Source: a virus. Taken from it: a stretch of DNA of 64,000 nucleotides. Below, piece after piece: positions 1-64,000 of the stretch. Each line of letters begins with the position of its first letter. Positions within the stretch are counted from its first letter, which is position 1. The translations under genes were made by a program, and so were the position numbers. Location: the IMG/VR virus record IMGVR_UViG_3300048837_000614, positions 21,920-85,919 of that record; one strand, given 5' to 3'. The notes under the pieces were generated by a model that made no database searches, was not told the DNA's origin, and worked only from the letters and a program-made list of their open reading frames with translations.

Positions 1-3000
1 GGAGATAGAATTACTAAGATTAACGAAAGCGATTATGGAGATAAAACATTCTATGCTAAATATAACGAAGAAAAATATCGTATAAGATGGTTAGCTGAAG
101 ATGAAACTATAATCAAAGAAGACTTTTTAACTAGAGGAACTTTCTTGACTGAACCTGAACCTGAAGGCATGGTTAAAGATAACGCTTGGATCAATGGTTT
201 ACTTTATAGATTTGAGTATGTTGGTTTTATCAATGAATATAACGAATTCTTTCAACCCGGTATTACAAAGGCACAAAGAAATACAAATCTAAAGGTTGTA
301 TTCAGTCAACCTATCCCAGTCGAAACAGACTTAGCTGTTCACTACAAAGTTAAAGAAGAGGGTGCTATTGTAACAAAGCAACTTTACATTAAAAAACAAG
401 TAGGAACTGAAGTAGATGTGGATTTAGATATTCTACAATATTTAAGTAATGATAACTTGAACACCTATGAAGATCTTTCATCAGTTCAACAATTTGTAAA
501 GAGTGTTTCGTTTATTGTAGATGGAACACCACTTGAAGAAGAATTAGTGAGTGGAATGACTTTCATAATGGATGAAGAAGAACCTTACCAACTTTCATGT
601 AATTATGATACTACTGCATGGGTTGTAACTTTCAGAAAGAAAACTTACGCATCCGGAGAGTATAGTTTAGGTGCTTCAGTAGGAACTCATAGTTTTGCAG
701 ACAATAGTACAAAATCGGTTATCGAAAATAAAGGTGCATCTTACTTAGATATACTTTATGAAGTTACATTAAATACAGGTGCAAAAGAATATCTACAGGG
801 TTTTAAAGTTCTCGGAGAAGAAGATGTAGAAACGGATATGCCAACAAACATTGGAAGTGATCTAACATTAGTTCCATATTATGGGCCAGAAGTAAACCAA
901 GCTTTTGTTAAAACTTTAACTTTCGGAAAAGAAGACGGTTCATTTGGAATGCCGATGATGGACAGCTTAACGAATAAACAAAAAATCACTCAATACTATA
1001 GAGTAGGAACAGAAGTAAGCCTATTAGCTATAAAAGAACTCACACAAACAAATCAATACAAATACATGGAGATTGATAAATTCTTTGCTGATTTATTAAA
1101 TGGCGTTCCAAGTAATGAGATAGTCTCAGATACATTGATCTTGAATAACAATAGAACGCTATATATTCAAACCGCTAATAAAAAGTTATATAGTGTAATT
1201 TATAAAAATTATTCAAGCCCAAGCAGTACTTATAACTTGGATGTCATAAATTATTACCCATTCCATTTTGAATCAGGTAATATTTCATTTAATACTCAAA
1301 CAAATCAACCCGAAGTAACAAGCTACCTAGGAAGTAGATATGTTCATAAAGGTTGGTCTACAACAAATGGCGGTTCGCTTAATGAATTAAATGTGACTCT
1401 ATTGGAGAATAGAGGAGCGGATTTAATTCTATATCCAATATTTGTAAGATTAGGAGATTTCTTAATTAATTTCACATTTAAAACAAATACAAATACACCG
1501 TTGCTTACAAACTACACATTAGATTCTACTTTGGAAAAGACTGTCACTTACGATAAACTTGGAACTAATCATACATTATACGAAACTTATTTAGCATTTA
1601 TAAACGAGTTAAACGCTAATAGTCCTTTGATAAGTGGGACAGCTATACAACCTCAACAAATAGGTTATAACTTCAATAGATATAGAGTTAATGGTGGCGT
1701 TTGGGAAACAACAATGCCTATCAGAGTAAACTTAGCTATGAATCAATCTGAAATTGAAGGTCAAGATAAAGAAATGACTATCGAAATAGAGTTGATAAGA
1801 AACACATCATACGCACACTTAGTCATAGGAGATTCTTCAAAACCAAACGACTCGTTAAATTTAACGGATATTAATTTCCACACAGGAACTGTTGCATATC
1901 AAAGAAATAAATTTATCAATAAAGGATTGACATTCAGCCAATTAATTTCAAACGGAGAGATACCAGCATTAAGCCCTTATGGTGGAGAAACTCTATACTA
2001 CTGTTATTGGGATCCTTCAGAACCTTATTCAATAAGTGATGTAATGTATAGTGCTAACATTGTTGGCGACATGGAAATATTTGTTAAAGATACAGTTGAA
2101 GGACTGCATCAATTTAGAATTATATATCAAGATTTAAATGGTGTTGGTGGTTTCACAACTATTAAAACAATGCACATTTATGCGAACCAACTTGTTCAAT
2201 ATGGTAGTGTTTGGTTATTTGATATAAATCTTTATAAACCGTCCGATCCAGGAATATACGGATATATATTCAAAGGCTACAGTTCACCAAGTTCTAACGG
2301 TGCAGTAGTCACAAGTTATGCAATAGGTACAGGTAATATCGAAGATATCTACTTAACAGCAGTGCATAGTGCGTTCGGACAGATAAATGTTAATTTCAAA
2401 GTTAAGGGAGAATCTGGGAATCTAATTACAGATTACGACTTAACAGGGGATCATGATTGGTCTAATATGGGAACTTATATGTTTTCAAAACAATATCAAT
2501 TCTATCAAAGATCAACGCATTACTTTTCCCCTACAACACTATTGAATGAATTTAAAGATAGTATAGAATATAACCAAAGAGCTCAAATGGGATATGATGT
2601 CGTAGGTTTTAGAGTAGATTATCCTGAAGGAGTGTTAGGAGAAGGTCATTCAAGTTACCAAATAGCATCCTTTGTAAGCCCTTATATCAACTTAACTAAT
2701 GTGTTAGATTCTGCAATCGATGGGAAGAATTGTGACATAACATTCACATTTATTTTAAGAAGAAAGAGTGGATATGTTCATGTCGAAGTTTTAAATGAAT
2801 CACAGCCAAGCTTAAACACAGGATCATTAGACAGCAGTAATTATCCATATAGAAAATTCTTTATGCCCTGGGGAGAAACTATTCTAGACGTTAGGAACGA
2901 CTTTAATGCCAACTATGAAGAAGGACAAAACCCAATATATGATTTAAGTATTTATGGAGTATTTAGTAATTACTATACATATAACACAGGTGGTGGATAT

Positions 3001-3078
3001 ACATTGGTTATTAATTCTTACCAAGTAAATTCGTCAATGCCACAAAATATTCAAATATTTGTAAGAGATGATATTTAA
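1..3078 (+). CDS. Tail fibre/receptor-binding-like structural protein with Listeria-Bacteroides (InlB B-repeat)-like motifs; 5'-truncated by the window
   Basis: Frame 1 is open from base 1 (GDRITKINESDYGDKTFYAKY...). Recurrent motifs GDKTFYAKY, HKGWSTT..DLILYPIF and GYIFKGY..DIYLTA; beta-rich N/T/Y composition; lies in the structural block. Confidence 0.55.
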   Translation, partial: GDRITKINESDYGDKTFYAKYNEEKYRIRWLAEDETIIKEDFLTRGTFLTEPEPEGMVKDNAWINGLLYRFEYVGFINEYNEFFQPGITKAQRNTNLKVVFSQPIPVETDLAVHYKVKEEGAIVTKQLYIKKQVGTEVDVDLDILQYLSNDNLNTYEDLSSVQQFVKSVSFIVDGTPLEEELVSGMTFIMDEEEPYQLSCNYDTTAWVVTFRKKTYASGEYSLGASVGTHSFADNSTKSVIENKGASYLDILYEVTLNTGAKEYLQGFKVLGEEDVETDMPTNIGSDLTLVPYYGPEVNQAFVKTLTFGKEDGSFGMPMMDSLTNKQKITQYYRVGTEVSLLAIKELTQTNQYKYMEIDKFFADLLNGVPSNEIVSDTLILNNNRTLYIQTANKKLYSVIYKNYSSPSSTYNLDVINYYPFHFESGNISFNTQTNQPEVTSYLGSRYVHKGWSTTNGGSLNELNVTLLENRGADLILYPIFVRLGDFLINFTFKTNTNTPLLTNYTLDSTLEKTVTYDKLGTNHTLYETYLAFINELNANSPLISGTAIQPQQIGYNFNRYRVNGGVWETTMPIRVNLAMNQSEIEGQDKEMTIEIELIRNTSYAHLVIGDSSKPNDSLNLTDINFHTGTVAYQRNKFINKGLTFSQLISNGEIPALSPYGGETLYYCYWDPSEPYSISDVMYSANIVGDMEIFVKDTVEGLHQFRIIYQDLNGVGGFTTIKTMHIYANQLVQYGSVWLFDINLYKPSDPGIYGYIFKGYSSPSSNGAVVTSYAIGTGNIEDIYLTAVHSAFGQINVNFKVKGESGNLITDYDLTGDHDWSNMGTYMFSKQYQFYQRSTHYFSPTTLLNEFKDSIEYNQRAQMGYDVVGFRVDYPEGVLGEGHSSYQIASFVSPYINLTNVLDSAIDGKNCDITFTFILRRKSGYVHVEVLNESQPSLNTGSLDSSNYPYRKFFMPWGETILDVRNDFNANYEEGQNPIYDLSIYGVFSNYYTYNTGGGYTLVINSYQVNSSMPQNIQIFVRDDI

Positions 3079-3091
3079 TTAGAGGTGGATT

Positions 3092-6000
3092 ATGCCAAAC
3101 AAAATGATTACAGGATATAAAGAAAAGCAAATTTATAGAAACGAACGTTTTACAAAAGGCGTAGTCTCAACGAATGACCCTTTGTTTGAAGGGTCTTTCA
3201 GACGTCTAATTAACTTTAAAGTATCAAATCAAAATGCTTCTATCGAAAACAGGGAACCTTTCTTAAGTGTTCCCTTATTCGATTTATCCAATAGAGAGAT
3301 AAAATTATCTAAAGATGCTTTTGTCTTCGCACTAAATAGTGACACAGAACATGCTTTTATTTTAGATCTATATCAAGAAAAAATTACAGTAGATAAATAT
3401 GACGCACATTTTTTAGAAAAAGATATCAATGACTCAAATGATTTCTTTGTAATAGATGGTGATACTATCGAAGTAAAAGGTCAAAGATATCGTTTGGCTT
3501 TCGTGGATGCACCTGAAACTGATGATTACTCTTTCGAAGCGAATGATAGTAATTTTGATAATCTCGGACAAGAAGCAAAAAGTATCACAAATCAATTCTT
3601 ACAGGATCCATTCTCAATAGTGCAATTCGATTTCCAATCTGAAAAGATTGATAAGTTCGGACGTAAACTTGTATTCATCATAAAAAAATTAGATGAACAG
3701 GAATATAAAATTCTTAACCTGGAATTATTGAAAGATGGCTATGCTCACTTTTATAACTTCCACAATTATGATAAGGTTTCAGTAAACTTATATGTCCCTG
3801 AAAAAGTGACTATAGAAGAAACTGAAATCAACTTATTCAATGAAACAAGAGTTGCTTATATATTGGGGCAAGATAAATCATATTCATGCTTTGGAACTAA
3901 GTACACAGAAACGGTTGCTGAAATTCTAGTCAACGCAGAGAACAGTTACTTTACCAAAGCTAAAGTGTATAAAATCAAAAAGGACACAGACCTCAAAGAG
4001 ATCCAATTAGAAGAAATCGTAGATGAAAAAAAGGTATTTCACAAACATCTTATCAAAAGAGTTATTAAAGAATTCGAAATCAGTGAGATTGAAGTTAAAA
4101 AAGATTTAGAGATTTTCAATGATGAAAGTTTGAAGTATTCTATGATTACTAGAGATTTCTCAATCATCAATGGTAAGTATAGAAATCAACATCTAAATAT
4201 GTATATTCAAATACACAATCAATTTGGAACCGAAATTTATAGAGGTTTATTAGAACTCAGCTATACTCCAGGAGTAATCGAAGATAACATTGAAGAGGGT
4301 TTTGATTTCATCACATATAAAAGACCTGAAGCTCATGTAGAAATTCAAGACGTAGTAAATACAAAGCCCAATATCTTGGACGATAGAAGTATTATACCTA
4401 TGACTTATAAAGGTGTTAAAGCAAACGTAAAAGGTTATTCAAACCCAAGTGTAAATACGGTACTACTAAATGTTAATCTAAATAGAAATTTAGAAAGACC
4501 AAATATGGTTAGTGATGAAGTTGTGACTAAGTACTTTAGAACGGATAGACCTATATTTGAAGATATAGAAAGATACAACTTAACGCCATTCTTTAAAGCA
4601 CCAAATATTAGATCAGAAAAAAATAAGTATATGTATCGTTGGGACTTTGTTAATCTTAAAGAAGTAGATTTTGGAAATGAAGATGAGATTAAAAATTTTA
4701 AACCATTCTTTAGAAGTGCTTGGACGGAATTAGTAGACTATCCAAATGAAACAAATAACATTTCTAAAAAGCCAGAAAGAATGAAAAGAATAGCAACTAC
4801 ACTAAAAAATATTAAAACAGCTGATGAATTTTATATGATTGAAAGTTTAGCGACTAAAAGAACAATCACCGCTGATGATTCAGAAGGTTTTAATATTGAT
4901 GAATTAAACGACAATCTGACAGCACCTAAAACTCTAAAAGAGATACAAGCCTTATTTAATAATTTTTTAGAAGAACATACATTATCTGAATTAAAAACAG
5001 AACTTACGAGAATGCATTACATAGTTGATATAGAGGTTGAAACATTAGTAACTATTGGTGATTATCATTTCAAAATAGTTAAGGTTAAAAATAAAACTAA
5101 ACTAAAAGAAGCCATAGAGTCTAATGAGAAAGAAGATGGGTTCTCATTCGAAGAAGATTATGGAAAAGAAGCTAAAGCTTTAAACTACTCAGAAAGACAA
5201 TTGATCTTCACTTCAGAAGAAAACAAAAATAAGAAGATTGCATTCTTATTCTCTGGAATTTCAGTAATATACGAAAATGGAACTAATCCTAAAAAAGTCG
5301 TTCACTATGCCGATGAAACAAGAGGAATTGTATTTGACTTAACGGAAGATAGATCGAGTGTTATACCCTATAACTTAAACATGGGTATACTTAAAAACAT
5401 GAATGTTCCAGGATTAGACTTTGACGATTTCTTCAAGAATGGTATTCAAGCAACATTTTATCTTATGACTTATAAGGATGAAGAATCACTAACCGAAGAA
5501 GATGTTTTCTATGATAATGTAGCCTACAAAAAATCCTCAGCAACATACTTCTTTAGAAAAGGAAATATCTTCAAATACGGAAAAGAAGACTTCGTTGATG
5601 ATAGATTAGATAGAGAGAGCTTCATGATTAGATATGGGAAATACGTTGCAGCTTACCAAGATAGAATTCTAACTTACGGAAACCCGATGTATAAGAATAC
5701 AGTATCTATGAGTGAAGAAGGTGCACCTTATTACTTCTCACTTTATAACACGTTTGAATTCGATCACGAAGTAGTTCATGTCCAATCATTCAAAACGATA
5801 ATGCTTGTATTTACAATTAACGACGTTTGGGTTATCTATCCATGGGAAGATAAAAACATAGAAACAGGCATAGTAACAATTAGTTATAGAATCAAAAAGA
5901 TTCTCTATAACATATCGACCGAAGTTAAGAATAAAGTTACTATTAAAAACATCACGAGATACATCACGTTACTCAGTAACAACGTACTATACCTAATTAA

Positions 6001-6973
6001 ACCTTCTACTTATATTGGTGATGATACAGAGTTTTACTTGAACATACTTTCTCAAAACATCGATAGCATCGTAAGAGATCCATTGACATTTATAAATGAA
6101 AGAATTCAATACTTTGGTATAAATGAAGAGGCTACAAGTTATGATGTTAATCTCAATGCGACCGATAACTATGTCAAATTATACTATTCAACCAAGTTCG
6201 AAGATTTAAAACAGTATACGCTTATATTAACTTATGATATATTAAACAATCGTTGGTATGAAGAAGATACAATGAGTTTCGGAAGACCTCACCAAATCTA
6301 TTTATTAGACTCAACAACGAAATATGAAATGTTGACTGAAATGAATAATCAACTATTCATAACATATCAAACAGATAAGTATAAAATGTTTATGATGGAT
6401 AAGTATAGCCAAAGCTATTATGATAAAAACTTCTTTGGTGATTACCCAATAGAGTACTTCATAGATTCTGGTTATCTAAAACTCAACGAGCATTTAAAAA
6501 AGAGATTTAAAACCCTTCAGATCAATATGAAGAATATTGATTCTAAGGAAATTTTATTTAGTTATAACTTCACAATAGATGATAAACAGTTTGAAAATAA
6601 CTTTGAACCATTCTATACAACGAATGAATCAGATGTTATCGTAGAAGTTAATAAGTTAAAAGAAATAGAGTTAGATCTGAACAGAAGATTATCTACAGAG
6701 AAGAGCAAAAAAATGCTAGAAGAATTAAAGGATAGACTCTATTTTATGAAAGATATCGAAAGCAGTTATAAAAAAGATTTGATTTCAGACATAGGAACTT
6801 TAGAAAATTTCTTCTTGGATTTCTCAAATCTTCAAACAGGTGATATAATTACAGTAAAGCAACATCTGCTTGGTGTTGGTAGATTACCTAGAGTGAGAAT
6901 GAACTTTAGTTCAAAAAACAAGTTTTACATTTTATCGTTCGGGATAATATATTCTGAACACGGAGGAAAATAA
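3092..6973 (+). CDS. Tail tubular protein B/P22 gp10-like nozzle protein with inserted thermonuclease (SNase) domain
   Basis: N-terminus FTKGVVSTNDP...LINFKVS...IENR and propeller-like C-terminus (YQDRILTYG, LTYDILNNRW) resemble podovirus tail stabilization proteins. SNase motifs VIDGDT, RLAFVDAPET, DKFGR, LNLELLKDGYA. RBS GAGGT. Confidence 0.65.
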   Translation: MPNKMITGYKEKQIYRNERFTKGVVSTNDPLFEGSFRRLINFKVSNQNASIENREPFLSVPLFDLSNREIKLSKDAFVFALNSDTEHAFILDLYQEKITVDKYDAHFLEKDINDSNDFFVIDGDTIEVKGQRYRLAFVDAPETDDYSFEANDSNFDNLGQEAKSITNQFLQDPFSIVQFDFQSEKIDKFGRKLVFIIKKLDEQEYKILNLELLKDGYAHFYNFHNYDKVSVNLYVPEKVTIEETEINLFNETRVAYILGQDKSYSCFGTKYTETVAEILVNAENSYFTKAKVYKIKKDTDLKEIQLEEIVDEKKVFHKHLIKRVIKEFEISEIEVKKDLEIFNDESLKYSMITRDFSIINGKYRNQHLNMYIQIHNQFGTEIYRGLLELSYTPGVIEDNIEEGFDFITYKRPEAHVEIQDVVNTKPNILDDRSIIPMTYKGVKANVKGYSNPSVNTVLLNVNLNRNLERPNMVSDEVVTKYFRTDRPIFEDIERYNLTPFFKAPNIRSEKNKYMYRWDFVNLKEVDFGNEDEIKNFKPFFRSAWTELVDYPNETNNISKKPERMKRIATTLKNIKTADEFYMIESLATKRTITADDSEGFNIDELNDNLTAPKTLKEIQALFNNFLEEHTLSELKTELTRMHYIVDIEVETLVTIGDYHFKIVKVKNKTKLKEAIESNEKEDGFSFEEDYGKEAKALNYSERQLIFTSEENKNKKIAFLFSGISVIYENGTNPKKVVHYADETRGIVFDLTEDRSSVIPYNLNMGILKNMNVPGLDFDDFFKNGIQATFYLMTYKDEESLTEEDVFYDNVAYKKSSATYFFRKGNIFKYGKEDFVDDRLDRESFMIRYGKYVAAYQDRILTYGNPMYKNTVSMSEEGAPYYFSLYNTFEFDHEVVHVQSFKTIMLVFTINDVWVIYPWEDKNIETGIVTISYRIKKILYNISTEVKNKVTIKNITRYITLLSNNVLYLIKPSTYIGDDTEFYLNILSQNIDSIVRDPLTFINERIQYFGINEEATSYDVNLNATDNYVKLYYSTKFEDLKQYTLILTYDILNNRWYEEDTMSFGRPHQIYLLDSTTKYEMLTEMNNQLFITYQTDKYKMFMMDKYSQSYYDKNFFGDYPIEYFIDSGYLKLNEHLKKRFKTLQINMKNIDSKEILFSYNFTIDDKQFENNFEPFYTTNESDVIVEVNKLKEIELDLNRRLSTEKSKKMLEELKDRLYFMKDIESSYKKDLISDIGTLENFFLDFSNLQTGDIITVKQHLLGVGRLPRVRMNFSSKNKFYILSFGIIYSEHGGK

Positions 6974-6974
6974 C

Positions 6975-7373
6975 ATGATTTTAGAAATGGATAAAGGCAA
7001 TATTAAGGTTATACAAAATAGTTGTGAAAAAACTGAAGAAGCTTTAATCTATCTAAAGTTCAAAGATACAATTCTTACGAACAAAGATCAAGTTAGCTTC
7101 CTAATTAATGATGTTCCTCTTGAACAAATCAAACCAAACGTTTGGAAGATGAACCATTCTATTCACAACGGAAGAGAAGATAAACTTGTTGTAGTCCTCA
7201 AGAGAGGCGAATACTTAAGAATCTATCAAGGTATCGTCATAGTAAAAAACTATGTTTCATTCGGAGAACTTGGGGAATTTAAACTTCCTCAAGTGATCCT
7301 TGATTTGAATGAAAAAATTGCAAGTTTGGAAAAAAGAATTAAACTTATAGAAAGCAAATCCACAGTGATTTAG
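6975..7373 (+). CDS. Hypothetical protein
   Basis: ORF with GGAGG RBS, tightly packed in the structural operon; C-terminal coiled coil. Confidence 0.7.
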   Translation: MILEMDKGNIKVIQNSCEKTEEALIYLKFKDTILTNKDQVSFLINDVPLEQIKPNVWKMNHSIHNGREDKLVVVLKRGEYLRIYQGIVIVKNYVSFGELGEFKLPQVILDLNEKIASLEKRIKLIESKSTVI

Positions 7374-7385
7374 GAGGAACTAAAA

Positions 7386-7895
7386 ATGATGATTCTAATA
7401 TCAGCACTTGATTGGGTGCAAAGTTTTCAAGGGATAACAACGATTTCTATCGGTGGTATCAGTTTAGGTGGTATCACAGCTTTCATCGTCTATGCGGTTA
7501 AATCAGCGAGCACAATGAAGGGTGTTGGAGACCTTGTTAAGTTAGTCAAAGAAGCGAAAGTTATGCTCGATGAGGAAAAAGAACAAACAAGGATTTATAA
7601 AGAATCTGCAGATAAAAAAGATTTAGAGATTGCAAAACAATCAGAAGTTAATAATCTTTTACTAAAAGGCATGAGTATTGTCATTGCTGCTTCAGGTGGA
7701 ATTGACACTGTTTCAAAAATTGAGATGGTAAACGACATGAAGAACGCAAGAGACATCTTAACTTCTGAAGTAAAAGAGACAGTTAAAGAAACTGTTGCAG
7801 TTGTTAAACAAGAAGCCAAAGAACAATCCGTAAAAGTTTTGGACACGGCGATTAAAGAAGCAGCAACTCTTATCGACAAATACTCTAAGAAGTAG
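7386..7895 (+). CDS. Membrane protein, possibly holin-like
   Basis: AGGAGG RBS; N-terminal hydrophobic helix ISIGGISLGGITAFIVYAV followed by a charged coiled coil. Confidence 0.5.
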   Translation: MMILISALDWVQSFQGITTISIGGISLGGITAFIVYAVKSASTMKGVGDLVKLVKEAKVMLDEEKEQTRIYKESADKKDLEIAKQSEVNNLLLKGMSIVIAASGGIDTVSKIEMVNDMKNARDILTSEVKETVKETVAVVKQEAKEQSVKVLDTAIKEAATLIDKYSKK

Positions 7896-7903
7896 GTGAT
7901 CTT

Positions 7904-8584
7904 ATGAAAGCATATCGCATCATAAGTCTATTAACATTATTTTTACCAATAACAGCACTTCTAGTATTTTTCTACTTTACAAGTAATCAAGGTGTAAAAG
8001 AAATATTAGAAGCACCTAATGTTGTTTTTCCAAACGTGGATAAGAGATACGATTACTTAGTCGATGCTAATGACTATTGGTCTATAGATCCTGTAGAAAA
8101 AACAATATCGTTTCACGCTGAAGTTTTAATATACGAAAATGTAGAAGTTTTAAATGGAACAATTAAAATCGAATATCCAGAGTTCTTCTCAATGGGCAGT
8201 AAGTTCTACGCCATGGATGAAAATGATAACCTGGTTATATTTGATGCAGCAAAACTTGTTAAGGAAAGAATGTTTGAAATGAATTTCTTAATAGGTTTAT
8301 CTGTGTTTATAACAATAGGAACAGTGATGGTTATATCTTTAATAGTCGTTAAAAAAATGCAGTTACTAAATAGACATAGAAGATTATCTGTAGCGATATC
8401 GCTCTGGACATTCACGATCTTCTTTTTGATTATTTCTATGATTAGTAATCAAGTCTACTTAATTTTCTTGGTATTTAGTTTATCGTGGACAGCCTACTAC
8501 ATTGAATGGCTAATTCAAAGAAAGAAAAACGGATTACCTCTTACAGATCAAATTGCACAAAGGGTGGTAATCACTAATGAATGA
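7904..8584 (+). CDS. Multi-pass membrane protein
   Basis: About four hydrophobic segments (one N-terminal, three C-terminal); AGGTG RBS. Confidence 0.7.
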   Translation: MKAYRIISLLTLFLPITALLVFFYFTSNQGVKEILEAPNVVFPNVDKRYDYLVDANDYWSIDPVEKTISFHAEVLIYENVEVLNGTIKIEYPEFFSMGSKFYAMDENDNLVIFDAAKLVKERMFEMNFLIGLSVFITIGTVMVISLIVVKKMQLLNRHRRLSVAISLWTFTIFFLIISMISNQVYLIFLVFSLSWTAYYIEWLIQRKKNGLPLTDQIAQRVVITNE

Positions 8585-9833
8585 ATTAGAAAATAAAAAA
8601 CCACAACCTGAAAAGACGGGTGCTAGTATATTAGTCTCAGAATCATCAAGGAATGGATTTGTTCTCATTATAGCAATATTATTTGTTTCAATTATGAGCG
8701 GTATTCTTGGTGCATTTAAAAATGGAGAGTTCCAAAAGACATATGACTTCGTTCAAGTAAACGTAGCAGTAAGTGAAGTCGATTTCAATGATCCTGTATT
8801 TTCTCAAATAACAGATAAATCAAGAGAATTTATTTACGATAAAGAAGTGATTATGTATGACGAAGAATTCGGTGAAACATATATAATAACAGTACCCTGG
8901 TATAAGGGATATTACAAAAACTACTTCTTTAATAGCTCATGGTTTTACTTAGAAACTATGATGAATACATTAATGGTTGCCATATTCTACGTAGCACTAA
9001 TTAACTTTCTAATTGCAAAGAAGAAATCTAAAGACCGGGTTTACCTAAAACTAACGGGCGAAATCAATAACATTGTAGTAGAGAAGAATGATGTCCCATC
9101 TACAACGTTTGAACCATTCTTAGATGATTGGAACTCGGATAGAAAGAAAAGACAGTTTAAATCGAATATTAAATATAAGCTTTCAAAACTAGAACGAAAG
9201 ACTAAATTTAAAATCAAAAGACTGTTCCAAGAAAAAGATGAAAATGGAAAAGTAAAATTTACATATGAACCAGAAATACTCACTAAAAAAATTAAGTGGT
9301 ATAAATGGTTCAGTAGAGAATCTAAAAAACAAAGAAAAGCTAGAAAATACATTAACAAAAAAATGTCTTTAGAAACTTATCTTACGAAAAATTACATCGA
9401 TGAAAATGTGTTATATGAAAAGGTTAAATATTTCAAATACATTTATCCGTCATTCGTTTATAATGGTAAGAATGGTATTCATAAAACAACAGATGAATAC
9501 TCAGCGATTACATCAGATGATAAGAGAAAATCAAAAGACTTGGGTAGAAAAATACTTTTAGGTTTTGCAACTACTTCAATCTTTGCTACAATACTATCAT
9601 TCACATTGTTTAGTGCAGATGAGAATTGGTTGATTGTAGTTTACACAGTCATTCTAAAATTACTACCATTAGTTCTTCAGTGGATCCTTGGCGTAGATTA
9701 TTCAAATAGTTATATGTCGGACCAACTAATACCAACACAAAAATATCGTTTAAGTATCATCAATATGTATTTAAGTAACAAAGATAAATATATTAGTTTA
9801 GAAAAACAAGTAGTTGCAAAGGATGTGAGCTAA
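8577..9833 (+). CDS. Multi-pass membrane protein
   Basis: Four hydrophobic helices with a large basic loop; overlaps the upstream stop. Confidence 0.7.
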   Translation: MNELENKKPQPEKTGASILVSESSRNGFVLIIAILFVSIMSGILGAFKNGEFQKTYDFVQVNVAVSEVDFNDPVFSQITDKSREFIYDKEVIMYDEEFGETYIITVPWYKGYYKNYFFNSSWFYLETMMNTLMVAIFYVALINFLIAKKKSKDRVYLKLTGEINNIVVEKNDVPSTTFEPFLDDWNSDRKKRQFKSNIKYKLSKLERKTKFKIKRLFQEKDENGKVKFTYEPEILTKKIKWYKWFSRESKKQRKARKYINKKMSLETYLTKNYIDENVLYEKVKYFKYIYPSFVYNGKNGIHKTTDEYSAITSDDKRKSKDLGRKILLGFATTSIFATILSFTLFSADENWLIVVYTVILKLLPLVLQWILGVDYSNSYMSDQLIPTQKYRLSIINMYLSNKDKYISLEKQVVAKDVS

Positions 9834-9834
9834 G

Positions 9835-10776
9835 ATGCCATGGATTAAAAAAGGAACCAAGATGGAATATTATGACGAATCTGGAAACCTAATCAAAAGT
9901 TATGATACAAATCTAGCAAACGGTTGGGACGCTGGTGATATAGGCATGGATCATCCTCTTAACGATGGGTATAAGACAAATAACTTTTTTATAAGAGGTC
10001 AAGTAAAGCATGTCGAATCTGCCATTCAATACTTTTTAGAAAATCAAAAAATGCCATCAGCTTCAGACATAGGAGTCGGCGGTGGTAAACCTTATGACAA
10101 CGTTATGGAAGACGTTAGAAAATGGTTATCCAGAAACGGAATCGATGAAGTAAAGTATTCAAAAGATGCAAATCAGTTTATCTATTCGGATCAAGGCGGA
10201 GAAAAAAATCCGGATGCACCTAAAGTAGCACCTGTAGTAAATACTGAAGCAAGTACTTTGAATCCTTACACGGCTTATCTCGAAGAACAAAGATCTAAAC
10301 AAGAAAACGCTGAACTCGGTTTATTAAACGAAACAACAAAAGCAAATATTCAAAACGCTGAAATTTCTACACAGCAAGGAATGATTCAACAAGCACAATT
10401 AAAAGATCAACTTGTTGAACAAATTAGAAGTGATAGACTTTCTAAAATGCGTGCAGGTTTAACACCTATGCAAATCGCTCAAGAAGATCTTCAGTTCATG
10501 GTAGGAAACATGCAAGGCAATAATCAAAATATGCAGATGATGAATCAACAAAGGTTAGCAGCACAACAACAAAAAGCAATTAACCCATATCAAGCTTATG
10601 TAAATGCAAATGCAGCGATAACAGGTGGACAAGGTTATGTTAATGCGGCGAGTGGTTTTGCAGCAACTGATGCAGGAGATTTATATCAACAAGCATTAAG
10701 AATTGCACAAAGCAAAGGAAGAACGGCACCAAGTAATGATGACTTCTTCATGGCCCAAGGACAAAAACAAGGATAA
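9835..10776 (+). CDS. Putative internal virion/DNA-ejection protein
   Basis: Q/N/A/G/M-rich helical C-terminal half; immediately upstream of the giant RNAP-containing protein. Confidence 0.45.
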   Translation: MPWIKKGTKMEYYDESGNLIKSYDTNLANGWDAGDIGMDHPLNDGYKTNNFFIRGQVKHVESAIQYFLENQKMPSASDIGVGGGKPYDNVMEDVRKWLSRNGIDEVKYSKDANQFIYSDQGGEKNPDAPKVAPVVNTEASTLNPYTAYLEEQRSKQENAELGLLNETTKANIQNAEISTQQGMIQQAQLKDQLVEQIRSDRLSKMRAGLTPMQIAQEDLQFMVGNMQGNNQNMQMMNQQRLAAQQQKAINPYQAYVNANAAITGGQGYVNAASGFAATDAGDLYQQALRIAQSKGRTAPSNDDFFMAQGQKQG

Positions 10777-10783
10777 TAAAATT

Positions 10784-10810
10784 AAGGTGGATATAATTCC
10801 ATCTTTTTTT
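10784..10810 (+). terminator. Rho-independent terminator
   Basis: AAGGTGGA-TATAAT-TCCATCTT hairpin followed by a T-run. Confidence 0.75.
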
Positions 10811-10831
10811 ATGCTATAATGAAAGTATAAA
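10810..10831 (+). promoter_or_regulatory. Extended -10 promoter for the giant protein gene
   Basis: TATG-C-TATAAT (TRTG extended -10) upstream of the GAGGT RBS and ATG at 10851. Confidence 0.6.
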
Positions 10832-10850
10832 AAGTAAACGAGGTAACGTT

Positions 10851-13800
10851 ATGGCAGTCGCAAGAGTTGATAATCCCTGGGTAAGAAATTTAACATTAGC
10901 ACCTTCAAGAGTCTATGCTACGTCTCCTTATAGACCCTATGCGGGTGTTTTCAATAATAGAGTAAACGTATCTACAGAACAATACCAAGATAATTTTATT
11001 AGAGCTCTAAGTCCATTTAGTATCAATGATAAAAATGTAATCAATGCTATTCGCAAAGAATACAATATCGTTGATAATGGAAATTATAGAATGTCATCTA
11101 ATGTAGGTTTCGGAGTTGGTGCTGTTGCCGGTGTTGTTGCATCTGGTGTTTTATATGGAAGTACAATAACGACATTAGCGAATGCAGCCATTTATGGTGG
11201 TATGTTATCCTTTAACCCTGTAGGTTGGACTGCTGCTGCAGTTGGTACTGTTTTAGCTGTAGCAGGAACAATTATGACCTCTGCCGAATTAGGTAGGGCT
11301 ATAGGTGCTTCTGTAGGCTCTAGAGAAGGTTCTATCGCTATGAGTAGATATCTTGCTAACCTTGGAAACTCAATGGTTAAGAGACCTACATCAACGGTTT
11401 TAACAGTAGCAACTATATTCGCAACTAATTGGGCTTTAAATAAAACTCCACTTAAATCTCCTATCGTAAGACAAGGTATAACAATGACTGCAATGAGAGT
11501 TGTAAGACCTATCGCTGACAAATTAGACGATAGTCTTTTTGGTGAACTGAGTGAAGTAGATCAAATGTCTTACACTGATTTACTTTCATTGCAAGGAGAT
11601 TTGGCTGATAACTTCTCTGGTACTTCTTTAGTTAAGGGTGCTTTGGCTGGTGTATCTGGAGATGAAGGAAAGACAAAAGAACTTATTGCAAAAATGTACG
11701 GTAGACACGAAGAAGGTTTTGATCCACTCGACTTCATGGATGTTCGTGAAGCTTGGGGGATTGACATAGGAACATTTGGAAATGGTGTTATCGACATCCT
11801 TGGTGAAATAGTTTTTGATACGGATAATTCATTAAACACAATTAAAAATAAAACAACTACTACAATCTCAACATCGATTAAAAATCAAGTAGTAAAGAAA
11901 ATCCTCTCTAATGAGAACGGAGATTTATTTAAGAGATACTTTGAAAAAGTAGAAACTAAAAATCCGGACGGAACTATTAAGACAGAAATCAAAGCTAAGG
12001 ATACTTTTAAAAATGAATTTCAAAATAAGATTATCCAAAGAGTAGTTGAAAAATATTTAGACGATTACAAAGACCCTTCTACAGCTAAAACAGCCGAAGA
12101 AAGAAATGCAATTTTCAAAGAGAACAACGAGAAGTTGGACCACCACATTGGTGATCTTTATATCTATCTCTATAGAAAAGGTTTAGCTAACATCAAAGAA
12201 GACTCTTTAAAGATAGTTGAAGCACAAAAGATTATCGGTGAAATCAAAAAAGAAATTCAAGAAGGGCTTGAGGCTCATTCTGGTTACATGGAAAAGAATG
12301 TAAGCAATAAAACGAAATACGCTAAAGCTGTTAAGACAATGATAGAGTCACAAAAAGAAGCCACTAAAATTGTCAATCAAAACTTTAAAAACAATGTCTA
12401 TAACTTTGATAAAGCAATGCTTAAAGAGTTTCAAATACACAAAGCAGATTTCGATCATAACTATATTACAGGATTGTTAAAATTACATCCTGCATTTTAT
12501 CTTTACTCTGAAGCAAATAATAAAAACATGAGAGTCTTAGGTTATTTCACGAGACCTTTTCAGTCTGCAATTGCAAGTAAACCAGGAAGAAAAGTAATTC
12601 AAAATGTTTTAAATAAGATTCAAAGAAAGTATGATCCTTACAAGAAGATAACCAAGGTTGATGAAATTATGCAATATGATAATCCTATAACCAAGGAACA
12701 ACAAAAAGAAGCATTAGAAAAGCTTAAACAATTTGATGATGTCTTGAAGGCTCAACTCAATAAATTTGAAGAAGAAAAAATGAGACAAACACTCGGACAA
12801 GCTGAGATAGATAAACTCCTAAAAGAGTTAAATGACATCGAGGAATTTTTCGCAACTAATAAATTAACTGATGCTGAAAAAATTAAGTACGAGAAATTTG
12901 AAGCACGTCAAAAGGAACTAACTAAGAAATATGCTGAAGCTAAAGCAGAAGCAATTAAGAAGATGGAAGTAGAAGATAAAAAGGCTTACGCACGTTATAA
13001 GAAATCTTTAAAGACAATCAACGATAGATACAAACAACTTATAGCTAATGCAGAACTTGTAGATAAATACATGGAAATGACTAAGTTTGAATATGTCAAC
13101 AAAGGCGTTAGACAAAAAATGGAAGTCAATAAAGACACCGAACAAGAGGTTTTAGACATTATTAAAGAATTAGAAGCGAAAAAAGATTTATCCGGTGATG
13201 AAAGAATCACTTTAGAAAACGCTAAGTTCGCATACTTCTTATATATGAAGGAAGATTTATTCAAAAAAGGGTATCAAGAAATAACTTCAAATTATAATAA
13301 AGTAATTAAGTTTATTCAAAACTTCGAAACGTGGTTTACAGAAAACGCCTTTAAGCTGGAATCTTTAGTATTAAATACTACGATATTCTCTGAAGTAAAA
13401 CAACTTCAAAAAGAGATAAGAGATATAGATGCTAAACCATCTAAAACTCAAGATGAACTTGTTTTAGCAGAAAAAGAGAGAATTAAATCGAGATACGAAG
13501 GTTTGATTAAGACTGTATATGCCAACCTGGAGAATGCGGAAGTATTCGACAAGAAAACAAGAGATGAAATCATCAAAGCTTTAGAAGGGGATGAGATGAT
13601 TGAACTTCCTATTTTCTACGCAACAAATTTCTTTTCTGGAATCAAATTATTCGAACAAGACAAATCTTTCTTCTTAAATAACAGAGCCCTATTCGATGAA
13701 TTTAATAAAAGAATTTTAGAAGATGAAACTCAAGATCTATTAGATAGACTTAAGGATTCTATCATTAGAAAATCAAAAACAAAGTTTGAGTTTAAACAGA

Positions 13801-16800
13801 AGACTGAGTTCATCAATAACAAAGAATTACTTATAAAGAAAATTCAAAAGATACTTTTAGATTTGAATACAAAAGAAGATCCAGATAATCCTGGTTCAAA
13901 ATTGTTGTCTGATGAAAATTATGAACTACTAAAACAAAACATCGAAGGCGTTGCAACAAGTTTAATCAATACAAATAGATCGATGCAAGTAGACCCTACA
14001 ACATTAAGAAAAAATAACATGTACTCTAAGCGTTTTTCTGAACTATCACAGAATGATATCTTAGACTACGCTTTTAGACTTGCCACAAAGAACAATGAAT
14101 TCTTAGGTACTGAATCAAAAATGATTGATAACGTTTTAAAAAACTTAGACCATTCAATCAAACAACTTCTACAAGTCGTTAAAGAAAGTAACAATGGAAA
14201 ACTTAACTTCTTAGAAGGTTTTATTAACGAAAGCATTAGACGTCAAATGTATAAAATAAACAGTTCTAAAATCATCAATGCGATTAGTGCGAAGTATCTG
14301 CGTGTAGGACAATCGAAGAATTACTTTTTAAACCCAGAAGTTGAAGGTAAAAAGATTAAGGCTCTTAGTGAAAAAGCTCTTAAGAAAATTTCAAACAAGA
14401 AATATAAGTTTGAAACAACTGATAAAGATGTTATTAAACAAGGTATTGCTGCAGAGTTCTTAGAATCATTTAAAGGTACACCTATGTATGACTTACTAAT
14501 CAAGATGGGATTCGAAAAAATAATCAATGATAATGTTTCAGTAATAGATAAGGAAGAGGTTAAACCTAAAAAAGTAAAAAAGAGAGGTAAATCTCAGGAA
14601 GAGAAAGACTTCGAAGAACGTGGATTAACTTACACAAGATTAGTTGATGGAATCGTTAAAGATATCGAAATTAAAACAGGTAAAGTTTTAGATAACGAAG
14701 CAAGAAAGAAAATCTCACAAGCAGTTGCAAAAGCTATTAACGATCAAATAGGCTTAGTCAAGTCTGAATATGAAATCAAGAGAATGGAAAGTGCAGGATC
14801 TAAAAAAGTTTTCGATGATGTCTTCATGAATAAACTTGCTGAATCATTCTTCGGTAAATTAGTTGACGTTGAAAACTTAAGTTCAATCTTAAGAGGGAAT
14901 AAAAGTTTACCTAAAACTAAAATAGATATGACTAAACCTGATCCAGAATCTGGAGTAAAAGGAAACCCATATCGTAATGCGATTATCAACTTCATGTTAA
15001 ATAATGAACCTACAGTTGAAAACATAATGAAGTTAAAATTACAACCATTCGGAACTTACTTGAACTTCGATGGTAAGGCTGTTTCTTTAGAGTCCATTGT
15101 TCAAATAGGCGAAGAAAATTTAGTTGGTGCATGGGCTGAAAAATATCGTTCTGACTTTAGTGAAAAAAATGAATATGGAGAACCTATAAACGATCCTTTA
15201 GTTTTTGAATTCTTTAGAGGAATTGACGTAACTAAAGAAAGCAATGAAGGGTATGAGAGACATGTAGATGCTTCCTTTAATTTACCTAATTCGCTTAGAA
15301 ATAAAAAAGGTCTTCAAAATCTAAAGGACGAAGATTTCGTAGAAGTCAAAGATGATTTTGAAAGTGATGGAACAATAGCAAATGATTTTATTAGAGTTTT
15401 CAAAGAAAGCGACTACGGACACAACTTCAAAAAAATAGCAATTCATAAAGGACAATTTGTATTTGATGATGTCATTAGAGGCAAAACAGTCACAAACGAT
15501 ATCATAGTTATTAGAATCACGACTACGGGAAATAAGAGTTATGACTTCTATGTCCCTAGAGAAATAATTAAAACTTATGGCGATCAAAAGATAGCGACAT
15601 ATAAAGTAAACAATAATGAATACATGAGAGTCATGATTGAAGGAGAAGATGAAAAATCTCTCGCTTATTTAGACAACATTAGTAAAGCTATTGAAAAAGA
15701 CTTTATCAATCGCAAAATGATTAGTGATGAATTCAAGCAAAAGTTTGAACCGTTCTCAGTCCAAAAAGAAATCTTTAGATTATTTTCTAAACAAAGAAAT
15801 ATAGGCGATACTCATGAACTCATCACAGACTTTGTCTATTTAGATCCTGATAAAACTGATTACGAAAAATTAGTTTACTCACTTATGAGAAGACTTGACG
15901 AAGGTAAGAGAAAGAACTTAACTAAAAATAAAGCCTTTAGAGATGATTATAAAAAGAATGGTTATTATTTTGACTATACACAAAGTGATCCTAAAGTAGT
16001 TGTTAAGGGAATCAAATTAAATAGTGGTGAATTTCAGTCTATAACAAGAATTTTTTCTCCGCTTGGTATCTTTACAGGTCGTGCCGAAAGAAGTGCTTTA
16101 GCGGCCAACGCAAGACGTAATGCGATTGAATTAGATACAAACGAACTACCTTTCTTATCATCATTGTTTATTCAACAGAATCCTGAACTTTCCCAATTTG
16201 AAAAAGGTGGTTTTAATGCACGTGTATATTTAAAGGACACTTACTTAGATAACGGAAGTTCAACACATAATGAAACAGTGATTATGAGAGAAGGTTTCGC
16301 AAGACAAAAATTTATTAAGAATGGTGTTCCAATGGATCTTTCCAATGGTATGAAAATCATAGATAGATACTCATCTAAACATGGCGTGAGAATAGTTTCA
16401 GAAGATGAATGGAAAGAGATGTTCAAAGGTGATGATAAAGCTTTAAACTCAGATGTTATCATGTCGAAGAGAACGGTTAGAAAGAGAACGCTTTGGAATG
16501 TTGAAGCTGAACTTGCTATGAATGGTTTGGATGGAACAAGAAAATATATTGATAGCGAAATGAAAGGCAAGACAGATGAAGAAAAATTAGAATATCTTAA
16601 ATCGGAGACAAAAGATGGAAATCTTGAAGGCGATCACGGATATCTTTATATGTTTCTAACTGATGATTTAAGCGATAACAATGGAAGAGGTTATAAAGTT
16701 GCTGGAGATAACGACTCAAGCAATGGTGCAAAAATATCCATTGAAGAATGGCAAATGTTTAGTGCGTTAAGAGAAATCACTTACGCTGAAAATGGAAGTA

Positions 16801-19800
16801 GACAACCTATAGATCCTAATGGGGAATTATTCGACTTCTTATGGAAAAGAACTAAAACTCCTGAATCGGAATTAAGAGAATCTATCTATGGAAATGTAAA
16901 TGCAACCACAGGTAAGCAAGGGAAGTTTAGAAAAGAAATCATCGAAAGAAGAATGCCTAACTCTGCATACGCTAAAGCAATATCAAATACAAAATTAGCT
17001 AAGAATGAAATAGGAATACCAAGAGCGATGGCTGAGTCCATGGGTATTATCGTTAAAATCGAAGATGGATCTTATAGCAATACAACATCAAGTTCACAAT
17101 ATGTTTTATTACATCGTTCTCCAACACAAGGTAGAAGAAGTTTTGTTTATGCCAAAGTTAAAATCCTAGACGATGTTAAAGGAATGGTAAACAAAGCGAT
17201 AGAAGTTAATCCTGCGTTTGAAGAAGCATTAAACCTTGACTTTGACGGTGATGGTGTTTCTATTTTCTCGTTGAAAGATGCGACTCCTGACATTTTAAAA
17301 ATTGCTGAAACTGCATTTAGCCATAGTTATAAAGAAAAAACAAACTACAGCGATTACACTTTAAGAAATGAATATGGTATTAAACACAAAGATGTTGATA
17401 TGAAAACTGAAAAAGATTTTGATATTAATAGAGATAAAAAAGATATATTAAACGAGGAAGCAAAACCAAAAGGTTATAAACCCTCATTTGTTTCTGAAGA
17501 TCAATGGGATAATGTTATGTTAAACCAAAAGACTTTAAAAGATTATTCTGGGTTATTTAAAAACATATTTGATGCCGATTACCAGGACTATATTTCTAGT
17601 AAAGAAAATATGGATTGGTTTAATAAAACATTCAAAACTGAAGACATATCAAACGTTAAATTTGAATCGTTTTATGCACTTACAACACTAGCATATGACT
17701 TTTATTCGCAAAAGACATTTGACTTCTCTAAGCATAGTAGACCAGGTGAAAAAGAATCTTTCGATGCAATTTATTCTATTATCAAGAAAAAAGGTGGAGA
17801 AACTTTTGAGAATCACATTAGAAAATTAGTTAAAGTTCTTATGTTTGATATAACAAATACCCAAAAGAAGAATAGTAAAATAGAGTTAATCAACAAGAGA
17901 AAAGATATTTCTGATTCAGAAAAAAGCAGACTATCTGATATAGAAGTTCAAAAATATCTTTACAAATTACGAGAATTCTTAAAAGAGGTAAGTAGAGAAG
18001 AACAAAGATTAGGTAAGACTAAACCCGAGATAATTAAAGAAGCTGAAACTAAAGAAATTGAAGGCGAAAAAGTTAAACCTGAAGAAGAACTACCAAAACA
18101 ATTTGAAGAAGCTGACAACCAATTACTTAGAGATATCAATAAGATTTTAAAAGATAATGGTTTAGAAGAAACTACTATGGACCAATTGGGTGCATTTAAG
18201 TCTGATAAGTTACTTTCGATTACAGGTGCATTCGATCAAAACGAAATCAAACATTTTAATCTCAATGATTGGAACTTAGACCTTAAAGGTGTAAATCAAG
18301 TCTTTAGTTTTATGCTGAAGATGAATCAAGATATCGCCAAAGCAGCAAAAAGAAAGATGAAAACTAATGATAAAGTTTTAGAACCATTCCACAAAGCGTT
18401 TACAACTTATATAAGACAAGTGATACAGTCTTTTTATCAAGATCCTGATGTACTTAAAAACTTGTATCTTATTAAGATTGTAGAAATAAATGGGGAAGAA
18501 GTCCCTGAAAAGATAAGTTTCTTAGAATTGATTAATGTTTTTGGTTTGAAACCAGACGGAAAGTCCAAGAGAAGTATAGCCACATTTAAAAACATAAACC
18601 CTGCAATCACTAAAATGGATAGCATAGGTGTTAATAAAGATGTATTAAGACTAGATGATAAGCGTCTAAGAAGTTTTTATATAAGCAATGAGTCTGCATT
18701 CGAATCACCTAAATTAAATCGTTTAACGAATGAATTATTTACGAAGGTTCATAACAACATTAGAAAGACATTAAACAATATGGGTTTAGGTGGAACACCT
18801 GTATTCAGCCCACTATTACACAACAAGTTGTTATTTAAACAAAATGTTTTTGACTCAATGTATCAAGCTCTTATGAGCAACGAAGAAGATAAATCTATAC
18901 TCGTGGATATCTTAAGAGATATGGGCGATGAAGATTCTATCAATGAATTAAAAGAAATCTTCAAACCATTCTTCATGTTTCAAACTGTTGCCCAATTCTT
19001 ATCGGGTGATAAGAGAACAAACTTCATTAAATACCTATATCAAGTTGAGGGTATTTTTGACGACACGATAAAGACGGTTATTCCAGAAAAGAAAACAGGT
19101 GCACTTGTTAAGAACTTAATCCGTTGGAACTTGATGAAAACAGGTGAACCCTACGAAGATTTTGGAAACGAGATTAAAGTTCTACTTAATACGAATGATG
19201 ATAAGGTTGTAGATGAAATCGTTGAGATCTATTATCAAATGAGAAATGGTTTATTGGATAAAGATACATATGGTTCAATGAGTCAATTCGATAAAATGGA
19301 TAGAGAGTTTAAATTAGATTTATTAGTCAAGATACACGAAATTAAGAACGGTAAGTTCGTAGAAAAGTTCGGAAGTAAGTATGGAATCACTCAAGAAGAT
19401 TTGAGAGAGAAAACTGAAAACTTCGAAATAGATGATAAGGTCATGGCTAAGTTCTTTAGAATTTATGACTATGCTTTTGACACAATTGAAGGAACTTTCG
19501 ATATTAAGAATAGACAAAGAATCACAAGTGCTTTAGAAAAAGAAAAGATTAACTTTGGTTTAGTAAGTAATGTGATTAAAAATGCTAACTATGAGTTATC
19601 AAAACTTGTGGCAAACACAATTACCATTCAAAACTCCAAAGGCGAAGCTGAAGATGTTAATCCATATCCATTTAGAAGTTTATTACACCCAAATAACATC
19701 GAAGAAAATTCCATAATACTTATGAATGCGAACAAGAATAAGATGGCTAAAAACCTTACTGAACGTTTCTACAGATTAGTTATGAAAGCTTTCAACAAAG

Positions 19801-22800
19801 AGGGTGCCGATAGTGAAATGACTAAGGAGATCCAAAAGATAAGTAATGATTTGAAAGCCGGTAATGACATCATGTCCTTATATTTATTTGAGGGTAAAGA
19901 TATTGGAAGTTTTATCAAATTACTCAATGATTTAATTAACAATCAACAAACATTTACGATTCCATTGACGGATAGAATATTCAAATATTTCTTACACTTC
20001 AATGAAATGTCTAAAGTTATGGGTTTCGACAAGAAGATAATGCCTGGTACTATTGACGCTTACTACAGAGATATTAAAGGATCAAACGTTGTAGATAGCG
20101 AAGGCAATATTAAAATGAATAATATTTACCGTATCATGTTCTTCGATTACGTTTACGGAGAGGGTATGCAAATCAATGCAAGAAATAACACTCCTGAGTT
20201 CCAGGAAGCATTTAACAATTTAGTTTCTTACTTTGATAAGAACCCTAACATGAATACATTTGGTTTACATCCACACGCATTTGTTGAAACATTCTTTGGT
20301 AAGATGTTATTTGAACAAAGAGTTGAAAGCGAAAAGCACACCATTAAAGAAGATCCAAAACCTATCCAAGAAAAACTCATAGAGTATTACAAGGATAGAA
20401 TTAAAGAACTTGAAGTGCTTTCCAAAAATAGAGATTCAACAAGCAACGAATATCTTAAAGCAATGGAAGAAGCAACAGAAAAAGGCGAAACTTTAGATTT
20501 AAGTCAAATTACGATTGATCCTGTTAAGCAACAAGAAATATTAGACGCCTACAAAAAATATTTATCTGTAGAACTTCTTGAAGAAAAGATTGTAGATGAT
20601 AAAGTTTCTAACGTATTCGATACATTTGAGTGGTCGAAGTACATAGGTCAAGAAGGTGTTGAGTTTAATACCAAAAACCTATTTAACATTTATGCTCAAC
20701 TTATTGGTAAAAAAGAATTTCCACAAGAAGAAATCGTCAAGCTAACTGAAGAGTTATCTCAAGAGATTATTAGAGATAATACAAACGCTAATTTCAAGTT
20801 TAAAGGTAATAAGAAGATACATACAGCGTTGATAGATGCACAACTTAACTTAAAAGTAATGGATCTTATCGTTAGAGAGTTCGAAAAGAACGAAGGTAGA
20901 TATAAAGACTACCAAGAGTTAAAAACTCTTATAAACGATTTTAAAGACCCAAGCAAGAAGAAGAACTTTGCTATCATAGATAGTGAAAACTTAGTTTCTG
21001 GAAATGACTACAACCGTATTTATGAAATCTCATACATAACGTTTGATGATAATGGTAAGCCTTTATATCATCAACATTATTTGAAGTATGACATTGATAA
21101 AAGAACTGAAAATTGGTTGAAGAAGATGGGTTATAGCGATAAAGAAATTCAAATTATCAAAGACAACATGAAGAATATCGCTGATCCAGATTACAACAAA
21201 AAGATTTATGAACAAGTTTTTGCTGATTTAAAAGGTAAAAACCTTATTGGACAAAGTGTCAAATCACAAGGCGACACTCCGGGTGATATCGGTAAATTGA
21301 ATTACGAATATCAACAAATTCTTAAGAATGATGTTCGTAAAACGATTAAGAAACATAATGAAAAAGAACAAGAGTTCTTAGATAACATTAAAGAATCAAG
21401 CATGAAAGACTTGATGAAGAATGTAGATAGCACTGAACTTAATTCAACAGCTCAAGCTGATATGATGATGAAAGTTTTAATTGACATCGTTAAAGAAGAT
21501 TTGAACGAAAAGATTTTACCTCAAGGCGTTGAAAAAATTGACAACGAACAATTTAATACACACATATCAAAGACTTCAGAATTAATGAGAGTGTTTATTG
21601 AAGAAAACAATCAAGACATTCTTAAACTTCGTATGGAAGAAATCTTAGAGATCGATGAAATGCCTAAAGAAGTATTTGATGCAATCTTAAAGAAATTCGA
21701 AGATAAATTCAACGAATTAAAAGGTGAAAACAATGATGGCGTACTTGTGATGAAGTGGCCTAGAATTGTTAAAACTGAAGATGGTGTAAGAGTAGAGTTT
21801 TTAGAAGTTGATGAAAAAGAAATCGTTGGCAAAAATGAAGAGTTCTTAGTTAAGAAAGTAAGATTCGACTCTGACGATGTTCGTGCAAATTACTTATTTA
21901 GAAGTCGTGCCTTTTATGAAATCATCAAAGAAGTCAAGGACATGATTATCATTCGTGGTATACCACATGAACATTTAGGTAAGACAGTTCAAAGAACAAT
22001 TACCTTAAATCAATACGAAATGCTTAATCGCAAAATCGTAAGATTACAAGGCAAGCTTGATGATAAAAATCTAAAAGTTAAAAAGCATTTAGATGATGCA
22101 ACAAAGTTTATGATGGAAGGTAACGAAGTCGAATACCTTGTATCCATGAATAAAGCAATAAAAGAATATGAAAAAACAAATTCTAAGATGGATGCTTTTA
22201 CAGATATCGATTTAGAAACCGACTCAAACAAGGTCGATTTATTCTTGAAAGAACAAGTCGAAAAGAATACAGGCCAAATGGCTAACATTCCAATGTGGAG
22301 AGTTGAACAACACTTCGCAGATATGATTTCTAAATTCTATAAAGATACTTTGGCATCGAAAAGAACGATTGAAGAAAAAGAACAAGATTATAAGTACATC
22401 GCTAAAATCGAAGATATTATTACAGCTTTAGAGTATGAAGATATGAACACTTTAGATTTCAAGCGATTTGCTGACATCGTAGGTTTAAATGAGTATGGCG
22501 ATTTCGGTAGAGAAATACATACACAACTTATGGAAACTTACGAAGATTACAAGAAAAACGGTATACCATTCTTCTATGCAGGAAGTGACAAACCTTATTC
22601 AACACTTGAATATAAAGAAGATGGCGAAAACCTATTTAAAAAAATGGCTTTCTATGCAATACTCAATCCACGTAGTGATGATAAAAAAACTTTAGGAAGT
22701 TTCTTGAAGATGATTATCTCTGAAGAAGGCGTTAGAGAATACAAACGCTATGACATCGATGAAACAAAGCAAACCGAAATAGATAAAGTAAAATCTAAGT

Positions 22801-25700
22801 TAGTCAACAAAAAACAAGAAGATGCAAGAAACAAAGAAGCTTTCGCAGACGCTAGAATTGAAGTTAAAAACATGATACTCAAAGAGGATTGGGCTGGTTT
22901 AGAAGCATACTTAAAAGACAAACCTGGTGAGAAGTTTAATATTGAAGAATTCAAACAAAGATTTTATGAAGAGTTCAACAAAACTAAAACTAAAGGTATT
23001 GCCAAATACAAAATGGAATGGCGTATGGAAGGACAAACTCCTACACCGTTTGAGAAGTTTATTGAAAGCGTTCCTTACATTGAACAACCTGGTGTTCGTG
23101 GTGAGTTCTTAAGAACAGTTATTTCTAATTTTGAAAAAGAGATTAGTGGAATCACTTATATTAAGAGTCACTATACAACGTTAGATCCAACGATGAGAGT
23201 TGATAAACCTGTAACATACAAGTATTACAACGACCATTTAGAAGATTACAATGGTAAATGGGTACCAAGTGATTACCGTAGGGATCATCCACAAAATCAA
23301 ACGATTAGAAAGAGTTATGATTACTTAAGAGCAAACGTTGATAAGACAAGAGATTTGTCACAGTATCAAGCTGGGTTTGAAGGAATGATTGCACCTTTTA
23401 GAAAAGGAAATAGTTATGACTATGAAAAACTATACTACGAATTAACTGAAGGTTATTTATCAAAGATTTACAAATTAACAATTATTACTGATATTTCCAA
23501 AGGTTCTACAGGTATGGGTAAACTGACCGAAGAACAAGAGATTGAAGCTTCTACAGAACGTAGAAACAAAGCGTTCCAAAAAGGTTTACAAAAGAAGATT
23601 GATAAACTTGAAAATAAGATTATCGAACTTCAAAAGTTAAACACTCCTGAAGCAAATCAACAGATTTCACAAATTAGATTACAAATCGATGATACCAAAA
23701 AAGTAGTATATCAAAAGAACAAGTATTACGACGAAGCCGAAATATCTAAATTGAGAAGAAGTGAGCCGATTTGGAAATCAGATCAAGAAGTATTTGGAAG
23801 TTCAATCATAAGAACTACAGACAAAAAAGGTAATGTAGTTGAAGAGAATATGTTAGATTGGATGGACAGTATTAAAGACACAGCACACCCAACCTTAAAG
23901 GTAATAGCTTTAGATGGCAACAAAGAAAATGCCATCAAACAACTCAAAGAGTTAGTTAAGATGAATAGAGAAAAAGGTTTACACCTTGGTTTCACATTAC
24001 TTCATGACATCTTAAAGACTGATGAAATGAGTTATTCTGGTTATATGTTGCCTAAACCTGTTGCTATGCTGCAGTCAAGTATTATTAAGTTTCAAAAGTT
24101 CATGATGTTAATGAACAATGGATTCATGGTTAGAAATATCTATGATGGTATGCTAAGAAATCATCAACTGATTTTAGGTAGTGATGATATCGTGAGTGAA
24201 AACTTTAGATTTGCTAAAGAGGCAGTTAGAAGTTGGAACTTGATTTTCCAATACAAAGCATACGCTAAAGCCCATGGTTTCCAAGTGAGAGAACTTAAAC
24301 ACTTCTTCGAAAGCGTTAAAGACTTTGAAAGTGGTCCATATGCGTTGCATGATTTACAAAAAGTTAGCACAGACTTTCAAGCGATGCTAACATTACAAAT
24401 AGATTCTCTTAAGAATTATTTGGGAAACATCATCAAAGATGAAAACCAAACAGCAACAAGACGTGCTAGTGACAACTTCACAGACCTATCAAGAATCATG
24501 AGAAGATTACAAGCAATCGTAGATACACTAAAAAATAACCCGGCAACAAAGTCACCAGAATATATTAAAGAGTTTAAATTGCAACTGAAAGATTTCTTTG
24601 AAGTCTATCAACAGGCTGGTTTCTTTAAGCAAGTTATTATGAATGCTAATGATAAGAGAATCAAATTAGATTTTAGTAATAATTCAGAAGATAACATCAA
24701 AAAAACTAAAGATAATCTTAACATGGTTAGACTTATCAATGAAATCGAAAAGTCTGGTATCATTTCGGATCAATACGAAATTACAGGTAAACAAGATGTT
24801 AAAGATATCTATAGAAACATCGATAAGATGTTAGATGATGAATTGATGAATGTCGGTTTAAACGATAGAATCGATAAGATTATGTCGCATCACCCTATCG
24901 CTATTGCAACAAACTATGTTGAACAGCATCAACGTGTCCATGGTGTCCTACTCGATATGTTCGTCAATGGTAAAACTAAAGATAGAGCCTTGGCTGAATC
25001 TTTAGGTAGATTCTTCAACTACGGTATGAAGGGTGCTTATGAAAAATCAGCAAGTGTTTACTTCCCGTTCATGAGCTTTGCCATTAGAAACTTAGATTAC
25101 TATTTGGACCTTATGGGCGACCAAAAGTATATGAGATTTATGACAAACGTAGCACAAGGTATGAATACCTGGTATGATGATGAAGATGAAGAAAACTTTA
25201 GATTTAGTCGTTCATTTAATGACTTTACTGAAAACCAAGGCTGGATACCTTTAGGTAAGAATTATGGAATTAAAATGGGCAACGCCATGTTTGATGCCAT
25301 GAGTTTGGTTGAGGATCCATTTCAAAGTGGATACCAAAAATTAAATCCTGTTTTACAACAGGCTAATAATCTTACCAAGGGTGAAGATTTTAATCCGAAA
25401 GCATTAGCTTCCGTTACACAATATAGCCGTATGGCTAGTGCGATAGGAACAATCGCTAAAGGACAAGGCATGAATATGCCACAGGATTTACCTGATTTAG
25501 TTCCATCTCTATTTTATAAACGTAGTGAATACACTCCGTATAAGTATAGAAGATATTCTACTGACTATAGAAATATTTATAGAAATCTATTCTTTAGTGA
25601 TGGAAGTCGTAGAGTCCCAAGTAAGAATCCGTTTACTACAGCTAAGAATATTCGTTATGAAGCCTATGTTCGTGCAAGATTAAATGCGAATATAAAATAG
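10851..25700 (+). CDS. Giant (4949 aa) putative virion protein containing a single-chain two-barrel DNA-dependent RNA polymerase
   Basis: Beta-like motifs RSALAANARRNAIEL, HNETVIM, GMKIIDRYSSKHG, DVIMSKRTVRKR, then beta'-like motifs GKQGKFRKEIIERR, VLLHRSPT, AIEVNP..ALNLDFDGD (DFDGD at 17238-17252). Hydrophobic G/A-rich N-terminus; last gene of the structural block. Confidence 0.85.
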   Translation: MAVARVDNPWVRNLTLAPSRVYATSPYRPYAGVFNNRVNVSTEQYQDNFIRALSPFSINDKNVINAIRKEYNIVDNGNYRMSSNVGFGVGAVAGVVASGVLYGSTITTLANAAIYGGMLSFNPVGWTAAAVGTVLAVAGTIMTSAELGRAIGASVGSREGSIAMSRYLANLGNSMVKRPTSTVLTVATIFATNWALNKTPLKSPIVRQGITMTAMRVVRPIADKLDDSLFGELSEVDQMSYTDLLSLQGDLADNFSGTSLVKGALAGVSGDEGKTKELIAKMYGRHEEGFDPLDFMDVREAWGIDIGTFGNGVIDILGEIVFDTDNSLNTIKNKTTTTISTSIKNQVVKKILSNENGDLFKRYFEKVETKNPDGTIKTEIKAKDTFKNEFQNKIIQRVVEKYLDDYKDPSTAKTAEERNAIFKENNEKLDHHIGDLYIYLYRKGLANIKEDSLKIVEAQKIIGEIKKEIQEGLEAHSGYMEKNVSNKTKYAKAVKTMIESQKEATKIVNQNFKNNVYNFDKAMLKEFQIHKADFDHNYITGLLKLHPAFYLYSEANNKNMRVLGYFTRPFQSAIASKPGRKVIQNVLNKIQRKYDPYKKITKVDEIMQYDNPITKEQQKEALEKLKQFDDVLKAQLNKFEEEKMRQTLGQAEIDKLLKELNDIEEFFATNKLTDAEKIKYEKFEARQKELTKKYAEAKAEAIKKMEVEDKKAYARYKKSLKTINDRYKQLIANAELVDKYMEMTKFEYVNKGVRQKMEVNKDTEQEVLDIIKELEAKKDLSGDERITLENAKFAYFLYMKEDLFKKGYQEITSNYNKVIKFIQNFETWFTENAFKLESLVLNTTIFSEVKQLQKEIRDIDAKPSKTQDELVLAEKERIKSRYEGLIKTVYANLENAEVFDKKTRDEIIKALEGDEMIELPIFYATNFFSGIKLFEQDKSFFLNNRALFDEFNKRILEDETQDLLDRLKDSIIRKSKTKFEFKQKTEFINNKELLIKKIQKILLDLNTKEDPDNPGSKLLSDENYELLKQNIEGVATSLINTNRSMQVDPTTLRKNNMYSKRFSELSQNDILDYAFRLATKNNEFLGTESKMIDNVLKNLDHSIKQLLQVVKESNNGKLNFLEGFINESIRRQMYKINSSKIINAISAKYLRVGQSKNYFLNPEVEGKKIKALSEKALKKISNKKYKFETTDKDVIKQGIAAEFLESFKGTPMYDLLIKMGFEKIINDNVSVIDKEEVKPKKVKKRGKSQEEKDFEERGLTYTRLVDGIVKDIEIKTGKVLDNEARKKISQAVAKAINDQIGLVKSEYEIKRMESAGSKKVFDDVFMNKLAESFFGKLVDVENLSSILRGNKSLPKTKIDMTKPDPESGVKGNPYRNAIINFMLNNEPTVENIMKLKLQPFGTYLNFDGKAVSLESIVQIGEENLVGAWAEKYRSDFSEKNEYGEPINDPLVFEFFRGIDVTKESNEGYERHVDASFNLPNSLRNKKGLQNLKDEDFVEVKDDFESDGTIANDFIRVFKESDYGHNFKKIAIHKGQFVFDDVIRGKTVTNDIIVIRITTTGNKSYDFYVPREIIKTYGDQKIATYKVNNNEYMRVMIEGEDEKSLAYLDNISKAIEKDFINRKMISDEFKQKFEPFSVQKEIFRLFSKQRNIGDTHELITDFVYLDPDKTDYEKLVYSLMRRLDEGKRKNLTKNKAFRDDYKKNGYYFDYTQSDPKVVVKGIKLNSGEFQSITRIFSPLGIFTGRAERSALAANARRNAIELDTNELPFLSSLFIQQNPELSQFEKGGFNARVYLKDTYLDNGSSTHNETVIMREGFARQKFIKNGVPMDLSNGMKIIDRYSSKHGVRIVSEDEWKEMFKGDDKALNSDVIMSKRTVRKRTLWNVEAELAMNGLDGTRKYIDSEMKGKTDEEKLEYLKSETKDGNLEGDHGYLYMFLTDDLSDNNGRGYKVAGDNDSSNGAKISIEEWQMFSALREITYAENGSRQPIDPNGELFDFLWKRTKTPESELRESIYGNVNATTGKQGKFRKEIIERRMPNSAYAKAISNTKLAKNEIGIPRAMAESMGIIVKIEDGSYSNTTSSSQYVLLHRSPTQGRRSFVYAKVKILDDVKGMVNKAIEVNPAFEEALNLDFDGDGVSIFSLKDATPDILKIAETAFSHSYKEKTNYSDYTLRNEYGIKHKDVDMKTEKDFDINRDKKDILNEEAKPKGYKPSFVSEDQWDNVMLNQKTLKDYSGLFKNIFDADYQDYISSKENMDWFNKTFKTEDISNVKFESFYALTTLAYDFYSQKTFDFSKHSRPGEKESFDAIYSIIKKKGGETFENHIRKLVKVLMFDITNTQKKNSKIELINKRKDISDSEKSRLSDIEVQKYLYKLREFLKEVSREEQRLGKTKPEIIKEAETKEIEGEKVKPEEELPKQFEEADNQLLRDINKILKDNGLEETTMDQLGAFKSDKLLSITGAFDQNEIKHFNLNDWNLDLKGVNQVFSFMLKMNQDIAKAAKRKMKTNDKVLEPFHKAFTTYIRQVIQSFYQDPDVLKNLYLIKIVEINGEEVPEKISFLELINVFGLKPDGKSKRSIATFKNINPAITKMDSIGVNKDVLRLDDKRLRSFYISNESAFESPKLNRLTNELFTKVHNNIRKTLNNMGLGGTPVFSPLLHNKLLFKQNVFDSMYQALMSNEEDKSILVDILRDMGDEDSINELKEIFKPFFMFQTVAQFLSGDKRTNFIKYLYQVEGIFDDTIKTVIPEKKTGALVKNLIRWNLMKTGEPYEDFGNEIKVLLNTNDDKVVDEIVEIYYQMRNGLLDKDTYGSMSQFDKMDREFKLDLLVKIHEIKNGKFVEKFGSKYGITQEDLREKTENFEIDDKVMAKFFRIYDYAFDTIEGTFDIKNRQRITSALEKEKINFGLVSNVIKNANYELSKLVANTITIQNSKGEAEDVNPYPFRSLLHPNNIEENSIILMNANKNKMAKNLTERFYRLVMKAFNKEGADSEMTKEIQKISNDLKAGNDIMSLYLFEGKDIGSFIKLLNDLINNQQTFTIPLTDRIFKYFLHFNEMSKVMGFDKKIMPGTIDAYYRDIKGSNVVDSEGNIKMNNIYRIMFFDYVYGEGMQINARNNTPEFQEAFNNLVSYFDKNPNMNTFGLHPHAFVETFFGKMLFEQRVESEKHTIKEDPKPIQEKLIEYYKDRIKELEVLSKNRDSTSNEYLKAMEEATEKGETLDLSQITIDPVKQQEILDAYKKYLSVELLEEKIVDDKVSNVFDTFEWSKYIGQEGVEFNTKNLFNIYAQLIGKKEFPQEEIVKLTEELSQEIIRDNTNANFKFKGNKKIHTALIDAQLNLKVMDLIVREFEKNEGRYKDYQELKTLINDFKDPSKKKNFAIIDSENLVSGNDYNRIYEISYITFDDNGKPLYHQHYLKYDIDKRTENWLKKMGYSDKEIQIIKDNMKNIADPDYNKKIYEQVFADLKGKNLIGQSVKSQGDTPGDIGKLNYEYQQILKNDVRKTIKKHNEKEQEFLDNIKESSMKDLMKNVDSTELNSTAQADMMMKVLIDIVKEDLNEKILPQGVEKIDNEQFNTHISKTSELMRVFIEENNQDILKLRMEEILEIDEMPKEVFDAILKKFEDKFNELKGENNDGVLVMKWPRIVKTEDGVRVEFLEVDEKEIVGKNEEFLVKKVRFDSDDVRANYLFRSRAFYEIIKEVKDMIIIRGIPHEHLGKTVQRTITLNQYEMLNRKIVRLQGKLDDKNLKVKKHLDDATKFMMEGNEVEYLVSMNKAIKEYEKTNSKMDAFTDIDLETDSNKVDLFLKEQVEKNTGQMANIPMWRVEQHFADMISKFYKDTLASKRTIEEKEQDYKYIAKIEDIITALEYEDMNTLDFKRFADIVGLNEYGDFGREIHTQLMETYEDYKKNGIPFFYAGSDKPYSTLEYKEDGENLFKKMAFYAILNPRSDDKKTLGSFLKMIISEEGVREYKRYDIDETKQTEIDKVKSKLVNKKQEDARNKEAFADARIEVKNMILKEDWAGLEAYLKDKPGEKFNIEEFKQRFYEEFNKTKTKGIAKYKMEWRMEGQTPTPFEKFIESVPYIEQPGVRGEFLRTVISNFEKEISGITYIKSHYTTLDPTMRVDKPVTYKYYNDHLEDYNGKWVPSDYRRDHPQNQTIRKSYDYLRANVDKTRDLSQYQAGFEGMIAPFRKGNSYDYEKLYYELTEGYLSKIYKLTIITDISKGSTGMGKLTEEQEIEASTERRNKAFQKGLQKKIDKLENKIIELQKLNTPEANQQISQIRLQIDDTKKVVYQKNKYYDEAEISKLRRSEPIWKSDQEVFGSSIIRTTDKKGNVVEENMLDWMDSIKDTAHPTLKVIALDGNKENAIKQLKELVKMNREKGLHLGFTLLHDILKTDEMSYSGYMLPKPVAMLQSSIIKFQKFMMLMNNGFMVRNIYDGMLRNHQLILGSDDIVSENFRFAKEAVRSWNLIFQYKAYAKAHGFQVRELKHFFESVKDFESGPYALHDLQKVSTDFQAMLTLQIDSLKNYLGNIIKDENQTATRRASDNFTDLSRIMRRLQAIVDTLKNNPATKSPEYIKEFKLQLKDFFEVYQQAGFFKQVIMNANDKRIKLDFSNNSEDNIKKTKDNLNMVRLINEIEKSGIISDQYEITGKQDVKDIYRNIDKMLDDELMNVGLNDRIDKIMSHHPIAIATNYVEQHQRVHGVLLDMFVNGKTKDRALAESLGRFFNYGMKGAYEKSASVYFPFMSFAIRNLDYYLDLMGDQKYMRFMTNVAQGMNTWYDDEDEENFRFSRSFNDFTENQGWIPLGKNYGIKMGNAMFDAMSLVEDPFQSGYQKLNPVLQQANNLTKGEDFNPKALASVTQYSRMASAIGTIAKGQGMNMPQDLPDLVPSLFYKRSEYTPYKYRRYSTDYRNIYRNLFFSDGSRRVPSKNPFTTAKNIRYEAYVRARLNANIK

Positions 25701-25781
25701 CCGTTTTAAAGAGTTTTAAGTCTAACGTGAACACCTATAAGGGTTATACAATAAAAATTGAATACAGGCTAAAATTAGCCT

Positions 25782-25818
25782 AAAAAAAAGGGTAATGCCG
25801 TTAAGCACTACCCTTTAT
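25782..25818 (-). terminator. Rho-independent terminator at the convergence of the two blocks, possibly bidirectional
   Basis: Minus strand AGGGTAGTGC-TTAACG-GCATTACCC followed by T8. Confidence 0.8.
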
Positions 25819-26019
25819 TTATTCACCTTGATTACAGTGGTAACGAATGTTAGTTCTAACTTCGTTATATTTAGTTGAAGTAACGATTACAGAATCTCCT
25901 TCTCTTTCGTTAAGAATGATAACTGCATTATCATCTATACCTGGATAAACTTGAGAAATCTTCTCAATATTTACAAGAACTCTTTTTCCTTCTTCAACAA
26001 CCTCAATGAACTTTGTCAT
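25819..26019 (-). CDS. Small hypothetical protein (FlbD-like pattern)
   Basis: GGAG RBS, ATGA overlap; VLVNIEKISQV pattern. Confidence 0.6.
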   Translation of the reverse strand: MTKFIEVVEEGKRVLVNIEKISQVYPGIDDNAVIILNEREGDSVIVTSTKYNEVRTNIRYHCNQGE

Positions 26020-26222
26020 TTGTTTTCTCCTGTCTTATTTGTATAACATTCTTTTTTACAGTCTGCTATCATCGCTTTAAAATCTCTTCTTGTTAATCTT
26101 GTTTCGCCACCTGCAAAGAAACCGTTATATTGATGAACTCTATACTCTTTTTTTACGTGGTCTATCGTAAGATAATCGTTAGCACCATACATATTAGCTT
26201 TTGTTTTAAATACTTGTATCAT
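26016..26222 (-). CDS. Hypothetical protein
   Basis: GAGGTGG RBS; tightly packed operon. Confidence 0.65.
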   Translation of the reverse strand: MIQVFKTKANMYGANDYLTIDHVKKEYRVHQYNGFFAGGETRLTRRDFKAMIADCKKECYTNKTGENK

Positions 26223-26484
26223 CTGATTCCACCTCTTCCACTAAATCTAATTCAACTAAATCTTCAATATCTTCTGGGTTTAATTCTTCAGGTAGAGAAC
26301 CATGTGCTGAATATTGAATTACTCTTTTTCCATATTCACATTCTTCCAAAGGGATTATTATTTCATATTGGCTTGTTGACTTAAGGTATTGTTCGTGGTA
26401 AAACCTTTCATCTGGCATATAGTGTTTATAACCACACTTCTTCATTTGTTTCTTTGTTGCTTTTTCTTTTAATTTGTATATCAT
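26206..26484 (-). CDS. Hypothetical protein
   Basis: Start moved to MIYKLK, which follows a GGAGG RBS. Confidence 0.6.
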   Translation of the reverse strand: MIYKLKEKATKKQMKKCGYKHYMPDERFYHEQYLKSTSQYEIIIPLEECEYGKRVIQYSAHGSLPEELNPEDIEDLVELDLVEEVESDDTSI

Positions 26485-26485
26485 A

Positions 26486-26869
26486 TTAGTCCTCCCAAGT
26501 AGTCCAATAACTATCACCATTTCCATCATCATATAATTCAAGATATTCTTCTTGAGTCATATGTCCATGTAAGCAATCATCTGAACAATAATACTCTTCT
26601 CCACTGTTGATGCAATAGCCTTCTGACATTTCTTTTCCACAATGAGAACAAATTCTTTTTTCTTCTAAATCTGTCTCAATTAATTTAATTACGTGTGAAC
26701 TTCTAAATATACATGAGCAACATATGTTATTATCGTCTACCAAGTGATACAGTTTATCTTGATAAAAATAACCATTTCCTTTAACAAGAGTTCCTCTTAT
26801 TTTTTCTTTATCAAAAAGCGTTATTTCTACTTTTTTTCTTAAATATTTTTCTAACAAATCTCTTTTCAT
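26486..26869 (-). CDS. Hypothetical protein with Sm-like N-terminus and C-terminal Cys4 zinc finger
   Basis: KKVEITLFDKEKIRGTL; CSHCG...YCSDDC. Confidence 0.55.
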   Translation of the reverse strand: MKRDLLEKYLRKKVEITLFDKEKIRGTLVKGNGYFYQDKLYHLVDDNNICCSCIFRSSHVIKLIETDLEEKRICSHCGKEMSEGYCINSGEEYYCSDDCLHGHMTQEEYLELYDDGNGDSYWTTWED

Positions 26870-27016
26870 TCTTATCCCTCTATTCTTATATCGGTTATCA
26901 TGTAACCTAAATATTCTAATTCATCAATTAAATCATAAAAATCGTCCGTACCGATTTCCTCAAAGACTGTAGGGTATTCTTCTTTTGTGATTGTGTTTAC
27001 TATTGTGAAAAAACCC

Positions 27017-27367
27017 TTAACTGTTCTGTTTTTTAGAAACATTTCCATTTTTACAAATACTTTTAACTAAATGGTTATAGCGAATCGATCTTGCTTGTTT
27101 AATCATTAAGTCGAGCTTTCTCTCTATGAAGTTAAAGTTTGTGGTTCTACGGACAACTTTAGTTTTAACTTCTGAATTGTAGTGGTCGCTAATGCGATAC
27201 TTTATTCTAATGTGATTATCTTGAGCCATTGTCATTACAGTCATGTAAATACTGTTAGATGAATTTGATTTAGATAATTTAAACCTCACATCATTATACT
27301 TTGGGTTATTTCTTTTTGAGTTAATTAGTCCTTCAATTCTTTTGTATAACTGTTCTTGTATAATCAT
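27017..27367 (-). CDS. Hypothetical protein
   Basis: GAGG RBS, ATGA overlap; RISDH motif. Confidence 0.65.
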   Translation of the reverse strand: MIIQEQLYKRIEGLINSKRNNPKYNDVRFKLSKSNSSNSIYMTVMTMAQDNHIRIKYRISDHYNSEVKTKVVRRTTNFNFIERKLDLMIKQARSIRYNHLVKSICKNGNVSKKQNS

Positions 27368-27627
27368 ATCTTCTTCCTCAGTTCATAGTTTTTAACTTCG
27401 TTGTCCAAAACGGCTTGTATTCCATAAAACATCATATTAGGCAAGTCTTCTGAATAGATATTGTCGTTATTTGCGAATTGCCATTTATGTAGTAATGCTC
27501 TGTAATATATTTCATTTAAGTGTATTTGATAATCTTCAACTTTTTGTTTGGATAATAAAATTTCTCTTCTTTCAAATAAAATACATTCTTGAAGTTGTTT
27601 TGTTGTTTTAATATCTGTTATAGGCAT
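27364..27627 (-). CDS. Hypothetical protein
   Basis: Start probably MPITD, after a purine-rich leader. Confidence 0.55.
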   Translation of the reverse strand: MPITDIKTTKQLQECILFERREILLSKQKVEDYQIHLNEIYYRALLHKWQFANNDNIYSEDLPNMMFYGIQAVLDNEVKNYELRKKI

Positions 27628-27692
27628 TTTTTTCTCTCTTTCCTTATACGACATATTTGTCTTACATAATATATATTTCATATATATTTATT

Positions 27693-27729
27693 AAAAGGGA
27701 AATAACTTGGTAGTTATTTTCCCTTTTTT
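27693..27729 (-). terminator. Terminator-like hairpin
   Basis: AAAAGGGAAATAAT-like arm AAAAGGGAAATAAC pairs with GTTATTTTCCCTTTT; A/T-runs on both sides. Confidence 0.65.
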
Positions 27730-27734
27730 AGTAA

Positions 27735-27914
27735 CTACTCTTCTTCTGTATTAACTGCTTCGTAAATCATTTCACAACAATCTTGATAATCTTTTTCAGA
27801 TGTGTTTTGACTAAGTTGCCAAAGAGCTTCAAGTGCATAACTTTTTAATTCTTCTTTTGACATATTGTGATATTCATTTGCAATATGATCGTATAATCTT
27901 TTTTTAATTTCCAC
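27735..27914 (-). CDS. Hypothetical protein
   Basis: Probable GTG start (VEIKK) after GGAGAAGG. Confidence 0.5.
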   Translation of the reverse strand: MEIKKRLYDHIANEYHNMSKEELKSYALEALWQLSQNTSEKDYQDCCEMIYEAVNTEEE

Positions 27915-28179
27915 TTTGCACCTTCTCCATTTTTTCAAAATAATAAGTCTTATCCGATAATTTAAAATACTTTTCATTGTAGTTTCTTATAAATGTTTTA
28001 GTAATTGAAATCTTAAAATCTTTTTCTACGATTGCATTTTCAATTTCAGTATTGCAAAAGCCATAGAAACGTAAATCTCCAAACTTACCTTTTAATGGTA
28101 TTTTTTTATGTAAAACCTTGTCCGAAATTTCTTTTTTTGTGAGCCATTCTCTGTTAAATTGATACCTTTTCTGTTCCAT
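27904..28179 (-). CDS. Hypothetical protein
   Basis: ORF in packed operon. Confidence 0.55.
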   Translation of the reverse strand: MEQKRYQFNREWLTKKEISDKVLHKKIPLKGKFGDLRFYGFCNTEIENAIVEKDFKISITKTFIRNYNEKYFKLSDKTYYFEKMEKVQSGN

Positions 28180-28519
28180 TTTCTTCTACCATGGGTATGC
28201 TGTTTTTATACAGTCCCCAACCTTCGTTTATTTTTGTGTTGTCCATATTTAAATAATATCCTGTTTCGTCCATAAAATAGTAGTTCAAATGTTCTTCAAC
28301 AAAGTCTGATTTATGCCCCCAATCTTTAGATTCTGGGTAATCAGCACACATTTCGTTTATTTTTTCTTCGCTATAATCGAAACCTAAAATACTATAATCT
28401 TCTTTTTTAGCTCTTTCTACTGCTTTATATAGTGCTTCAATTTCTGATTCTGCTTCAACTTCAAACGGAAATAAAATATATCCAGCACCAGGCCATAAAC
28501 ATACTGTGAATTTTTCCAT
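28154..28519 (-). CDS. Hypothetical protein
   Basis: AGGAG RBS; packed operon. Confidence 0.65.
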   Translation of the reverse strand: MEKFTVCLWPGAGYILFPFEVEAESEIEALYKAVERAKKEDYSILGFDYSEEKINEMCADYPESKDWGHKSDFVEEHLNYYFMDETGYYLNMDNTKINEGWGLYKNSIPMVEENGTEKVSI

Positions 28520-28520
28520 A

Positions 28521-28754
28521 TTACCACTCCTTAAGATATTCTAATAATTCTTTTATCTTTTCTTCTTCTTGTTCAAAAAGAATAGGCTCTTCATTTCCCA
28601 TAATGAATGTTATAAACATAAAATCTTTTCCTATTTTTTCTTCCTCTATGAAGTTTGAAATTACATCTGTGTCCATTATAGTTGTACAGTTATAGACATT
28701 AAATGTCCATCTCATAGAAACTAACTGTAAAATTAACTTTTCAAATAGACTCAT
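28521..28754 (-). CDS. Hypothetical protein
   Basis: TAATG stop/start coupling. Confidence 0.6.
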   Translation of the reverse strand: MSLFEKLILQLVSMRWTFNVYNCTTIMDTDVISNFIEEEKIGKDFMFITFIMGNEEPILFEQEEEKIKELLEYLKEW

Positions 28755-29242
28755 TATTTTACTTCCTTTTCTGGATAAAACTTATCACCACAACCGTTAT
28801 TGTCCACCTCTTCCCAAAAGCCGTCTAAGACGCTTAATTTTTTGTTAAGACACTTTACTTCATACTCAACAAAACCGTTGCTATACGTGATTTTTCGTGC
28901 CTTTCCTGCTGAGTATTGGTCGTATTCGTGTGCGTAATATTCACCATTAACAAAATTTCCTTTTTTTGCTGTGACTAATTGGATGTTTCTAATTTCTTTT
29001 TCTGTTTTTTCAATAATGGGTCTTTCTTCTTTTTTAACAGCTTCCAATAACTTCTTTTCTGTTAGTATTTTTTTATAGTGTTCTAAAATTTCTTTTGGTT
29101 TAGCAGCTTGGAAAACCTTTTTAATTACTGACTCTGGGATTTCATAGAAAGCATTTGATATTATAGGTATAATTGTTTCCTTATCTTCTTGTCCTTCTTT
29201 TTTAAACTTGTAAACTTCCTCATAATAAATGTATAATTTCAT
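28754..29242 (-). CDS. Hypothetical protein
   Basis: GGGGAG RBS; packed operon. Confidence 0.65.
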   Translation of the reverse strand: MKLYIYYEEVYKFKKEGQEDKETIIPIISNAFYEIPESVIKKVFQAAKPKEILEHYKKILTEKKLLEAVKKEERPIIEKTEKEIRNIQLVTAKKGNFVNGEYYAHEYDQYSAGKARKITYSNGFVEYEVKCLNKKLSVLDGFWEEVDNNGCGDKFYPEKEVK

Positions 29243-29243
29243 T

Positions 29244-29684
29244 TTAATCTCCCCAGTTTATTGGTGGCACAGGAACATCTTCTACTCTCGCTAAATACCA
29301 CTTTTCTTTTTCATAAATTAGTTTCCAAATTTGTTTGTAGTTTTGTGCGTAATATTGTAGTTGAGTTTGTTTTGGTTGATAGTTTTTAGGGAAACCTATT
29401 TCCATCTCTTTTAACTTCAACATTGATTCCACTAATGTTCCAATCAATTCAGCTTCTTCTTGCTTCTTTTTTAAATCGTCATGTGAATAGAATACGCCGT
29501 ATTGAACAACACCCATTTTTCCATTTCTTGTTTCTATCTTTAATTTCTTTGCCTCTAAGTCCATTCTTGTTGATTTTAATTCGATAAACTTTAAGTCTAA
29601 TAATTCACTTAATGCCACTAAATGGTAGTAGTCAAAGTTATCTACGATTTCCTGTTTTGTTATTTCTTTTTTAACTTGATACAT
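29244..29684 (-). CDS. Hypothetical protein
   Basis: GAGGA RBS; packed operon. Confidence 0.65.
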   Translation of the reverse strand: MYQVKKEITKQEIVDNFDYYHLVALSELLDLKFIELKSTRMDLEAKKLKIETRNGKMGVVQYGVFYSHDDLKKKQEEAELIGTLVESMLKLKEMEIGFPKNYQPKQTQLQYYAQNYKQIWKLIYEKEKWYLARVEDVPVPPINWGD

Positions 29685-29976
29685 TTAGATTCAGTCCTCT
29701 CTTTCGGTAATTTAACATTTGGTTGTTTCTTTGTTCAAAGCCCTCTATTGAAACTTTAATTGTTTCTTTTAATGTTTTCTTTGCATACGTGTATGAATAC
29801 TCTTTTCCGTTTTCGTATACGAAACTAACCACACCTATATAATTAATTATGTTTCTTTTTGTCTTACTGCTTTTCATCGAAAACTTTTTGATTACAAGTT
29901 TAGCTTGATCTTTAACTTCAACTTGAGTTAAATCTTTTGGAAATCTTTTCATTTCCTTTAGTTCGTTAATTGTCAT
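29671..29976 (-). CDS. Hypothetical protein
   Basis: Start moved to MTINEL, after AAGGAG. Confidence 0.6.
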   Translation of the reverse strand: MTINELKEMKRFPKDLTQVEVKDQAKLVIKKFSMKSSKTKRNIINYIGVVSFVYENGKEYSYTYAKKTLKETIKVSIEGFEQRNNQMLNYRKRGLNLNVSS

Positions 29977-30283
29977 TTTCTTTCTCCTTTTGAGGTTTAT
30001 ATTTACTTCCGTGTGGAAATAAAAACGGTGTGTTTGATATTTTTTCAACTCCACCTAACATTAAAAACTCACCAAATTCATTTCTTTTGTATACAAGTTC
30101 TACTGCTTCGAAATCTAAAACTTCTAAGACATATTCTGGATTTATTGTGTCTAAAATAAAACCACCTTTTGTAGATACTCTTAATTCAAATTCGTCTTTT
30201 CTTTGGTTGAAGTGTTTTACTACTGCATTTCTTTTTGTTTCTTGAAAGTGTAAACCTATTTTCACATACGTTTCATATTTCAT
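29966..30283 (-). CDS. Hypothetical protein
   Basis: AGGAG RBS, ATGA overlap. Confidence 0.65.
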   Translation of the reverse strand: MKYETYVKIGLHFQETKRNAVVKHFNQRKDEFELRVSTKGGFILDTINPEYVLEVLDFEAVELVYKRNEFGEFLMLGGVEKISNTPFLFPHGSKYKPQKEKENDN

Positions 30284-30801
30284 TTTTTGTTCTCCTGGTT
30301 TAAGTAGTAGTATGCGTGTCTAATTGCATCTACAATATGATTTGATATTCTTATTCCTTCAAAAAACCATTGCACTTTATCTGCTTTTGTCGTTTTAAAC
30401 GTTAATCTATCTTCCGTCTTATTGACTAAACCTAACAACACGTTATTTTTCTTTAATACAGATTTAATTTGCTGTGCTTTTTGTCTTACTATTTTTTTAC
30501 CTTGTTCTTCTTCGAAGTCACAAATAACACCGATCAACTCACTTGTCTCTAATTCTTGGTTAAATAATGAAGAAGCCGTAGATTGATATAAGATAAAATT
30601 TTCAATAACTAAAACATCATGGATATATAACCTTGCTATTGATTTGTGTTTAGAGAAGTACTGTTCTCTTGTATCGAATTCTTTAGCTTTGATGTTTCCT
30701 AAACCTATGATTTTTCCTGTTTCATCATCAACTACACACCAACCCGAAGTTCCACTTCCATGTTTAAATGAACCGCTTGGATCTATTGCTAATATTCTCA
30801 T
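30280..30801 (-). CDS. ruvC: RuvC-like Holliday junction resolvase
   Basis: RILAIDP, VLVIEN and NHIVDAIRH catalytic pattern. Confidence 0.75.
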   Translation of the reverse strand: MRILAIDPSGSFKHGSGTSGWCVVDDETGKIIGLGNIKAKEFDTREQYFSKHKSIARLYIHDVLVIENFILYQSTASSLFNQELETSELIGVICDFEEEQGKKIVRQKAQQIKSVLKKNNVLLGLVNKTEDRLTFKTTKADKVQWFFEGIRISNHIVDAIRHAYYYLNQENKK

Positions 30802-31013
30802 TCTAATTCAACTCCTAACGATTCAGCGTATTCATCTACATATTGGTCGTAGTTGTTAGTGAAAATTTCATCCTCATATTCATCTCGTGGTCCTCGATAA
30901 TCATCTAACTCTCCTATGTTTTCGCCTATTGATTGTAAGGCACTTTCCTTAATTCTATCTTCATATAGTTTTTCAAAGTCACTTCTCTTCATTTTTTTTC
31001 TTGTATTTGACAT
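30798..31013 (-). CDS. Small acidic hypothetical protein
   Basis: ORF with purine-rich RBS; coupled to its neighbours. Confidence 0.6.
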   Translation of the reverse strand: MSNTRKKMKRSDFEKLYEDRIKESALQSIGENIGELDDYRGPRDEYEDEIFTNNYDQYVDEYAESLGVELE

Positions 31014-32019
31014 TTGTTCTTTCCTCTTCCAATCTTTTTTCTAATTCTTTTAGTGTCTTGTGAACATCACTAATCAAAGCTATAACGCTTTTGTTTTCTA
31101 ATGCTGGTGGTTGATACCAATTTGAGTTTTCTATTACATTCCAAAGATCTAAATCGTTTTTGTGGTATTTCATGAAGAAGTCGGTTAAATCTTCCTTTTC
31201 TTCTTTTGCCACCGTTGTTAAATCTCCATCTTTTTCATTAAAAACATCTGAAACGTTTAATACTTTTATTTCTCTCGAATACCGATATAACCATTCAGCT
31301 AAATCTAATGCGCCTTCCATACCTGCCTTATCGTTGTCGTAAGCGATATAGATTTTTTTGTCTCTAAAAAGATTTTTGTAATAATGTGGTTTTGCTTTTT
31401 CTCCACCTAAAATTGTTACTGCATTAAAACCAAATTTTGTCGCTTGCAACATATCTTTTTCGCCTGCAGCAACTAAGATATAATCTAAATCTTGGTTAAA
31501 AGTTTTTGTTGTTGTTATAATTCCTGTAATTGCTGATGCTGAATTTCTATACTTTGGCACTTCTCCTGGACAAAATTGACAAAGGTTAATGATTTGTCCT
31601 TTGTAAAAAGTTGGTAAGGTTAATCTATTTTGATATATACCCATTCTTGCCGTTTCAACAATACTTAGTAAGTCCAACTCTTTTAAATATTTGTAAATAT
31701 TTGAATCTTCGTTTTTTAATTCTTCAATAAGTCTTTCTTGATTTTTTTTCCATTTTGTTTTACTTGGCATAAAAAGTCTTGTTTCTTTTAACATTTTATT
31801 AAATTTCTCTGCTTGTTTTAGACTGCAGTTTAAATACGCCGATGTGAACCAATCTTCATTTGTAAAACCTCTCCCACAAACGAAACAGTTGAAGGCACCT
31901 TCTTCGTTAATACCACAAGATGGCACCTTCTCTAAATACTGTTTACCTGTTTTATTGTGTTTATGTGGAAAAGGACAAAGATTTTGCTCACCTACTTTTA
32001 ATTTTAGAGCTTTATACAT
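30979..32019 (-). CDS. DNA primase (zinc-binding domain plus TOPRIM), no helicase domain
   Basis: CPFPH...CFVC zinc domain; AGEKD and YDNDKAG TOPRIM motifs; EDLTDF. Start moved to MYKALK, after AGGAG. Confidence 0.85.
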   Translation of the reverse strand: MYKALKLKVGEQNLCPFPHKHNKTGKQYLEKVPSCGINEEGAFNCFVCGRGFTNEDWFTSAYLNCSLKQAEKFNKMLKETRLFMPSKTKWKKNQERLIEELKNEDSNIYKYLKELDLLSIVETARMGIYQNRLTLPTFYKGQIINLCQFCPGEVPKYRNSASAITGIITTTKTFNQDLDYILVAAGEKDMLQATKFGFNAVTILGGEKAKPHYYKNLFRDKKIYIAYDNDKAGMEGALDLAEWLYRYSREIKVLNVSDVFNEKDGDLTTVAKEEKEDLTDFFMKYHKNDLDLWNVIENSNWYQPPALENKSVIALISDVHKTLKELEKRLEEERTNVKYKKKNEEK

Positions 32020-32032
32020 CGTCCTATCTCCT

Positions 32033-32686
32033 TTATTTTCCTGTGGATCCAATTCCACCGATTCTTTGTTCTGATACAGGCACATCGTTATCTACTGTTA
32101 AGTAATTAACGAATACTGCTTGAAAAATTTTATCACCTTTTTTAACTTCGAATGGTTTATCGCTTGTGTTGTGAAGCGAAACGTGAATTTCTCCTTCGTT
32201 TTGTGGATTGTTATAATAATCTGAATCGATAACACCTGTTCCGTTTGTTAAACGAATTCCATGTTTGATACCTAAGCTTGAACGTGGATAACAAAGCAAC
32301 ACTTCGTTCTCTCTCATATAGGCTTTAATTCCCGTTCTAAAGAGTTTTTTGTCGTTTGGCATAACTACTCCATCTTCATACGCAAAGAAGTCGTAGCCAG
32401 CCGATTTCGTTGTTCCTCGTTGTGGTAGACGTGCATCTTGACAATTCGATACTGTTTCAAAACCTCTTACCTTACCTTTTTTGTTTCTTTCTACAAATTC
32501 AAAATCTTCAATAGGGTAATCTGGTTCTCCTTCGATGTCTTTTCCTTTATAACAAATTCTTGCGTTTTTGTCATACTCCGGCATTAAATTGACATCACAA
32601 TAATATAGACCTGTTACTAAATCTTGATATAACGGCCTACTCCAACTGTCTGTTTTTTCTAAACTAACTAGATATTTGATTCTCAT
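32033..32686 (-). CDS. dut: Trimeric dUTPase with an extra ~70-aa N-terminal domain
   Basis: Motifs SAGYDF, PRSS, GVIDSDY, GDKIFQ and RIGGIGSTG. Confidence 0.92.
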   Translation of the reverse strand: MRIKYLVSLEKTDSWSRPLYQDLVTGLYYCDVNLMPEYDKNARICYKGKDIEGEPDYPIEDFEFVERNKKGKVRGFETVSNCQDARLPQRGTTKSAGYDFFAYEDGVVMPNDKKLFRTGIKAYMRENEVLLCYPRSSLGIKHGIRLTNGTGVIDSDYYNNPQNEGEIHVSLHNTSDKPFEVKKGDKIFQAVFVNYLTVDNDVPVSEQRIGGIGSTGK

Positions 32687-34313
32687 GTCCTTCTCCTTTT
32701 AAATTTTGTAATTGCACAAGGTTATTATACTTTATTGAACTTGCAATCTCTTTAATTTCTTCGTAAAAATCTGTGCTTTTGTTTTGAACACCATGAATTT
32801 GATCTATGGATAATTCTTTTCCATTTAGGTTCCATGAAACAATTTCTCCATCTGTTTCTTTTTTTCCTTCAGGCACTGCAATGTAGATTATTCTTTGTTG
32901 TTTGTATACTTTTATATGAAATTCATTTGTGACTAAACAATTTCTAAACTTAGTTGCTGTTTCTTGGAAGTCTTTGAATGTTCTTAAGGGGACAAAAGTA
33001 AAATGCCCTATTTTTAACTCTTTGAATGTGCTTGTCACTTCTTCTAAAGATTTCGCCATCTTTCTTTTTTCTGCCTTAATTTTGTTTTCTCTTCTTTTTT
33101 CTTCTGTTCTTATTGTTTGGATAATTTCAGCTTTTTTTCTTTCGAACTCTTCAATTATAGCTTCTCTTTCTTTTCTACCTTTGAAGATGTATTCATGCTG
33201 ATTTAAACCTAAGAAATAACAGCAGCCTGCAAAGTGATTCAATTCTTCCCATGTTGATCCTGTGTTTAAAAGATTGATTACTCTATATAATACTTTAGCA
33301 TTTACACTTGAATAAGAGGTTTTATTTTTAACTTCACTTTCGTAATAGTATCCATCTCCTCTTTTTTTTATGACTTCTCTATCGTATCTTTCGCTTTTAA
33401 ATGTATTGGCGTGGGATATTTGGCTTCTTCCAAAGTAGCTTAAACCAAATGTATCCGTAATCATTTTGTAGTCTTTTGGGTCATTTCCAGACTTATGAAT
33501 TGAAAACATCAAATCTAATTCTTCCTTTTTGATATTTTTAGGTATTGATTTTTTGTTTTTTCTTAAGAAATCATATTTCTGTTTACTTAGCGTTCTATCG
33601 ACTAACTGTGTATATCCCATTTTCAACAACACTTCAGTCATCCCTGGGTCTTGATTTAATACTTTTTGAAACCAACTGTAATCTATGTACCAATTTTTTT
33701 GGATTCGTTCTTCAGTGTTGTATTTATAATACTCATTGATTTCTAATTCTCTAAAGCTTTTGTGATATTCTTTTTTACCACTCCAAACACTACCCGGTGT
33801 TCTTAACTTCCCTAAATCATATTGATAGATAAAACTATCGTATGTTGTTTTGTAGTTATATCCACCCATTCCTGTGTAGTTCTTCTTTTCGTTGACTAAC
33901 CCTACTTTTTGTTTAAAGTCTATTGCTTCAGTCATTACGAATTGATTTCTTTCGTGTGTGAAGTTTTCTTTGTTGAAGTCTGAATGATTTCTATAATAAA
34001 CAAACTCCCAATAAAGAACTGATCTATTCTTCACTTCTACATAGTTAAATGTAAAGTATCTATCCCTATATGGGTCTCTTTGTTTCTTTATGACATAATC
34101 TAAATATTGTTGTACTGTATTTTTGAATGCTTTTTGAATCAGTCTTTTTGATGGTATTAGATTTTTAGCTTCTTTTATGTTATCACTGTAAACAAAATCA
34201 GCCATCATAAAATCTGGTATCTTAAATGGATCTTTTACATACTTTTGTGCTATCTCTAATCTTTTTTTTATTCTTTTTGTTTTTTCTTCTTTGGTTACTT
34301 TTTCTTGTTCCAT
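32664..34313 (-). CDS. PcfJ-like domain protein
   Basis: C-terminal FVPLRTFKDFQETATKFRNCL...QIHGVQN pattern; EVLLKMGY in the middle. Confidence 0.65.
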   Translation of the reverse strand: MEQEKVTKEEKTKRIKKRLEIAQKYVKDPFKIPDFMMADFVYSDNIKEAKNLIPSKRLIQKAFKNTVQQYLDYVIKKQRDPYRDRYFTFNYVEVKNRSVLYWEFVYYRNHSDFNKENFTHERNQFVMTEAIDFKQKVGLVNEKKNYTGMGGYNYKTTYDSFIYQYDLGKLRTPGSVWSGKKEYHKSFRELEINEYYKYNTEERIQKNWYIDYSWFQKVLNQDPGMTEVLLKMGYTQLVDRTLSKQKYDFLRKNKKSIPKNIKKEELDLMFSIHKSGNDPKDYKMITDTFGLSYFGRSQISHANTFKSERYDREVIKKRGDGYYYESEVKNKTSYSSVNAKVLYRVINLLNTGSTWEELNHFAGCCYFLGLNQHEYIFKGRKEREAIIEEFERKKAEIIQTIRTEEKRRENKIKAEKRKMAKSLEEVTSTFKELKIGHFTFVPLRTFKDFQETATKFRNCLVTNEFHIKVYKQQRIIYIAVPEGKKETDGEIVSWNLNGKELSIDQIHGVQNKSTDFYEEIKEIASSIKYNNLVQLQNLKGEGHENQISS

Positions 34314-34323
34314 GTTTTCTCCT

Positions 34324-35148
34324 TTACTTGAACTGAAATGTTTTTGATTGTTTAACCTTAACTTTCATTTTTATAGATTCATTTTTTTCTAAGTAGTTTT
34401 TTATTTTTTCTATGTGTGTTAAGTGGTCTTTGTGTACTTCACAAATGATTTCATCGTGAATAAATGCGTGTAGTGCAAATTTTTCTCCACTTTTTTCATG
34501 TAGTCTGATGAGCTTTTTTTTCATAAAATCAGCTTCTAAACGTTGTGCTATGTGACTTAATTTTACATTATTTTCGTAATCATTGATATCTACTTCGAAC
34601 CAATCTTGATAAACTTTTGTTGCTTTTGATATTTCTTTTTCGTCTAATTCTAAGACAAAATTTCTTTCTAATGTTCTTTTTGTTCCACCAAAACTTAATG
34701 GTAACATGATATCTTTACATAATTGTCTGTTGTGAATGCCTGTTTCTTTTGCAAATTCTGTGTAAATATCTAAGTCTTTTTCAAATATTTCTTTCACTTT
34801 TTTTAGGTTTTTATATGCTGCTAAATGCCTCATTTGACTTCCTGAAAAATCAAAACTAACAAAAATATAGTCTTCTCTTGGGATTATTAATTCTTTTATG
34901 TACTTGTCTAAAATGGGTTTGTTAGGCAATAATACATACTTCGCAAATATTCTTCCTGTCTTATAAGTTGTTAAATCATGTTCAAAAAACAAAGGTTGTT
35001 TAAACATAAATTTGTATCTTTTAACACTTCTTATATCTTCCATTTCTTTGGCGTTTTCATCCAAATACTTCTTAATTCGTTGCCAATCACTTCTCAGATA
35101 CCATTCCTTTTTGGATAGGTACTCTAATACTTTTTCGATTTTTGTCAT
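34324..35148 (-). CDS. Minimal family-A DNA polymerase (catalytic domain only, 274 aa)
   Basis: TYKTGRI, motif A FDFSGSQMR, DIY, motif B RQLCKDIMLPLSFG, motif C FIHDEI. Confidence 0.85.
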   Translation of the reverse strand: MTKIEKVLEYLSKKEWYLRSDWQRIKKYLDENAKEMEDIRSVKRYKFMFKQPLFFEHDLTTYKTGRIFAKYVLLPNKPILDKYIKELIIPREDYIFVSFDFSGSQMRHLAAYKNLKKVKEIFEKDLDIYTEFAKETGIHNRQLCKDIMLPLSFGGTKRTLERNFVLELDEKEISKATKVYQDWFEVDINDYENNVKLSHIAQRLEADFMKKKLIRLHEKSGEKFALHAFIHDEIICEVHKDHLTHIEKIKNYLEKNESIKMKVKVKQSKTFQFK

Positions 35149-35154
35149 GTTATT

Positions 35155-35204
35155 AAAAAAAGAAAAAAGGCCTTACATAACTTTCGTTAATGCCTTTTGT
35201 CTTT
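35155..35204 (-). terminator. Terminator-like hairpin between the SSB and polymerase genes
   Basis: Minus strand AAAAGGC...GCCTTTT followed by a long T-tract. Confidence 0.55.
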
Positions 35205-35223
35205 ATCCCTTCGGGTTTATTTT

Positions 35224-35814
35224 TTATAGATCGTCATCATCGTCATCATCATCATCTTCTTCTGATGCTAACTTTTTAGATTCTTTAATATTTTTTTCTT
35301 TTTCTTCTTTTAGAAGATCTACAATTTTCATCTTTCTCTTTTCAGCAAATTCTTCTGCATCCTCTAGCGTTGCTAATGGATCAATGAATGTATTGATATT
35401 TGTTGCGTCATTGCCTTGATAGATTGAATTCTTTGTTGCTACATAGAATGTAACTTTTTCTTTGATAAGTTTTCCAATAACTTGATTTGAGTCAGCATCT
35501 TCTAATTTTTTTAGAAGTCTTTCATCATCTTCGAATGCTTTTTTAGCGATATTTGTTAAGGCTAATAGGAAATTATAACCTTCTGGGACAATGTCGCCTT
35601 CTTCATTTTGGTAATAGATTCTTGCCATGCTTGTTCTGTTGTTTTCAAATTGGAACTTTAAAAAATGGTAATTGTAACCTTTTCTTTTCGATTCTTTTTT
35701 TTCATCAACTGCATCTTCGTTTCCAACTAGAACTACTTTATATAGTCCTTCTTCCTTTAAATAAAGAAAACCTGTTGCTTTCTTTTCTGCGTTTTTAGGT
35801 AATTTTAGTGCCAT
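35224..35814 (-). CDS. Putative single-stranded DNA-binding protein
   Basis: EEGLYKVVLV OB-like start and poly-Asp acidic C-terminal tail; next to the ERF and polymerase genes. Confidence 0.7.
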   Translation of the reverse strand: MALKLPKNAEKKATGFLYLKEEGLYKVVLVGNEDAVDEKKESKRKGYNYHFLKFQFENNRTSMARIYYQNEEGDIVPEGYNFLLALTNIAKKAFEDDERLLKKLEDADSNQVIGKLIKEKVTFYVATKNSIYQGNDATNINTFIDPLATLEDAEEFAEKRKMKIVDLLKEEKEKNIKESKKLASEEDDDDDDDDDL

Positions 35815-35816
35815 TT

Positions 35817-36698
35817 TTATTCTTCTCCTTCGGATTCTTTTTTAGTATATTTTTCTTCTAAATCTTTGTAAAATTGTTGTGCTTCTTCTAAAGTCATTGT
35901 TCCTAATTTTCTACCATTTAATTCTTTGACGATATCATCACGAACGAATTCCTTTTTGATTTGACTTCTTAATTCTGCTGCATCATCTTGTAGACGTTTG
36001 TCTTTAGGTGTTGCTTCTTCTTTTTTTGTTTCTTTTTTGTCTTTCTTTGTGCCTTCTTCTAAGACTAAGTTTTTATCTAACTTGCCTTTTTTCTCAATCT
36101 TATCTTCTTTTGTTTCTTGGAAATCATAAAGTTGATTATAGGTATATCTTTGGAAGTAGGTTGAAATCGCACCAAGGTTTTGTGGCTCGAAGAAATCTAA
36201 ATACAATGTTTTCCAAGCATCTCTTGGTTCTGCAATTCTTAAGATTTCATTCTTAAGTTCGTATGGATCAGTGACTTGTTTTAGATTAGTGATGTCGATT
36301 TCTGTATACGTGATAGTATTTCCTGTTAAAATATCAATCAAATCTCTTCTTACGATGTTTTTGATTATAGGAACACTTACTCCTGCACCTTCGATACCAG
36401 GGTTTATAAGTCTTGTTTCTTCTGTGTAAACACTTGTTAGAAAATATTTAAGCTCTAATGTTGTAAATACTTTTTGCATGTCCTGTAAAGACACATAAAA
36501 ATATTGTGATTTATAACCTGCTTCTTCTTTTTCTAGACTAATTCCTCTTATTTCTGCCTTTAGTAATGCAAATCTTAACCAAGGTGGCATAAGTTTATAG
36601 TCTGGCTCTTTAGCTTCTGTCACTTCTTCCACCTTTTTCTTTTTTGTTTCTTTTTTATCTGTCGGATCTTGTTGGTCTTTTAATTCTTTTTCATCCAT
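35817..36698 (-). CDS. ERF-family ssDNA annealing protein
   Basis: QNLGAISTYFQRY matches the ERF Q..G...TY.RRY motif. Confidence 0.75.
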   Translation of the reverse strand: MDEKELKDQQDPTDKKETKKKKVEEVTEAKEPDYKLMPPWLRFALLKAEIRGISLEKEEAGYKSQYFYVSLQDMQKVFTTLELKYFLTSVYTEETRLINPGIEGAGVSVPIIKNIVRRDLIDILTGNTITYTEIDITNLKQVTDPYELKNEILRIAEPRDAWKTLYLDFFEPQNLGAISTYFQRYTYNQLYDFQETKEDKIEKKGKLDKNLVLEEGTKKDKKETKKEEATPKDKRLQDDAAELRSQIKKEFVRDDIVKELNGRKLGTMTLEEAQQFYKDLEEKYTKKESEGEE

Positions 36699-38325
36699 TG
36701 TTTCTTTTCCTTCTTTCTATGAATTTTTTATAATCATTGATGATCTCTGTTGTTGATTTCTTTAAGATTAAAGCGTTATTTATGATTGTATCTATTGTTT
36801 CAGGTACTTGTAATATGATGAATTCTTTTTCTCCAAAATATTCTTGTGCTTCTGGTGTTGTTGCATCAAGCCTATGACCTAATTGTTCCATGTCTGATGG
36901 TACCCAAACTTGGTCCAAAGCGATTGCTGTATTAAGTCCTTCTATGGAAATGCCCTCTTTGCAAGTTCCTATAGTTCCTAATAATATTATATCACTTTTT
37001 TTACTTTTTTTATTTATTATATCTTGGATTTTGATACTTTCTTCATCTTTTGTTTTCCCTGTTATTTCATAAAACACTTTACTCGGAAACTCTTTTTGTA
37101 TCTCTTTTTTAATTAAAGATATAGCTTCTTCTCTTGCTGAAAATATTGCAACATTCTTTTCTGGATTATCCATTAAGTAATCTAATACAAACTCCGTTTT
37201 ACAACCGTGTGTCTTTGCTTTTATTTGTTTTAGTATCTTTGGGTTTATGACTATACTTGAGTAGTGTGTCATTTGTTCTAAAGTGTTTAAGATAAATGAA
37301 TCTCCTATCCTGCCATTCTCCATTAAATCATTTTCTAAAGTCTTTTGTTCATTATTCAACTCTAACTCCATATATGTTTTTTTGGGTGGTATGAGCCACT
37401 TCATAGACTCTTTTTGCTTGTTATTTGAACTACAGTAATCTAAGATTTCTTGTAATTCTTTTTGTTTTTCTTCTGACTTGTAACCCTTGATTTCTCTTCC
37501 ACCCATGAAGTTTCTATCTACATCAAAGAAGTAGTATGCGAATGTCCAATAACTATCGAACGTACTTGGCATAATAAATTGTAATGTTGCGAAAGTGTCT
37601 TCCGGTGTGTTTACACTTGGCGTTCCACTTAATGGGTATCTATGTTCCGCTACTTTGCCTACTTTTAAAATTGATTTATTGATAGGCATTAAGCCTGTTT
37701 CATCGTTTATTTCTTTTTGTTTTTTAGACATTTTTTGTCTATTACCTTTTGAGTTTCTTAAGACGTGAGCTTCATCAAGTATTACAACTTTTGGTTTCCA
37801 TTTCAAGATTGTGTCAAGTGAAAACCTTACCCTTGCATACGTTGAAACATACACATTGTAATTAGGATCAAACTCTCCTTCAAACTTTTTAGCAGTCACA
37901 TTAGCCCATTCATTAAACCTTTTTATCCAGTTTCCTGTTACTTTCCCAGGGGACATTACGAATACTTTTTCACCTATTAGATTTTTTCTTTCAATAAGTT
38001 TAATAACTGTTGGCGTCTTACCTAATCTTGGTTCATCAAAGATAGCAAATGATTTTAGATCTTCAGCGTAATCTACAATTTTTTGTTGGTAATCTCTTAA
38101 CCTTAACTCTGTTTTTTCTTCTCCTTCTTCAAGTTGACCTTTTAACAGCGTGTTTTTTCTTTCGATTGCCTCATTGTATATTGTTACTTTTTCATCATAT
38201 TCTTCTTGATCTATGTCGCCAAGCTTTAATAGACGCAATAAAAGGGTCGGAGTTTCTAACAACTTCATGACCCTTTGCTTGCCTTCTACTTTGGTATAGA
38301 TTTCAACGAAACCTACTTTTTTCAT
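36691..38325 (-). CDS. SNF2-family (SF2) helicase
   Basis: LRDYQ, DEPRLGKT, ILDEAH, LSGTP, KEGIS, WVPSDMEQ..HR. Confidence 0.88.
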   Translation of the reverse strand: MKKVGFVEIYTKVEGKQRVMKLLETPTLLLRLLKLGDIDQEEYDEKVTIYNEAIERKNTLLKGQLEEGEEKTELRLRDYQQKIVDYAEDLKSFAIFDEPRLGKTPTVIKLIERKNLIGEKVFVMSPGKVTGNWIKRFNEWANVTAKKFEGEFDPNYNVYVSTYARVRFSLDTILKWKPKVVILDEAHVLRNSKGNRQKMSKKQKEINDETGLMPINKSILKVGKVAEHRYPLSGTPSVNTPEDTFATLQFIMPSTFDSYWTFAYYFFDVDRNFMGGREIKGYKSEEKQKELQEILDYCSSNNKQKESMKWLIPPKKTYMELELNNEQKTLENDLMENGRIGDSFILNTLEQMTHYSSIVINPKILKQIKAKTHGCKTEFVLDYLMDNPEKNVAIFSAREEAISLIKKEIQKEFPSKVFYEITGKTKDEESIKIQDIINKKSKKSDIILLGTIGTCKEGISIEGLNTAIALDQVWVPSDMEQLGHRLDATTPEAQEYFGEKEFIILQVPETIDTIINNALILKKSTTEIINDYKKFIERRKRNNG

Positions 38326-39353
38326 TTCTTAACTTTTGTTTCCTTTTTTTTAACAGGTGTCACAGTCAATCTTCCTTTTACATTAGTAATAGATGTATAA
38401 GTTTCTTTTTCTTCTTCAGTTAAAGATTCCTTTACCTCATCTACTGTAATTAGCTTATATTCTTCTTGTCCGTTTTCAACTAAGAACTCATTCACTGCTT
38501 TTAATTTAGCCAAATTCTTTTCTTCGGTTGCTTTTGTGTAGTCTACATTTCTTCTTACACCTGGTTCAGTATAAGTTATTTTGAAATCTTCTAACTCTAA
38601 TGTTTTGATTGCTGAATCTGCCATGTAGTTTTCTATTTCTTTGTAGTAACCATCAAGCTTCTTTTGTTCTTCATCTAATAAGGCTTTGTATTCTTGGACT
38701 TTTGAGAATGTTTGGGATAAAACTTTCATATTTACAACTTCCGAAAGTTCTGTTCCTTCAGTATATTTTTCATCAAGTTGATAGCATTCCAACATCTTTA
38801 GAATGTTCTCTTTCTTTAAATCTTTTAACTGAATGGCTGTGAATCTATCGTCTTTTTCATTGTAATGGATAACCCACTTTTCTGTTTCTTGGAAGAATTC
38901 TTCATCGTCCATAAAAGAGTAAGTGTTCGTTTGCCAAGTTACTTTGTTAATGTAGATTTCATAAGTTGCTTTAAGGTCAACGATTGCTTTTTTACCTGTG
39001 ATAACATTTCTTCCTTTGAAATCTCCTGTTCCAGCTAATGCAAATGGTTTTAGAATACCAAATCTTGGCTGTGCATATTGCATGTCCAATCCTTTTTCTT
39101 GTAATGCTTTTAAGAATCTTTCTTGCCATTCTGTTAATTCAAATGGGTCATTGATAGCTTCTTCTGCTAATTTGTCATAATAGTTTCCTTTTTCTGATGC
39201 CGCCTCAACTTTAGCCATTAAAACTTTATTATTTTCATCGAAACCCTTGTCAATTCCTACCGCTTTTAATAATTGTGTTACTGAAATTGCATCTATACCA
39301 TCAACTTTATATGTGTGGTTTTCTGCGTAATACTCTATTTTGTGCTTACCCAT
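38322..39353 (-). CDS. PD-(D/E)xK exonuclease (Cas4-like/phage recombination nuclease)
   Basis: SVTQLL, LAGTGD, IVDLKAT, WQTNTY. Confidence 0.75.
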   Translation of the reverse strand: MGKHKIEYYAENHTYKVDGIDAISVTQLLKAVGIDKGFDENNKVLMAKVEAASEKGNYYDKLAEEAINDPFELTEWQERFLKALQEKGLDMQYAQPRFGILKPFALAGTGDFKGRNVITGKKAIVDLKATYEIYINKVTWQTNTYSFMDDEEFFQETEKWVIHYNEKDDRFTAIQLKDLKKENILKMLECYQLDEKYTEGTELSEVVNMKVLSQTFSKVQEYKALLDEEQKKLDGYYKEIENYMADSAIKTLELEDFKITYTEPGVRRNVDYTKATEEKNLAKLKAVNEFLVENGQEEYKLITVDEVKESLTEEEKETYTSITNVKGRLTVTPVKKKETKVKK

Positions 39354-39362
39354 TTTTTCCTC

Positions 39363-39764
39363 CTAATATGGACTGTCATCGTCAATTTCTTTTACTTTTT
39401 CTTGTATCAGTTTATAAACTGTTAAAAGTTTTTGTAAGGATAGATCTTTTAGCTTTTTTCCTTCGGTAACTTCCTTAAAGTAATCTTCTAATTTATGATA
39501 TCTAACTTTTATTGTGATTTGTTCTTGTATGCCTTCTTTTGTTAGATATTCTGGATTAGATGTTACCACTCTTGTTAATCTTTGAAGAAGTAGTTTTGTT
39601 TCGTCTGTATCATAAAGATTGTAGTTGAATACGAATTGTTCAGTTTCTTCTTCTGAAAGTTCTATTTCGTTATTTGAATCAAGATACAAGATTTTACTTT
39701 GCAAATCTAAATGAATCACCTTATCTAAGTTGATTAGGTGGTTTCCAATGTGAACTATTTTCAT
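39363..39764 (-). CDS. Hypothetical protein
   Basis: ATGA coupling; packed operon. Confidence 0.6.
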   Translation of the reverse strand: MKIVHIGNHLINLDKVIHLDLQSKILYLDSNNEIELSEEETEQFVFNYNLYDTDETKLLLQRLTRVVTSNPEYLTKEGIQEQITIKVRYHKLEDYFKEVTEGKKLKDLSLQKLLTVYKLIQEKVKEIDDDSPY

Positions 39765-40087
39765 TCTAACATCCCTTCTGGAATGAGTAATACATTCCCT
39801 ACATATTTATTTTTACCATTTTTATCGCCATAATTCCACCAAAAACCGTGATTAACGGGAAGATTTTTGATTAAACCTTCCTCGTCAACTACGATTGTGT
39901 AATTTTTGTTATCTATTGATATTGATCCTGCTATTTCGATATAACCACCTACAGCTTCTTGCATTTCTTCTAATTCGTAAGTTTTACCGTTTTTAGGCTC
40001 AAGATGTTCAATAGTTAAATTAGCGATTCCTTGTGCATCTATCGTTTCTTTGTCTAATTTGTAAAGTATCGCTGTTGTCTTTTTCAT
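39761..40087 (-). CDS. DUF3846-like protein
   Basis: LEEMQEAVGGYIE...VDEEGLIKNLPVN...VGNVLL. Confidence 0.75.
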   Translation of the reverse strand: MKKTTAILYKLDKETIDAQGIANLTIEHLEPKNGKTYELEEMQEAVGGYIEIAGSISIDNKNYTIVVDEEGLIKNLPVNHGFWWNYGDKNGKNKYVGNVLLIPEGMLE

Positions 40088-41124
40088 TATTCTTCTCTTA
40101 ACGTCATGAGTAAGATCTTCGTTTCACCTTTTGTGAACATGAAGAAATTTTCTCTGATTTCTAAAGAGTTTGCAATGGCGACGATGTTTAGGAAGTTTGA
40201 ATAATTTACTTTCTTTTGGAATACATATTCATTTTCTTCTTTGATTTTGAATGAGTTTGTGTCAATCTCAGACTTTGTTTCAAAGGTGATTTCTTTTTCA
40301 TCTTTTGCGATGATAAGAGTTGATGTTTTGTTTTCGATAGCCTTTAATTTCTTAATGACTTCTTCTGTAATTTCACCTGCATATTCAAGTTTTTTGAGTT
40401 TTCCATTTTCTAATACCGATACTACGTCTGGATAAACACCTTCAAATAGTGTCGCTTTTAGGAATAAGCCTTTAGATGAAATGAATAATGCCTTATCGTT
40501 TACTAGGATAGGGAATGGCTTCTCACCATTGGCATCAAAAATCGCTTTTAAGACAGGTATTGTTTCTGGTCTGATAATAACTGACACTTCACCCTCATAA
40601 CCGCTCTCAATTTGATTTATATACATTTTTACTGTATCTGTTGAAACGATATTCAATTTTCCTTCTTTAAGGCTTAAGAGTACACCCTGTAACATAGGTC
40701 TCTTTGTATCCTTGGCAACGAACGATAGAGCATTGTCTAGCGTTTTCATTACCTCTGTTGTAATCATAATTTTTGTTGCTTCAATTTCTTCTTCCTTAAC
40801 TTCGAAATTCATTTCTTCTACCATGATGGCAGTTGAGAATGAGATGCCATTTACTTTTGAGCTGATCGTTTTCTTGTTAATCTTCAATTCAAATTCTTCA
40901 GCATCTTGCTTTTCGATTTTAGTTAAGAATTCTTTTTTAATTGCAATCAATTCGGATTCTTTTTCTTCTGTTTTAATCGCTTTTAATTTCAATACTAAAC
41001 CATCTCTTCTTGTGTGGATGTTTAGGACGTTATCTTTTATTTCTAATACAATAATTTGATCCTTAGTTTCCATTTGTTTTAAGATGGTTAATGTGTTTTT
41101 TAATTGACTTTTTGTTATTTTCAT
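40087..41124 (-). CDS. dnaN: DNA polymerase III beta sliding clamp homolog
   Basis: RPMLQGVLL, VSTDTVKM, LFEGVYPDVVSV; 345 aa fits three clamp domains. Confidence 0.85.
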   Translation of the reverse strand: MKITKSQLKNTLTILKQMETKDQIIVLEIKDNVLNIHTRRDGLVLKLKAIKTEEKESELIAIKKEFLTKIEKQDAEEFELKINKKTISSKVNGISFSTAIMVEEMNFEVKEEEIEATKIMITTEVMKTLDNALSFVAKDTKRPMLQGVLLSLKEGKLNIVSTDTVKMYINQIESGYEGEVSVIIRPETIPVLKAIFDANGEKPFPILVNDKALFISSKGLFLKATLFEGVYPDVVSVLENGKLKKLEYAGEITEEVIKKLKAIENKTSTLIIAKDEKEITFETKSEIDTNSFKIKEENEYVFQKKVNYSNFLNIVAIANSLEIRENFFMFTKGETKILLMTLREE

Positions 41125-41867
41125 TAGAAAAATCCTTCCTCTTCTTCGGTTTCCTCTTCAGTAGTTTCATCTTCATCATCTTTATCATCTTCATCTTCAA
41201 AGACTTCTCCACCTGTGATATCTTTTTCTGTTATCGGTCCATCCAATTCCAAATCATCATTTTCTTCGTCGATGTTTTGAATTTCTTCATTGTCCAATTC
41301 TTGTTGCGTTACTTCTGGTTTTTTTTCTTTCTTTTTCTTTTCTGTTTTGTCTTTAACGATTACTTCTACTTTATCATCTTCCCATGTGAAAGTAATTTCT
41401 TTTCCTTCGTTTTCGGAATAGATTTTGCTGATGAAATCATCTTTAGATAATACAGTTTTTTTGTCAATCTTTACTTCTAAACCAAAGAAACCTTCTTCGA
41501 CACCATGAGTAATCTTCTTTTCTGCACCTGCTTTAGTGATTGTGGTTGCTACTCCCGTTTCTTTTTGTCTTGTTTCTGCTTTTGGTTTTGGTTCTGGTTC
41601 TTTCATGTTGGCTTCAAATTCGTCAAAGAATGAGTCAATCCATTCTATAACTACATTATCAGTCACTCCTACATAATTTAAACCCTGTAAATCTGCTAAA
41701 GCTCTTGCTTTTGTCGTAATGAAATCTACAACTTTTTTCTGAAACTTTTTCTTTTTTTCTTCATCTAATGTTTCGACTTTTGCAGACATATCTTTAGACT
41801 CCTTGATGCGTTGGTTTACAAACACTATAAGCATATTTGTAAAGGCATCTTTATAACTTAGCGACAT
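41124..41867 (-). CDS. PcfK-like protein with acidic C-terminal extension
   Basis: VVDFITTKAR...VTDNVVIEWIDSFF pattern. Start moved to MSLSYK, after AAGGAG. Confidence 0.55.
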   Translation of the reverse strand: MSLSYKDAFTNMLIVFVNQRIKESKDMSAKVETLDEEKKKKFQKKVVDFITTKARALADLQGLNYVGVTDNVVIEWIDSFFDEFEANMKEPEPKPKAETRQKETGVATTITKAGAEKKITHGVEEGFFGLEVKIDKKTVLSKDDFISKIYSENEGKEITFTWEDDKVEVIVKDKTEKKKKEKKPEVTQQELDNEEIQNIDEENDDLELDGPITEKDITGGEVFEDEDDKDDEDETTEEETEEEEGFF

Positions 41868-41881
41868 TTTCTTTCTCCTTT

Positions 41882-42211
41882 TTATTTTTTGTGATTTCTC
41901 ACCCAAACACTACATTTATCTGGCATAAAAAATGTAAAATCCGAATAATACGATTTCCATTTTGGTTTTGTATTGATACCCCAACCTTGTTCTCCTTCGA
42001 TTAGATCAAATACGAAACCCTCTGTTAAAATTTCCGAAACTTTAGACACGTTATCATTTTTGTAATTGCCTATTTGTTCTTTTGGACAACTAATTAAGAT
42101 ACTTACTTCATCATTTGAAGCTTGGACTTTCAAATGGGATAATTCTTCCTTACCCCATCTGACTATCTTTTCTCTAACTATTTGTTCTACCTTTAGTCCT
42201 GCATAACTCAT
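41882..42211 (-). CDS. Hypothetical protein
   Basis: AGGAG RBS; packed operon. Confidence 0.6.
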   Translation of the reverse strand: MSYAGLKVEQIVREKIVRWGKEELSHLKVQASNDEVSILISCPKEQIGNYKNDNVSKVSEILTEGFVFDLIEGEQGWGINTKPKWKSYYSDFTFFMPDKCSVWVRNHKK

Positions 42212-42232
42212 ATTTGCTAACTTTTTTCTCCT

Positions 42233-42628
42233 TTACCAATATTTAAACTCTATGGTTTCATTTTCTGTTACTATTTTTGAAGCCATAAGAGCCTCTAATT
42301 TTGCGATTAGATTTGTCCAATTGGTTTCTAACCACCAATCATCAGCATCTTCTCTTCGTAATTCTTCACATCTTTTTAATAATTTGATAAGGTCATGGAT
42401 TTCAATACTTCCATCTCCTTCTGAATTTTCATTGAGATAGAGCGTTTCTAATTTAAAATCTCCTTCCCAAACTTCTTCTGGTATTTCATCTAAACTGACG
42501 TAATTTAAAGTTTCATCTAATAAGATTTCTTGGTATAGTCTTGTGTTTATCCAACCGTAATTGTTTACATATAAACTTTTAACTCCACCATATTCCTTTA
42601 ATATACTTAAATGTGTGTGCATTCCCAT
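42233..42628 (-). CDS. Hypothetical protein
   Basis: Packed operon. Confidence 0.6.
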   Translation of the reverse strand: MGMHTHLSILKEYGGVKSLYVNNYGWINTRLYQEILLDETLNYVSLDEIPEEVWEGDFKLETLYLNENSEGDGSIEIHDLIKLLKRCEELRREDADDWWLETNWTNLIAKLEALMASKIVTENETIEFKYW

Positions 42629-42630
42629 AG

Positions 42631-43221
42631 TTATAAATTGTCGAAGTCTGACTCCTCAAAGCCATATTTTTCGACCATCTCCTTTTGCCATTTTTTAAAT
42701 TCTTCATCATTGTTTCCGTAATAGAAAGAATCAATATAATCTTCTTCTTCGTTATCATAGACTTCGTAAACCCAAAAACCTTCGTTAATGTAATTTTGAA
42801 ATTTAGATCTAAATTCTTGTATATCCTCTTCTTTGTTAGCAAAAACAACATAGATAAAACCATTTCTATTATTTTCTACCCAATTACTACATTTTTTTGT
42901 TAAGGCATCATCGGTCATATTGACACTTACTCCGTCCCAACCGTTTTCACGAAACAGTGAGATAACACCAAAACAATTGTAATTTAGTTCTTTCATTTTG
43001 TTCTTGATGTCAGTAATATCGCTAAATTCAAAATCTTCAGCTTCCATTATTTTTCCCGAATAATGCGTTCCTGTGTTTTCGGTATTGAAGAATATTTCAT
43101 AATGTTCTCCCTTTACTAAATAACTTACTTGGCTTAATGCGTCTGAAAATGACGTATCATACATTTCTGATTTCTTCGCTTCGTATCTTGGAACTTCTAT
43201 AGTTCTTTTAAATGTTTTCAT
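42631..43221 (-). CDS. Hypothetical protein
   Basis: GAGGG RBS; packed operon. Confidence 0.65.
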   Translation of the reverse strand: MKTFKRTIEVPRYEAKKSEMYDTSFSDALSQVSYLVKGEHYEIFFNTENTGTHYSGKIMEAEDFEFSDITDIKNKMKELNYNCFGVISLFRENGWDGVSVNMTDDALTKKCSNWVENNRNGFIYVVFANKEEDIQEFRSKFQNYINEGFWVYEVYDNEEEDYIDSFYYGNNDEEFKKWQKEMVEKYGFEESDFDNL

Positions 43222-43546
43222 AATTTCCCTCTTCTAAGAATTTTGCAAATTCTTCTAACATTTCTTCTATGGCTTCAGCATCTTCTAAAAGACCTTTTAT
43301 CGTGTTTGGACAACCACCTTTTCCTCTGTGTGGTAACCACAATTCAACATGTTCTTCTATGTCAAAATCATCTACGTATTTTCTTACTTCTTTTTTTATT
43401 TCTTCTAAATTATTTTTACCTTTTACTTCAATAGCAAAACCAAAATCTTCTCCTGCTGGTGAATATTGATAGAATGAAATTTGATTTTTTGATTCAAATT
43501 CTACAGTCCAACCCAAATATTCTCCAATTTTTTTTATTGTTTTCAT
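43208..43546 (-). CDS. Hypothetical phage protein
   Basis: YSPAGEDF...LLEDAE pattern; ATGA coupling. Confidence 0.65.
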   Translation of the reverse strand: MKTIKKIGEYLGWTVEFESKNQISFYQYSPAGEDFGFAIEVKGKNNLEEIKKEVRKYVDDFDIEEHVELWLPHRGKGGCPNTIKGLLEDAEAIEEMLEEFAKFLEEGNYENI

Positions 43547-44349
43547 CGGTATTGTCCTGTTTGACTTGCATCATGTTTAAATGTTTCTGATGGGTTTAAA
43601 TCTCTTCTGAAATATCTAACGCTATCATGGAATCTTCCATCTTTCATTCTAACTAAGTAGTAATCTCCGTCAAGATCTCTAAAGATGTCTAAACCCCATA
43701 CTCTTTGATTTACACGATATGCTATGTCTACATTTGTTTGGTCGTAACCCCACATTGCAGAGTAAGCCTCGTCAGTTAATTTTAGTCCTGGAATTACAGG
43801 TAATTTATCCCAAATTGCTCTATAGTAAAGTGTGTCACCGTTACTTCTAAACTCGTCTTGTGGATAACCTAAACTCTTGGCTAAAATCGCCTGTCTAATG
43901 TACTTTAATTCTCCAAACCAATCAAACTTAATACAGTGTTCTACATTATCTAATAACTCTTTTGTGTATCCTTGGATAGCTTCTTCTACAGTTCCATATT
44001 GGTTTCTTCTATAATGATAAGATTTGTCCCAATTTTCTTTTGCATGATTTTTCAAGAACTCTTTGTAATCTTCTAATGAAATATATTCTGTTAGGTTTTT
44101 GCCATACTTGACATTTTTCTTGTCCTCTTTGATTAGAGGCTCTCCTTCTGGCACATCTAAATCTAATTTTGTTTTGCAGATAAACCCACCTACAAACTTA
44201 GAGTAATAACAACTTTTTTCTTTCAATGACACATTTAGTTTGATGTATTCTTCTTTTGTTAAATCTTTTTTGATCTTATAAACGTTTAATTTTTCAAGTG
44301 TTCTTGTGTCTTGTCCTTCTCTAAATTCTAAAACTTCATTTAAGTTCAT
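43543..44349 (-). CDS. Hypothetical protein (WGYDQTNVD motif)
   Basis: AGGAG RBS; 268-aa ORF. Confidence 0.7.
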   Translation of the reverse strand: MNLNEVLEFREGQDTRTLEKLNVYKIKKDLTKEEYIKLNVSLKEKSCYYSKFVGGFICKTKLDLDVPEGEPLIKEDKKNVKYGKNLTEYISLEDYKEFLKNHAKENWDKSYHYRRNQYGTVEEAIQGYTKELLDNVEHCIKFDWFGELKYIRQAILAKSLGYPQDEFRSNGDTLYYRAIWDKLPVIPGLKLTDEAYSAMWGYDQTNVDIAYRVNQRVWGLDIFRDLDGDYYLVRMKDGRFHDSVRYFRRDLNPSETFKHDASQTGQYR

Positions 44350-44489
44350 TTTTTTTCTCCTTTTTTTGGTATTCTATTATTTCGCCACATTTTCCACAAA
44401 ATCTTGGTGGTTCTTTTGGGTATTCTTTTGTACTTATGATGAAATTTCCACAAATTGAACATATTATATCTTTGTATTTTCTGTTTTGT

Positions 44490-44837
44490 TTATATTCTGG
44501 TTTCATCTTCTTTTTCTTTTAGTATTTCATCTAAGAAAACTATAGCTTTCATCCCACTAATTTTATCTTTTGCACCTATACTGAATTCTTTTTCTCCGTT
44601 TGGATCTCTATATGCACTTTCTTTTCCATAGTATTTATAGTCATACACCATAAAGATCGTTCCATCTTCTAACATAATAAAATATTCTACGCTTGTCTTT
44701 TCATTTCCTTTTCTAAACTTCCCTAATGCGTTTTTTAATTTATTATGAGTTGTTTTTATATTTCCTTGGTTACAAGACCAATCTAACTTGAATTCAAATT
44801 CTGTTTTTGTTATATTTATAAATCTTTGTCTATTCAT
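44490..44837 (-). CDS. Hypothetical protein
   Basis: ATGA coupling; VYDYK motif. Confidence 0.65.
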   Translation of the reverse strand: MNRQRFINITKTEFEFKLDWSCNQGNIKTTHNKLKNALGKFRKGNEKTSVEYFIMLEDGTIFMVYDYKYYGKESAYRDPNGEKEFSIGAKDKISGMKAIVFLDEILKEKEDETRI

Positions 44838-45094
44838 TTTTGTTCACCTAACCCTATATATTTTGCTGCTGTTTCTAAAGTTATTTCTTTTACTCTACCC
44901 TCCGGATACACCAAATAAAATTTATCTTCTTCCTTTGAGTAATCTAGTGTGAAAGTTCCAATACAAAAACTTTTATCTCCCTTATGATTCCTACTAGGCA
45001 TAAGATTTAAAACTCTATCTTTGAGTGTTGTTGTTTTTTGTTTCTCTTCTTTTTCAGTTTCTTCTCTTATTCTTTCCCATATTTTATTGCTCAT
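44834..45094 (-). CDS. Hypothetical protein
   Basis: AAGGAG RBS. Confidence 0.6.
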   Translation of the reverse strand: MSNKIWERIREETEKEEKQKTTTLKDRVLNLMPSRNHKGDKSFCIGTFTLDYSKEEDKFYLVYPEGRVKEITLETAAKYIGLGEQK

Positions 45095-45465
45095 TTTTTC
45101 TCCTTAATAAAGATATAGTTTGTTTCATCAATAGTTAAAAAATCTTCTACGATATACTTCTCTACTTCTTTTGTGAATACTGATAGTTTTATGAGTTTTA
45201 ATTCATCTAACTCTATGTAGTGATTCATCTTTAAGACAAATACCGTTTCTTTTTTTAACACTAATCTGACTTCTTGTGAGTCCCATAGATTATGCCCTTC
45301 TTCTGTTTCTAAAAACTTTACCAAACTAATTTCATCATTGATGATTTCTATTATTTCTTTTTTAATATTTTCTACTCCTGCATGATAACCCGTTTCGAAA
45401 TTATCCCCTAAAATCGTTCTTCCTTTTCTTTCTACTAAGTTTTTAATACTGTCAATTTTTCTCAT
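45091..45465 (-). CDS. Hypothetical protein
   Basis: AAGGAGAGG RBS directly after the GC-rich hairpin. Confidence 0.65.
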   Translation of the reverse strand: MRKIDSIKNLVERKGRTILGDNFETGYHAGVENIKKEIIEIINDEISLVKFLETEEGHNLWDSQEVRLVLKKETVFVLKMNHYIELDELKLIKLSVFTKEVEKYIVEDFLTIDETNYIFIKEKK

Positions 45466-45477
45466 TTTTCCTCTCCT

Positions 45478-45516
45478 TTATAGTGCGTGGCGACACGAGG
45501 AACGAGTGTTGCACGC
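45478..45516 (-). promoter_or_regulatory. GC-rich hairpin element, copy 1 (candidate phage RNAP promoter)
   Basis: Plus strand TTATAGT-GCGTG-G-CGACAC...GTGTTG-CACGC; covarying partner at 55218-55258. Confidence 0.5.
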
Positions 45517-45620
45517 TTACTTTACTTTTATTAAAATAAAAACACCTATTGAAACCATGATAACCATGATTACTATAAGCATTCCTAAATCTGATTCTTT
45601 TGGATAAACTTTTCTTCTTC

Positions 45621-46364
45621 TCATTTTATGCCTACAATTTCTTTCATTGAAAATATTTTTGTTTTCCATTCACAATATTTAATCAATGTAAGTTTATCTA
45701 CACTACTAACCTTATGTAATCTATGGTTAAGATATAACGCATGAGCTTTTCTTGACAACCTATATAAATTATCTTTATTAAAATTAGTATGATCGTCATC
45801 TAAAAAGATAATTACATCATCGATATCATCAAGCTTAACATTGTGATAATATTCATACAAATATCTGTTTTTTAATATATACTTATCACGTTTAGTTTGT
45901 GAATTTGATATTTTAATGTATGGTGTAACGCAACTACCCTCACGTATTTCATCGCCTATATTTTTGTGAGCAAAACCTCTTAATTTAAGCCAGCCTGTTT
46001 TCAGATTGCCTTTCGCTATATCCATTGCCTTATGTGCTTTCGGTAAGCATAATTGATACTTTGTGTTTAAATCTCTCAAAAAATTTAGATCAATATTAGT
46101 GTTGAAGCGTTGATTAAATGCGTTTAATATATCTTCTCTATCATCGTAATTATGTTTGTTATTCTTTAACCACTCAACCTGTTCTTTTCTTGGAACGAGT
46201 TTAAATCTTAATGATATTTTGTTTCTTTTACACACACATAATAAACTATTAAACGATATATTTTCGTTAAATTCTAAATTGAATAATTCTAATAATTCTT
46301 CTCTATTTGAACATTGTTCTTTGTGGTTTCTTAACCATTCAATTTTTATATCATTCCATCTCAT
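45621..46364 (-). CDS. HNH endonuclease-like protein with duplicated N-terminal helical repeat
   Basis: RYLYEYYH...IIFLDDDHTNFNKDNLYRLSR (HNH_3-like); the repeat EWL.N.K...RE.LL..FN..FN.NI occurs twice. Confidence 0.7.
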   Translation of the reverse strand: MRWNDIKIEWLRNHKEQCSNREELLELFNLEFNENISFNSLLCVCKRNKISLRFKLVPRKEQVEWLKNNKHNYDDREDILNAFNQRFNTNIDLNFLRDLNTKYQLCLPKAHKAMDIAKGNLKTGWLKLRGFAHKNIGDEIREGSCVTPYIKISNSQTKRDKYILKNRYLYEYYHNVKLDDIDDVIIFLDDDHTNFNKDNLYRLSRKAHALYLNHRLHKVSSVDKLTLIKYCEWKTKIFSMKEIVGIK

Positions 46365-46627
46365 TTTATCTTTTGCTCTTGCAATTTGATGTTTTCTTTC
46401 ATGATGTTATTGCGTTCATTTCTAATGTTATACATAGTTGTTCTAAGTTCTAAATCTTTTATTTTGTAATCAACTTCTTGCTGCTTAATGATAGATAAAA
46501 TGTGGCTGTTTTTTAATTGGCTAACCTTTAATATGTGAGGATTTCTTCTAATTTCCTCATTTGTTAAACTATTTAATTTTTCTATTTCACTAACGCTTGT
46601 TTCGTATACAACCTCTTTGTATTCCAT
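46361..46627 (-). CDS. Hypothetical protein coupled to the HNH gene
   Basis: AAGGAG RBS, ATGA overlap. Confidence 0.6.
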   Translation of the reverse strand: MEYKEVVYETSVSEIEKLNSLTNEEIRRNPHILKVSQLKNSHILSIIKQQEVDYKIKDLELRTTMYNIRNERNNIMKENIKLQEQKIK

Positions 46628-46639
46628 ATTATTCTCCTT

Positions 46640-46849
46640 TTATTCTTCGTTTGCTTTTCCGTTTTTTAACATTTCAATGTATTTATTTAGTGCTAATTCT
46701 ACGTTGTTTGTTTTAAAAATAATCTCTCTATAACCTGGTCCTCTTGTGTTTAAATCGGTATCGTAGTGGGCTGTGCAACTAACTAAATTGTCTTGTATTT
46801 GACAAGCCCACACCCTTAAATTATCAACTACTTTACTTATTGTTTTCAT
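46640..46849 (-). CDS. Hypothetical protein
   Basis: AGGT RBS. Confidence 0.55.
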   Translation of the reverse strand: MKTISKVVDNLRVWACQIQDNLVSCTAHYDTDLNTRGPGYREIIFKTNNVELALNKYIEMLKNGKANEE

Positions 46850-46868
46850 TTTTCTTTACCTACTTTTC

Positions 46869-48626
46869 TCATTTTATTTTTTGTATCGTTTTGATTACCC
46901 TTCTTAAGAACTCTTCTTTATCTTTAATTCTTATTTCAAACATTTGATTAAATTTTGTATTCCATAGGATTCCCACTTCGTAGCCACCGATAAACATATA
47001 AGTCGCTAACTGTAGAAAATGCTTATGTTCTAATTGCTCAACAAATTTTAACTCATAAGGCATGTTATTTTTAACCGTATCTATGAAACCTTTAATTCTC
47101 ATATCTCTATTGACCCTATAAAATACTTCGATTTGAGATGGTAGTTCTGGATCTAAATGCTCTTTTAATCTTTCTATGAGTTCCACTTCTTCATCTATAT
47201 CTATAAACTCTTCCATAGCTTGATTGTAGTATCTCATAAGATTTGTATCTACTGCAGTTAAACAGAGTACTTTTTTAACCTTTGTTTTAGGTTTCGTTTT
47301 CTTTATGTACTTAACTATTGGTGCATCTTCTTTGAATGAGTTTAATATTCTTTCATAATTCCAATCTTTAAAGAAAATAGCTTCTTGGTAGATGCCGATA
47401 ACAGGTGCTAATGTGATGTTGAAATCGTTTAACACTACCTTTATTTCTGATTTGTTAGAGGTCTCTAATTCCTTTACATCAAGCATTTCATACGTTCTTT
47501 GAATGTCGGTATCAAAACAAAAATCAAACATCTTAGATGGACTATAATCCTCGTCTAATTTTCTACTTAATAAGAATGCTTCGAAGTTTTTTTCTGTTAA
47601 TATTTGATTCTCTTGAATGAAAATGATTTCATCTTTACCTCTACTTGCAGCGACTAAGAATAAGTTTTTAATGATTTCTCTATTTGACTTCTCACTACGA
47701 TAAGCAAGTGCATCTGTTTCAAAACCAAATACTATCGCTAATTTGCGTTCTAAGCCTTTTGAACCGTCAAAGGTAGTTACTATCATGCTGTTGTCTAAAG
47801 GTTTGTTAGCGTTGTCTGTGTCGCTTATGGTGATGTATAAATTCTTCTTGTTGTACTTTTCTGGGTTTTCCTTTTCAATGTAGTTGATAAACTGATTTAG
47901 TCCTACATTATTTCTAAAAGGACTTAAGATTAAGATGTCCTTATTTTGATATTCAGCTATCTTATCGTATAAATATTCTTTGTTATATCTAATGATTTCT
48001 ACCTTTTGATTTGGGTTTACACCTTTGATTTTTTTGTTCCAAATATTACCTAACATCTTCGCATGATCTTCATTTAATCTAAAACAGTTTGTTAGGTCCA
48101 TTTGTTTGTAATCATTTCTTAATGAGAAGATGCAGTCCTCTAAAACGTTGATGGTTGTTGTATCATAAATCTTTTGTTTCATATCTCCTACGAATACAAT
48201 TTGCATCTCTTTTCTTTGATATAAATCTATTGTCTTTATTAATTTTGAAGCGTCATCATTTATATCTTGATATTCATCTACTAACATGACATCATACTGT
48301 GGCATATTGATCGTTCCATCTTGGACATTTTTAATGAAGTCTTTGATTCCATTTTGATGTGTGTATTGAATTCTATATGCAGTTAAATAACGATAAACAA
48401 ACCCATGATAGTTGTGTATTTCTACATTTCTACCACGGATTTGTTTCTTGGCATCCTCTTTCAAGAGTTTGTTATAGGTTAGATATAGTATCTTTTTGTT
48501 TTTTAATGTAATACAAATATCGTTTAAAGTAGTTGTTTTACCTGCACCTATACAAGCGTCTACGAACACGTTGTGTCCTTCTTCAACCGCTTTGATGATA
48601 GATTCCTGTTCCTCTGTTCGTTTCAC
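46869..48626 (-). CDS. UvrD-like SF1 helicase fused to a C-terminal PD-(D/E)xK nuclease
   Basis: GAGKTT, VDEYQD, VGDMKQKIY, SKGLE, VAASRGK; IKGFID...YELKF...QLATY. Confidence 0.85.
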   Translation of the reverse strand: MKRTEEQESIIKAVEEGHNVFVDACIGAGKTTTLNDICITLKNKKILYLTYNKLLKEDAKKQIRGRNVEIHNYHGFVYRYLTAYRIQYTHQNGIKDFIKNVQDGTINMPQYDVMLVDEYQDINDDASKLIKTIDLYQRKEMQIVFVGDMKQKIYDTTTINVLEDCIFSLRNDYKQMDLTNCFRLNEDHAKMLGNIWNKKIKGVNPNQKVEIIRYNKEYLYDKIAEYQNKDILILSPFRNNVGLNQFINYIEKENPEKYNKKNLYITISDTDNANKPLDNSMIVTTFDGSKGLERKLAIVFGFETDALAYRSEKSNREIIKNLFLVAASRGKDEIIFIQENQILTEKNFEAFLLSRKLDEDYSPSKMFDFCFDTDIQRTYEMLDVKELETSNKSEIKVVLNDFNITLAPVIGIYQEAIFFKDWNYERILNSFKEDAPIVKYIKKTKPKTKVKKVLCLTAVDTNLMRYYNQAMEEFIDIDEEVELIERLKEHLDPELPSQIEVFYRVNRDMRIKGFIDTVKNNMPYELKFVEQLEHKHFLQLATYMFIGGYEVGILWNTKFNQMFEIRIKDKEEFLRRVIKTIQKIK

Positions 48627-48894
48627 TTTTTATTCCTCTTTCTACAGTTTGTTTAAGTTTTTTAATATTTTTAAGTGCTTTAGCGTAATTTGTAATGCGG
48701 TGTTGAACGTACTGTATAGATGATTTTTTGAGTTGCTTTTTATAATAAATGTTGGTGTAGTTGTTAAAATCTTGAATAGTCACTTCGCTATTTCTTAATT
48801 TAAATCTTATGTGCAATACACAACCGCTATCATGATGTGATATTTGCTTATACCCCTCATTTATCAATGCTTCGATAAATTGTTGTTGTTTCAT
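48583..48894 (-). CDS. Hypothetical protein
   Basis: Start MKQQQF after GGGGTG. Confidence 0.55.
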   Translation of the reverse strand: MKQQQFIEALINEGYKQISHHDSGCVLHIRFKLRNSEVTIQDFNNYTNIYYKKQLKKSSIQYVQHRITNYAKALKNIKKLKQTVERGIKSETNRGTGIYHQSG

Positions 48895-49051
48895 TTTTTG
48901 CTCACCCCATATTTCATCAACCATTCATGCAATACTTTTGCCGTATCGCCTTTTCTCATGCGTCTTAAGATACTCTTATACTTGCGTTTATCAATGCCTA
49001 AATCTTTTGCTTGCTCACGCAATTCTTTTTCAGTCATAGTTTTGTTGAACA

Positions 49052-49324
49052 TTAGTTTACCTCTTCATACCAATTAACAGGTATGTTGTATGGCTTGACA
49101 TCTACCAACTCTAAATGACACGCCTTTAGTATCTTATTTTCGCCCATAAACTTGATTGTCGTTTCCTTTGCAACTTCTACATACGCCTTAAACTCACGAG
49201 TTAAATCGTTTACCATGTACCTCTTGTCATCTACATCAAGTACGAATGCGTGGAGTTGTTTGTTATAATAGTAGCCAATTTGCGTGAGTTTACGGAAATA
49301 TTCTTTTTTGATAAAGTAGGTCAT
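49052..49324 (-). CDS. Hypothetical protein
   Basis: GAGGTG RBS, ATGA coupling. Confidence 0.6.
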   Translation of the reverse strand: MTYFIKKEYFRKLTQIGYYYNKQLHAFVLDVDDKRYMVNDLTREFKAYVEVAKETTIKFMGENKILKACHLELVDVKPYNIPVNWYEEVN

Positions 49325-49458
49325 TTACTCACCTCATCATGAATGTTGCCGATGATTTCGAGTGTATATTTTCTCGCAAGGAAACTTAAATTTCTTGTAT
49401 CAACTTCATAATCTTCAACATCTTCAATTGGTTTACCTCTAAACTTAATTTCTCTCAT
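49321..49458 (-). CDS. 45-aa internally deleted YopX-family ORF (not in the ORF track)
   Basis: MREIKFRGKP...LEIIGNIHDEVSK keeps both YopX terminal signatures; GAGG RBS. Confidence 0.65.
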   Translation of the reverse strand: MREIKFRGKPIEDVEDYEVDTRNLSFLARKYTLEIIGNIHDEVSK

Positions 49459-49470
49459 TCCCTTTTCCTC

Positions 49471-50022
49471 TCATATATCTAATTTTTCCTGATGATGTTT
49501 TTTCATTTCTACCGTTGCTATGGTGTCATTCTTACTTCCGCCGTGTGCGACTAATAATATCTCTATAATTTCCATGTTGTTATTTTTACCAATTCCGTTA
49601 CTGTTCCAACCAAACGATATGCAAATACCACTTGGCTTTAATATGCGTGCTATCTCATATTTGAAGTTTAGCCAATATGTCGCCTGTGTATCACTCATCG
49701 TTACCGTTCTATCAAGTTCAGTGTAACACTCTTTAACTTGTCTCGGCGTGTATGGTGGGTCATATAGCACCATGTCCACACTACAATCACCAATCGTTTT
49801 TAAAAAGTCGTTTGCTTCCATGTTGTAGTCACATTGATATTGTGGGTCTAAATCGTTTGAGATGTATTTACAGTGTGATAGATAATCTTTGATAGAGTGT
49901 TCGTTGGCGAATGGGTCTATAATTGTCATGCCCTTTTTAGCATGTTTCAATATCAAATCACGAAATGCAACGATACGAAATGTTTTGCTATTTGGCATTT
50001 CCCATACTCTATTTATCTTCAT
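49471..50022 (-). CDS. DNA adenine methyltransferase
   Basis: IIDPFAN (SAM-binding), SNDLD, LYDPPY (catalytic), EIARILKPSG. Confidence 0.85.
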   Translation of the reverse strand: MKINRVWEMPNSKTFRIVAFRDLILKHAKKGMTIIDPFANEHSIKDYLSHCKYISNDLDPQYQCDYNMEANDFLKTIGDCSVDMVLYDPPYTPRQVKECYTELDRTVTMSDTQATYWLNFKYEIARILKPSGICISFGWNSNGIGKNNNMEIIEILLVAHGGSKNDTIATVEMKKHHQEKLDI

Positions 50023-50231
50023 GGTTATCGTGCCGAAATATATTTTTTTTCTTTTGTGCTAATATGGTTTTTTCTTTTGCGTTAATATATGCCATATAAC
50101 CTATGACAAGTAAAATAATTATAAACGCTAATATTCTCATTCCCTTTTCCTCTCTTTCATCACTAACTTCACAATACCCCACATCAGAAGTGGGCTTAAT
50201 ACGATAAGCAATATGCCTACGATGATTAGCC

Positions 50232-50858
50232 TTACTTCACCCATACGCTCATCATGTTTTGTGGAGGGCGTTTTAATTTTGGGTATAAATTACAATCTTT
50301 AAAATGTTGTTCATGCAATAACCAATATTCACAAGAAACGTCATTCTTGAAGTTATACATATCCCCCAACTTCATCACCTCATCCAATATCTCAACCTTC
50401 GAGATGTGGAGGGCGTAGAGGTCTTTGCCGTTGCCGTAGTCCATAAATTGTTGATGTGATAATTGACAGTTTTTTAAGAATGTAGTCATGTTTCCTAATT
50501 GCATATTGCCGTATGTGTAATCGAAGTTATTACGTGACATTTTAATATACCCATCTATCACCACTTTGACGGGGATTGTGCCGTTGATGAGATTGCTCCC
50601 CATAACCTTTTGATAATCGCTATCGTAATATGTAACATTGTCTTTATCGTCACATAATACATATTCTTTATTCCCAAAATTATAATACAAGTACGGCTTT
50701 CCTTTCGTGCAATATAAATACGCCTCGACAGTTTCGCCACGATCTAATTTATCTAACACGTCTTTATTTACTTTTTTCACCACGAGATATTTAGCAAGTT
50801 CGTTTAAGATATTTACCATGCGTGATGAGGATTGGGAGATTAAGAGGGATTTAGTCAT
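50232..50858 (-). CDS. Hypothetical phage protein (ASCH-like family possible)
   Basis: YLYCTK, LYALHIS and LKRPPQ motifs. Confidence 0.55.
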   Translation of the reverse strand: MTKSLLISQSSSRMVNILNELAKYLVVKKVNKDVLDKLDRGETVEAYLYCTKGKPYLYYNFGNKEYVLCDDKDNVTYYDSDYQKVMGSNLINGTIPVKVVIDGYIKMSRNNFDYTYGNMQLGNMTTFLKNCQLSHQQFMDYGNGKDLYALHISKVEILDEVMKLGDMYNFKNDVSCEYWLLHEQHFKDCNLYPKLKRPPQNMMSVWVK

Positions 50859-51184
50859 ATCTTTTTTCCTCCATGTTTATATGGTCTTGACTTGTTAAAT
50901 TCATGCTTTTCTAATATGGCTTTTTCTAAGTCAATGCCATAACGTTCGCACATATCCATTACTCTGATAACAACATCAGCAAGTTCACTTGGAACTCCAC
51001 AAGGCTTGCCGTTTGGTTCGTAGTGATTTTCATTCAAAGGTAATCCGTTTCGGTAATCCTCAAGTGCTTCACTTACTTCACTATGAACAAGTGCCAATAA
51101 TTCACCAAATGGTCTTTCTTCATCCCACCATCCATGAGCCTTTGCGTTATCATGGACATCTTTTTGTAACAATTTTATGTCCAT
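50855..51184 (-). CDS. MazG-like NTP pyrophosphohydrolase
   Basis: HSEVSEALE, SELADVVIR, KHEFNKSR. Confidence 0.85.
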   Translation of the reverse strand: MDIKLLQKDVHDNAKAHGWWDEERPFGELLALVHSEVSEALEDYRNGLPLNENHYEPNGKPCGVPSELADVVIRVMDMCERYGIDLEKAILEKHEFNKSRPYKHGGKKI

Positions 51185-51426
51185 TATTTAACCTCTTCGT
51201 AAGTCTTTTCAAATATGTCTGGCTTGCATGGATAGAACTCACCATTAACACCTTTGATGACATAATCGTCAATACTTACTTTCATTTCACCTTCAAGCGT
51301 GTGGATAGCAACAATTCCGTTACTGTATAAAAGTAAATCACGTCCAACAAAAGATTTCAATTCAACTTGATTGTTTCCATTAAATTGAATGGCTTCAATC
51401 ACTACTGGTTTCTTACGATATTTCAT
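51184..51426 (-). CDS. Conserved phage protein (PGDYG-like)
   Basis: [15 protein letters not shown]...TLEG...[16 protein letters not shown]; start after AAGGAG. Confidence 0.75.
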
Positions 51427-51433
51427 CTTTCTT

Positions 51434-51814
51434 CTACTCCTTCCCTTCCATTTCTTCCAAATATTGCGTGAGGATACGGGAGAGTTCATGACTAACCCAT
51501 GACACATCAGAAACGCCTTTATCACCGTTATATAACGTGTATGTGGTGAACTCTCTATTTTCAACATCAATAAGTATTACTTCATAATTTTTTGCATACT
51601 GTTTGTATCTTCCACTCTCAACATCACTTTTAACAACGGTATCGTGTATCTTTTCTTCATACCCCATCTCAATCAACTTTTCGTGTGCCGTGCGGTAGGG
51701 TTTGATGTCTTTTAATGGAAACATCTTTCCGTTTACCTTGACACCACTTTCATATACCTTTTCAACTATTCCTGTAAATTGTGGCGTTTCCACCTTATCG
51801 CCTATCTTATACAT
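51434..51814 (-). CDS. Hypothetical protein
   Basis: MYKIGDKVE start; packed operon. Confidence 0.6.
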
Positions 51815-52046
51815 ATCTACTTACCGCCCATAAAAGCAATGTGTAAAATACTGAAACAGCAATTATTACTAAAACAGTTAACATATCTTTATTATGATTT
51901 TTCATTTTATTAGTGTATAATTTTAATTCACTAATATCAACAAGTCTACTTCCTCGTTCATTTATGATTTGCACTAAATCTTCATCAATACCTTTGATAA
52001 CATACATCTCGTTATCAAGTTCCACCTTATCGCCTATCTTATACAT
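51807..52046 (-). CDS. Small protein with a C-terminal transmembrane helix
   Basis: MYKIGDKVE start; hydrophobic C-terminus. Confidence 0.6.
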   Translation of the reverse strand: MYKIGDKVELDNEMYVIKGIDEDLVQIINERGSRLVDISELKLYTNKMKNHNKDMLTVLVIIAVSVFYTLLLWAVSRYV

Positions 52047-52233
52047 CTTTCTTACCTACTTTCTCAATCTTTGTTCCATCATCTAATGTGATTGATACGA
52101 ATGATTGTGTTTTTTTGTCAGCGATCTTGTTAGCGTGTCTTTGCACACTATCTTCTAAATTGACAAGTAGTTTCTTATAATCTTTTTCGGTTAGTAACAC
52201 TTCAACTATCACTACCATTTTAACTTTTTTCAT
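52039..52233 (-). CDS. Hypothetical protein
   Basis: ATGA coupling. Confidence 0.55.
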   Translation of the reverse strand: MKKVKMVVIVEVLLTEKDYKKLLVNLEDSVQRHANKIADKKTQSFVSITLDDGTKIEKVGKKDV

Positions 52234-52517
52234 TCTTCCTTACCTACTTTCTCTAATCGTTCCTCTAATTCCCAAAACTCTGTAATGTCTTTGACGGATG
52301 GTAGTATTGTTTTCAATTTATTTCGTGTTTCAAAATATCTTTTTACATCACGCTTTAATTCTTCAAGTTCGGTGAGGGATTGTCTTAATTCGTAAAATCT
52401 TTCATCTTTAAAAGAAAACACACGTTCATGTTTGTATGAAGTTCTTCCGTCCATATCAATAAAATTAAAGCCGAACTCGGTATCTTGTATCTCTTTCAAT
52501 ATTTCTTTAGGTGTCAT
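52230..52517 (-). CDS. Hypothetical protein
   Basis: MTPKE...LTELEELKR shared with the neighbouring ORF. Confidence 0.6.
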   Translation of the reverse strand: MTPKEILKEIQDTEFGFNFIDMDGRTSYKHERVFSFKDERFYELRQSLTELEELKRDVKRYFETRNKLKTILPSVKDITEFWELEERLEKVGKEE

Positions 52518-52882
52518 TTCTTCTCAACCCCCTCGTAAAATCGTCCGATGAGTGTGATGAGGTGAGGGGGTAACTTATCTCCGCCAAAGTCTATTACACC
52601 ATCTTTAAAACACGCATACCAAGACAATTCACTTTCAAATGTCATATCTCGCTTTGAATATTCAACTTCATAATGATAATACTCACTCAACGCCTCGCAC
52701 ACTTCATCGGCAGTTGGGTAACGCTTGAGTTCTTCAAGTTCGGTGAGGGCTTGTTCAACAATATCAATTTCAGTATCATATTGAAGATATTCAAAATGTT
52801 TTTCTACACTTACACCAGTTTTTAAATGTAAATGTTCTGCGATTGCTTGCTTAATGCCTTTCAACGCTTCTTTAGGTGTCAT
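52514..52882 (-). CDS. Hypothetical protein
   Basis: GGAGG RBS; MTPKE...LTELEELKR. Confidence 0.6.
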   Translation of the reverse strand: MTPKEALKGIKQAIAEHLHLKTGVSVEKHFEYLQYDTEIDIVEQALTELEELKRYPTADEVCEALSEYYHYEVEYSKRDMTFESELSWYACFKDGVIDFGGDKLPPHLITLIGRFYEGVEKK

Positions 52883-53265
52883 ATCAGTTCCTCCAATTCT
52901 TTTTCTAAATCATCAACTTGTTCATCCATAGTTTTCTTTATACACAATTCTTTTTCTAATGTACTTATTTCTAATGCAATTTTCCATATTTGTGCTTCTG
53001 CAATCATTTTTTCTTTAGGTGTCAATGTACCATGTTTTGTCGTCCACCCCCATTCAAGCATAAATCTATATAACATGCTTTTCTTAATCAACCCCAATAA
53101 CTCCTCAACCTTTTTAGCACGTTTTTCTTTCTTTTCTTGTTCGGTGATGTAAATATGTAAGTCATCAATTTGTGATGGTGTAATGGCATCAGTTGGAACT
53201 AACTCATTTAGTAAGTTTCTTGCCTCTTCATGCGTAATTACTTTCACTTCTTCTTCATAGTTCAT
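52879..53265 (-). CDS. Hypothetical protein
   Basis: GGGGT RBS. Confidence 0.6.
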   Translation of the reverse strand: MNYEEEVKVITHEEARNLLNELVPTDAITPSQIDDLHIYITEQEKKEKRAKKVEELLGLIKKSMLYRFMLEWGWTTKHGTLTPKEKMIAEAQIWKIALEISTLEKELCIKKTMDEQVDDLEKELEELI

Positions 53266-53269
53266 ACTA

Positions 53270-53494
53270 TTATACCCCTATAATTTCACGATACTTAAAA
53301 CCCTTTGTAGGTTGATAAGTAACTTCATAACTCTTTCTAGTCTTATGCGAATAGACTCTGACAATTGGATTTGTAATCTTTCCAGCAATGAAATCATTTT
53401 TTAAATAAGACCACTTTGTGTAGAACGATGCTGTCTTATCTTGGTGGTGTGCAACTACTCTTTCATCATTTTTAATTAGATCTTCTCGTTTCAT
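53270..53494 (-). CDS. Hypothetical protein
   Basis: AAGGAG RBS; first gene after the non-coding locus. Confidence 0.65.
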   Translation of the reverse strand: MKREDLIKNDERVVAHHQDKTASFYTKWSYLKNDFIAGKITNPIVRVYSHKTRKSYEVTYQPTKGFKYREIIGV

Positions 53495-53525
53495 TTTTAT
53501 TCTCCTTTATTTTATATTATATATT

Positions 53526-53558
53526 AAAAAAAAATCACACTTTATTCAAATGTGATTT
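53526..53558 (-). terminator. Rho-independent terminator ending the non-coding locus
   Basis: Minus strand AAATCACA-TTTGAATAAAG-TGTGATTT followed by a T-run. Confidence 0.7.
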
Positions 53559-54004
53559 CTAATAAGTCAAGTTGGTGCCTACGTTCGATAAAGTCTACTT
53601 GATAGGCACGTCTTGTTCGGTCACCTATGATGCCTTCACGGGGGGGATGTAATAGCATCACTAAATGGTGGTATTGAGTGGAATAGGTAATCACCACTCG
53701 ATGGGAAGATAATTTTCCTTTGATCCCTTTAAACTTTTGTACTAACCTCTTTGATTAAAGTTTAATCTCAAAGAGTTTTCTTCGGCTTCCTATGTTTATC
53801 GATTACTTGGACCTACTATGTGTGGACACGATGCGACACACTCCTGGGCAATCTCCTGGTTAATAACTTAGATCACATACACAGAATTTTATCGTGATTA
53901 CCGAATACTTATGATATGGTTGTGGCCGTTGAACATATCTACTTCCAAAGAAGCTAGTGCTGTTCCATTTACCTACAGCTATTCTATAGGCACCAGAGAT
54001 TTAG

Positions 54005-54039
54005 AAAAAAGCCCAAGAGATAAGAGAATCTTAGGCTTT
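54005..54039 (-). terminator. Terminator-like hairpin inside the non-coding locus
   Basis: Minus strand AAAGCCTAAGA...TCTTGGGC followed by T6. Confidence 0.6.
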
Positions 54040-54790
54040 ATTAAGGATATAGCTTACGATTTTGAGAACGGAAACCGCAAGCTAATGATAGGCTGTGCTC
54101 TTTTGAATTGACACATTGAACTTAGTCACCCTTTATGTTTTGATCGAAGGGAAAAGCACCTATGCATTGAATCTGATAAAAAGAGATTCTCGGAAAGGCA
54201 AGAATAGGCGGTTAAAGCTGAACGATAACTTTAACAAACCTTTAGTCCTATCGTTTTTTAATTTGTTTCGGACGTTATTAGAATTCCTATTCTTTTAAGT
54301 AATTTACTACCTTTCCGACAATGTCTTTTTATTGATGATAAAAGCAAGCTGTTAGTTGACCTGAAACTCATTTAACTTCTTAAGGCTGCAACAGAGAAGC
54401 ACTCGCTAATTCATCACATTAAGTCAAGAGAATACTTCGGTCTGCCTAACGACTTATTATTCTAACCTTGAGCTGGCACTTCAAGGGAAGCCGGTTTCAT
54501 ATTCTCATTGACTTAATCTGATGAATCAAAATACTTATCACATCATCAACGTTTGAGGAGAACTCTGTTCCTCGTAAGATGTTTACTTCTATCTTAACAG
54601 AATAGTGTGCTGACATTTACACCAGTCTTACCTTTGATGATCTGATAAATATTCTTATACGACAAATCTGGCACGCCAAAAATGTCTTAGAAGATATAAG
54701 GTATATATATTTATATATATATACCGTTATCTCTTATTAAAAATAAAAAAATACTTACAGTATTTTATTTATTTTTCTAGTATACAACCT

Positions 54791-54831
54791 CTTTTGAAGG
54801 CTTCTTTTGCTGTCGCAAGAAGCCTCAAAAG
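54791..54831. other. Strong hairpin upstream of the ncRNA locus
   Basis: CTTTTGA-AGGCTTCTT...AAGAAGCC-TCAAAAG. Confidence 0.5.
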
Positions 54832-54921
54832 TTAGTCGTTTTCAAAAGATTTTACGGTTCAATTTGTTTTTTACGCACATGACGTATACAGTTTTTTAAT
54901 ATTCAATTTTTAGTGTGAAAC

Positions 54922-54949
54922 AAAAAAGAAAAGGGTGTTACGCCTTTTC
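54922..54949 (-). terminator. Terminator overlapping the stop of the 77-aa ORF
   Basis: Minus strand GAAAAGGCG-TAA-CACCCTTTTC-TTTTTT. Confidence 0.6.
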
Positions 54950-55171
54950 AACTTCAAGGATGGTTGTGTATGTTCCACGCGTTTCAATGAGGATCACTGA
55001 ACCTGGTTTGACGGATGCTGACATCTCATCTTTCGCAACGATAACACTCTCATTGTTAGCATTTACTAACGTAAGGTATTCGTTGTCATTGATTGAACGT
55101 GGGACAACTCTCTTCACTGTGAATGTGAAAACTTTTCCCATTGCGGGATTTGCACTGACTGCTTGTGCCAT
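54938..55171 (-). CDS. Small beta-rich protein, possible OB/S1-like nucleic-acid-binding fold
   Basis: AAGGAG RBS, own leader hairpin and terminator; FTFTVKRV, YLTLV, SVIV, VKPGSVILIE strand pattern. Confidence 0.6.
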   Translation of the reverse strand: MAQAVSANPAMGKVFTFTVKRVVPRSINDNEYLTLVNANNESVIVAKDEMSASVKPGSVILIETRGTYTTILEVEKA

Positions 55172-55217
55172 GATATATCTCCTTCTAGTGATGATACATG
55201 ATTTTTTCTTTCATCAC

Positions 55218-55258
55218 TTACAATGCACGGCGACACGCGAACTTTGCGTGGTGCGTGC
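55218..55258 (-). promoter_or_regulatory. GC-rich hairpin element, copy 2 (candidate phage RNAP promoter)
   Basis: Plus strand TTACAAT-GCACG-G-CGACACGCGA...TTGCGTGGTG-CGTGC. Confidence 0.5.
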
Positions 55259-55288
55259 GGGCGGGACGTGGACTTCATTTTTTTTGTA

Positions 55289-55354
55289 AACGCTCTCACA
55301 ATGGGGGACGCGTGGTGGGGGAGGGCTAGCACACATAATATATAACGCTCTCAC
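55289..55354. repeat. 11-bp direct repeat AACGCTCTCAC (55289-55299, 55344-55354)
   Basis: Exact repeat in an intergenic region. Confidence 0.7.
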
Positions 55355-55471
55355 CTCATAGAAACAAAAACAAGCAACACAAAGGGCGTGAACATTCACT
55401 ACACACCAAGAAAGAAGAAAAAAGAATGAAATGAAAAAGAAAAAGGGGGTCGGGTATGGGTTGTTGGGGTT

Positions 55472-55497
55472 AAAGGGGAGCCAGAAAAGAACTCCCC
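55472..55497 (-). terminator. Hairpin terminator after the RNAP gene
   Basis: Minus strand GGGGAGTT-CTTTTCT-GGCTCCCC-TTT. Confidence 0.5.
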
Positions 55498-55520
55498 GAA
55501 TAAACTCCTAACAGATTTTA

Positions 55521-58500
55521 TTACTTAATGATATAGAACTTCGATACTGCGTCAAACTCTTTCATATCTTCTTCAGTGAATGAAAGTATTTGCTTAAATG
55601 TGTTACCGTTTGGATTGATAACATCGATGAGATTATTTACAGCACTCTTTGGATCTGATGTATTGAACCAACCAGCATTTGAATAGTCGAACTTGAGAGC
55701 TGTGTAGTTCATCTTTTCTTCAGCAAAACGAGATAGATCCTTTTTAGCATATAAGAACGCTTGATAGTCATAAGGCATCTTTTCAGCGTTGAGCTTAGTG
55801 TCAGTGCTTCCTTTGAACTTATAACCTTGGATCGTTTCACCGTTGATGTTGAATAGATGTTTCTCGATGATTTGAGATTTGATACCAAATTCTCTTGTGA
55901 TAGCGAATGTTCTGTATGTTGGATAGAATCCCCATTCGATGAATGCAGCAACTGCTTCAGACATACGATACACGAGTAGAACTGTCTTAACAACTTCTTG
56001 TAGGTTATCGGACCATTTTTGGATGTCGATGGTAGGTTGAACAAGTTTGTAGTTCATTTCGTCTGCCATGAGTCTAAGTCTATCTTTGGTTGCTTGATCT
56101 GTGATGTTAAATCTATTCATGAAGTCTTCGATAAAGAATGTTGCTTTCATCGTAATCGTTTTGGCTACACCAATAAGTTGTTTAGAGATTCTTGTTGTCA
56201 TTAAGTTTGATGAAGCTTTGATGAGTACTTCGCGTTTTGTTTGAACAGTCTTTGAGAGTGTGAGTAGTTCTTGAGCGTATGACTTGTTCTTCTTAACTTC
56301 ACCTATCCATAGAATGAGAGAGTCTAAGTCTGTGTATGGATATTTGTTAGGTAATGTGTGTAGATCAGTTGTATCAAAGATGTTTTGAGGTTTACCTAAT
56401 AAGATGTCTCTTGCGTTGAACTCGAAGCCGTATGATGTGATGTTTCTTTGTTCGTAGCCAAATAGAGTGTGTAGTTCTTTCTTGAATCTGTATGGGAAGA
56501 ATAAGAATATAACTTGGTCTCCATCAAAGTCTCCACCTTGACGTTGCCAAATGATTGGATTAACTTCAGAGTAACCGTGCTTAGCGTATTCGCTTGCTTT
56601 GTGTACGGTAACCATTGTGAAGATCGTATTAGCATCATCGACTGATGGATTACGTAATTGTAGAGCAGGTGGCAATAGTACTGGAACATTGTTTTTATAA
56701 GCACCAAAAGCTTTATCAATGTCATAGTTTCTATCAATACGCTTGATATTAACTAAGAAGGCAGTAAATTCTAACTCTGTGAGATAGATTCTAGCTTGAC
56801 CTGGTTCTAAGCTGACGTTGGCTGTAACTGTTGATGTGAACCCTGTAACTTCTTTTTGGAAGCGTTGTGTAATCTTTCCATACTTGCCATAGAGTTTACC
56901 TTCGGCTGTTGATTCTAACTTGTTAAGATCCTTGTTGATTTTATCTTCGTTACCTAATAGATGTTCTACAATTCGATAAGCACCCATGAGTCTTGCACGT
57001 GAGAACCACTCTAAACCTAACTTGTAAGATTTGAATTCTGTTTTACTATCTTGTTCAGTAGAATCATCGATGTCAGTATCTTCTAAATCATCGTTCTTGT
57101 ATGATGAGTCGATATCTCTAACTAGGAATGATTGCATGAGGACCACAGGATGTTTGCCTAATGATTCTTCGCCATTGAATATTTCTACTAAGTCCATGAG
57201 TTCTTCTGACTGTAGAGGTTTGTTATAGAAGTCTCTAACTTCTTGTGTTGTATTACCATTGAAAAATTTCTTGGCATTGTATAAGCCTTCGAAGAGAACA
57301 CCAAAGTTCTTTCTACTTGCTACATTTATCAATGATGCAACGTTGATTGGATATTTAATACCATTAACTACACAGTATAGATCATCCATTGTTACACGTG
57401 AAACACCTTTATCAAATCCTTGGAAAGCAATCTTAACACCTTCAAATAGATTTAACTTGTCAGCATAATGTTTGTGAATGAGTCTTTGCCCATCGTAAGT
57501 TGATAAGCCATTAGCGTCTACATAATCTATCATTGCATATAACATGTTGTAAGATGGAATGTACTTAACTAACTTAGAAGTGATTGTCAAAGGTTTGTCT
57601 GGTTTAACTGTTTCGAATGCGTGACCGATGATATAAGCTGAACCTGCATTTCTAAATGATTGATGATTGTGCATGTTGAATGGATTGATTTCGATCAATG
57701 ATTTCTTCTCTTCAAGGTATGCGACTGCAAAGTCTGCTTTGTTGTTCATATAACCTGGGTCGAACAGATCTAATCTACTATTATTAAGTGGGAAGTTACG
57801 ATGTTTGTCGTATCCTTTACCACCTAAGTTGTTAAGAATTTCAGCACCGTTAAACTTACCTGGATCAAGATATTCTTTGAAGTAGAACTTGTGATGTTCA
57901 ACGATAGTCTCAAATGGTGATGATTGTGATTCTACATTACCAATGATAATGAATGGTGCAAAGTAATAGATATTAGCCATGAGTCTTTCTTTTACTTCTT
58001 CGTATTCTCTACCAAGCATATGTACTTCAGTTAATATTTGTTCATGAGTAGGCATAATCTTACGCTTAGCGAACATGAGTCCGTTCAATGCTGCTTGAAG
58101 TGAACGTCTAAGGATCTCTTTGTTATCTTGTGATATCTTGTAAGCTTTAGTGAATGTTAATGTACCTTCAATGATTGAACGAACAAGTCCACGTAACGCA
58201 TTAGTTGATTTGCCATCTGCATAGTCCTCATAGATTTTATTCATGATAAATTTGTTATGACCTAATGTGTAAACACCTTTAATCATTGTAGGAACATAGA
58301 CGATGAATTCAGCATCTCCACGTTGACCCTTGAGTGTAATCTTAATAGCTTGTAATACATTGCCATAAGTGTTGGTAAACTTTCTACCTAACGATACACT
58401 GATACCTGCTTTGCTATCTACTAATCCATAAATAATTTGTGATAAGCTCTTTTGGTTCTTTGCGAACTCTTCAAGTTTCTTGTTGACAAATGGGAATGGT

Positions 58501-58961
58501 GATTCATCTACAGTAATCTCTTTTAAATCTGTATAGAAGTTCTTTTGATTAACGATATCATCTATCATGACATCTGTTACATCTCTAACACCATCGCTAA
58601 TGTATCTGAAGAAGCGTAGCAATTCAATGAACTTATCTCTTGTGAAATTAGTTCTGTCTAATCTGATTAACATATCCTTCATCTTGAATAGATCGAAGAA
58701 CCCTGAACCGATTGCAAAAGCACCACGATAATTCTTTTCTAACTTGTCACAGTAATACTTTGGTGATTCTAAGAATAGTTGAATACCATGTTCTTTAAGT
58801 ACTAACATGATTGCATAAATATCATCGAGTGTTACTTTAGGCATTGATGCAATGGTCTTTAAAGCTAATTCTAATGGTGTTCTGTAATCTACAATACTAA
58901 GTGATGTACGATCTACATCTTTGTTGTAATAACGTGCTAACAAAATGTCTGTTGTTCTCAT
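55521..58961 (-). CDS. Single-chain two-barrel DNA-dependent RNA polymerase (non-virion type), 1146 aa
   Basis: Beta-like VPTMIKGVYTLG, INPFNMHNHQSFR, TYDGQRLIH, GVKIAFQGFDKGV, INVASRKNFGVLFE; beta'-like LYGKYGKI, LRNPS, EVNP..WQRQGGDFDGDQ (DFDGD at 56517-56531); AGGAG RBS. Confidence 0.88.
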   Translation of the reverse strand: MRTTDILLARYYNKDVDRTSLSIVDYRTPLELALKTIASMPKVTLDDIYAIMLVLKEHGIQLFLESPKYYCDKLEKNYRGAFAIGSGFFDLFKMKDMLIRLDRTNFTRDKFIELLRFFRYISDGVRDVTDVMIDDIVNQKNFYTDLKEITVDESPFPFVNKKLEEFAKNQKSLSQIIYGLVDSKAGISVSLGRKFTNTYGNVLQAIKITLKGQRGDAEFIVYVPTMIKGVYTLGHNKFIMNKIYEDYADGKSTNALRGLVRSIIEGTLTFTKAYKISQDNKEILRRSLQAALNGLMFAKRKIMPTHEQILTEVHMLGREYEEVKERLMANIYYFAPFIIIGNVESQSSPFETIVEHHKFYFKEYLDPGKFNGAEILNNLGGKGYDKHRNFPLNNSRLDLFDPGYMNNKADFAVAYLEEKKSLIEINPFNMHNHQSFRNAGSAYIIGHAFETVKPDKPLTITSKLVKYIPSYNMLYAMIDYVDANGLSTYDGQRLIHKHYADKLNLFEGVKIAFQGFDKGVSRVTMDDLYCVVNGIKYPINVASLINVASRKNFGVLFEGLYNAKKFFNGNTTQEVRDFYNKPLQSEELMDLVEIFNGEESLGKHPVVLMQSFLVRDIDSSYKNDDLEDTDIDDSTEQDSKTEFKSYKLGLEWFSRARLMGAYRIVEHLLGNEDKINKDLNKLESTAEGKLYGKYGKITQRFQKEVTGFTSTVTANVSLEPGQARIYLTELEFTAFLVNIKRIDRNYDIDKAFGAYKNNVPVLLPPALQLRNPSVDDANTIFTMVTVHKASEYAKHGYSEVNPIIWQRQGGDFDGDQVIFLFFPYRFKKELHTLFGYEQRNITSYGFEFNARDILLGKPQNIFDTTDLHTLPNKYPYTDLDSLILWIGEVKKNKSYAQELLTLSKTVQTKREVLIKASSNLMTTRISKQLIGVAKTITMKATFFIEDFMNRFNITDQATKDRLRLMADEMNYKLVQPTIDIQKWSDNLQEVVKTVLLVYRMSEAVAAFIEWGFYPTYRTFAITREFGIKSQIIEKHLFNINGETIQGYKFKGSTDTKLNAEKMPYDYQAFLYAKKDLSRFAEEKMNYTALKFDYSNAGWFNTSDPKSAVNNLIDVINPNGNTFKQILSFTEEDMKEFDAVSKFYIIK

Positions 58962-58980
58962 TTTATTTCTCCTTTTTCTT

Positions 58981-59439
58981 TTACTCGACTATATTGGAGT
59001 CGATTTCTAAATATAAATCTTGTTTTAATACTAATTGCATAAACATTTGTAGTTCTACAACTGAAACTGTTTTGATAGTTCTTTCTCTTAAGAAATCGTC
59101 ATAAGAATAAATTCTATAAGTTATATTCCATACACGTTGTTCTTTTGTAACTTTGAATTGAACATATCTTGTTTCATTGAGATAATCAAACTTAACCGAT
59201 AGAGTAAATGATTTGCAATTACCTTCGACATTGAACTTAATGTCTTTAGTTGTTAAAGATAGAACTCTAGCAGCTTCACCAAGGTGAGCAGTTAGCATAT
59301 CCTTAGTAGATTGTACTTCTAATGATAGATCTCTCATGTATAATTCTAGGTCTGACATATTTTTATCCTCCTTTCTTACAGTATTTAACACGTTTAAATT
59401 TTGTTGTGTGTTCATAACACACCTCCATAAGGACTGCAT
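58981..59439 (-). CDS. Hypothetical protein co-transcribed with the RNAP gene
   Basis: Three in-frame ATGs (59439, 59415, 59358), each preceded by GGAGG. Confidence 0.65.
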   Translation of the reverse strand: MQSLWRCVMNTQQNLNVLNTVRKEDKNMSDLELYMRDLSLEVQSTKDMLTAHLGEAARVLSLTTKDIKFNVEGNCKSFTLSVKFDYLNETRYVQFKVTKEQRVWNITYRIYSYDDFLRERTIKTVSVVELQMFMQLVLKQDLYLEIDSNIVE

Positions 59440-59662
59440 ATTTGTTTATGCCTCCATCCTTTCACCAATACTCGATCATGTTGTGGTCCAATAAGACTCA
59501 TATAACATGGGGGTGGTTTCAAAATTGACCCCCCGGCTTTTTACCCCTATATATATAAATATATATTAGCCCACCCCCCCTACTCTAAAATCTATACAAT
59601 GTAAACAAAGTAAAAAAAAGAAACAATAAAATCTCCCTCTCTACTACCCTTCACTTCCTCTC

Positions 59663-59673
59663 TGTGCTATAAT
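59663..59673 (+). promoter_or_regulatory. Extended -10 promoter for the packaging operon
   Basis: TGTG-C-TATAAT, followed by GAGGTG RBS and GTG at 59693. Confidence 0.65.
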
Positions 59674-59692
59674 AAGCGTAAGAGGTGATAAA

Positions 59693-59968
59693 GTGTACAA
59701 GGAAAATAAAATCGTTATAGGGCCTAAAACAAAAGACATAGCACTGTATATTGAACATACCATCAAAGACAATCAAATCATTTTAGCTAAAGACGGAGTT
59801 GAGGAAACCAACTTAGTTGAGGCGACTAATCTATGGGATATGGAACATGCGAATGCGGTGTTAAAGACATTACAAAACAATAGGGATAAGTTTTATGAGC
59901 CTGGTTGGGTGGACACGCTTTATATTTTTGAAGTGGAGATTGAAGCAAGAAAGAAGGAGATCGTATGA
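59693..59968 (+). CDS. Hypothetical protein
   Basis: GAGGTG RBS, GTG start. Confidence 0.65.
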   Translation: MYKENKIVIGPKTKDIALYIEHTIKDNQIILAKDGVEETNLVEATNLWDMEHANAVLKTLQNNRDKFYEPGWVDTLYIFEVEIEARKKEIV

Positions 59969-60165
59969 GATTAAATCCAAATCACGAGAAAGACGGACAG
60001 GACGCTTGGGATAAGTATAAATTATCTTATGGGCAAAAGGTTAAGTTTGAAGGGGAAGAAGTAACAATTATTGGAATTGGCTACGGACTTCTTTTAGACG
60101 GTAAGGCTAAGATTGACACGGATCAAGGTGTTAGGATTGTAGACGTTAAAGAGCTTGAGGTGTAG
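59965..60165 (+). CDS. Small SH3/KOW-like hypothetical protein
   Basis: AAGGAG RBS; YGQKVKF..VTIIGIG pattern. Confidence 0.6.
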   Translation: MRLNPNHEKDGQDAWDKYKLSYGQKVKFEGEEVTIIGIGYGLLLDGKAKIDTDQGVRIVDVKELEV

Positions 60166-60167
60166 GC

Positions 60168-60674
60168 ATGGGTATTTTAAATAAGGATCTTTTTACAGAG
60201 GACGAGTTAAATAGTTCGAAGACACGGTTTAATTTACTCATTTATTACTTTAATAAGGTCGCTGAAGAGTATCCGGATAAAGTCGATCAAATGACGTATA
60301 TTGAATTTCATAAGTATTCAAAGGAACAACTCAAGGTTGAAGAGTGGATTGAGTTCTTTTCGGATTATCGGGTAAGTATGTTATTGGATAAGCTGATGCT
60401 CATTAACATGCGTTCGAATATTAATAGACTGATTAACTCAGAAGATAAGAGCGTGGCAGGAAGTCAAAAGTTAAATGCGGCTCTCAATTTTTTAGGGAAG
60501 TATTTTGAAGACGCAATGAATAGAGATTCGGTTAAGTATATTTACACGTCGGTTCCATTAACACCTGCAGAGGAAAAATCGAGAGACGCTAGAACGTTAC
60601 TCATTAAACCAAAGGTCAACCCACATAACCCTGCGGTACCTGGAACGTCTACGGGAAAAGCAGTTAATGGCTAA
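60168..60674 (+). CDS. Probable terminase small subunit
   Basis: Helical 168-aa ORF directly upstream of and overlapping TerL (positional inference). Confidence 0.5.
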   Translation: MGILNKDLFTEDELNSSKTRFNLLIYYFNKVAEEYPDKVDQMTYIEFHKYSKEQLKVEEWIEFFSDYRVSMLLDKLMLINMRSNINRLINSEDKSVAGSQKLNAALNFLGKYFEDAMNRDSVKYIYTSVPLTPAEEKSRDARTLLIKPKVNPHNPAVPGTSTGKAVNG

Positions 60675-62361
60675 GTTTACAAAGTGTCCTCGGTGCGGTG
60701 CTTCCTTAAGACCTACGAAAGCATTGTCCGGTGGAAACTCGATCTTTTGGAAAGAGTGTTCCAATTCGTTTTGTGGAACGATGGTGGACACGTTTGAACC
60801 GTATGGTATGCAATACAACTTTTTGAAAGACCCACATCCGATTAAAGGTGTGTTCGGTGGTTATGGATCTGGTAAGTCGAGAGGTGTTATTAAAGACGTT
60901 GAAAAACACGGTGCAATTACACCGGGTGGACATATTGCGATTATTGGTTTTACGTATAGAGTTATTAACCGTAACTTCAAAAAAGACTTCGATGAAGACT
61001 TTCCTGTAGCTTTGGTTAGACAATCAAGCGGTGAGAAAACACCTGGCTTTAACGCTAAGGATATGGTGTATACACTTAAGAACGGTTGCAAGATAGAACT
61101 TATTACAGCTGATAATGTCATTAAATTAAGAGGTCTAAACGCAACAAAGATTGTTTTACTAGAAGCAAGTAATATTACGTATGAAATCTTTGAGGCACTT
61201 AAATCAAGACTTAGAAATCAAGCTGCATCGGTCCCAAAGTTAAACGATAAAGGACAACAAGAGTTTGAGTTAAACATTCAAACAGGTGAGATGGTACCTT
61301 TAACGGAAGCTGAATGGCATACCATGACACTTGAATCAAACCCTGAAGGGAATTGGATCCAAACAGACTTCTTATTAAAGGCTGACCGTATTCAATTCTA
61401 TGGAAACTCATATAATAAGTATCAATATTTAGTCGATCAGATCAATAAAGATTATTCACTACATATTTCAGCAACGGATGCCAATCCATATCTTCCAAAG
61501 AACTACTTGGAGATTAACACGAGAGGTAAACCTGAACACGAAATCAAACGATTCTATTATGGGTCTTTCTTATTCGTTGCGAATATGGTGCATCCAAAGA
61601 TTCACCAGGCATTGATAGATCCATACCCAATCAACTTAAATGACCCAGACATCTTTGTTATCATTGGTTACGACTACGGTCTATATGATCCTTCCGTATT
61701 TGAGTTTGGTGTTGTAAACTTTAAACGGCACACTGTAACATTCTTTGACGAGATAGAAGTTATTGATATGTCGGTTAAACAAATAGCTGAAGCTTTTAGA
61801 AAAAAACTATCTGTGATTCCAGATGGAAAACTCTTGTTCATTCCAAAGATGGATGCGAAGAGCTATTCAAAAAGAGGTGGAGATAAAGTTTCTTTAGGCT
61901 CTATGTTTGAAGACGCAGGTCTTATCTTTGACCCTGTGCAAGAAGCACCAAAGGAAAGAGTTATTAAGACGAACTCGTTAATTGATAACGGACAACTCTT
62001 TATCTTTAGAACACTTAAGCTCGCTGAAGAACTTAGAACAAGAAGACGTAAGGTTAATTCCAAGGGTGAAGCAACAGATGAACTCGTGGATAAACATAAC
62101 CATAGAGGCGATGCTATGGAGTTTGCTTTAATCAAACTTCCTATTAACTTAGAGAAAATGACCTTAGCTGATTATCTTCGCCCAGGAGAAAGAGTTATTG
62201 CTGATTTAAAGCGTAAAAAAGATAAACCTATTTTAGACGATAAACAAAAATTAATACAATCGATGAATCCTCTTAACTTCACAAAGGAAAAAGATTACGA
62301 AGAACATGACTATAACGAAGAAGAATATGATACAATTATAAGTAAACTTTCTGGAATTTAA
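60667..62361 (+). CDS. terL: Terminase large subunit with N-terminal Cys4 zinc ribbon
   Basis: Walker A GGYGSGKS, KLRG, ESNP coupling motif, DANPYLP, nuclease IGYDYG..DP, HNHRGDAMEF. Confidence 0.92.
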   Translation: MAKFTKCPRCGASLRPTKALSGGNSIFWKECSNSFCGTMVDTFEPYGMQYNFLKDPHPIKGVFGGYGSGKSRGVIKDVEKHGAITPGGHIAIIGFTYRVINRNFKKDFDEDFPVALVRQSSGEKTPGFNAKDMVYTLKNGCKIELITADNVIKLRGLNATKIVLLEASNITYEIFEALKSRLRNQAASVPKLNDKGQQEFELNIQTGEMVPLTEAEWHTMTLESNPEGNWIQTDFLLKADRIQFYGNSYNKYQYLVDQINKDYSLHISATDANPYLPKNYLEINTRGKPEHEIKRFYYGSFLFVANMVHPKIHQALIDPYPINLNDPDIFVIIGYDYGLYDPSVFEFGVVNFKRHTVTFFDEIEVIDMSVKQIAEAFRKKLSVIPDGKLLFIPKMDAKSYSKRGGDKVSLGSMFEDAGLIFDPVQEAPKERVIKTNSLIDNGQLFIFRTLKLAEELRTRRRKVNSKGEATDELVDKHNHRGDAMEFALIKLPINLEKMTLADYLRPGERVIADLKRKKDKPILDDKQKLIQSMNPLNFTKEKDYEEHDYNEEEYDTIISKLSGI

Positions 62362-62380
62362 TGTATAATGAAAATATAAA
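62362..62380 (+). promoter_or_regulatory. Promoter-like element upstream of the portal gene
   Basis: TATAATGAAAATATAAA, 16/17 identical to 10815-10831. Confidence 0.5.
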
Positions 62381-62392
62381 TGAGGTGTTGAT

Positions 62393-64000
62393 ATGGCGAA
62401 GAAAAAAGAAACCGAAAAAATAGAGGTTGAAAAAAAGGTAGAAGAAACAAAAAACGTTGTACCTGAAACAAACATTAAGGACATCGTTTCGATGTACCAA
62501 TCGTACAAAGCAGCAAAGGCACCAACCGTGCAAAGATGGAATCGTATCAAAGCTTTCTTTGATGGCGAGTTCTGGGAGAAGTTCAAGGAAAAGGTTAAAG
62601 AGTACACACTTATTCCTGATACGAACTACGTTGAATATGTAACTACAGCCTATATCAACTCTATTTATTCAGGTGTTTACATTCCAGAAGTCATTGCGAC
62701 AGACTTACAAATGCAAGAACTAGCTCAACAACTTTCCGCTTATATTCATGCTGAATTCATCCGTAAAGGTATCAAGTCAGAAATGACGGGGTGGGGTGAA
62801 AATGTTATGCTATATAACATGCAACCGGTCAAGACTTTTTTGAACAAAAGAGAAAAAGACGCTGATTGGGAAACGATTAACCCATTCGGAATCTTCTTAG
62901 ATCCTTCAGTTTCTGACTTTAGAAAAGGTGAAGCGGTGTTCATCGTTAAAGATACGAACATCTACACACTCCTTAAGGACCCAAGATTTAATGCAAAGAT
63001 TAAAGACTATCTATTAACTCATGACGAAAACGGAACAGAGTTAGAAGCCGTCAATATCTTCGATCAGGAGCCTGACATGGAAAGATTTACAACTACAGGT
63101 AACAAGACTGTTTCAATTCTTGAATACTATATTAGAACAAAAGAAGGTATCAACAACGGCTTCATTATGAATGAGAGATTACTTCTTCACGAGAAGAAAG
63201 GTATCATTCCTGATGATTTCCCTATCGATATCTTATACCATAGAAAACCAAATGGTAACCCATATGGTAAACCACTGATTTATAAGATCCTTAACTCATA
63301 CATCACACTTAATCTATTAGATAGTATGGATGCAACTCAACCATACCTTGCACAAAATAGACCGAAGTTCTTCGACTTAAAGAGCAGAATCAACCCGAGA
63401 GCGTTTATCGATTACGGTAACACTCCTGGTTCTACATTCCCACTCTTTGGAGAACCTACAAAAGCTGTGCATTACCAAGATATTCAATTCGTTCCAGACT
63501 CTACCAATATCAAGATCAGACTTGAGAACGGTATCTATAACGTAACAGGTGTCGACATGGCATATCGTGGTAGACAAACAAACTCGATTACGACAACCGG
63601 TGGCATTGAACAGCAACAAGCCAGAGTTATTATGCTTACAGATAACGGTCCAATCGTAGCTCTCGAGACATTCATAGAATCTTTAGCTAAAAGAAGATTG
63701 ATGTTTGTTAAAGAATACCTAGATGAAATCGAAGTACCGAAAAATAACTTCATCAAAGAAATGGTTAAGGTTAATCTTAAGGACGTAGATCTCAATAAGA
63801 TGTCGTTCATTCTAGAATCTAAACCATATCTTCCAATGACTAAGAAGACGTTGTTTGAAACACTTAAACAATTATATGAAATGCAAGGTCAGTATCAATT
63901 CCAAATTAAACTTATTCAAGAAGAAGATTTACTTGATGAACTTCCAATCGATCCAATCAGACGTTCTAAACTTCTACAAAGAATTGCAAGTGAGAAACAA
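62393..64000 (+). CDS. Portal protein (podovirus-type), 3'-truncated by the window; absent from the ORF track
   Basis: GAGGTG RBS; open frame to the window end (MAKKKETEK...RWNRIKAFFDGEFW...TNYVE...INPFGIFLDPSVSDF...IYNVTGVD); directly after TerL. Confidence 0.8.
   Translation, partial: MAKKKETEKIEVEKKVEETKNVVPETNIKDIVSMYQSYKAAKAPTVQRWNRIKAFFDGEFWEKFKEKVKEYTLIPDTNYVEYVTTAYINSIYSGVYIPEVIATDLQMQELAQQLSAYIHAEFIRKGIKSEMTGWGENVMLYNMQPVKTFLNKREKDADWETINPFGIFLDPSVSDFRKGEAVFIVKDTNIYTLLKDPRFNAKIKDYLLTHDENGTELEAVNIFDQEPDMERFTTTGNKTVSILEYYIRTKEGINNGFIMNERLLLHEKKGIIPDDFPIDILYHRKPNGNPYGKPLIYKILNSYITLNLLDSMDATQPYLAQNRPKFFDLKSRINPRAFIDYGNTPGSTFPLFGEPTKAVHYQDIQFVPDSTNIKIRLENGIYNVTGVDMAYRGRQTNSITTTGGIEQQQARVIMLTDNGPIVALETFIESLAKRRLMFVKEYLDEIEVPKNNFIKEMVKVNLKDVDLNKMSFILESKPYLPMTKKTLFETLKQLYEMQGQYQFQIKLIQEEDLLDELPIDPIRRSKLLQRIASEKQ

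Follow-up and report, generated by a model that had tools for sequence, protein, structure and literature searches.

Two related copies of a bulged hairpin are carried on the plus strand of the window, the 64,000-nucleotide stretch analysed here (positions 21,920 to 85,919 of the IMG/VR record IMGVR_UViG_3300048837_000614), and we regard these paired elements as real. We tentatively favour reading them as promoter-type initiation signals for a two-barrel RNA polymerase of the phage, with a 1146-aa non-virion enzyme as the likelier reader. The elements, their uniqueness, fold and position, and the homology of the polymerase are direct observations. The phage belongs to a lineage without a cultured or GenBank relative.

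Paired bulged hairpins upstream of leftward genes

The 20-nt motif TTAYARTGCRYGGCGACACG matched the window twice with up to 3 mismatches, both times on the plus strand, against an expectation of 0.01, and none of 100 shuffles reached two matches. With the looser consensus TTAYNRTGCRYGGCGACACG and up to 5 mismatches, the whole 85,919-base record yielded the two sites and one further match with 5 mismatches, which is taken as chance. The earlier note had described a shared motif TTAYART-GCRYG-G-CGACACG at 45478-45516 and 55218-55258, with a bulged G in both hairpins and leftward genes downstream, and all three features were confirmed (Table 1). At site 1, the outer stem pairs GCGTG (45485-45489) with CACGC (45512-45516), and the inner stem pairs CGACAC (45491-45496) with GTGTTG (45506-45511) through five Watson-Crick pairs and one G.T. 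At site 2, GCACG (55225-55229) pairs with CGTGC (55254-55258), while the inner stem (55231-55239 with 55245-55253) consists of six Watson-Crick pairs, two G.T pairs and one A/G mismatch. Together with the copy in the metagenome relative L003, the bulged stems have 11 (site 1), 14 (site 2) and 16 (L003) paired positions and loops of 9, 5 and 5 nt, respectively; the hairpins are 32-34 nt long at the two sites and 38 nt in L003, and the tail lies ~22 nt from the loop centre. Smaller hairpins with a GNA loop (at least 4 bp, GC-rich stem) occur 8 times on the plus strand and 3 times on the minus strand of the 85.9-kb record, with neither a common sequence nor a placement pattern, and they do not form a one-way array of mini-hairpin promoters.

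Table 1. Features at and around the two hairpin sites, in window coordinates
Feature	Position	Strand	Remarks
4949-aa giant protein, virion type	10851-25700	+	weak match to RNA polymerase Rpb1 domain 2, residues 2077-2139; alternative candidate reader
124-aa ORF headed by site 1	45091-45465	-	first gene of replication block
Site 1 conserved single-stranded tail TTATAGT	45478-45484	+
Site 1 hairpin	45485-45516	+	5-bp outer stem, bulged G 45490, 6-bp inner stem with one G.T, 9-nt loop
HNH endonuclease gene	45621-46364	-	just upstream of site 1; mobile-type
Intrinsic-terminator-like hairpin and T-run	54928-54949	-	directly after 77-aa ORF
77-aa ORF headed by site 2	54938-55171	-	conserved in L003 and L004
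AT-rich second hairpin AGTGATGA / TCATCACT	55187-55218	-	between site 2 and ribosome-binding site of 77-aa ORF
Site 2 conserved tail TTACAAT	55218-55224	+
Site 2 hairpin	55225-55258	+	5-bp outer stem, bulged G 55230, 9-position inner stem, 5-nt loop
Terminator-like hairpin GGGGAG / CTCCCC and TTT	55465-55487	-	directly after 1146-aa ORF
1146-aa single-chain two-barrel RNA polymerase homologue, non-virion type	55521-58961	-	candidate hairpin reader

Each site occupies one of the few real non-coding gaps in a 33-kb leftward block. Both copies sit on the strand that serves as template for the genes below them, in the same orientation and with 9.7 kb of ordinary phage genes between them, and the conserved, single-stranded tail is on the downstream side of each hairpin. 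The block below site 1 runs on to a sliding clamp, helicases, a polymerase and a primase. On the mRNA strand, the site 1 tail reads ...ACTATAA and is followed within about 5 nt by a ribosome-binding site; the distance to the start codon is ~12 nt at site 1 and ~46 nt at site 2. No family match was found for the 77-aa ORF, below which lie a 1.4-kb non-coding stretch, a further terminator (~53557-53524) and small early-type genes. The AT-rich hairpin, whose stem is kept in L003, would lie close to the 5' end of any transcripts beginning at the tail. The terminator-like hairpin closing the polymerase gene is kept in L003 and, with different letters, in L004, and a C/T-rich, G-poor tract (10 G in 85 nt) also lies between that gene and site 2.

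The outer-stem pairs in alignment columns 14/52 and 15/51 differ on both sides between sites 1 and 2, so that the two compensatory pairs pointed out earlier (GCGTG/CACGC versus GCACG/CGTGC) are real. Statistically, the covariation is not significant because only three sequences are available: 226 of 500 shuffles reached the observed level. The 5' arm GGCGACACG and the tail are unchanged in all three copies, and the 3' arm and outer stem vary with pairing kept. In L003, whose two-barrel polymerase is 62% identical, the hairpin is retained, its outer stem having shifted register (slipped but perfect, 6 bp). Between the window and L003, identity is 87% over the final 129 nt ahead of the 77-aa start, compared with 71-74% for the coding flanks and upstream spacer. 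L004, with a 43% identical polymerase, has the same gene order and no hairpin. A covariance model built from site 2 and its L003 orthologue alone gave a single further hit at E <= 0.01, which was site 1 (23.1 bits, E 0.006-0.008), and no match in L004, L038 or L039. The covariance-model check in related phages suggested by the earlier note thus came out in part, with the hairpin kept in L003 and no match by the model in the other three.

As DNA, the plus strand folds with modest z-scores against shuffles of -2.37 (site 1), -1.21 (site 2) and -2.51 (L003). Site 2 ranks third in stability among the 56-nt windows of the genome, and site 1 (-8.7 kcal/mol) falls just outside the 40 best. In all three copies, the plus (template) strand out-folds the minus strand, by 2.6-3.6 kcal/mol as DNA and 3.2-5.1 kcal/mol as RNA. 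The same hairpin on the mRNA strand has RNA energies of -11.5, -16.5 and -23.0 kcal/mol, and RNA of the plus strand is the most stable at -16.2, -19.7 and -28.1 kcal/mol. The three copies contain five G.T pairs on the plus strand versus no G.U pair on the mRNA strand. The argument that wobble pairs favour the template strand, made in advance of this work, is correct as far as it goes in all three copies, with its support limited to one G.T pair conserved in 3/3 copies and a loop-closing G.T in the 2/2 copies having that pair.

Polymerase candidates and a possible mechanism

The two phage RNA polymerases mentioned in the earlier note correspond to two encoded two-barrel candidates, the giant protein with its weak Rpb1 domain 2 match and the 1146-aa protein. 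In the latter, a GGDFDGD block is invariant in 11/11 homologues, and the predicted fold matches cellular RNA polymerases in their largest subunits, as well as phage gp64 (8f72) and QDE-1. A Foldseek search with this model, itself of moderate quality (pLDDT 64, TM 0.10-0.16), returned 12 matches at E <= 0.001, all of them RNA polymerase chains, among them 8f72_B (titled phage gp64 RNA polymerase; E 7.7e-4). Judging from the sequence and the modelled fold, the 1146-aa protein is a two-barrel polymerase homologue of the gp64-like single-chain kind. No sequence-level similarity to solved structures was found for either polymerase, and neither is close in sequence to gp66 of phage phi14:2. A six-frame PF00940 search of the record for a T7-type polymerase gave no match; control genomes also gave none, so that this search alone proves little.

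We infer that transcription starts at the two sites, that the plus strand is the one that folds, and that one of the two candidates reads it. The plus strand, on which the leftward genes are templated, would form the bulged hairpin, with an invariant 5' arm together with GAAC in the loop and a 3' arm that would need complementarity alone. The conserved tail, TTA-NNN-TGC on the 5' side of the hairpin, could provide the start: once bound to the hairpin, the polymerase would begin RNA synthesis in or beside the tail. Site 2 would thereby serve the 77-aa gene, the 1.4-kb non-coding stretch and the small early-type genes, and site 1 the replication module. With still more reserve, we propose that a single-chain two-barrel polymerase reads long bulged template-strand hairpins plus a short single-stranded start box, and that two such promoters switch the early and replication blocks of this 82-kb phage.

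The geometry fits a template-strand promoter because the hairpins are upstream of the genes with the conserved tail on the downstream side, and a new start is needed for the 77-aa gene because the terminator-like hairpin closes the polymerase gene before site 2. Against the promoter interpretation, no such hairpin precedes the polymerase gene itself, L004 lacks the hairpin, and at site 1 transcripts starting in the tail would have a leader just ~12-15 nt long. Extrusion of a bulged hairpin of 32-34 nt (38 nt in L003) from duplex DNA should, by analogy, also cost far more than that of the hairpins of coliphage N4. The suggestion in the earlier note that these are recognition sites for one of two phage RNA polymerases is supported in part, by the two polymerase candidates, the template-strand geometry and the new start needed at site 2, and is weakened by L004, by covariation from three sequences, and by a role in RNA leaders, which would account almost equally well for where the hairpins lie and for their conservation.

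Alternative explanations

The main alternative, which we consider somewhat unlikely, is that the hairpins act as RNA in the leaders of leftward mRNAs, ahead of the first gene in each block, where a phage or host protein might bind them or where they might act in cis on antitermination, on RNA processing or 5'-end stability, or on translation. Both sites lie within plausible 5' untranslated regions, with the second conserved hairpin standing between site 2 and the ribosome-binding site. The mRNA strand still forms the same hairpin (-11.5 to -23.0 kcal/mol), and there the conserved C/A opposition and the bulged C would make an asymmetric internal loop, possibly of the kind commonly bound by proteins. 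The terminators below site 2 (54949-54928 and ~53557-53524) are where antitermination would be useful. The hairpin could sit in a long host-made leader because a sigma-70-like site, TTGACG-16-TATCAT (10/12), is found at 55555-55528, ~300 nt upstream of site 2; such sites are not enriched overall (66 found versus 78.9 +/- 10.2 expected), and no sigma-70-like hexamer pair was seen in the conserved block 55172-55300. RNAalifold indicated that the conserved GCCRUG might pair around the start codon of the 77-aa gene, but this pairing is not common to site 1, and the unequal start-codon distances argue against a translational operator. The weaker folding of the mRNA strand in all three copies, with its lack of G.U pairs, speaks against a function as RNA, as does the length of the stems, since 11-16 bp is short for RNase III. 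Rfam 15 gave no match in the window at the gathering score and, at E <= 1, none at site 1 and only chance-level ones around site 2 (mir-44 across site 2 at E 0.35, another at E 0.78). The hairpins are not intrinsic terminators because no U-run follows either of them: the mRNA strand afterwards is A-rich or mixed, and a terminator scan of 42000-61000 gave two sites, neither at the hairpins. Nor do they correspond to IS200/IS605-type end hairpins, for a six-frame search of the record found no Y1 (HUH) transposase (PF01797), the same search being positive in 6 of 14 control genomes.

It is improbable that the hairpins are duplicated quasi-palindromes without function of their own, left as a recombination or mobile-gene scar and compensated by template-switch correction rather than selection. 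There are only two copies, site 1 is 105 nt downstream of the mobile-type HNH gene, the covariation is not significant and L004 is without the element. However, the hairpin is kept in L003 despite the divergence of the polymerase and within a leader block more conserved than the coding sequence (87% versus 71-73%), and both copies share orientation and place relative to the gene start. In the contigs compared, relatives of the HNH endonuclease sit in other contexts, and the hairpin lies outside the mobile unit because their match ends before site 1 (45663). Highly improbable, in our estimate, is a function as single-strand DNA replication initiation signals on the plus strand, read by the phage primase or a primer-making RNA polymerase, with site 2 beside an origin-like region. 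The better folding of plus-strand DNA would suit such a function, as would the primase and helicases encoded by the phage and the surroundings of site 2, which include the direct repeat AACGCTCTCAC x2 and a (TA)n near-palindrome at 54702-54725 (sole other copy, 59548-59570). The fall in cumulative GC skew ends at ~54 kb, and the skew of the polymerase gene is opposite to that of its co-oriented neighbours, an argument that is weak because GC skew in the region mostly tracks gene orientation. Against such a function, the two copies share one strand at a distance of 9.7 kb, and nothing around site 1 looks like an origin. This explanation overlaps with the promoter interpretation because leftward synthesis of a primer on the plus strand would be arranged just as leftward transcription is. 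It is barely credible that the hairpins belong to rightward antisense RNAs from the plus strand, for example as terminators: G.U pairs work in plus-strand RNA, which folds most stably, and a T-rich tract follows site 1 on that strand, but G-rich sequence without a T-run follows site 2 and the L003 copy, no conserved plus-strand promoter was seen to the left, and neither site appeared in the terminator scan.

Comparison with known promoters and signals

In coliphage N4, the early promoters P1-P3 have a 5-7-bp stem, a 3-nt loop and conservation from -17 to +1 centred at -11, with some bases conserved and others free while pairing holds; they are used by a T7-like single-subunit virion RNA polymerase in dependence on gyrase and host SSB, according to the part of the account consulted (PMC4496689). 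The present sites resemble them in having a template-strand hairpin upstream of the proposed start, conserved bases alongside free-but-paired ones (in only three sequences), a very low copy number, with three promoters in N4 and two sites here, and a phage-encoded sigma-independent polymerase, here a candidate. They differ in having 11-16 paired positions, a bulge, 5-9-nt loops and a tail ~22 nt from the loop centre, and their candidate readers belong to the unrelated two-barrel class. The sites therefore fall outside the N4 type in stem and loop, and the N4 parallel raised in the earlier note survives for conserved versus free-but-paired bases and fails for stem length, loop size and probably polymerase class, leaving an analogy only.

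Closer in enzyme content is Thermus phage P23-45, with virion gp96 and non-virion gp64 polymerases and AT-rich and GC-rich promoter motifs, the GC-rich one lying upstream of early and middle genes and being proposed for the non-virion enzyme (PMC10770324). The phage studied here likewise has a giant virion-type two-barrel candidate and a separate ~1100-aa non-virion one, and two of its gene blocks are preceded by a GC-rich motif. P23-45 has 14 + 7 mapped starts, in contrast to two sites known from sequence alone here, and the portion of that report seen mentions no hairpin at its motifs (PMC10770324). The virion polymerase gp66 of crAss-like phage phi14:2 is described as transcribing single-stranded or denatured DNA well and duplex poorly (bioRxiv 10.1101/2020.03.07.982082), and a single-strand promoter is plausible for the two-barrel class because of this preference. 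Long intergenic regions of phi14:2 are transcribed very early, and the excerpted text gives no common motif upstream of early transcripts (bioRxiv 10.1101/2020.03.07.982082); the 1.4-kb non-coding stretch below site 2 might be transcribed very early too. As far as that text goes, phi14:2 has no second polymerase, and the phage here differs also in its strong ribosome-binding sites. YonO of the Bacillus prophage SPbeta is a single-chain two-barrel enzyme like the 1146-aa protein, a tie of fold class only; it is prophage-encoded and ~100 kDa, one mapped start serves its whole operon, and in the sections consulted its promoter sequence is undetermined and no hairpin is described (PMC5467207). The non-virion polymerase of phage AR9 recognises its promoter on the template strand and is two-barrel-type like the candidates here, but is multisubunit and uses a short deoxyuridine-containing motif, with no hairpin mentioned in the consulted part (PMC9209446).

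The nut and put antitermination signals of lambdoid phages likewise occur in two copies per genome at operon heads, and the ssi signals of plasmids and small phages are hairpins on single-stranded DNA read by primase or polymerase. The present sites differ from these signals in lacking any sequence or Rfam match, in lying on one strand and in the weaker folding of the mRNA strand. For the most part, the promoters that single-chain two-barrel phage RNA polymerases use have yet to be defined, and a literature search on two-barrel polymerases, promoters and hairpins in bacteriophages gave no description of such a promoter. To our knowledge, hairpin-promoter recognition has been demonstrated solely for the N4 enzyme. 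If the sites are promoters, such recognition would extend to a cellular-type polymerase fold, with an architecture unlike that of N4, and would show how a sigma-less cellular-type polymerase locates its start by DNA shape; as RNA leader elements, they would be an ordinary kind of phage regulatory hairpin. With two candidate sites and two candidate enzymes, the test system is very small, and it carries clear mutational predictions for the invariant arm, the bulged G, the conserved G.T and the free outer stem.

Two hairpins with a common motif and their relatives

The two GC-rich hairpins upstream of leftward genes, here called sites 1 and 2, were found as the earlier note had described them, with the same shared motif and positions. 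The 20-nt motif common to both sites has two occurrences in the window, where 0.01 would be expected, and allowing up to five mismatches across the whole record revealed no further copy save one five-mismatch match, which we took as chance. Site 1 has the outer stem GCGTG/CACGC and site 2 has GCACG/CGTGC, a difference of two pairs altered on both sides.

A metagenome scan yielded two loci, L003 and L004, the only ones extending below the gene of the 1146-aa polymerase, which is encoded above site 2; two genome-scan loci stop short of the region downstream of that gene. The hairpin is kept in L003, with a polymerase 62% identical, and is absent from L004, with a polymerase 43% identical and the same gene order. 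The L003 copy retains the invariant 5' arm, the loop motif GAAC, the inner stem, and the single-stranded tail beginning with TTA, and has A-T where site 2 has its A/G mismatch. Its outer stem is poor in register, and a perfect 6-bp stem forms about three bases further out. Between the window and L003, identity is 87% over the 129 nt preceding the 77-aa start codon, against 71-74% over the adjacent coding DNA and the remaining spacer. In a comparison with four sequencing runs, contigs of X1/X2 and X3 also span site 2, with an identity of about 90%. For site 1, no covering piece was present among the 32 matches listed of sequencing-run contigs (778 further pieces), and the sequencing-run records list no RNA run that contains the stretch.

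Trained solely on site 2 and the orthologous L003 copy, a covariance model recovered site 1 at 23.1 bits (E ~0.007); no other hit reached E <= 0.01 in the window, the whole record, L004, or two further loci, L038 and L039. Over the three copies, 36 of 39 cells are paired, a share that drops to 70% or less once the partners are shifted, whereas the observed covariation was reached by 226 of 500 shuffles. The pair count is consistent with the hairpin structure, without statistical proof from covariation; the compensatory changes claimed for the outer stem do exist as two double-sided pair changes, but their covariation is non-significant with three sequences. Pattern scans of IMG/VR returned 33 stretches for tail plus arm, none with the hairpin or the family's fold, and at least 116 for arm-gap-arm, among which the 40 of lowest GC were examined and contained no outer stem or tail, the other 76 having a GC of 0.56 or more. 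The matches examined are chance only.

In all three copies, the plus strand, from which the leftward genes are transcribed, folds better both as DNA and as RNA, because one G.T pair lies at the same place in every copy and a loop-closing G.T pair is found in two. On the mRNA strand, both kinds of G.T pair read as C/A oppositions. With the slipped outer stem of L003 accepted, no pair works on the mRNA strand alone; in the unslipped register, two positions of L003 would favour the mRNA strand. Since site 2 and the L003 copy are orthologous, the preference reflects no more than two or three independent events. The preference for the template strand in every copy, and with it the earlier wobble-pair argument, has the weight of a hint.

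Surroundings of the two sites

The leftward block is tightly packed, and its few true non-coding gaps are the two sites, a 1.4-kb stretch, and short terminator-bearing spacers. Site 1 precedes the first gene of a block with a sliding clamp, helicases, a small PolA, and a primase. Below site 2 follow a second conserved hairpin, a strong ribosome-binding site, the conserved 77-aa ORF, and a terminator-like site. Searches of Pfam and PHROG gave no match for the 77-aa protein, and Atlas gave none that was informative. Sigma-70-like hexamer pairs are not enriched between 42000 and 61000 (66 against 78.9 +/- 10.2 expected), and none is listed within the conserved block of site 2.

Features around the two sites and repeats elsewhere in the window
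Feature	Position	Strand	Remarks
Site 1 hairpin	45478-45516	+	105 nt below HNH endonuclease gene; 5 nt above ribosome-binding site of 124-aa ORF
Hydrophobic mini-ORF (…MVIMVSIGVFILIKVK)	45520-45570	-	16-17 codons; stop codon adjoins foot of site 1 hairpin
HNH endonuclease gene	45621-46364		
27-nt direct repeat	51788-51814 / 52020-52046		perfect; among small leftward ORFs
34-nt direct repeat	52350-52383 / 52721-52754		91%; among small leftward ORFs
Non-coding stretch	53495-54937		1.4 kb, below 77-aa gene
Hairpin + T-run	~53557-53524		terminates the non-coding stretch
(TA)n near-palindrome	54702-54725		within the 1.4-kb stretch below site 2
Genome's most stable 56-nt hairpin	54785-54840	-	-14.7 kcal/mol; in the non-coding stretch; kept in L003
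Site 2 hairpin	55218-55258	+	263 nt below polymerase stop codon
Direct repeat AACGCTCTCAC	55289-55299 and 55344-55354	+	copies spaced by 55 nt; upstream of site 2
C/T-rich, G-poor tract	after 55465-55487 hairpin, before site 2		mRNA strand 10 G in 85 nt
Terminator-like hairpin	55487-55465		directly after polymerase gene, before site 2; kept in L003; other letters in L004
1146-aa ORF	55521-58961	-	
Sigma-70-like TTGACG-16-TATCAT	55555-55528	-	10/12 match; last codons of polymerase gene, upstream of terminator-like hairpin
(TA)n near-palindrome	59548-59570		upstream of 152-aa/1146-aa operon; G-runs on flanks

Several minor features accompany the sites. The proximal copy of the AACGCTCTCAC repeat is retained in L003 together with its A-run. 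The long non-coding stretch is without a credible ORF and gave chance-level matches only against Rfam at E <= 1. The two (TA)n near-palindromes are the only ones in the genome and could be promoter, origin, or unwinding elements. Relatives of the HNH gene lie on contigs of far greater depth than the rest in manure and landfill runs, and similarity on these contigs ends at 45663, a pattern expected of a mobile gene.

Candidate polymerases and possible roles of the hairpins

In agreement with the earlier assumption of two phage RNA polymerases, the genome very probably carries genes for two enzymes of the two-barrel class. The 4949-aa protein, the candidate virion enzyme, matches RNA polymerase Rpb1 domain 2 weakly (E 3.4e-5, slightly below the curated cut-off). 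The protein collection contains 10 homologues of the 1146-aa protein, the candidate non-virion enzyme, and a GGDFDGD block is invariant in all 11. Two closer relatives are 88% (P0002) and 79% identical (P0003, encoded on 25 contigs). The AlphaFold model of the 1146-aa protein, of moderate confidence (pLDDT 64), gave 12 Foldseek matches at E <= 0.001, every one an RNA polymerase chain, comprising the largest subunits of plant Pol IV, Pol II, and bacterial polymerases as well as phage gp64 (8f72), with QDE-1 next in the ranking (E 2e-3). In sequence searches, neither polymerase matched a solved structure.

The sites are structured, paralogous, and strand-specific signals heading two gene blocks. 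We tentatively place first the reading that they serve as promoter-type initiation signals for a phage polymerase, as the earlier note had proposed, a proposal supported in part; their position at the heads of gene blocks, the two polymerases, and the template-strand fold speak for it, but the strand argument is only a hint. In P23-45, it is the non-virion enzyme to which a GC-rich motif of early and middle genes is assigned (PMC10770324), and for this reason, and because the gene of the 1146-aa protein lacks the hairpin motif upstream, we prefer the non-virion enzyme as the candidate reader. The single-strand preference of phi14:2 gp66 (bioRxiv 10.1101/2020.03.07.982082) makes a folded template-strand signal conceivable for the two-barrel class by analogy, and the single mapped start of YonO (PMC5467207) indicates that two-barrel enzymes can operate from very few promoters. 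The sites would act like the N4 early promoters, yet they are not members of that group: stem size, loop size, and distance to the tail are all unlike those given in PMC4496689, and the candidate enzymes here have another fold than the N4 polymerase. In the literature searched, we found no paper in which a two-barrel phage polymerase uses hairpin promoters. The system is compact and lends itself to clean tests, though the case for it rests on three sequences.

The main rival to initiation signals is an RNA element in the mRNA leaders, acting in antitermination, stability, processing, or protein binding. It accounts for position and conservation nearly as well and fails on the strand argument alone, itself weak; we regard it as somewhat less likely than the promoter reading. 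A duplicated quasi-palindrome without function is improbable, a single-strand priming signal slightly more so, and an antisense-RNA element very improbable.

Other classes of element were rejected. A small ORF that would stop at the tail's conserved TAA lacks a start codon in frame at sites 1 and 2, and the frames differ between the window and L003. Neither hairpin qualifies as an intrinsic terminator in a terminator scan, the sites belong to no Rfam family in Rfam searches, and IS200/IS605-type ends were rejected for the hairpins by a transposase search. The genome contains no array of GNA mini-hairpins, which would be many-copy with 3-nt loops. Integron attC-like sites are unlikely, as attC sites are longer than these hairpins.

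Layout of the genome

At the DNA level, no relative of 44000-56000 was found by megablast in 50,697 GenBank phage records, and tblastn revealed no GenBank phage relative of the 1146-aa protein. IMG/VR yielded none via the 1146-aa protein, its 11-sequence profile, or the 77-aa protein. Record positions 1-4192 and 82526-85919 (window 60607-64000) repeat each other, with 3138 nt at 100% and 251 nt at 95.6% identity, and about 0.8 kb is found in single copy. The record is a wrap-around assembly of an ~81.7-kb genome; because its ends repeat each other, this unit is probably complete, in contrast to the database class of the record as linear and 75% complete.

The window covers bases 21920-85919 of the 85,919-base record, and its GC content is about 31%. 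Genes run rightward from 1 to 25700, including the 4949-aa ORF, leftward from about 59440 down to 26000, and rightward again from 59700, where the terminase and portal genes lie. The 27-nt and 34-nt direct repeats suggest tandem paralogous small genes. In the structural block, residues 133-225 of a 1293-aa protein (3092-6973) match the staphylococcal nuclease domain of Pfam (SNase), and PHROG classes the protein as an endonuclease.

Follow-up and report, generated by a model that had tools for sequence, protein, structure and literature searches.

Immediately after the putative RNA polymerase gene of an uncultured phage from wastewater and manure lies a stretch of ~1.2 kb without a protein gene, which probably gives rise to a new folded RNA. 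This candidate assignment follows from the combination of four features, namely the lack of a coded protein, a phage-type promoter, very long hairpins and two terminators. The locus (53526-54690) belongs to the window analysed here, i.e., the 64,000 nucleotides at positions 21,920 to 85,919 of IMG/VR record IMGVR_UViG_3300048837_000614, and is the largest gene-free stretch in a genome that is otherwise tightly packed. A sequence-only reading of the window had singled out the locus as structured and non-coding, and this observation, taken as a whole, largely holds. On the minus strand, a TA-palindrome and a leader-stem motif are followed by four long-stem modules (A to D), a terminator (T1), a 3' domain and a second terminator (T2). 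In the order of the minus strand, the features of the locus and its borders are:

54749-54830, minus strand: upstream insulator, composed of a conserved hairpin of 14-15 bp (54793-54830) and a subsequent A/U-only hairpin ending in a U run; kept in the related contig L002
54700-54725, minus strand: promoter-like TA-palindrome with a (TA)11 tract
54654-54693, minus strand: 5' leader stem, UAAGACA ... UGUCGUAUAAG, around a small hairpin; belongs to a bipartite motif with a second copy in the genome
54528-54655, minus strand: module A, a closing helix of 22 pairs with a G.G mismatch and a three-hairpin top (z -4.4 on minus, -3.3 on plus)
54408-54527, minus strand: module B, a closing helix of 27 pairs with an AUCAGAU/AUGUGAU core and a G.G mismatch as in A (z -8.7 on minus, -5.9 on plus)
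54339-54407, minus strand: linker with a weak hairpin, no better than chance (z +0.3)
54176-54332, minus strand: module C, a 22-pair helix with G.G and C.C mismatches around nested 9-pair helices (z -5.4 on minus, -4.6 on plus)
54050-54167, minus strand: module D, a 9-pair helix and a 13-pair hairpin with two G.U pairs (z -3.8 on minus, only -0.6 on plus)
54005-54041, minus strand: terminator T1, an 11-pair stem followed by U6 (-12.4 kcal/mol)
53571-53995, minus strand: 3' domain, closed by a long-range 9-bp stem (9/9); the most conserved part in relatives
53526-53560, minus strand: terminator T2, a stem of 11-12 pairs followed by U9 (z -5.7; stem -9.9)
53494-53510, minus strand: ribosome site and start codon (ATG) of the 74-aa gene that opens the downstream block

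The claim that no credible open reading frame resides between 53526 and 54690 withstood four genetic codes, and insertions and deletions in relatives break the frame. No ORF in this interval exceeds 66 aa, and the reading frame stays shut if TAG is read as Q, TGA as W or TAA as Q. The longest recoded frame, 196 aa on the minus strand at 53491-54081, opens with TAA as a sense codon and speaks for a hidden protein, specified either through a recoded stop or by small ORFs. Yet nine TAA codons would have to be recoded in this frame, while the genes flanking the locus themselves terminate with TAA, and TAG=Q or TGA=W yield at most 118 or 111 aa, respectively, both on the plus strand. Moreover, among the differences listed, relatives carry at least 12 indels of 1-2 nt between 53707 and 53981, i.e., across the span of the frame. 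Hidden protein coding is barely credible.

A structured RNA was taken to be one with a folding energy beyond that of dinucleotide shuffles on one strand. This applies to 54005-54690, the minus strand of which folds at -200.6 versus -148.3 +/- 7.4 in 60 shuffles (best shuffle -168.2; z -7.1; z -10.0 with 20 shuffles). It does not apply to 53562-54000 (z -1.5; 8/100 shuffles equally stable), and the interval 53526-54010, which includes T2, reaches z -2.9. Since the 3' domain folds near chance level, dense pairing is limited to ~0.69 kb of the 1.17 kb; the initial description of ~1.2 kb as "densely base-paired" is upheld for 54005-54690 and not for the remainder. A sliding 150-nt z-score scan understates the modules, the helices of which span 120 nt. 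In total, ten helices comprise at least 8 pairs, and three of them have 22-27 pairs. The stems that had been proposed by eye are present: 54530-54549/54634-54653 contains 18 Watson-Crick pairs, one A.C opposition (G.U on the minus strand) and one C.C opposition (G.G on the minus strand), 54409-54427/54508-54526 is paired at 18 of 19 positions, and 54190-54198/54310-54318, 54200-54208/54286-54294 and 53573-53581/53987-53995 are paired at 9/9 positions each.

The long helices share peculiar details. Of the five 1x1 mismatches in helices with 8 or more pairs, three are G.G, and each of these lies in an AGA/UGU context; over all helices of the minus-strand fold, G.G accounts for four of the six one-by-one mismatches. 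An AUCA-N-AU / (A/G)UGUGAU core recurs in T2, in one of the hairpins of the 3' domain and in modules A and B. Across the genome, the minus strand contains AUGUGAU six times, three of which fall within the locus, as do 3 of 11 occurrences of AUCAGAU. A second copy of any module was not detected in the 86-kb record (blastn-short, 53495-54900 as query), and a miniature palindromic mobile element, which requires multiple genome copies, was dismissed.

Folding is tied to the minus strand, as the sequence-only reading had deduced from A.C oppositions. The minus-minus-plus energy gap amounts to -25.7 kcal/mol versus -5.1 +/- 6.3 in shuffles, and was reached by none of 60. The ten helices with 8 or more pairs contain 11 G.U pairs on the minus strand and no C.A 1x1 mismatches; the G.U pairs of module D, for example, correspond to plus-strand A.C mismatches at 54056/54078 and 54059/54075. 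The U-tracts of T1 and T2 both lie on the minus strand as well. The strand bias of wobble pairs, together with the prevalence of G.G over C.C mismatches, implies selection on the fold of one strand.

A rho-independent terminator requires a stable stem-loop with a U run immediately behind it, and both T1 and T2 have this architecture. Accordingly, the terminators that had been placed near 54005 and 53526 are canonical and belong to the minus strand; a consensus terminator scan overlooked one of them due to its loop length and the other due to its GC content. In combination with the promoter motif, the two terminators make either one RNA of ~1.17 kb or two RNAs of ~0.69 and ~0.48 kb a fair reading, as previously proposed. 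The 3' end of T2 is separated by 16 nt from the ribosome site of the 74-aa gene. The interval from T2 to the start of this gene yielded no sigma-70-like site; depending on the promoter type of the host, a separate promoter might still reside there.

The promoter-like motif reported at the 5' end is real and recurs elsewhere in the genome. The TA-palindrome has two further copies, an exact 19-mer at 59548-59566 and a looser one at 27680-27696, and both of these sites precede a transcription unit. Joined to the leader stem, the TA-palindrome forms a bipartite motif with two occurrences in 82 kb, the second of which (27643-27696) immediately precedes the ribosome site and start codon (ATG) of a protein gene on the minus strand. 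The upstream region 54690-54900 also folds well on either strand (z -7.8 on minus, -7.2 on plus). The insulator therein is kept in L002, a relative of 62% identity, where one stem pair has changed on both sides from U-A to C-G.

We tentatively favour the explanation that the locus is an untranslated, early minus-strand transcription unit, which heads a long leftward gene block in a phage that probably has two RNA polymerases of its own. Transcription would start just downstream of the TA-palindrome promoter at ~54700, and thermodynamics predict that the RNA folds module by module (A, B, C, D) into helices of 22-27 pairs. Judged by the canonical form of the terminators, most polymerases would halt at T1 (~54005) or T2 (~53526) and release untranslated RNAs of ~0.69 and ~1.17 kb. 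Polymerases passing T2 would enter the 74-aa gene and the genes behind, for which no promoter of their own is visible. Given read-through into this block, T1 and T2 would therefore meter or time its expression, either via a polymerase that ignores terminators, or via antitermination established at the leader. As long as RNase III stalks and almost perfectly paired, the long helices may represent processing or stabilising elements. What the conserved 3' domain contributes is the point that this scheme explains least. Against a leader stand the extent of 1.2 kb and the ten long helices, which far exceed the need of any known leader or attenuator, and the 3' domain, which is no more stable than shuffles.

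Several phage systems resemble the favoured leader arrangement in part. The region between gene 1 and gene 1.1 of phage T7 comprises phage promoters, the RNase III site R1.1 and the primary origin within a few hundred bases at most. Like this region, the locus is untranslated, lies straight after the phage's own RNA polymerase gene, heads the next gene block and brings phage promoters together with an AT-rich tract and a stalk of double-stranded RNA. Unlike in T7, the locus extends over 1.2 kb (2 kb including the leader of the 77-aa gene), has two intrinsic terminators in addition to ten helices with 8 or more pairs, and neighbours a putative polymerase of the two-barrel rather than the T7 kind. 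The put element of phage HK022 consists of two short stem-loops acting on the host polymerase. The locus shares with the HK022 put and lambda nut leaders the succession of promoter-proximal stem-loops and terminators ahead of genes to be expressed, whereas its modules measure 120-170 nt each and vary between relatives. The late operon of phage SPbeta, transcribed by the single-chain polymerase YonO, begins upstream of an unannotated non-coding RNA (PMC5467207). In the present phage as in SPbeta, a non-coding RNA would precede the first gene of a unit linked to a two-barrel polymerase made of one chain; the 1146-aa protein of the present phage, however, lacks a detectable sequence match to solved polymerases. 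Another phage, equipped with a virion polymerase plus a second one, employs two distinct kinds of promoter motif, one AT-rich and one GC-rich (bioRxiv 10.1101/2022.12.01.518664). As a leader, the locus would show how phages with two-barrel polymerases meter an early gene block by means of host-type terminators.

The same position in the genome could serve DNA replication. The primary origin of T7 sits just after the polymerase gene, and the locus directly follows the polymerase cassette. In an improbable alternative, the locus would thus act as DNA, as a replication origin and/or as the physical genome ends, where the TA palindrome unwinds and hairpins form in single-stranded DNA. Two expected marks of an origin, an unwinding element rich in AT and a switch in skew, are indeed found together: the (TA)11 palindrome at 54700-54725 is embedded in DNA of 29-32% GC (54450-54900), the cumulative GC skew reaches its minimum over the 86-kb record at 54082-55081, a position that fits an origin as well, and the plus-strand skew of the polymerase cassette is ~0 to +0.12 though the gene lies on the minus strand. 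Furthermore, the strand asymmetry is compatible with an origin, since G.T pairs would likewise arise in single-stranded DNA. However, the GC skew mostly tracks gene orientation, and the locus lacks iteron-like arrays: direct repeats occur in two copies only (10-32 nt, 69-100% identity), and the tandem arrays are confined to (TA)n and short A/T-rich units and do not form an array of initiator-binding repeats. The TA palindrome recurs at two more sites, each before a transcription unit, and signals of transcription are present in the form of the two canonical terminators and of a leader stem that an mRNA also has. Finally, the assembler's join is located elsewhere (window 60607-64000).

Fragments of relatives were retrieved from sequencing runs of 16 studies (wastewater, manure, sludge), with shares of at most 0.34 throughout; none of the runs listed is registered as RNA. 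Four runs hold relatives at 80-99% identity, two from wastewater (one of them termed X8), one from manure and one further wastewater run labelled RNA-Seq. Run X8 is labelled RNA-Seq cDNA and rated as probably DNA; its contigs cover 53724-53965, 54034-54268 and 54738-54985 but not the polymerase gene bins 55582-56500, a gap that carries no meaning by itself. The contigs of relatives cover the 3' domain at ~92-99% identity in 4/4 runs, and their similarity over the locus (~92-99%) about equals that over the polymerase gene. Among 16 listed substitutions in the 3' domain, 11 affect unpaired positions, two keep the pair via G.U and three break a pair with no compensation in view, a tally that is drawn from 40 of 346 differences between relatives and locus and lends the predicted fold no support. 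T1 is present in contigs spanning the site in two runs (X1 and X4) and missing from one contig of a third (X3). The 70 nt around the T2 junction (53495-53564) are kept with one mismatch in an X4 contig despite a different downstream gene, and small neighbouring genes are exchanged between relatives exactly at 53494/53495.

The modules themselves come and go. One relative lacks modules A, C and D and possesses B, with cuts exactly at the module borders; where module A is wholly missing, 54525 is joined to 54653. This pattern of whole modules being present or absent might reflect a functionless, fast-evolving spacer that grew by duplication of terminator-like hairpins and by palindromic insertions, which were tolerated between a promoter and the first gene; the common core of modules A, B, the 3'-domain hairpin and T2 and the exchange of the adjacent genes point in the same direction. 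We consider such a spacer highly improbable, since no further module copies exist in the genome (the modules thus do not constitute an active repeat family), conservation is about that of coding DNA, wobble pairs and G.G over C.C mismatches show a strong strand bias, and the rest of the genome is very compact. With its promoter motif, modules and two terminators the locus forms a clean testable unit, for which natural deletion variants exist in metagenomes.

Beyond these runs, a metagenome scan yielded L002, which ends at ~54763 (~60 nt short of the promoter), and L003, which ends 160 nt past the 77-aa gene, and a scan of genome contigs yielded two polymerase fragments without downstream DNA. 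In 50,697 GenBank phages, 53400-54900 had no match by blastn (distant mode), nor did the polymerase by tblastn, and alignment of the polymerase, the terminase or the 77-aa protein revealed no relatives in IMG/VR. Three IMG/VR contigs matching a 19-nt core of the conserved 3' domain turned out to be chance matches within GC-rich coding DNA. The terminase of the phage is 28% identical to that of the nearest GenBank phage.

The Rfam comparison that had been suggested for the locus was run with covariance models, and no known family matches. At gathering score, the 64 kb yielded no match to GOLLD, ROOL, OLE, HEARO, raiA or any other of the 4227 families. The same scan detected a divergent group I intron elsewhere in the genome (E 9e-07), which serves as a positive control. 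At E<=10, the interval 53200-55600 produced only four noise matches of 15.5-18.8 bits (Dictyostelium class I RNA, U7, CRISPR repeat, plant microRNA). The visual impression that tRNA, tmRNA, RNase P and group I/II cores are absent agrees with negative results from covariance models and ARAGORN, and 6S RNA and phage pRNA had no covariance-model match either. Other classes were discarded for specific reasons: a CRISPR-repeat mimic lacks a repeat-family match in the locus, a ToxI-like antitoxin the tandem direct repeats, and a retron a nearby reverse transcriptase; tRNA-like cargo was not found by ARAGORN. No published description of the locus or its clade was found; the supplementary tables of PMC10690425 could in principle list a piece, and this survey of phage RNAs comprises candidates of only 29-151 nt and requires at least three IMG/VR regions (PMC10690425).

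GOLLD and ROOL are large phage-associated RNAs of a similar size class (PMC12286853). They share with the locus an association with phages or prophages, a length of hundreds of nucleotides, heavy folding, a lack of coding capacity and an open function (PMC12286853). Unlike GOLLD and ROOL, the locus is built from tandem long-stem modules instead of a single ornate fold, does not match their Rfam models and sits between a polymerase cassette and early genes, with no tRNA genes in the window. By analogy, the locus could specify a stand-alone, trans-acting large RNA of a new family (~0.7-1.2 kb), which is stable, freed at T1 or T2 and acts as an early protein scaffold or decoy. The AGA/UGU helix with its G.G mismatch might provide a binding site, with the 77-aa protein or the polymerase as the partner. 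The dedicated promoter motif and the two strong terminators agree with such an RNA, as do a structure extreme for its size, the recurrence of G.G mismatches in AGA/UGU context along with the AUGUGAU/AUCAGAU occurrences, a gain and loss of modules as in accessory or arms-race loci, and the existence of phage-associated RNAs of such size (GOLLD and ROOL; PMC12286853). On the other hand, at least one relative does without modules A, C and D, which are the most structured ones, the conserved part folds no better than chance, T2 adjoins the ribosome site of the next gene in an attenuator-like manner, and the tie to the 77-aa protein, the fold model of which is poor, is one of position only. We rate a trans-acting RNA, the leading rival of the favoured reading, as rather unlikely. 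Unlikely, too, is its more specific form, a modular family of 0.7-1.2 kb with a phage-specific promoter, made at the onset of infection by one of the phage's own two-barrel polymerases, in which the G.G helices (AGA/UGU) are repeated protein-binding sites and the RNA is a scaffold or decoy in host takeover or polymerase hand-over. If the locus does produce a stand-alone RNA, a new large structured RNA joins a very short list (GOLLD, ROOL).

A ribonucleoprotein link of the locus to the neighbouring proteins is suggested by the neighbourhood alone. The model of the 77-aa protein (pLDDT 54, five strands) is of low confidence and too poor for a fold search, and it neither supports nor contradicts the proposed OB-like nature of this protein. 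Phages with two-barrel RNA polymerases of their own are little understood, and the clade is without a cultured member. The neighbouring 1146-aa protein is, judging by its sequence, plausibly an RNA polymerase of this two-barrel kind. It has no sequence match in Pfam, PHROG or PDB; D811-F-D-G-D815 and K510...K518-G are invariant in 9/9 relatives, and we take the D-F-D-G-D and two-lysine motifs to be the beta' and beta motifs, respectively.

The IMG/VR virus record comprises 85.9 kb, of which the window covers bases 21920-85919. Its final 3,138 bases are an exact repeat of bases 1055-4192 (window 60863-64000 and genome 1055-4192 are 100% identical), and since the record ends overlap exactly, the assembly closes on itself as a genome of ~82 kb, which is probably complete at that length, and not 75% complete. 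When window 60607-64000 is compared with genome 1-4192 (L009 1-1500), the terminase gene of the start copy contains an insert of ~800 nt, which is missing from the window copy. Within the insert lie a 181-aa ORF, whose domains are NUMOD4 and HNH_3, and two group I intron matches below threshold (34.7 bits, E 9e-07); the insert has the appearance of a mobile intron, polymorphic within the population.

Cultured phages are only distantly related: the terminase shares 28% identity with that of a Paenibacillus podophage. The genes are tightly packed into a rightward structural block with a 4949-aa ORF and a leftward block running from 59439 down to 25819, which starts with a 152-aa gene followed by a 1146-aa protein, the putative polymerase. 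The latter has no sequence match in Pfam, PHROG or PDB, and its 8 relatives (43-88% identity) all keep the motifs D-F-D-G-D and K-x7-K-G, which we take to mark the two double-psi barrels of a single-chain polymerase. Despite leftward transcription, the polymerase cassette (55521-59439) shows a plus-strand GC skew between about -0.06 and +0.12, compared with -0.08 to -0.34 in the other leftward genes; this could reflect head-on replication or recent acquisition.

The 2 kb after the polymerase gene (55520 down to 53495) hold one gene only, of 77 aa, and the locus makes up the lower 1.17 kb of this stretch. The sequence-only reading had found no credible ORF here, and indeed the longest ORF in 53526-54690 is at most 66 aa, while reading TAG, TGA or TAA as sense opens no credible frame. 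Relatives carry indels of 1-2 nt across the 3' part of the locus. The proposed Rfam search returned no match at gathering score in 64 kb and four noise matches at E<=10, so that no family was matched; the blank at the locus is meaningful, because the same search detects a divergent group I intron at another place in the genome. Neither a tRNA nor a tmRNA was found, as had been stated.

Elements of the locus and its upstream region, in order of reading
54793-54830, minus strand: conserved hairpin, kept in the relative contig L002 with one U-A to C-G double change
Between this hairpin and the TA palindrome, minus strand: hairpin of A and U only, ending in a U run
54700-54725, minus strand: TA palindrome, promoter-like
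54693-54654, minus strand: leader stem UAAGACA...UGUCGUAUAAG
After the leader stem, minus strand: long-stem modules A, B, C and D, then terminator T1, in this order
After T1, minus strand: 3' domain with a 9-bp closing stem
3' end of the locus, minus strand: terminator T2, its end 16 nt short of the ribosome site that serves the 74-aa gene

Every stem named from the sequence alone is present with the quality first stated. The description of ~1.2 kb as densely base-paired holds for 54005-54690, which lies far beyond shuffles, and fails for the 3' domain. On the minus strand, 54005-54690 folds at -200.6 kcal/mol, compared with -146.5 +/- 5.4 for 20 shuffles (z -10.0) and -148.3 +/- 7.4 for 60 shuffles (z -7.1; best shuffle -168.2). 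Taken singly, modules A, B, C and D reach z values of -4.4, -8.7, -5.4 and -3.8, T1 of -4.0 and T2 of -5.7, and for each of them none of 100 shuffles was as good. The linker between modules B and C folds at chance level, and the 3' domain (53562-54000) has a z of -1.5, with 8 of 100 shuffles equally good, or -2.9 when T2 is included.

The assignment to the minus strand was likewise borne out: over 54005-54690 this strand folds 25.7 kcal/mol better than plus, a gap attained by 0 of 60 shuffles (-5.1 +/- 6.3), and base composition is balanced. A.C oppositions on plus do become G.U on minus. Helices with 8 or more pairs number ten on this strand and comprise 127 Watson-Crick and 11 G.U pairs in total. 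Of their five one-by-one mismatches, three are G.G, one is A.G and one C.C; C.A, which would be the wobble on plus, does not occur. In a looser tally, with helix ends counted as well, the numbers are 14 G.U and 3 C.A. The U-runs of T1 and T2 both lie on minus, and the terminators placed at ~54005 and ~53526 are canonical on that strand. This strand bias is evidence against double-stranded cruciform DNA, and it is also compatible with single-stranded DNA of the minus strand. A DNA signal as the main function of the locus would fit the lowest point of the GC skew, at 54-55 kb, the unusual skew across the polymerase cassette and the TA palindrome, but iterons are absent, and we regard this explanation as improbable.

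The motif of palindrome plus leader stem has one other genomic copy (27643-27696), with a terminator-like hairpin before it and a ribosome site and ATG immediately after, and a third copy, of the palindrome by itself, lies at 59548-59566, in the divergent gap on the upstream side of the polymerase cassette. It is mainly on account of these recurrences that 54700-54725, earlier described as promoter-like, is called a promoter. In phage P23-45, AT-rich promoters serve the virion polymerase and GC-rich ones a second polymerase (bioRxiv 10.1101/2022.12.01.518664); by analogy, the AT-rich palindrome motif could be the promoter class of the virion enzyme.

AUCAGAU faces AUGUGAU in modules A and B alike, with a G.G mismatch at the centre; the AGA/UGU G.G step recurs in C, and a related AUCAC/GUGAU core is used by T2 and by one 3'-domain hairpin. 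Three of the six minus-strand copies of AUGUGAU genome-wide, and 3 of 11 of AUCAGAU, fall within the locus, with heptamer-core sites as follows:
54171-54646, 53534-53556 and 53872-53878, minus strand
AUGUGAU is also the perfect complement of the 5' arm of T2. The recurring core could represent protein-binding sites, duplication of a terminator-like hairpin (common origin) or alternative pairing with T2.

Parts of 53400-55000 are present in 20 runs, which belong to 16 studies (wastewater, manure, sludge, compost and others), at shares of at most 0.34. All four runs examined in detail, at 80% likeness, yielded short relative contigs over both the locus and the polymerase gene, with similar identity (~92-99%). 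In a 284-nt contig from a manure run (depth 2), only 16 other letters separate 53995 from 54408, and a single letter separates 54525 from 54653. This relative thus keeps only the leader, B and the 3' domain, without A, the linker, C, D and T1, and the breakpoints coincide with module borders. Contigs from two runs retain T2 and the ribosome site and diverge leftward exactly from 53494/53495, where the next gene has its start codon, which indicates that small early genes are swapped at a sharp boundary. Among the 16 substitutions listed for the 3' domain, 11 affect bases left unpaired in the predicted fold, 2 preserve pairing via G.U and 3 disrupt a pair.

The locus is best read, and with fair likelihood, as an untranslated minus-strand transcript of one kind or another, given its transcription signals, strand bias, 5'-half stability and coding-like conservation, and given how compact the genome is otherwise. 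Ranked first, at a little under an even chance, is a version in which it would act as a leader/attenuator ahead of the 74-aa gene and the leftward genes. This ranking reflects that T2 adjoins the first gene with no promoter visible between, that the junction from T2 to the ribosome site is the best-kept piece in relatives, that T1 is dispensable in one of them and that the same promoter motif serves an mRNA elsewhere. In addition, the YonO operon of SPbeta also begins with a non-coding RNA (PMC5467207). A stand-alone RNA in its own right would account better for the size and the ornate helices, and is held to be rather unlikely.

In T7, a control region directly follows gene 1; it is the closest likeness to the locus in working, and early leader regions with terminators are similar in this respect. 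GOLLD and ROOL, which are large RNAs associated with phages, are what the locus resembles in size and foldedness, but it belongs to no Rfam family. It constitutes a well-delimited, testable unit within an unexplored phage clade.

Upstream, the 77-aa gene has a 349-nt leader (55172-55520, minus strand) of 45-47% GC in a 35% GC genome, which comprises a terminator hairpin, a long C/U-rich tract and a GC-rich hairpin, and is possibly a further regulatory RNA or a hairpin promoter. Leader and gene are 74% identical to L002 at the DNA level, whereas the polymerase proteins are only 62% identical. Between the polymerase gene and this leader, L002 has an extra 159-aa ORF (1647-2126) that the window phage lacks, pointing to an insertion hot spot. 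Finally, a short ACUGAAUAGUAU-like motif just past the terminator of the 77-aa gene is common to the window (54880-54915), L002 (~2720-2760) and a further relative contig at 43% identity, L003 (2680-2839), and may be a promoter element.
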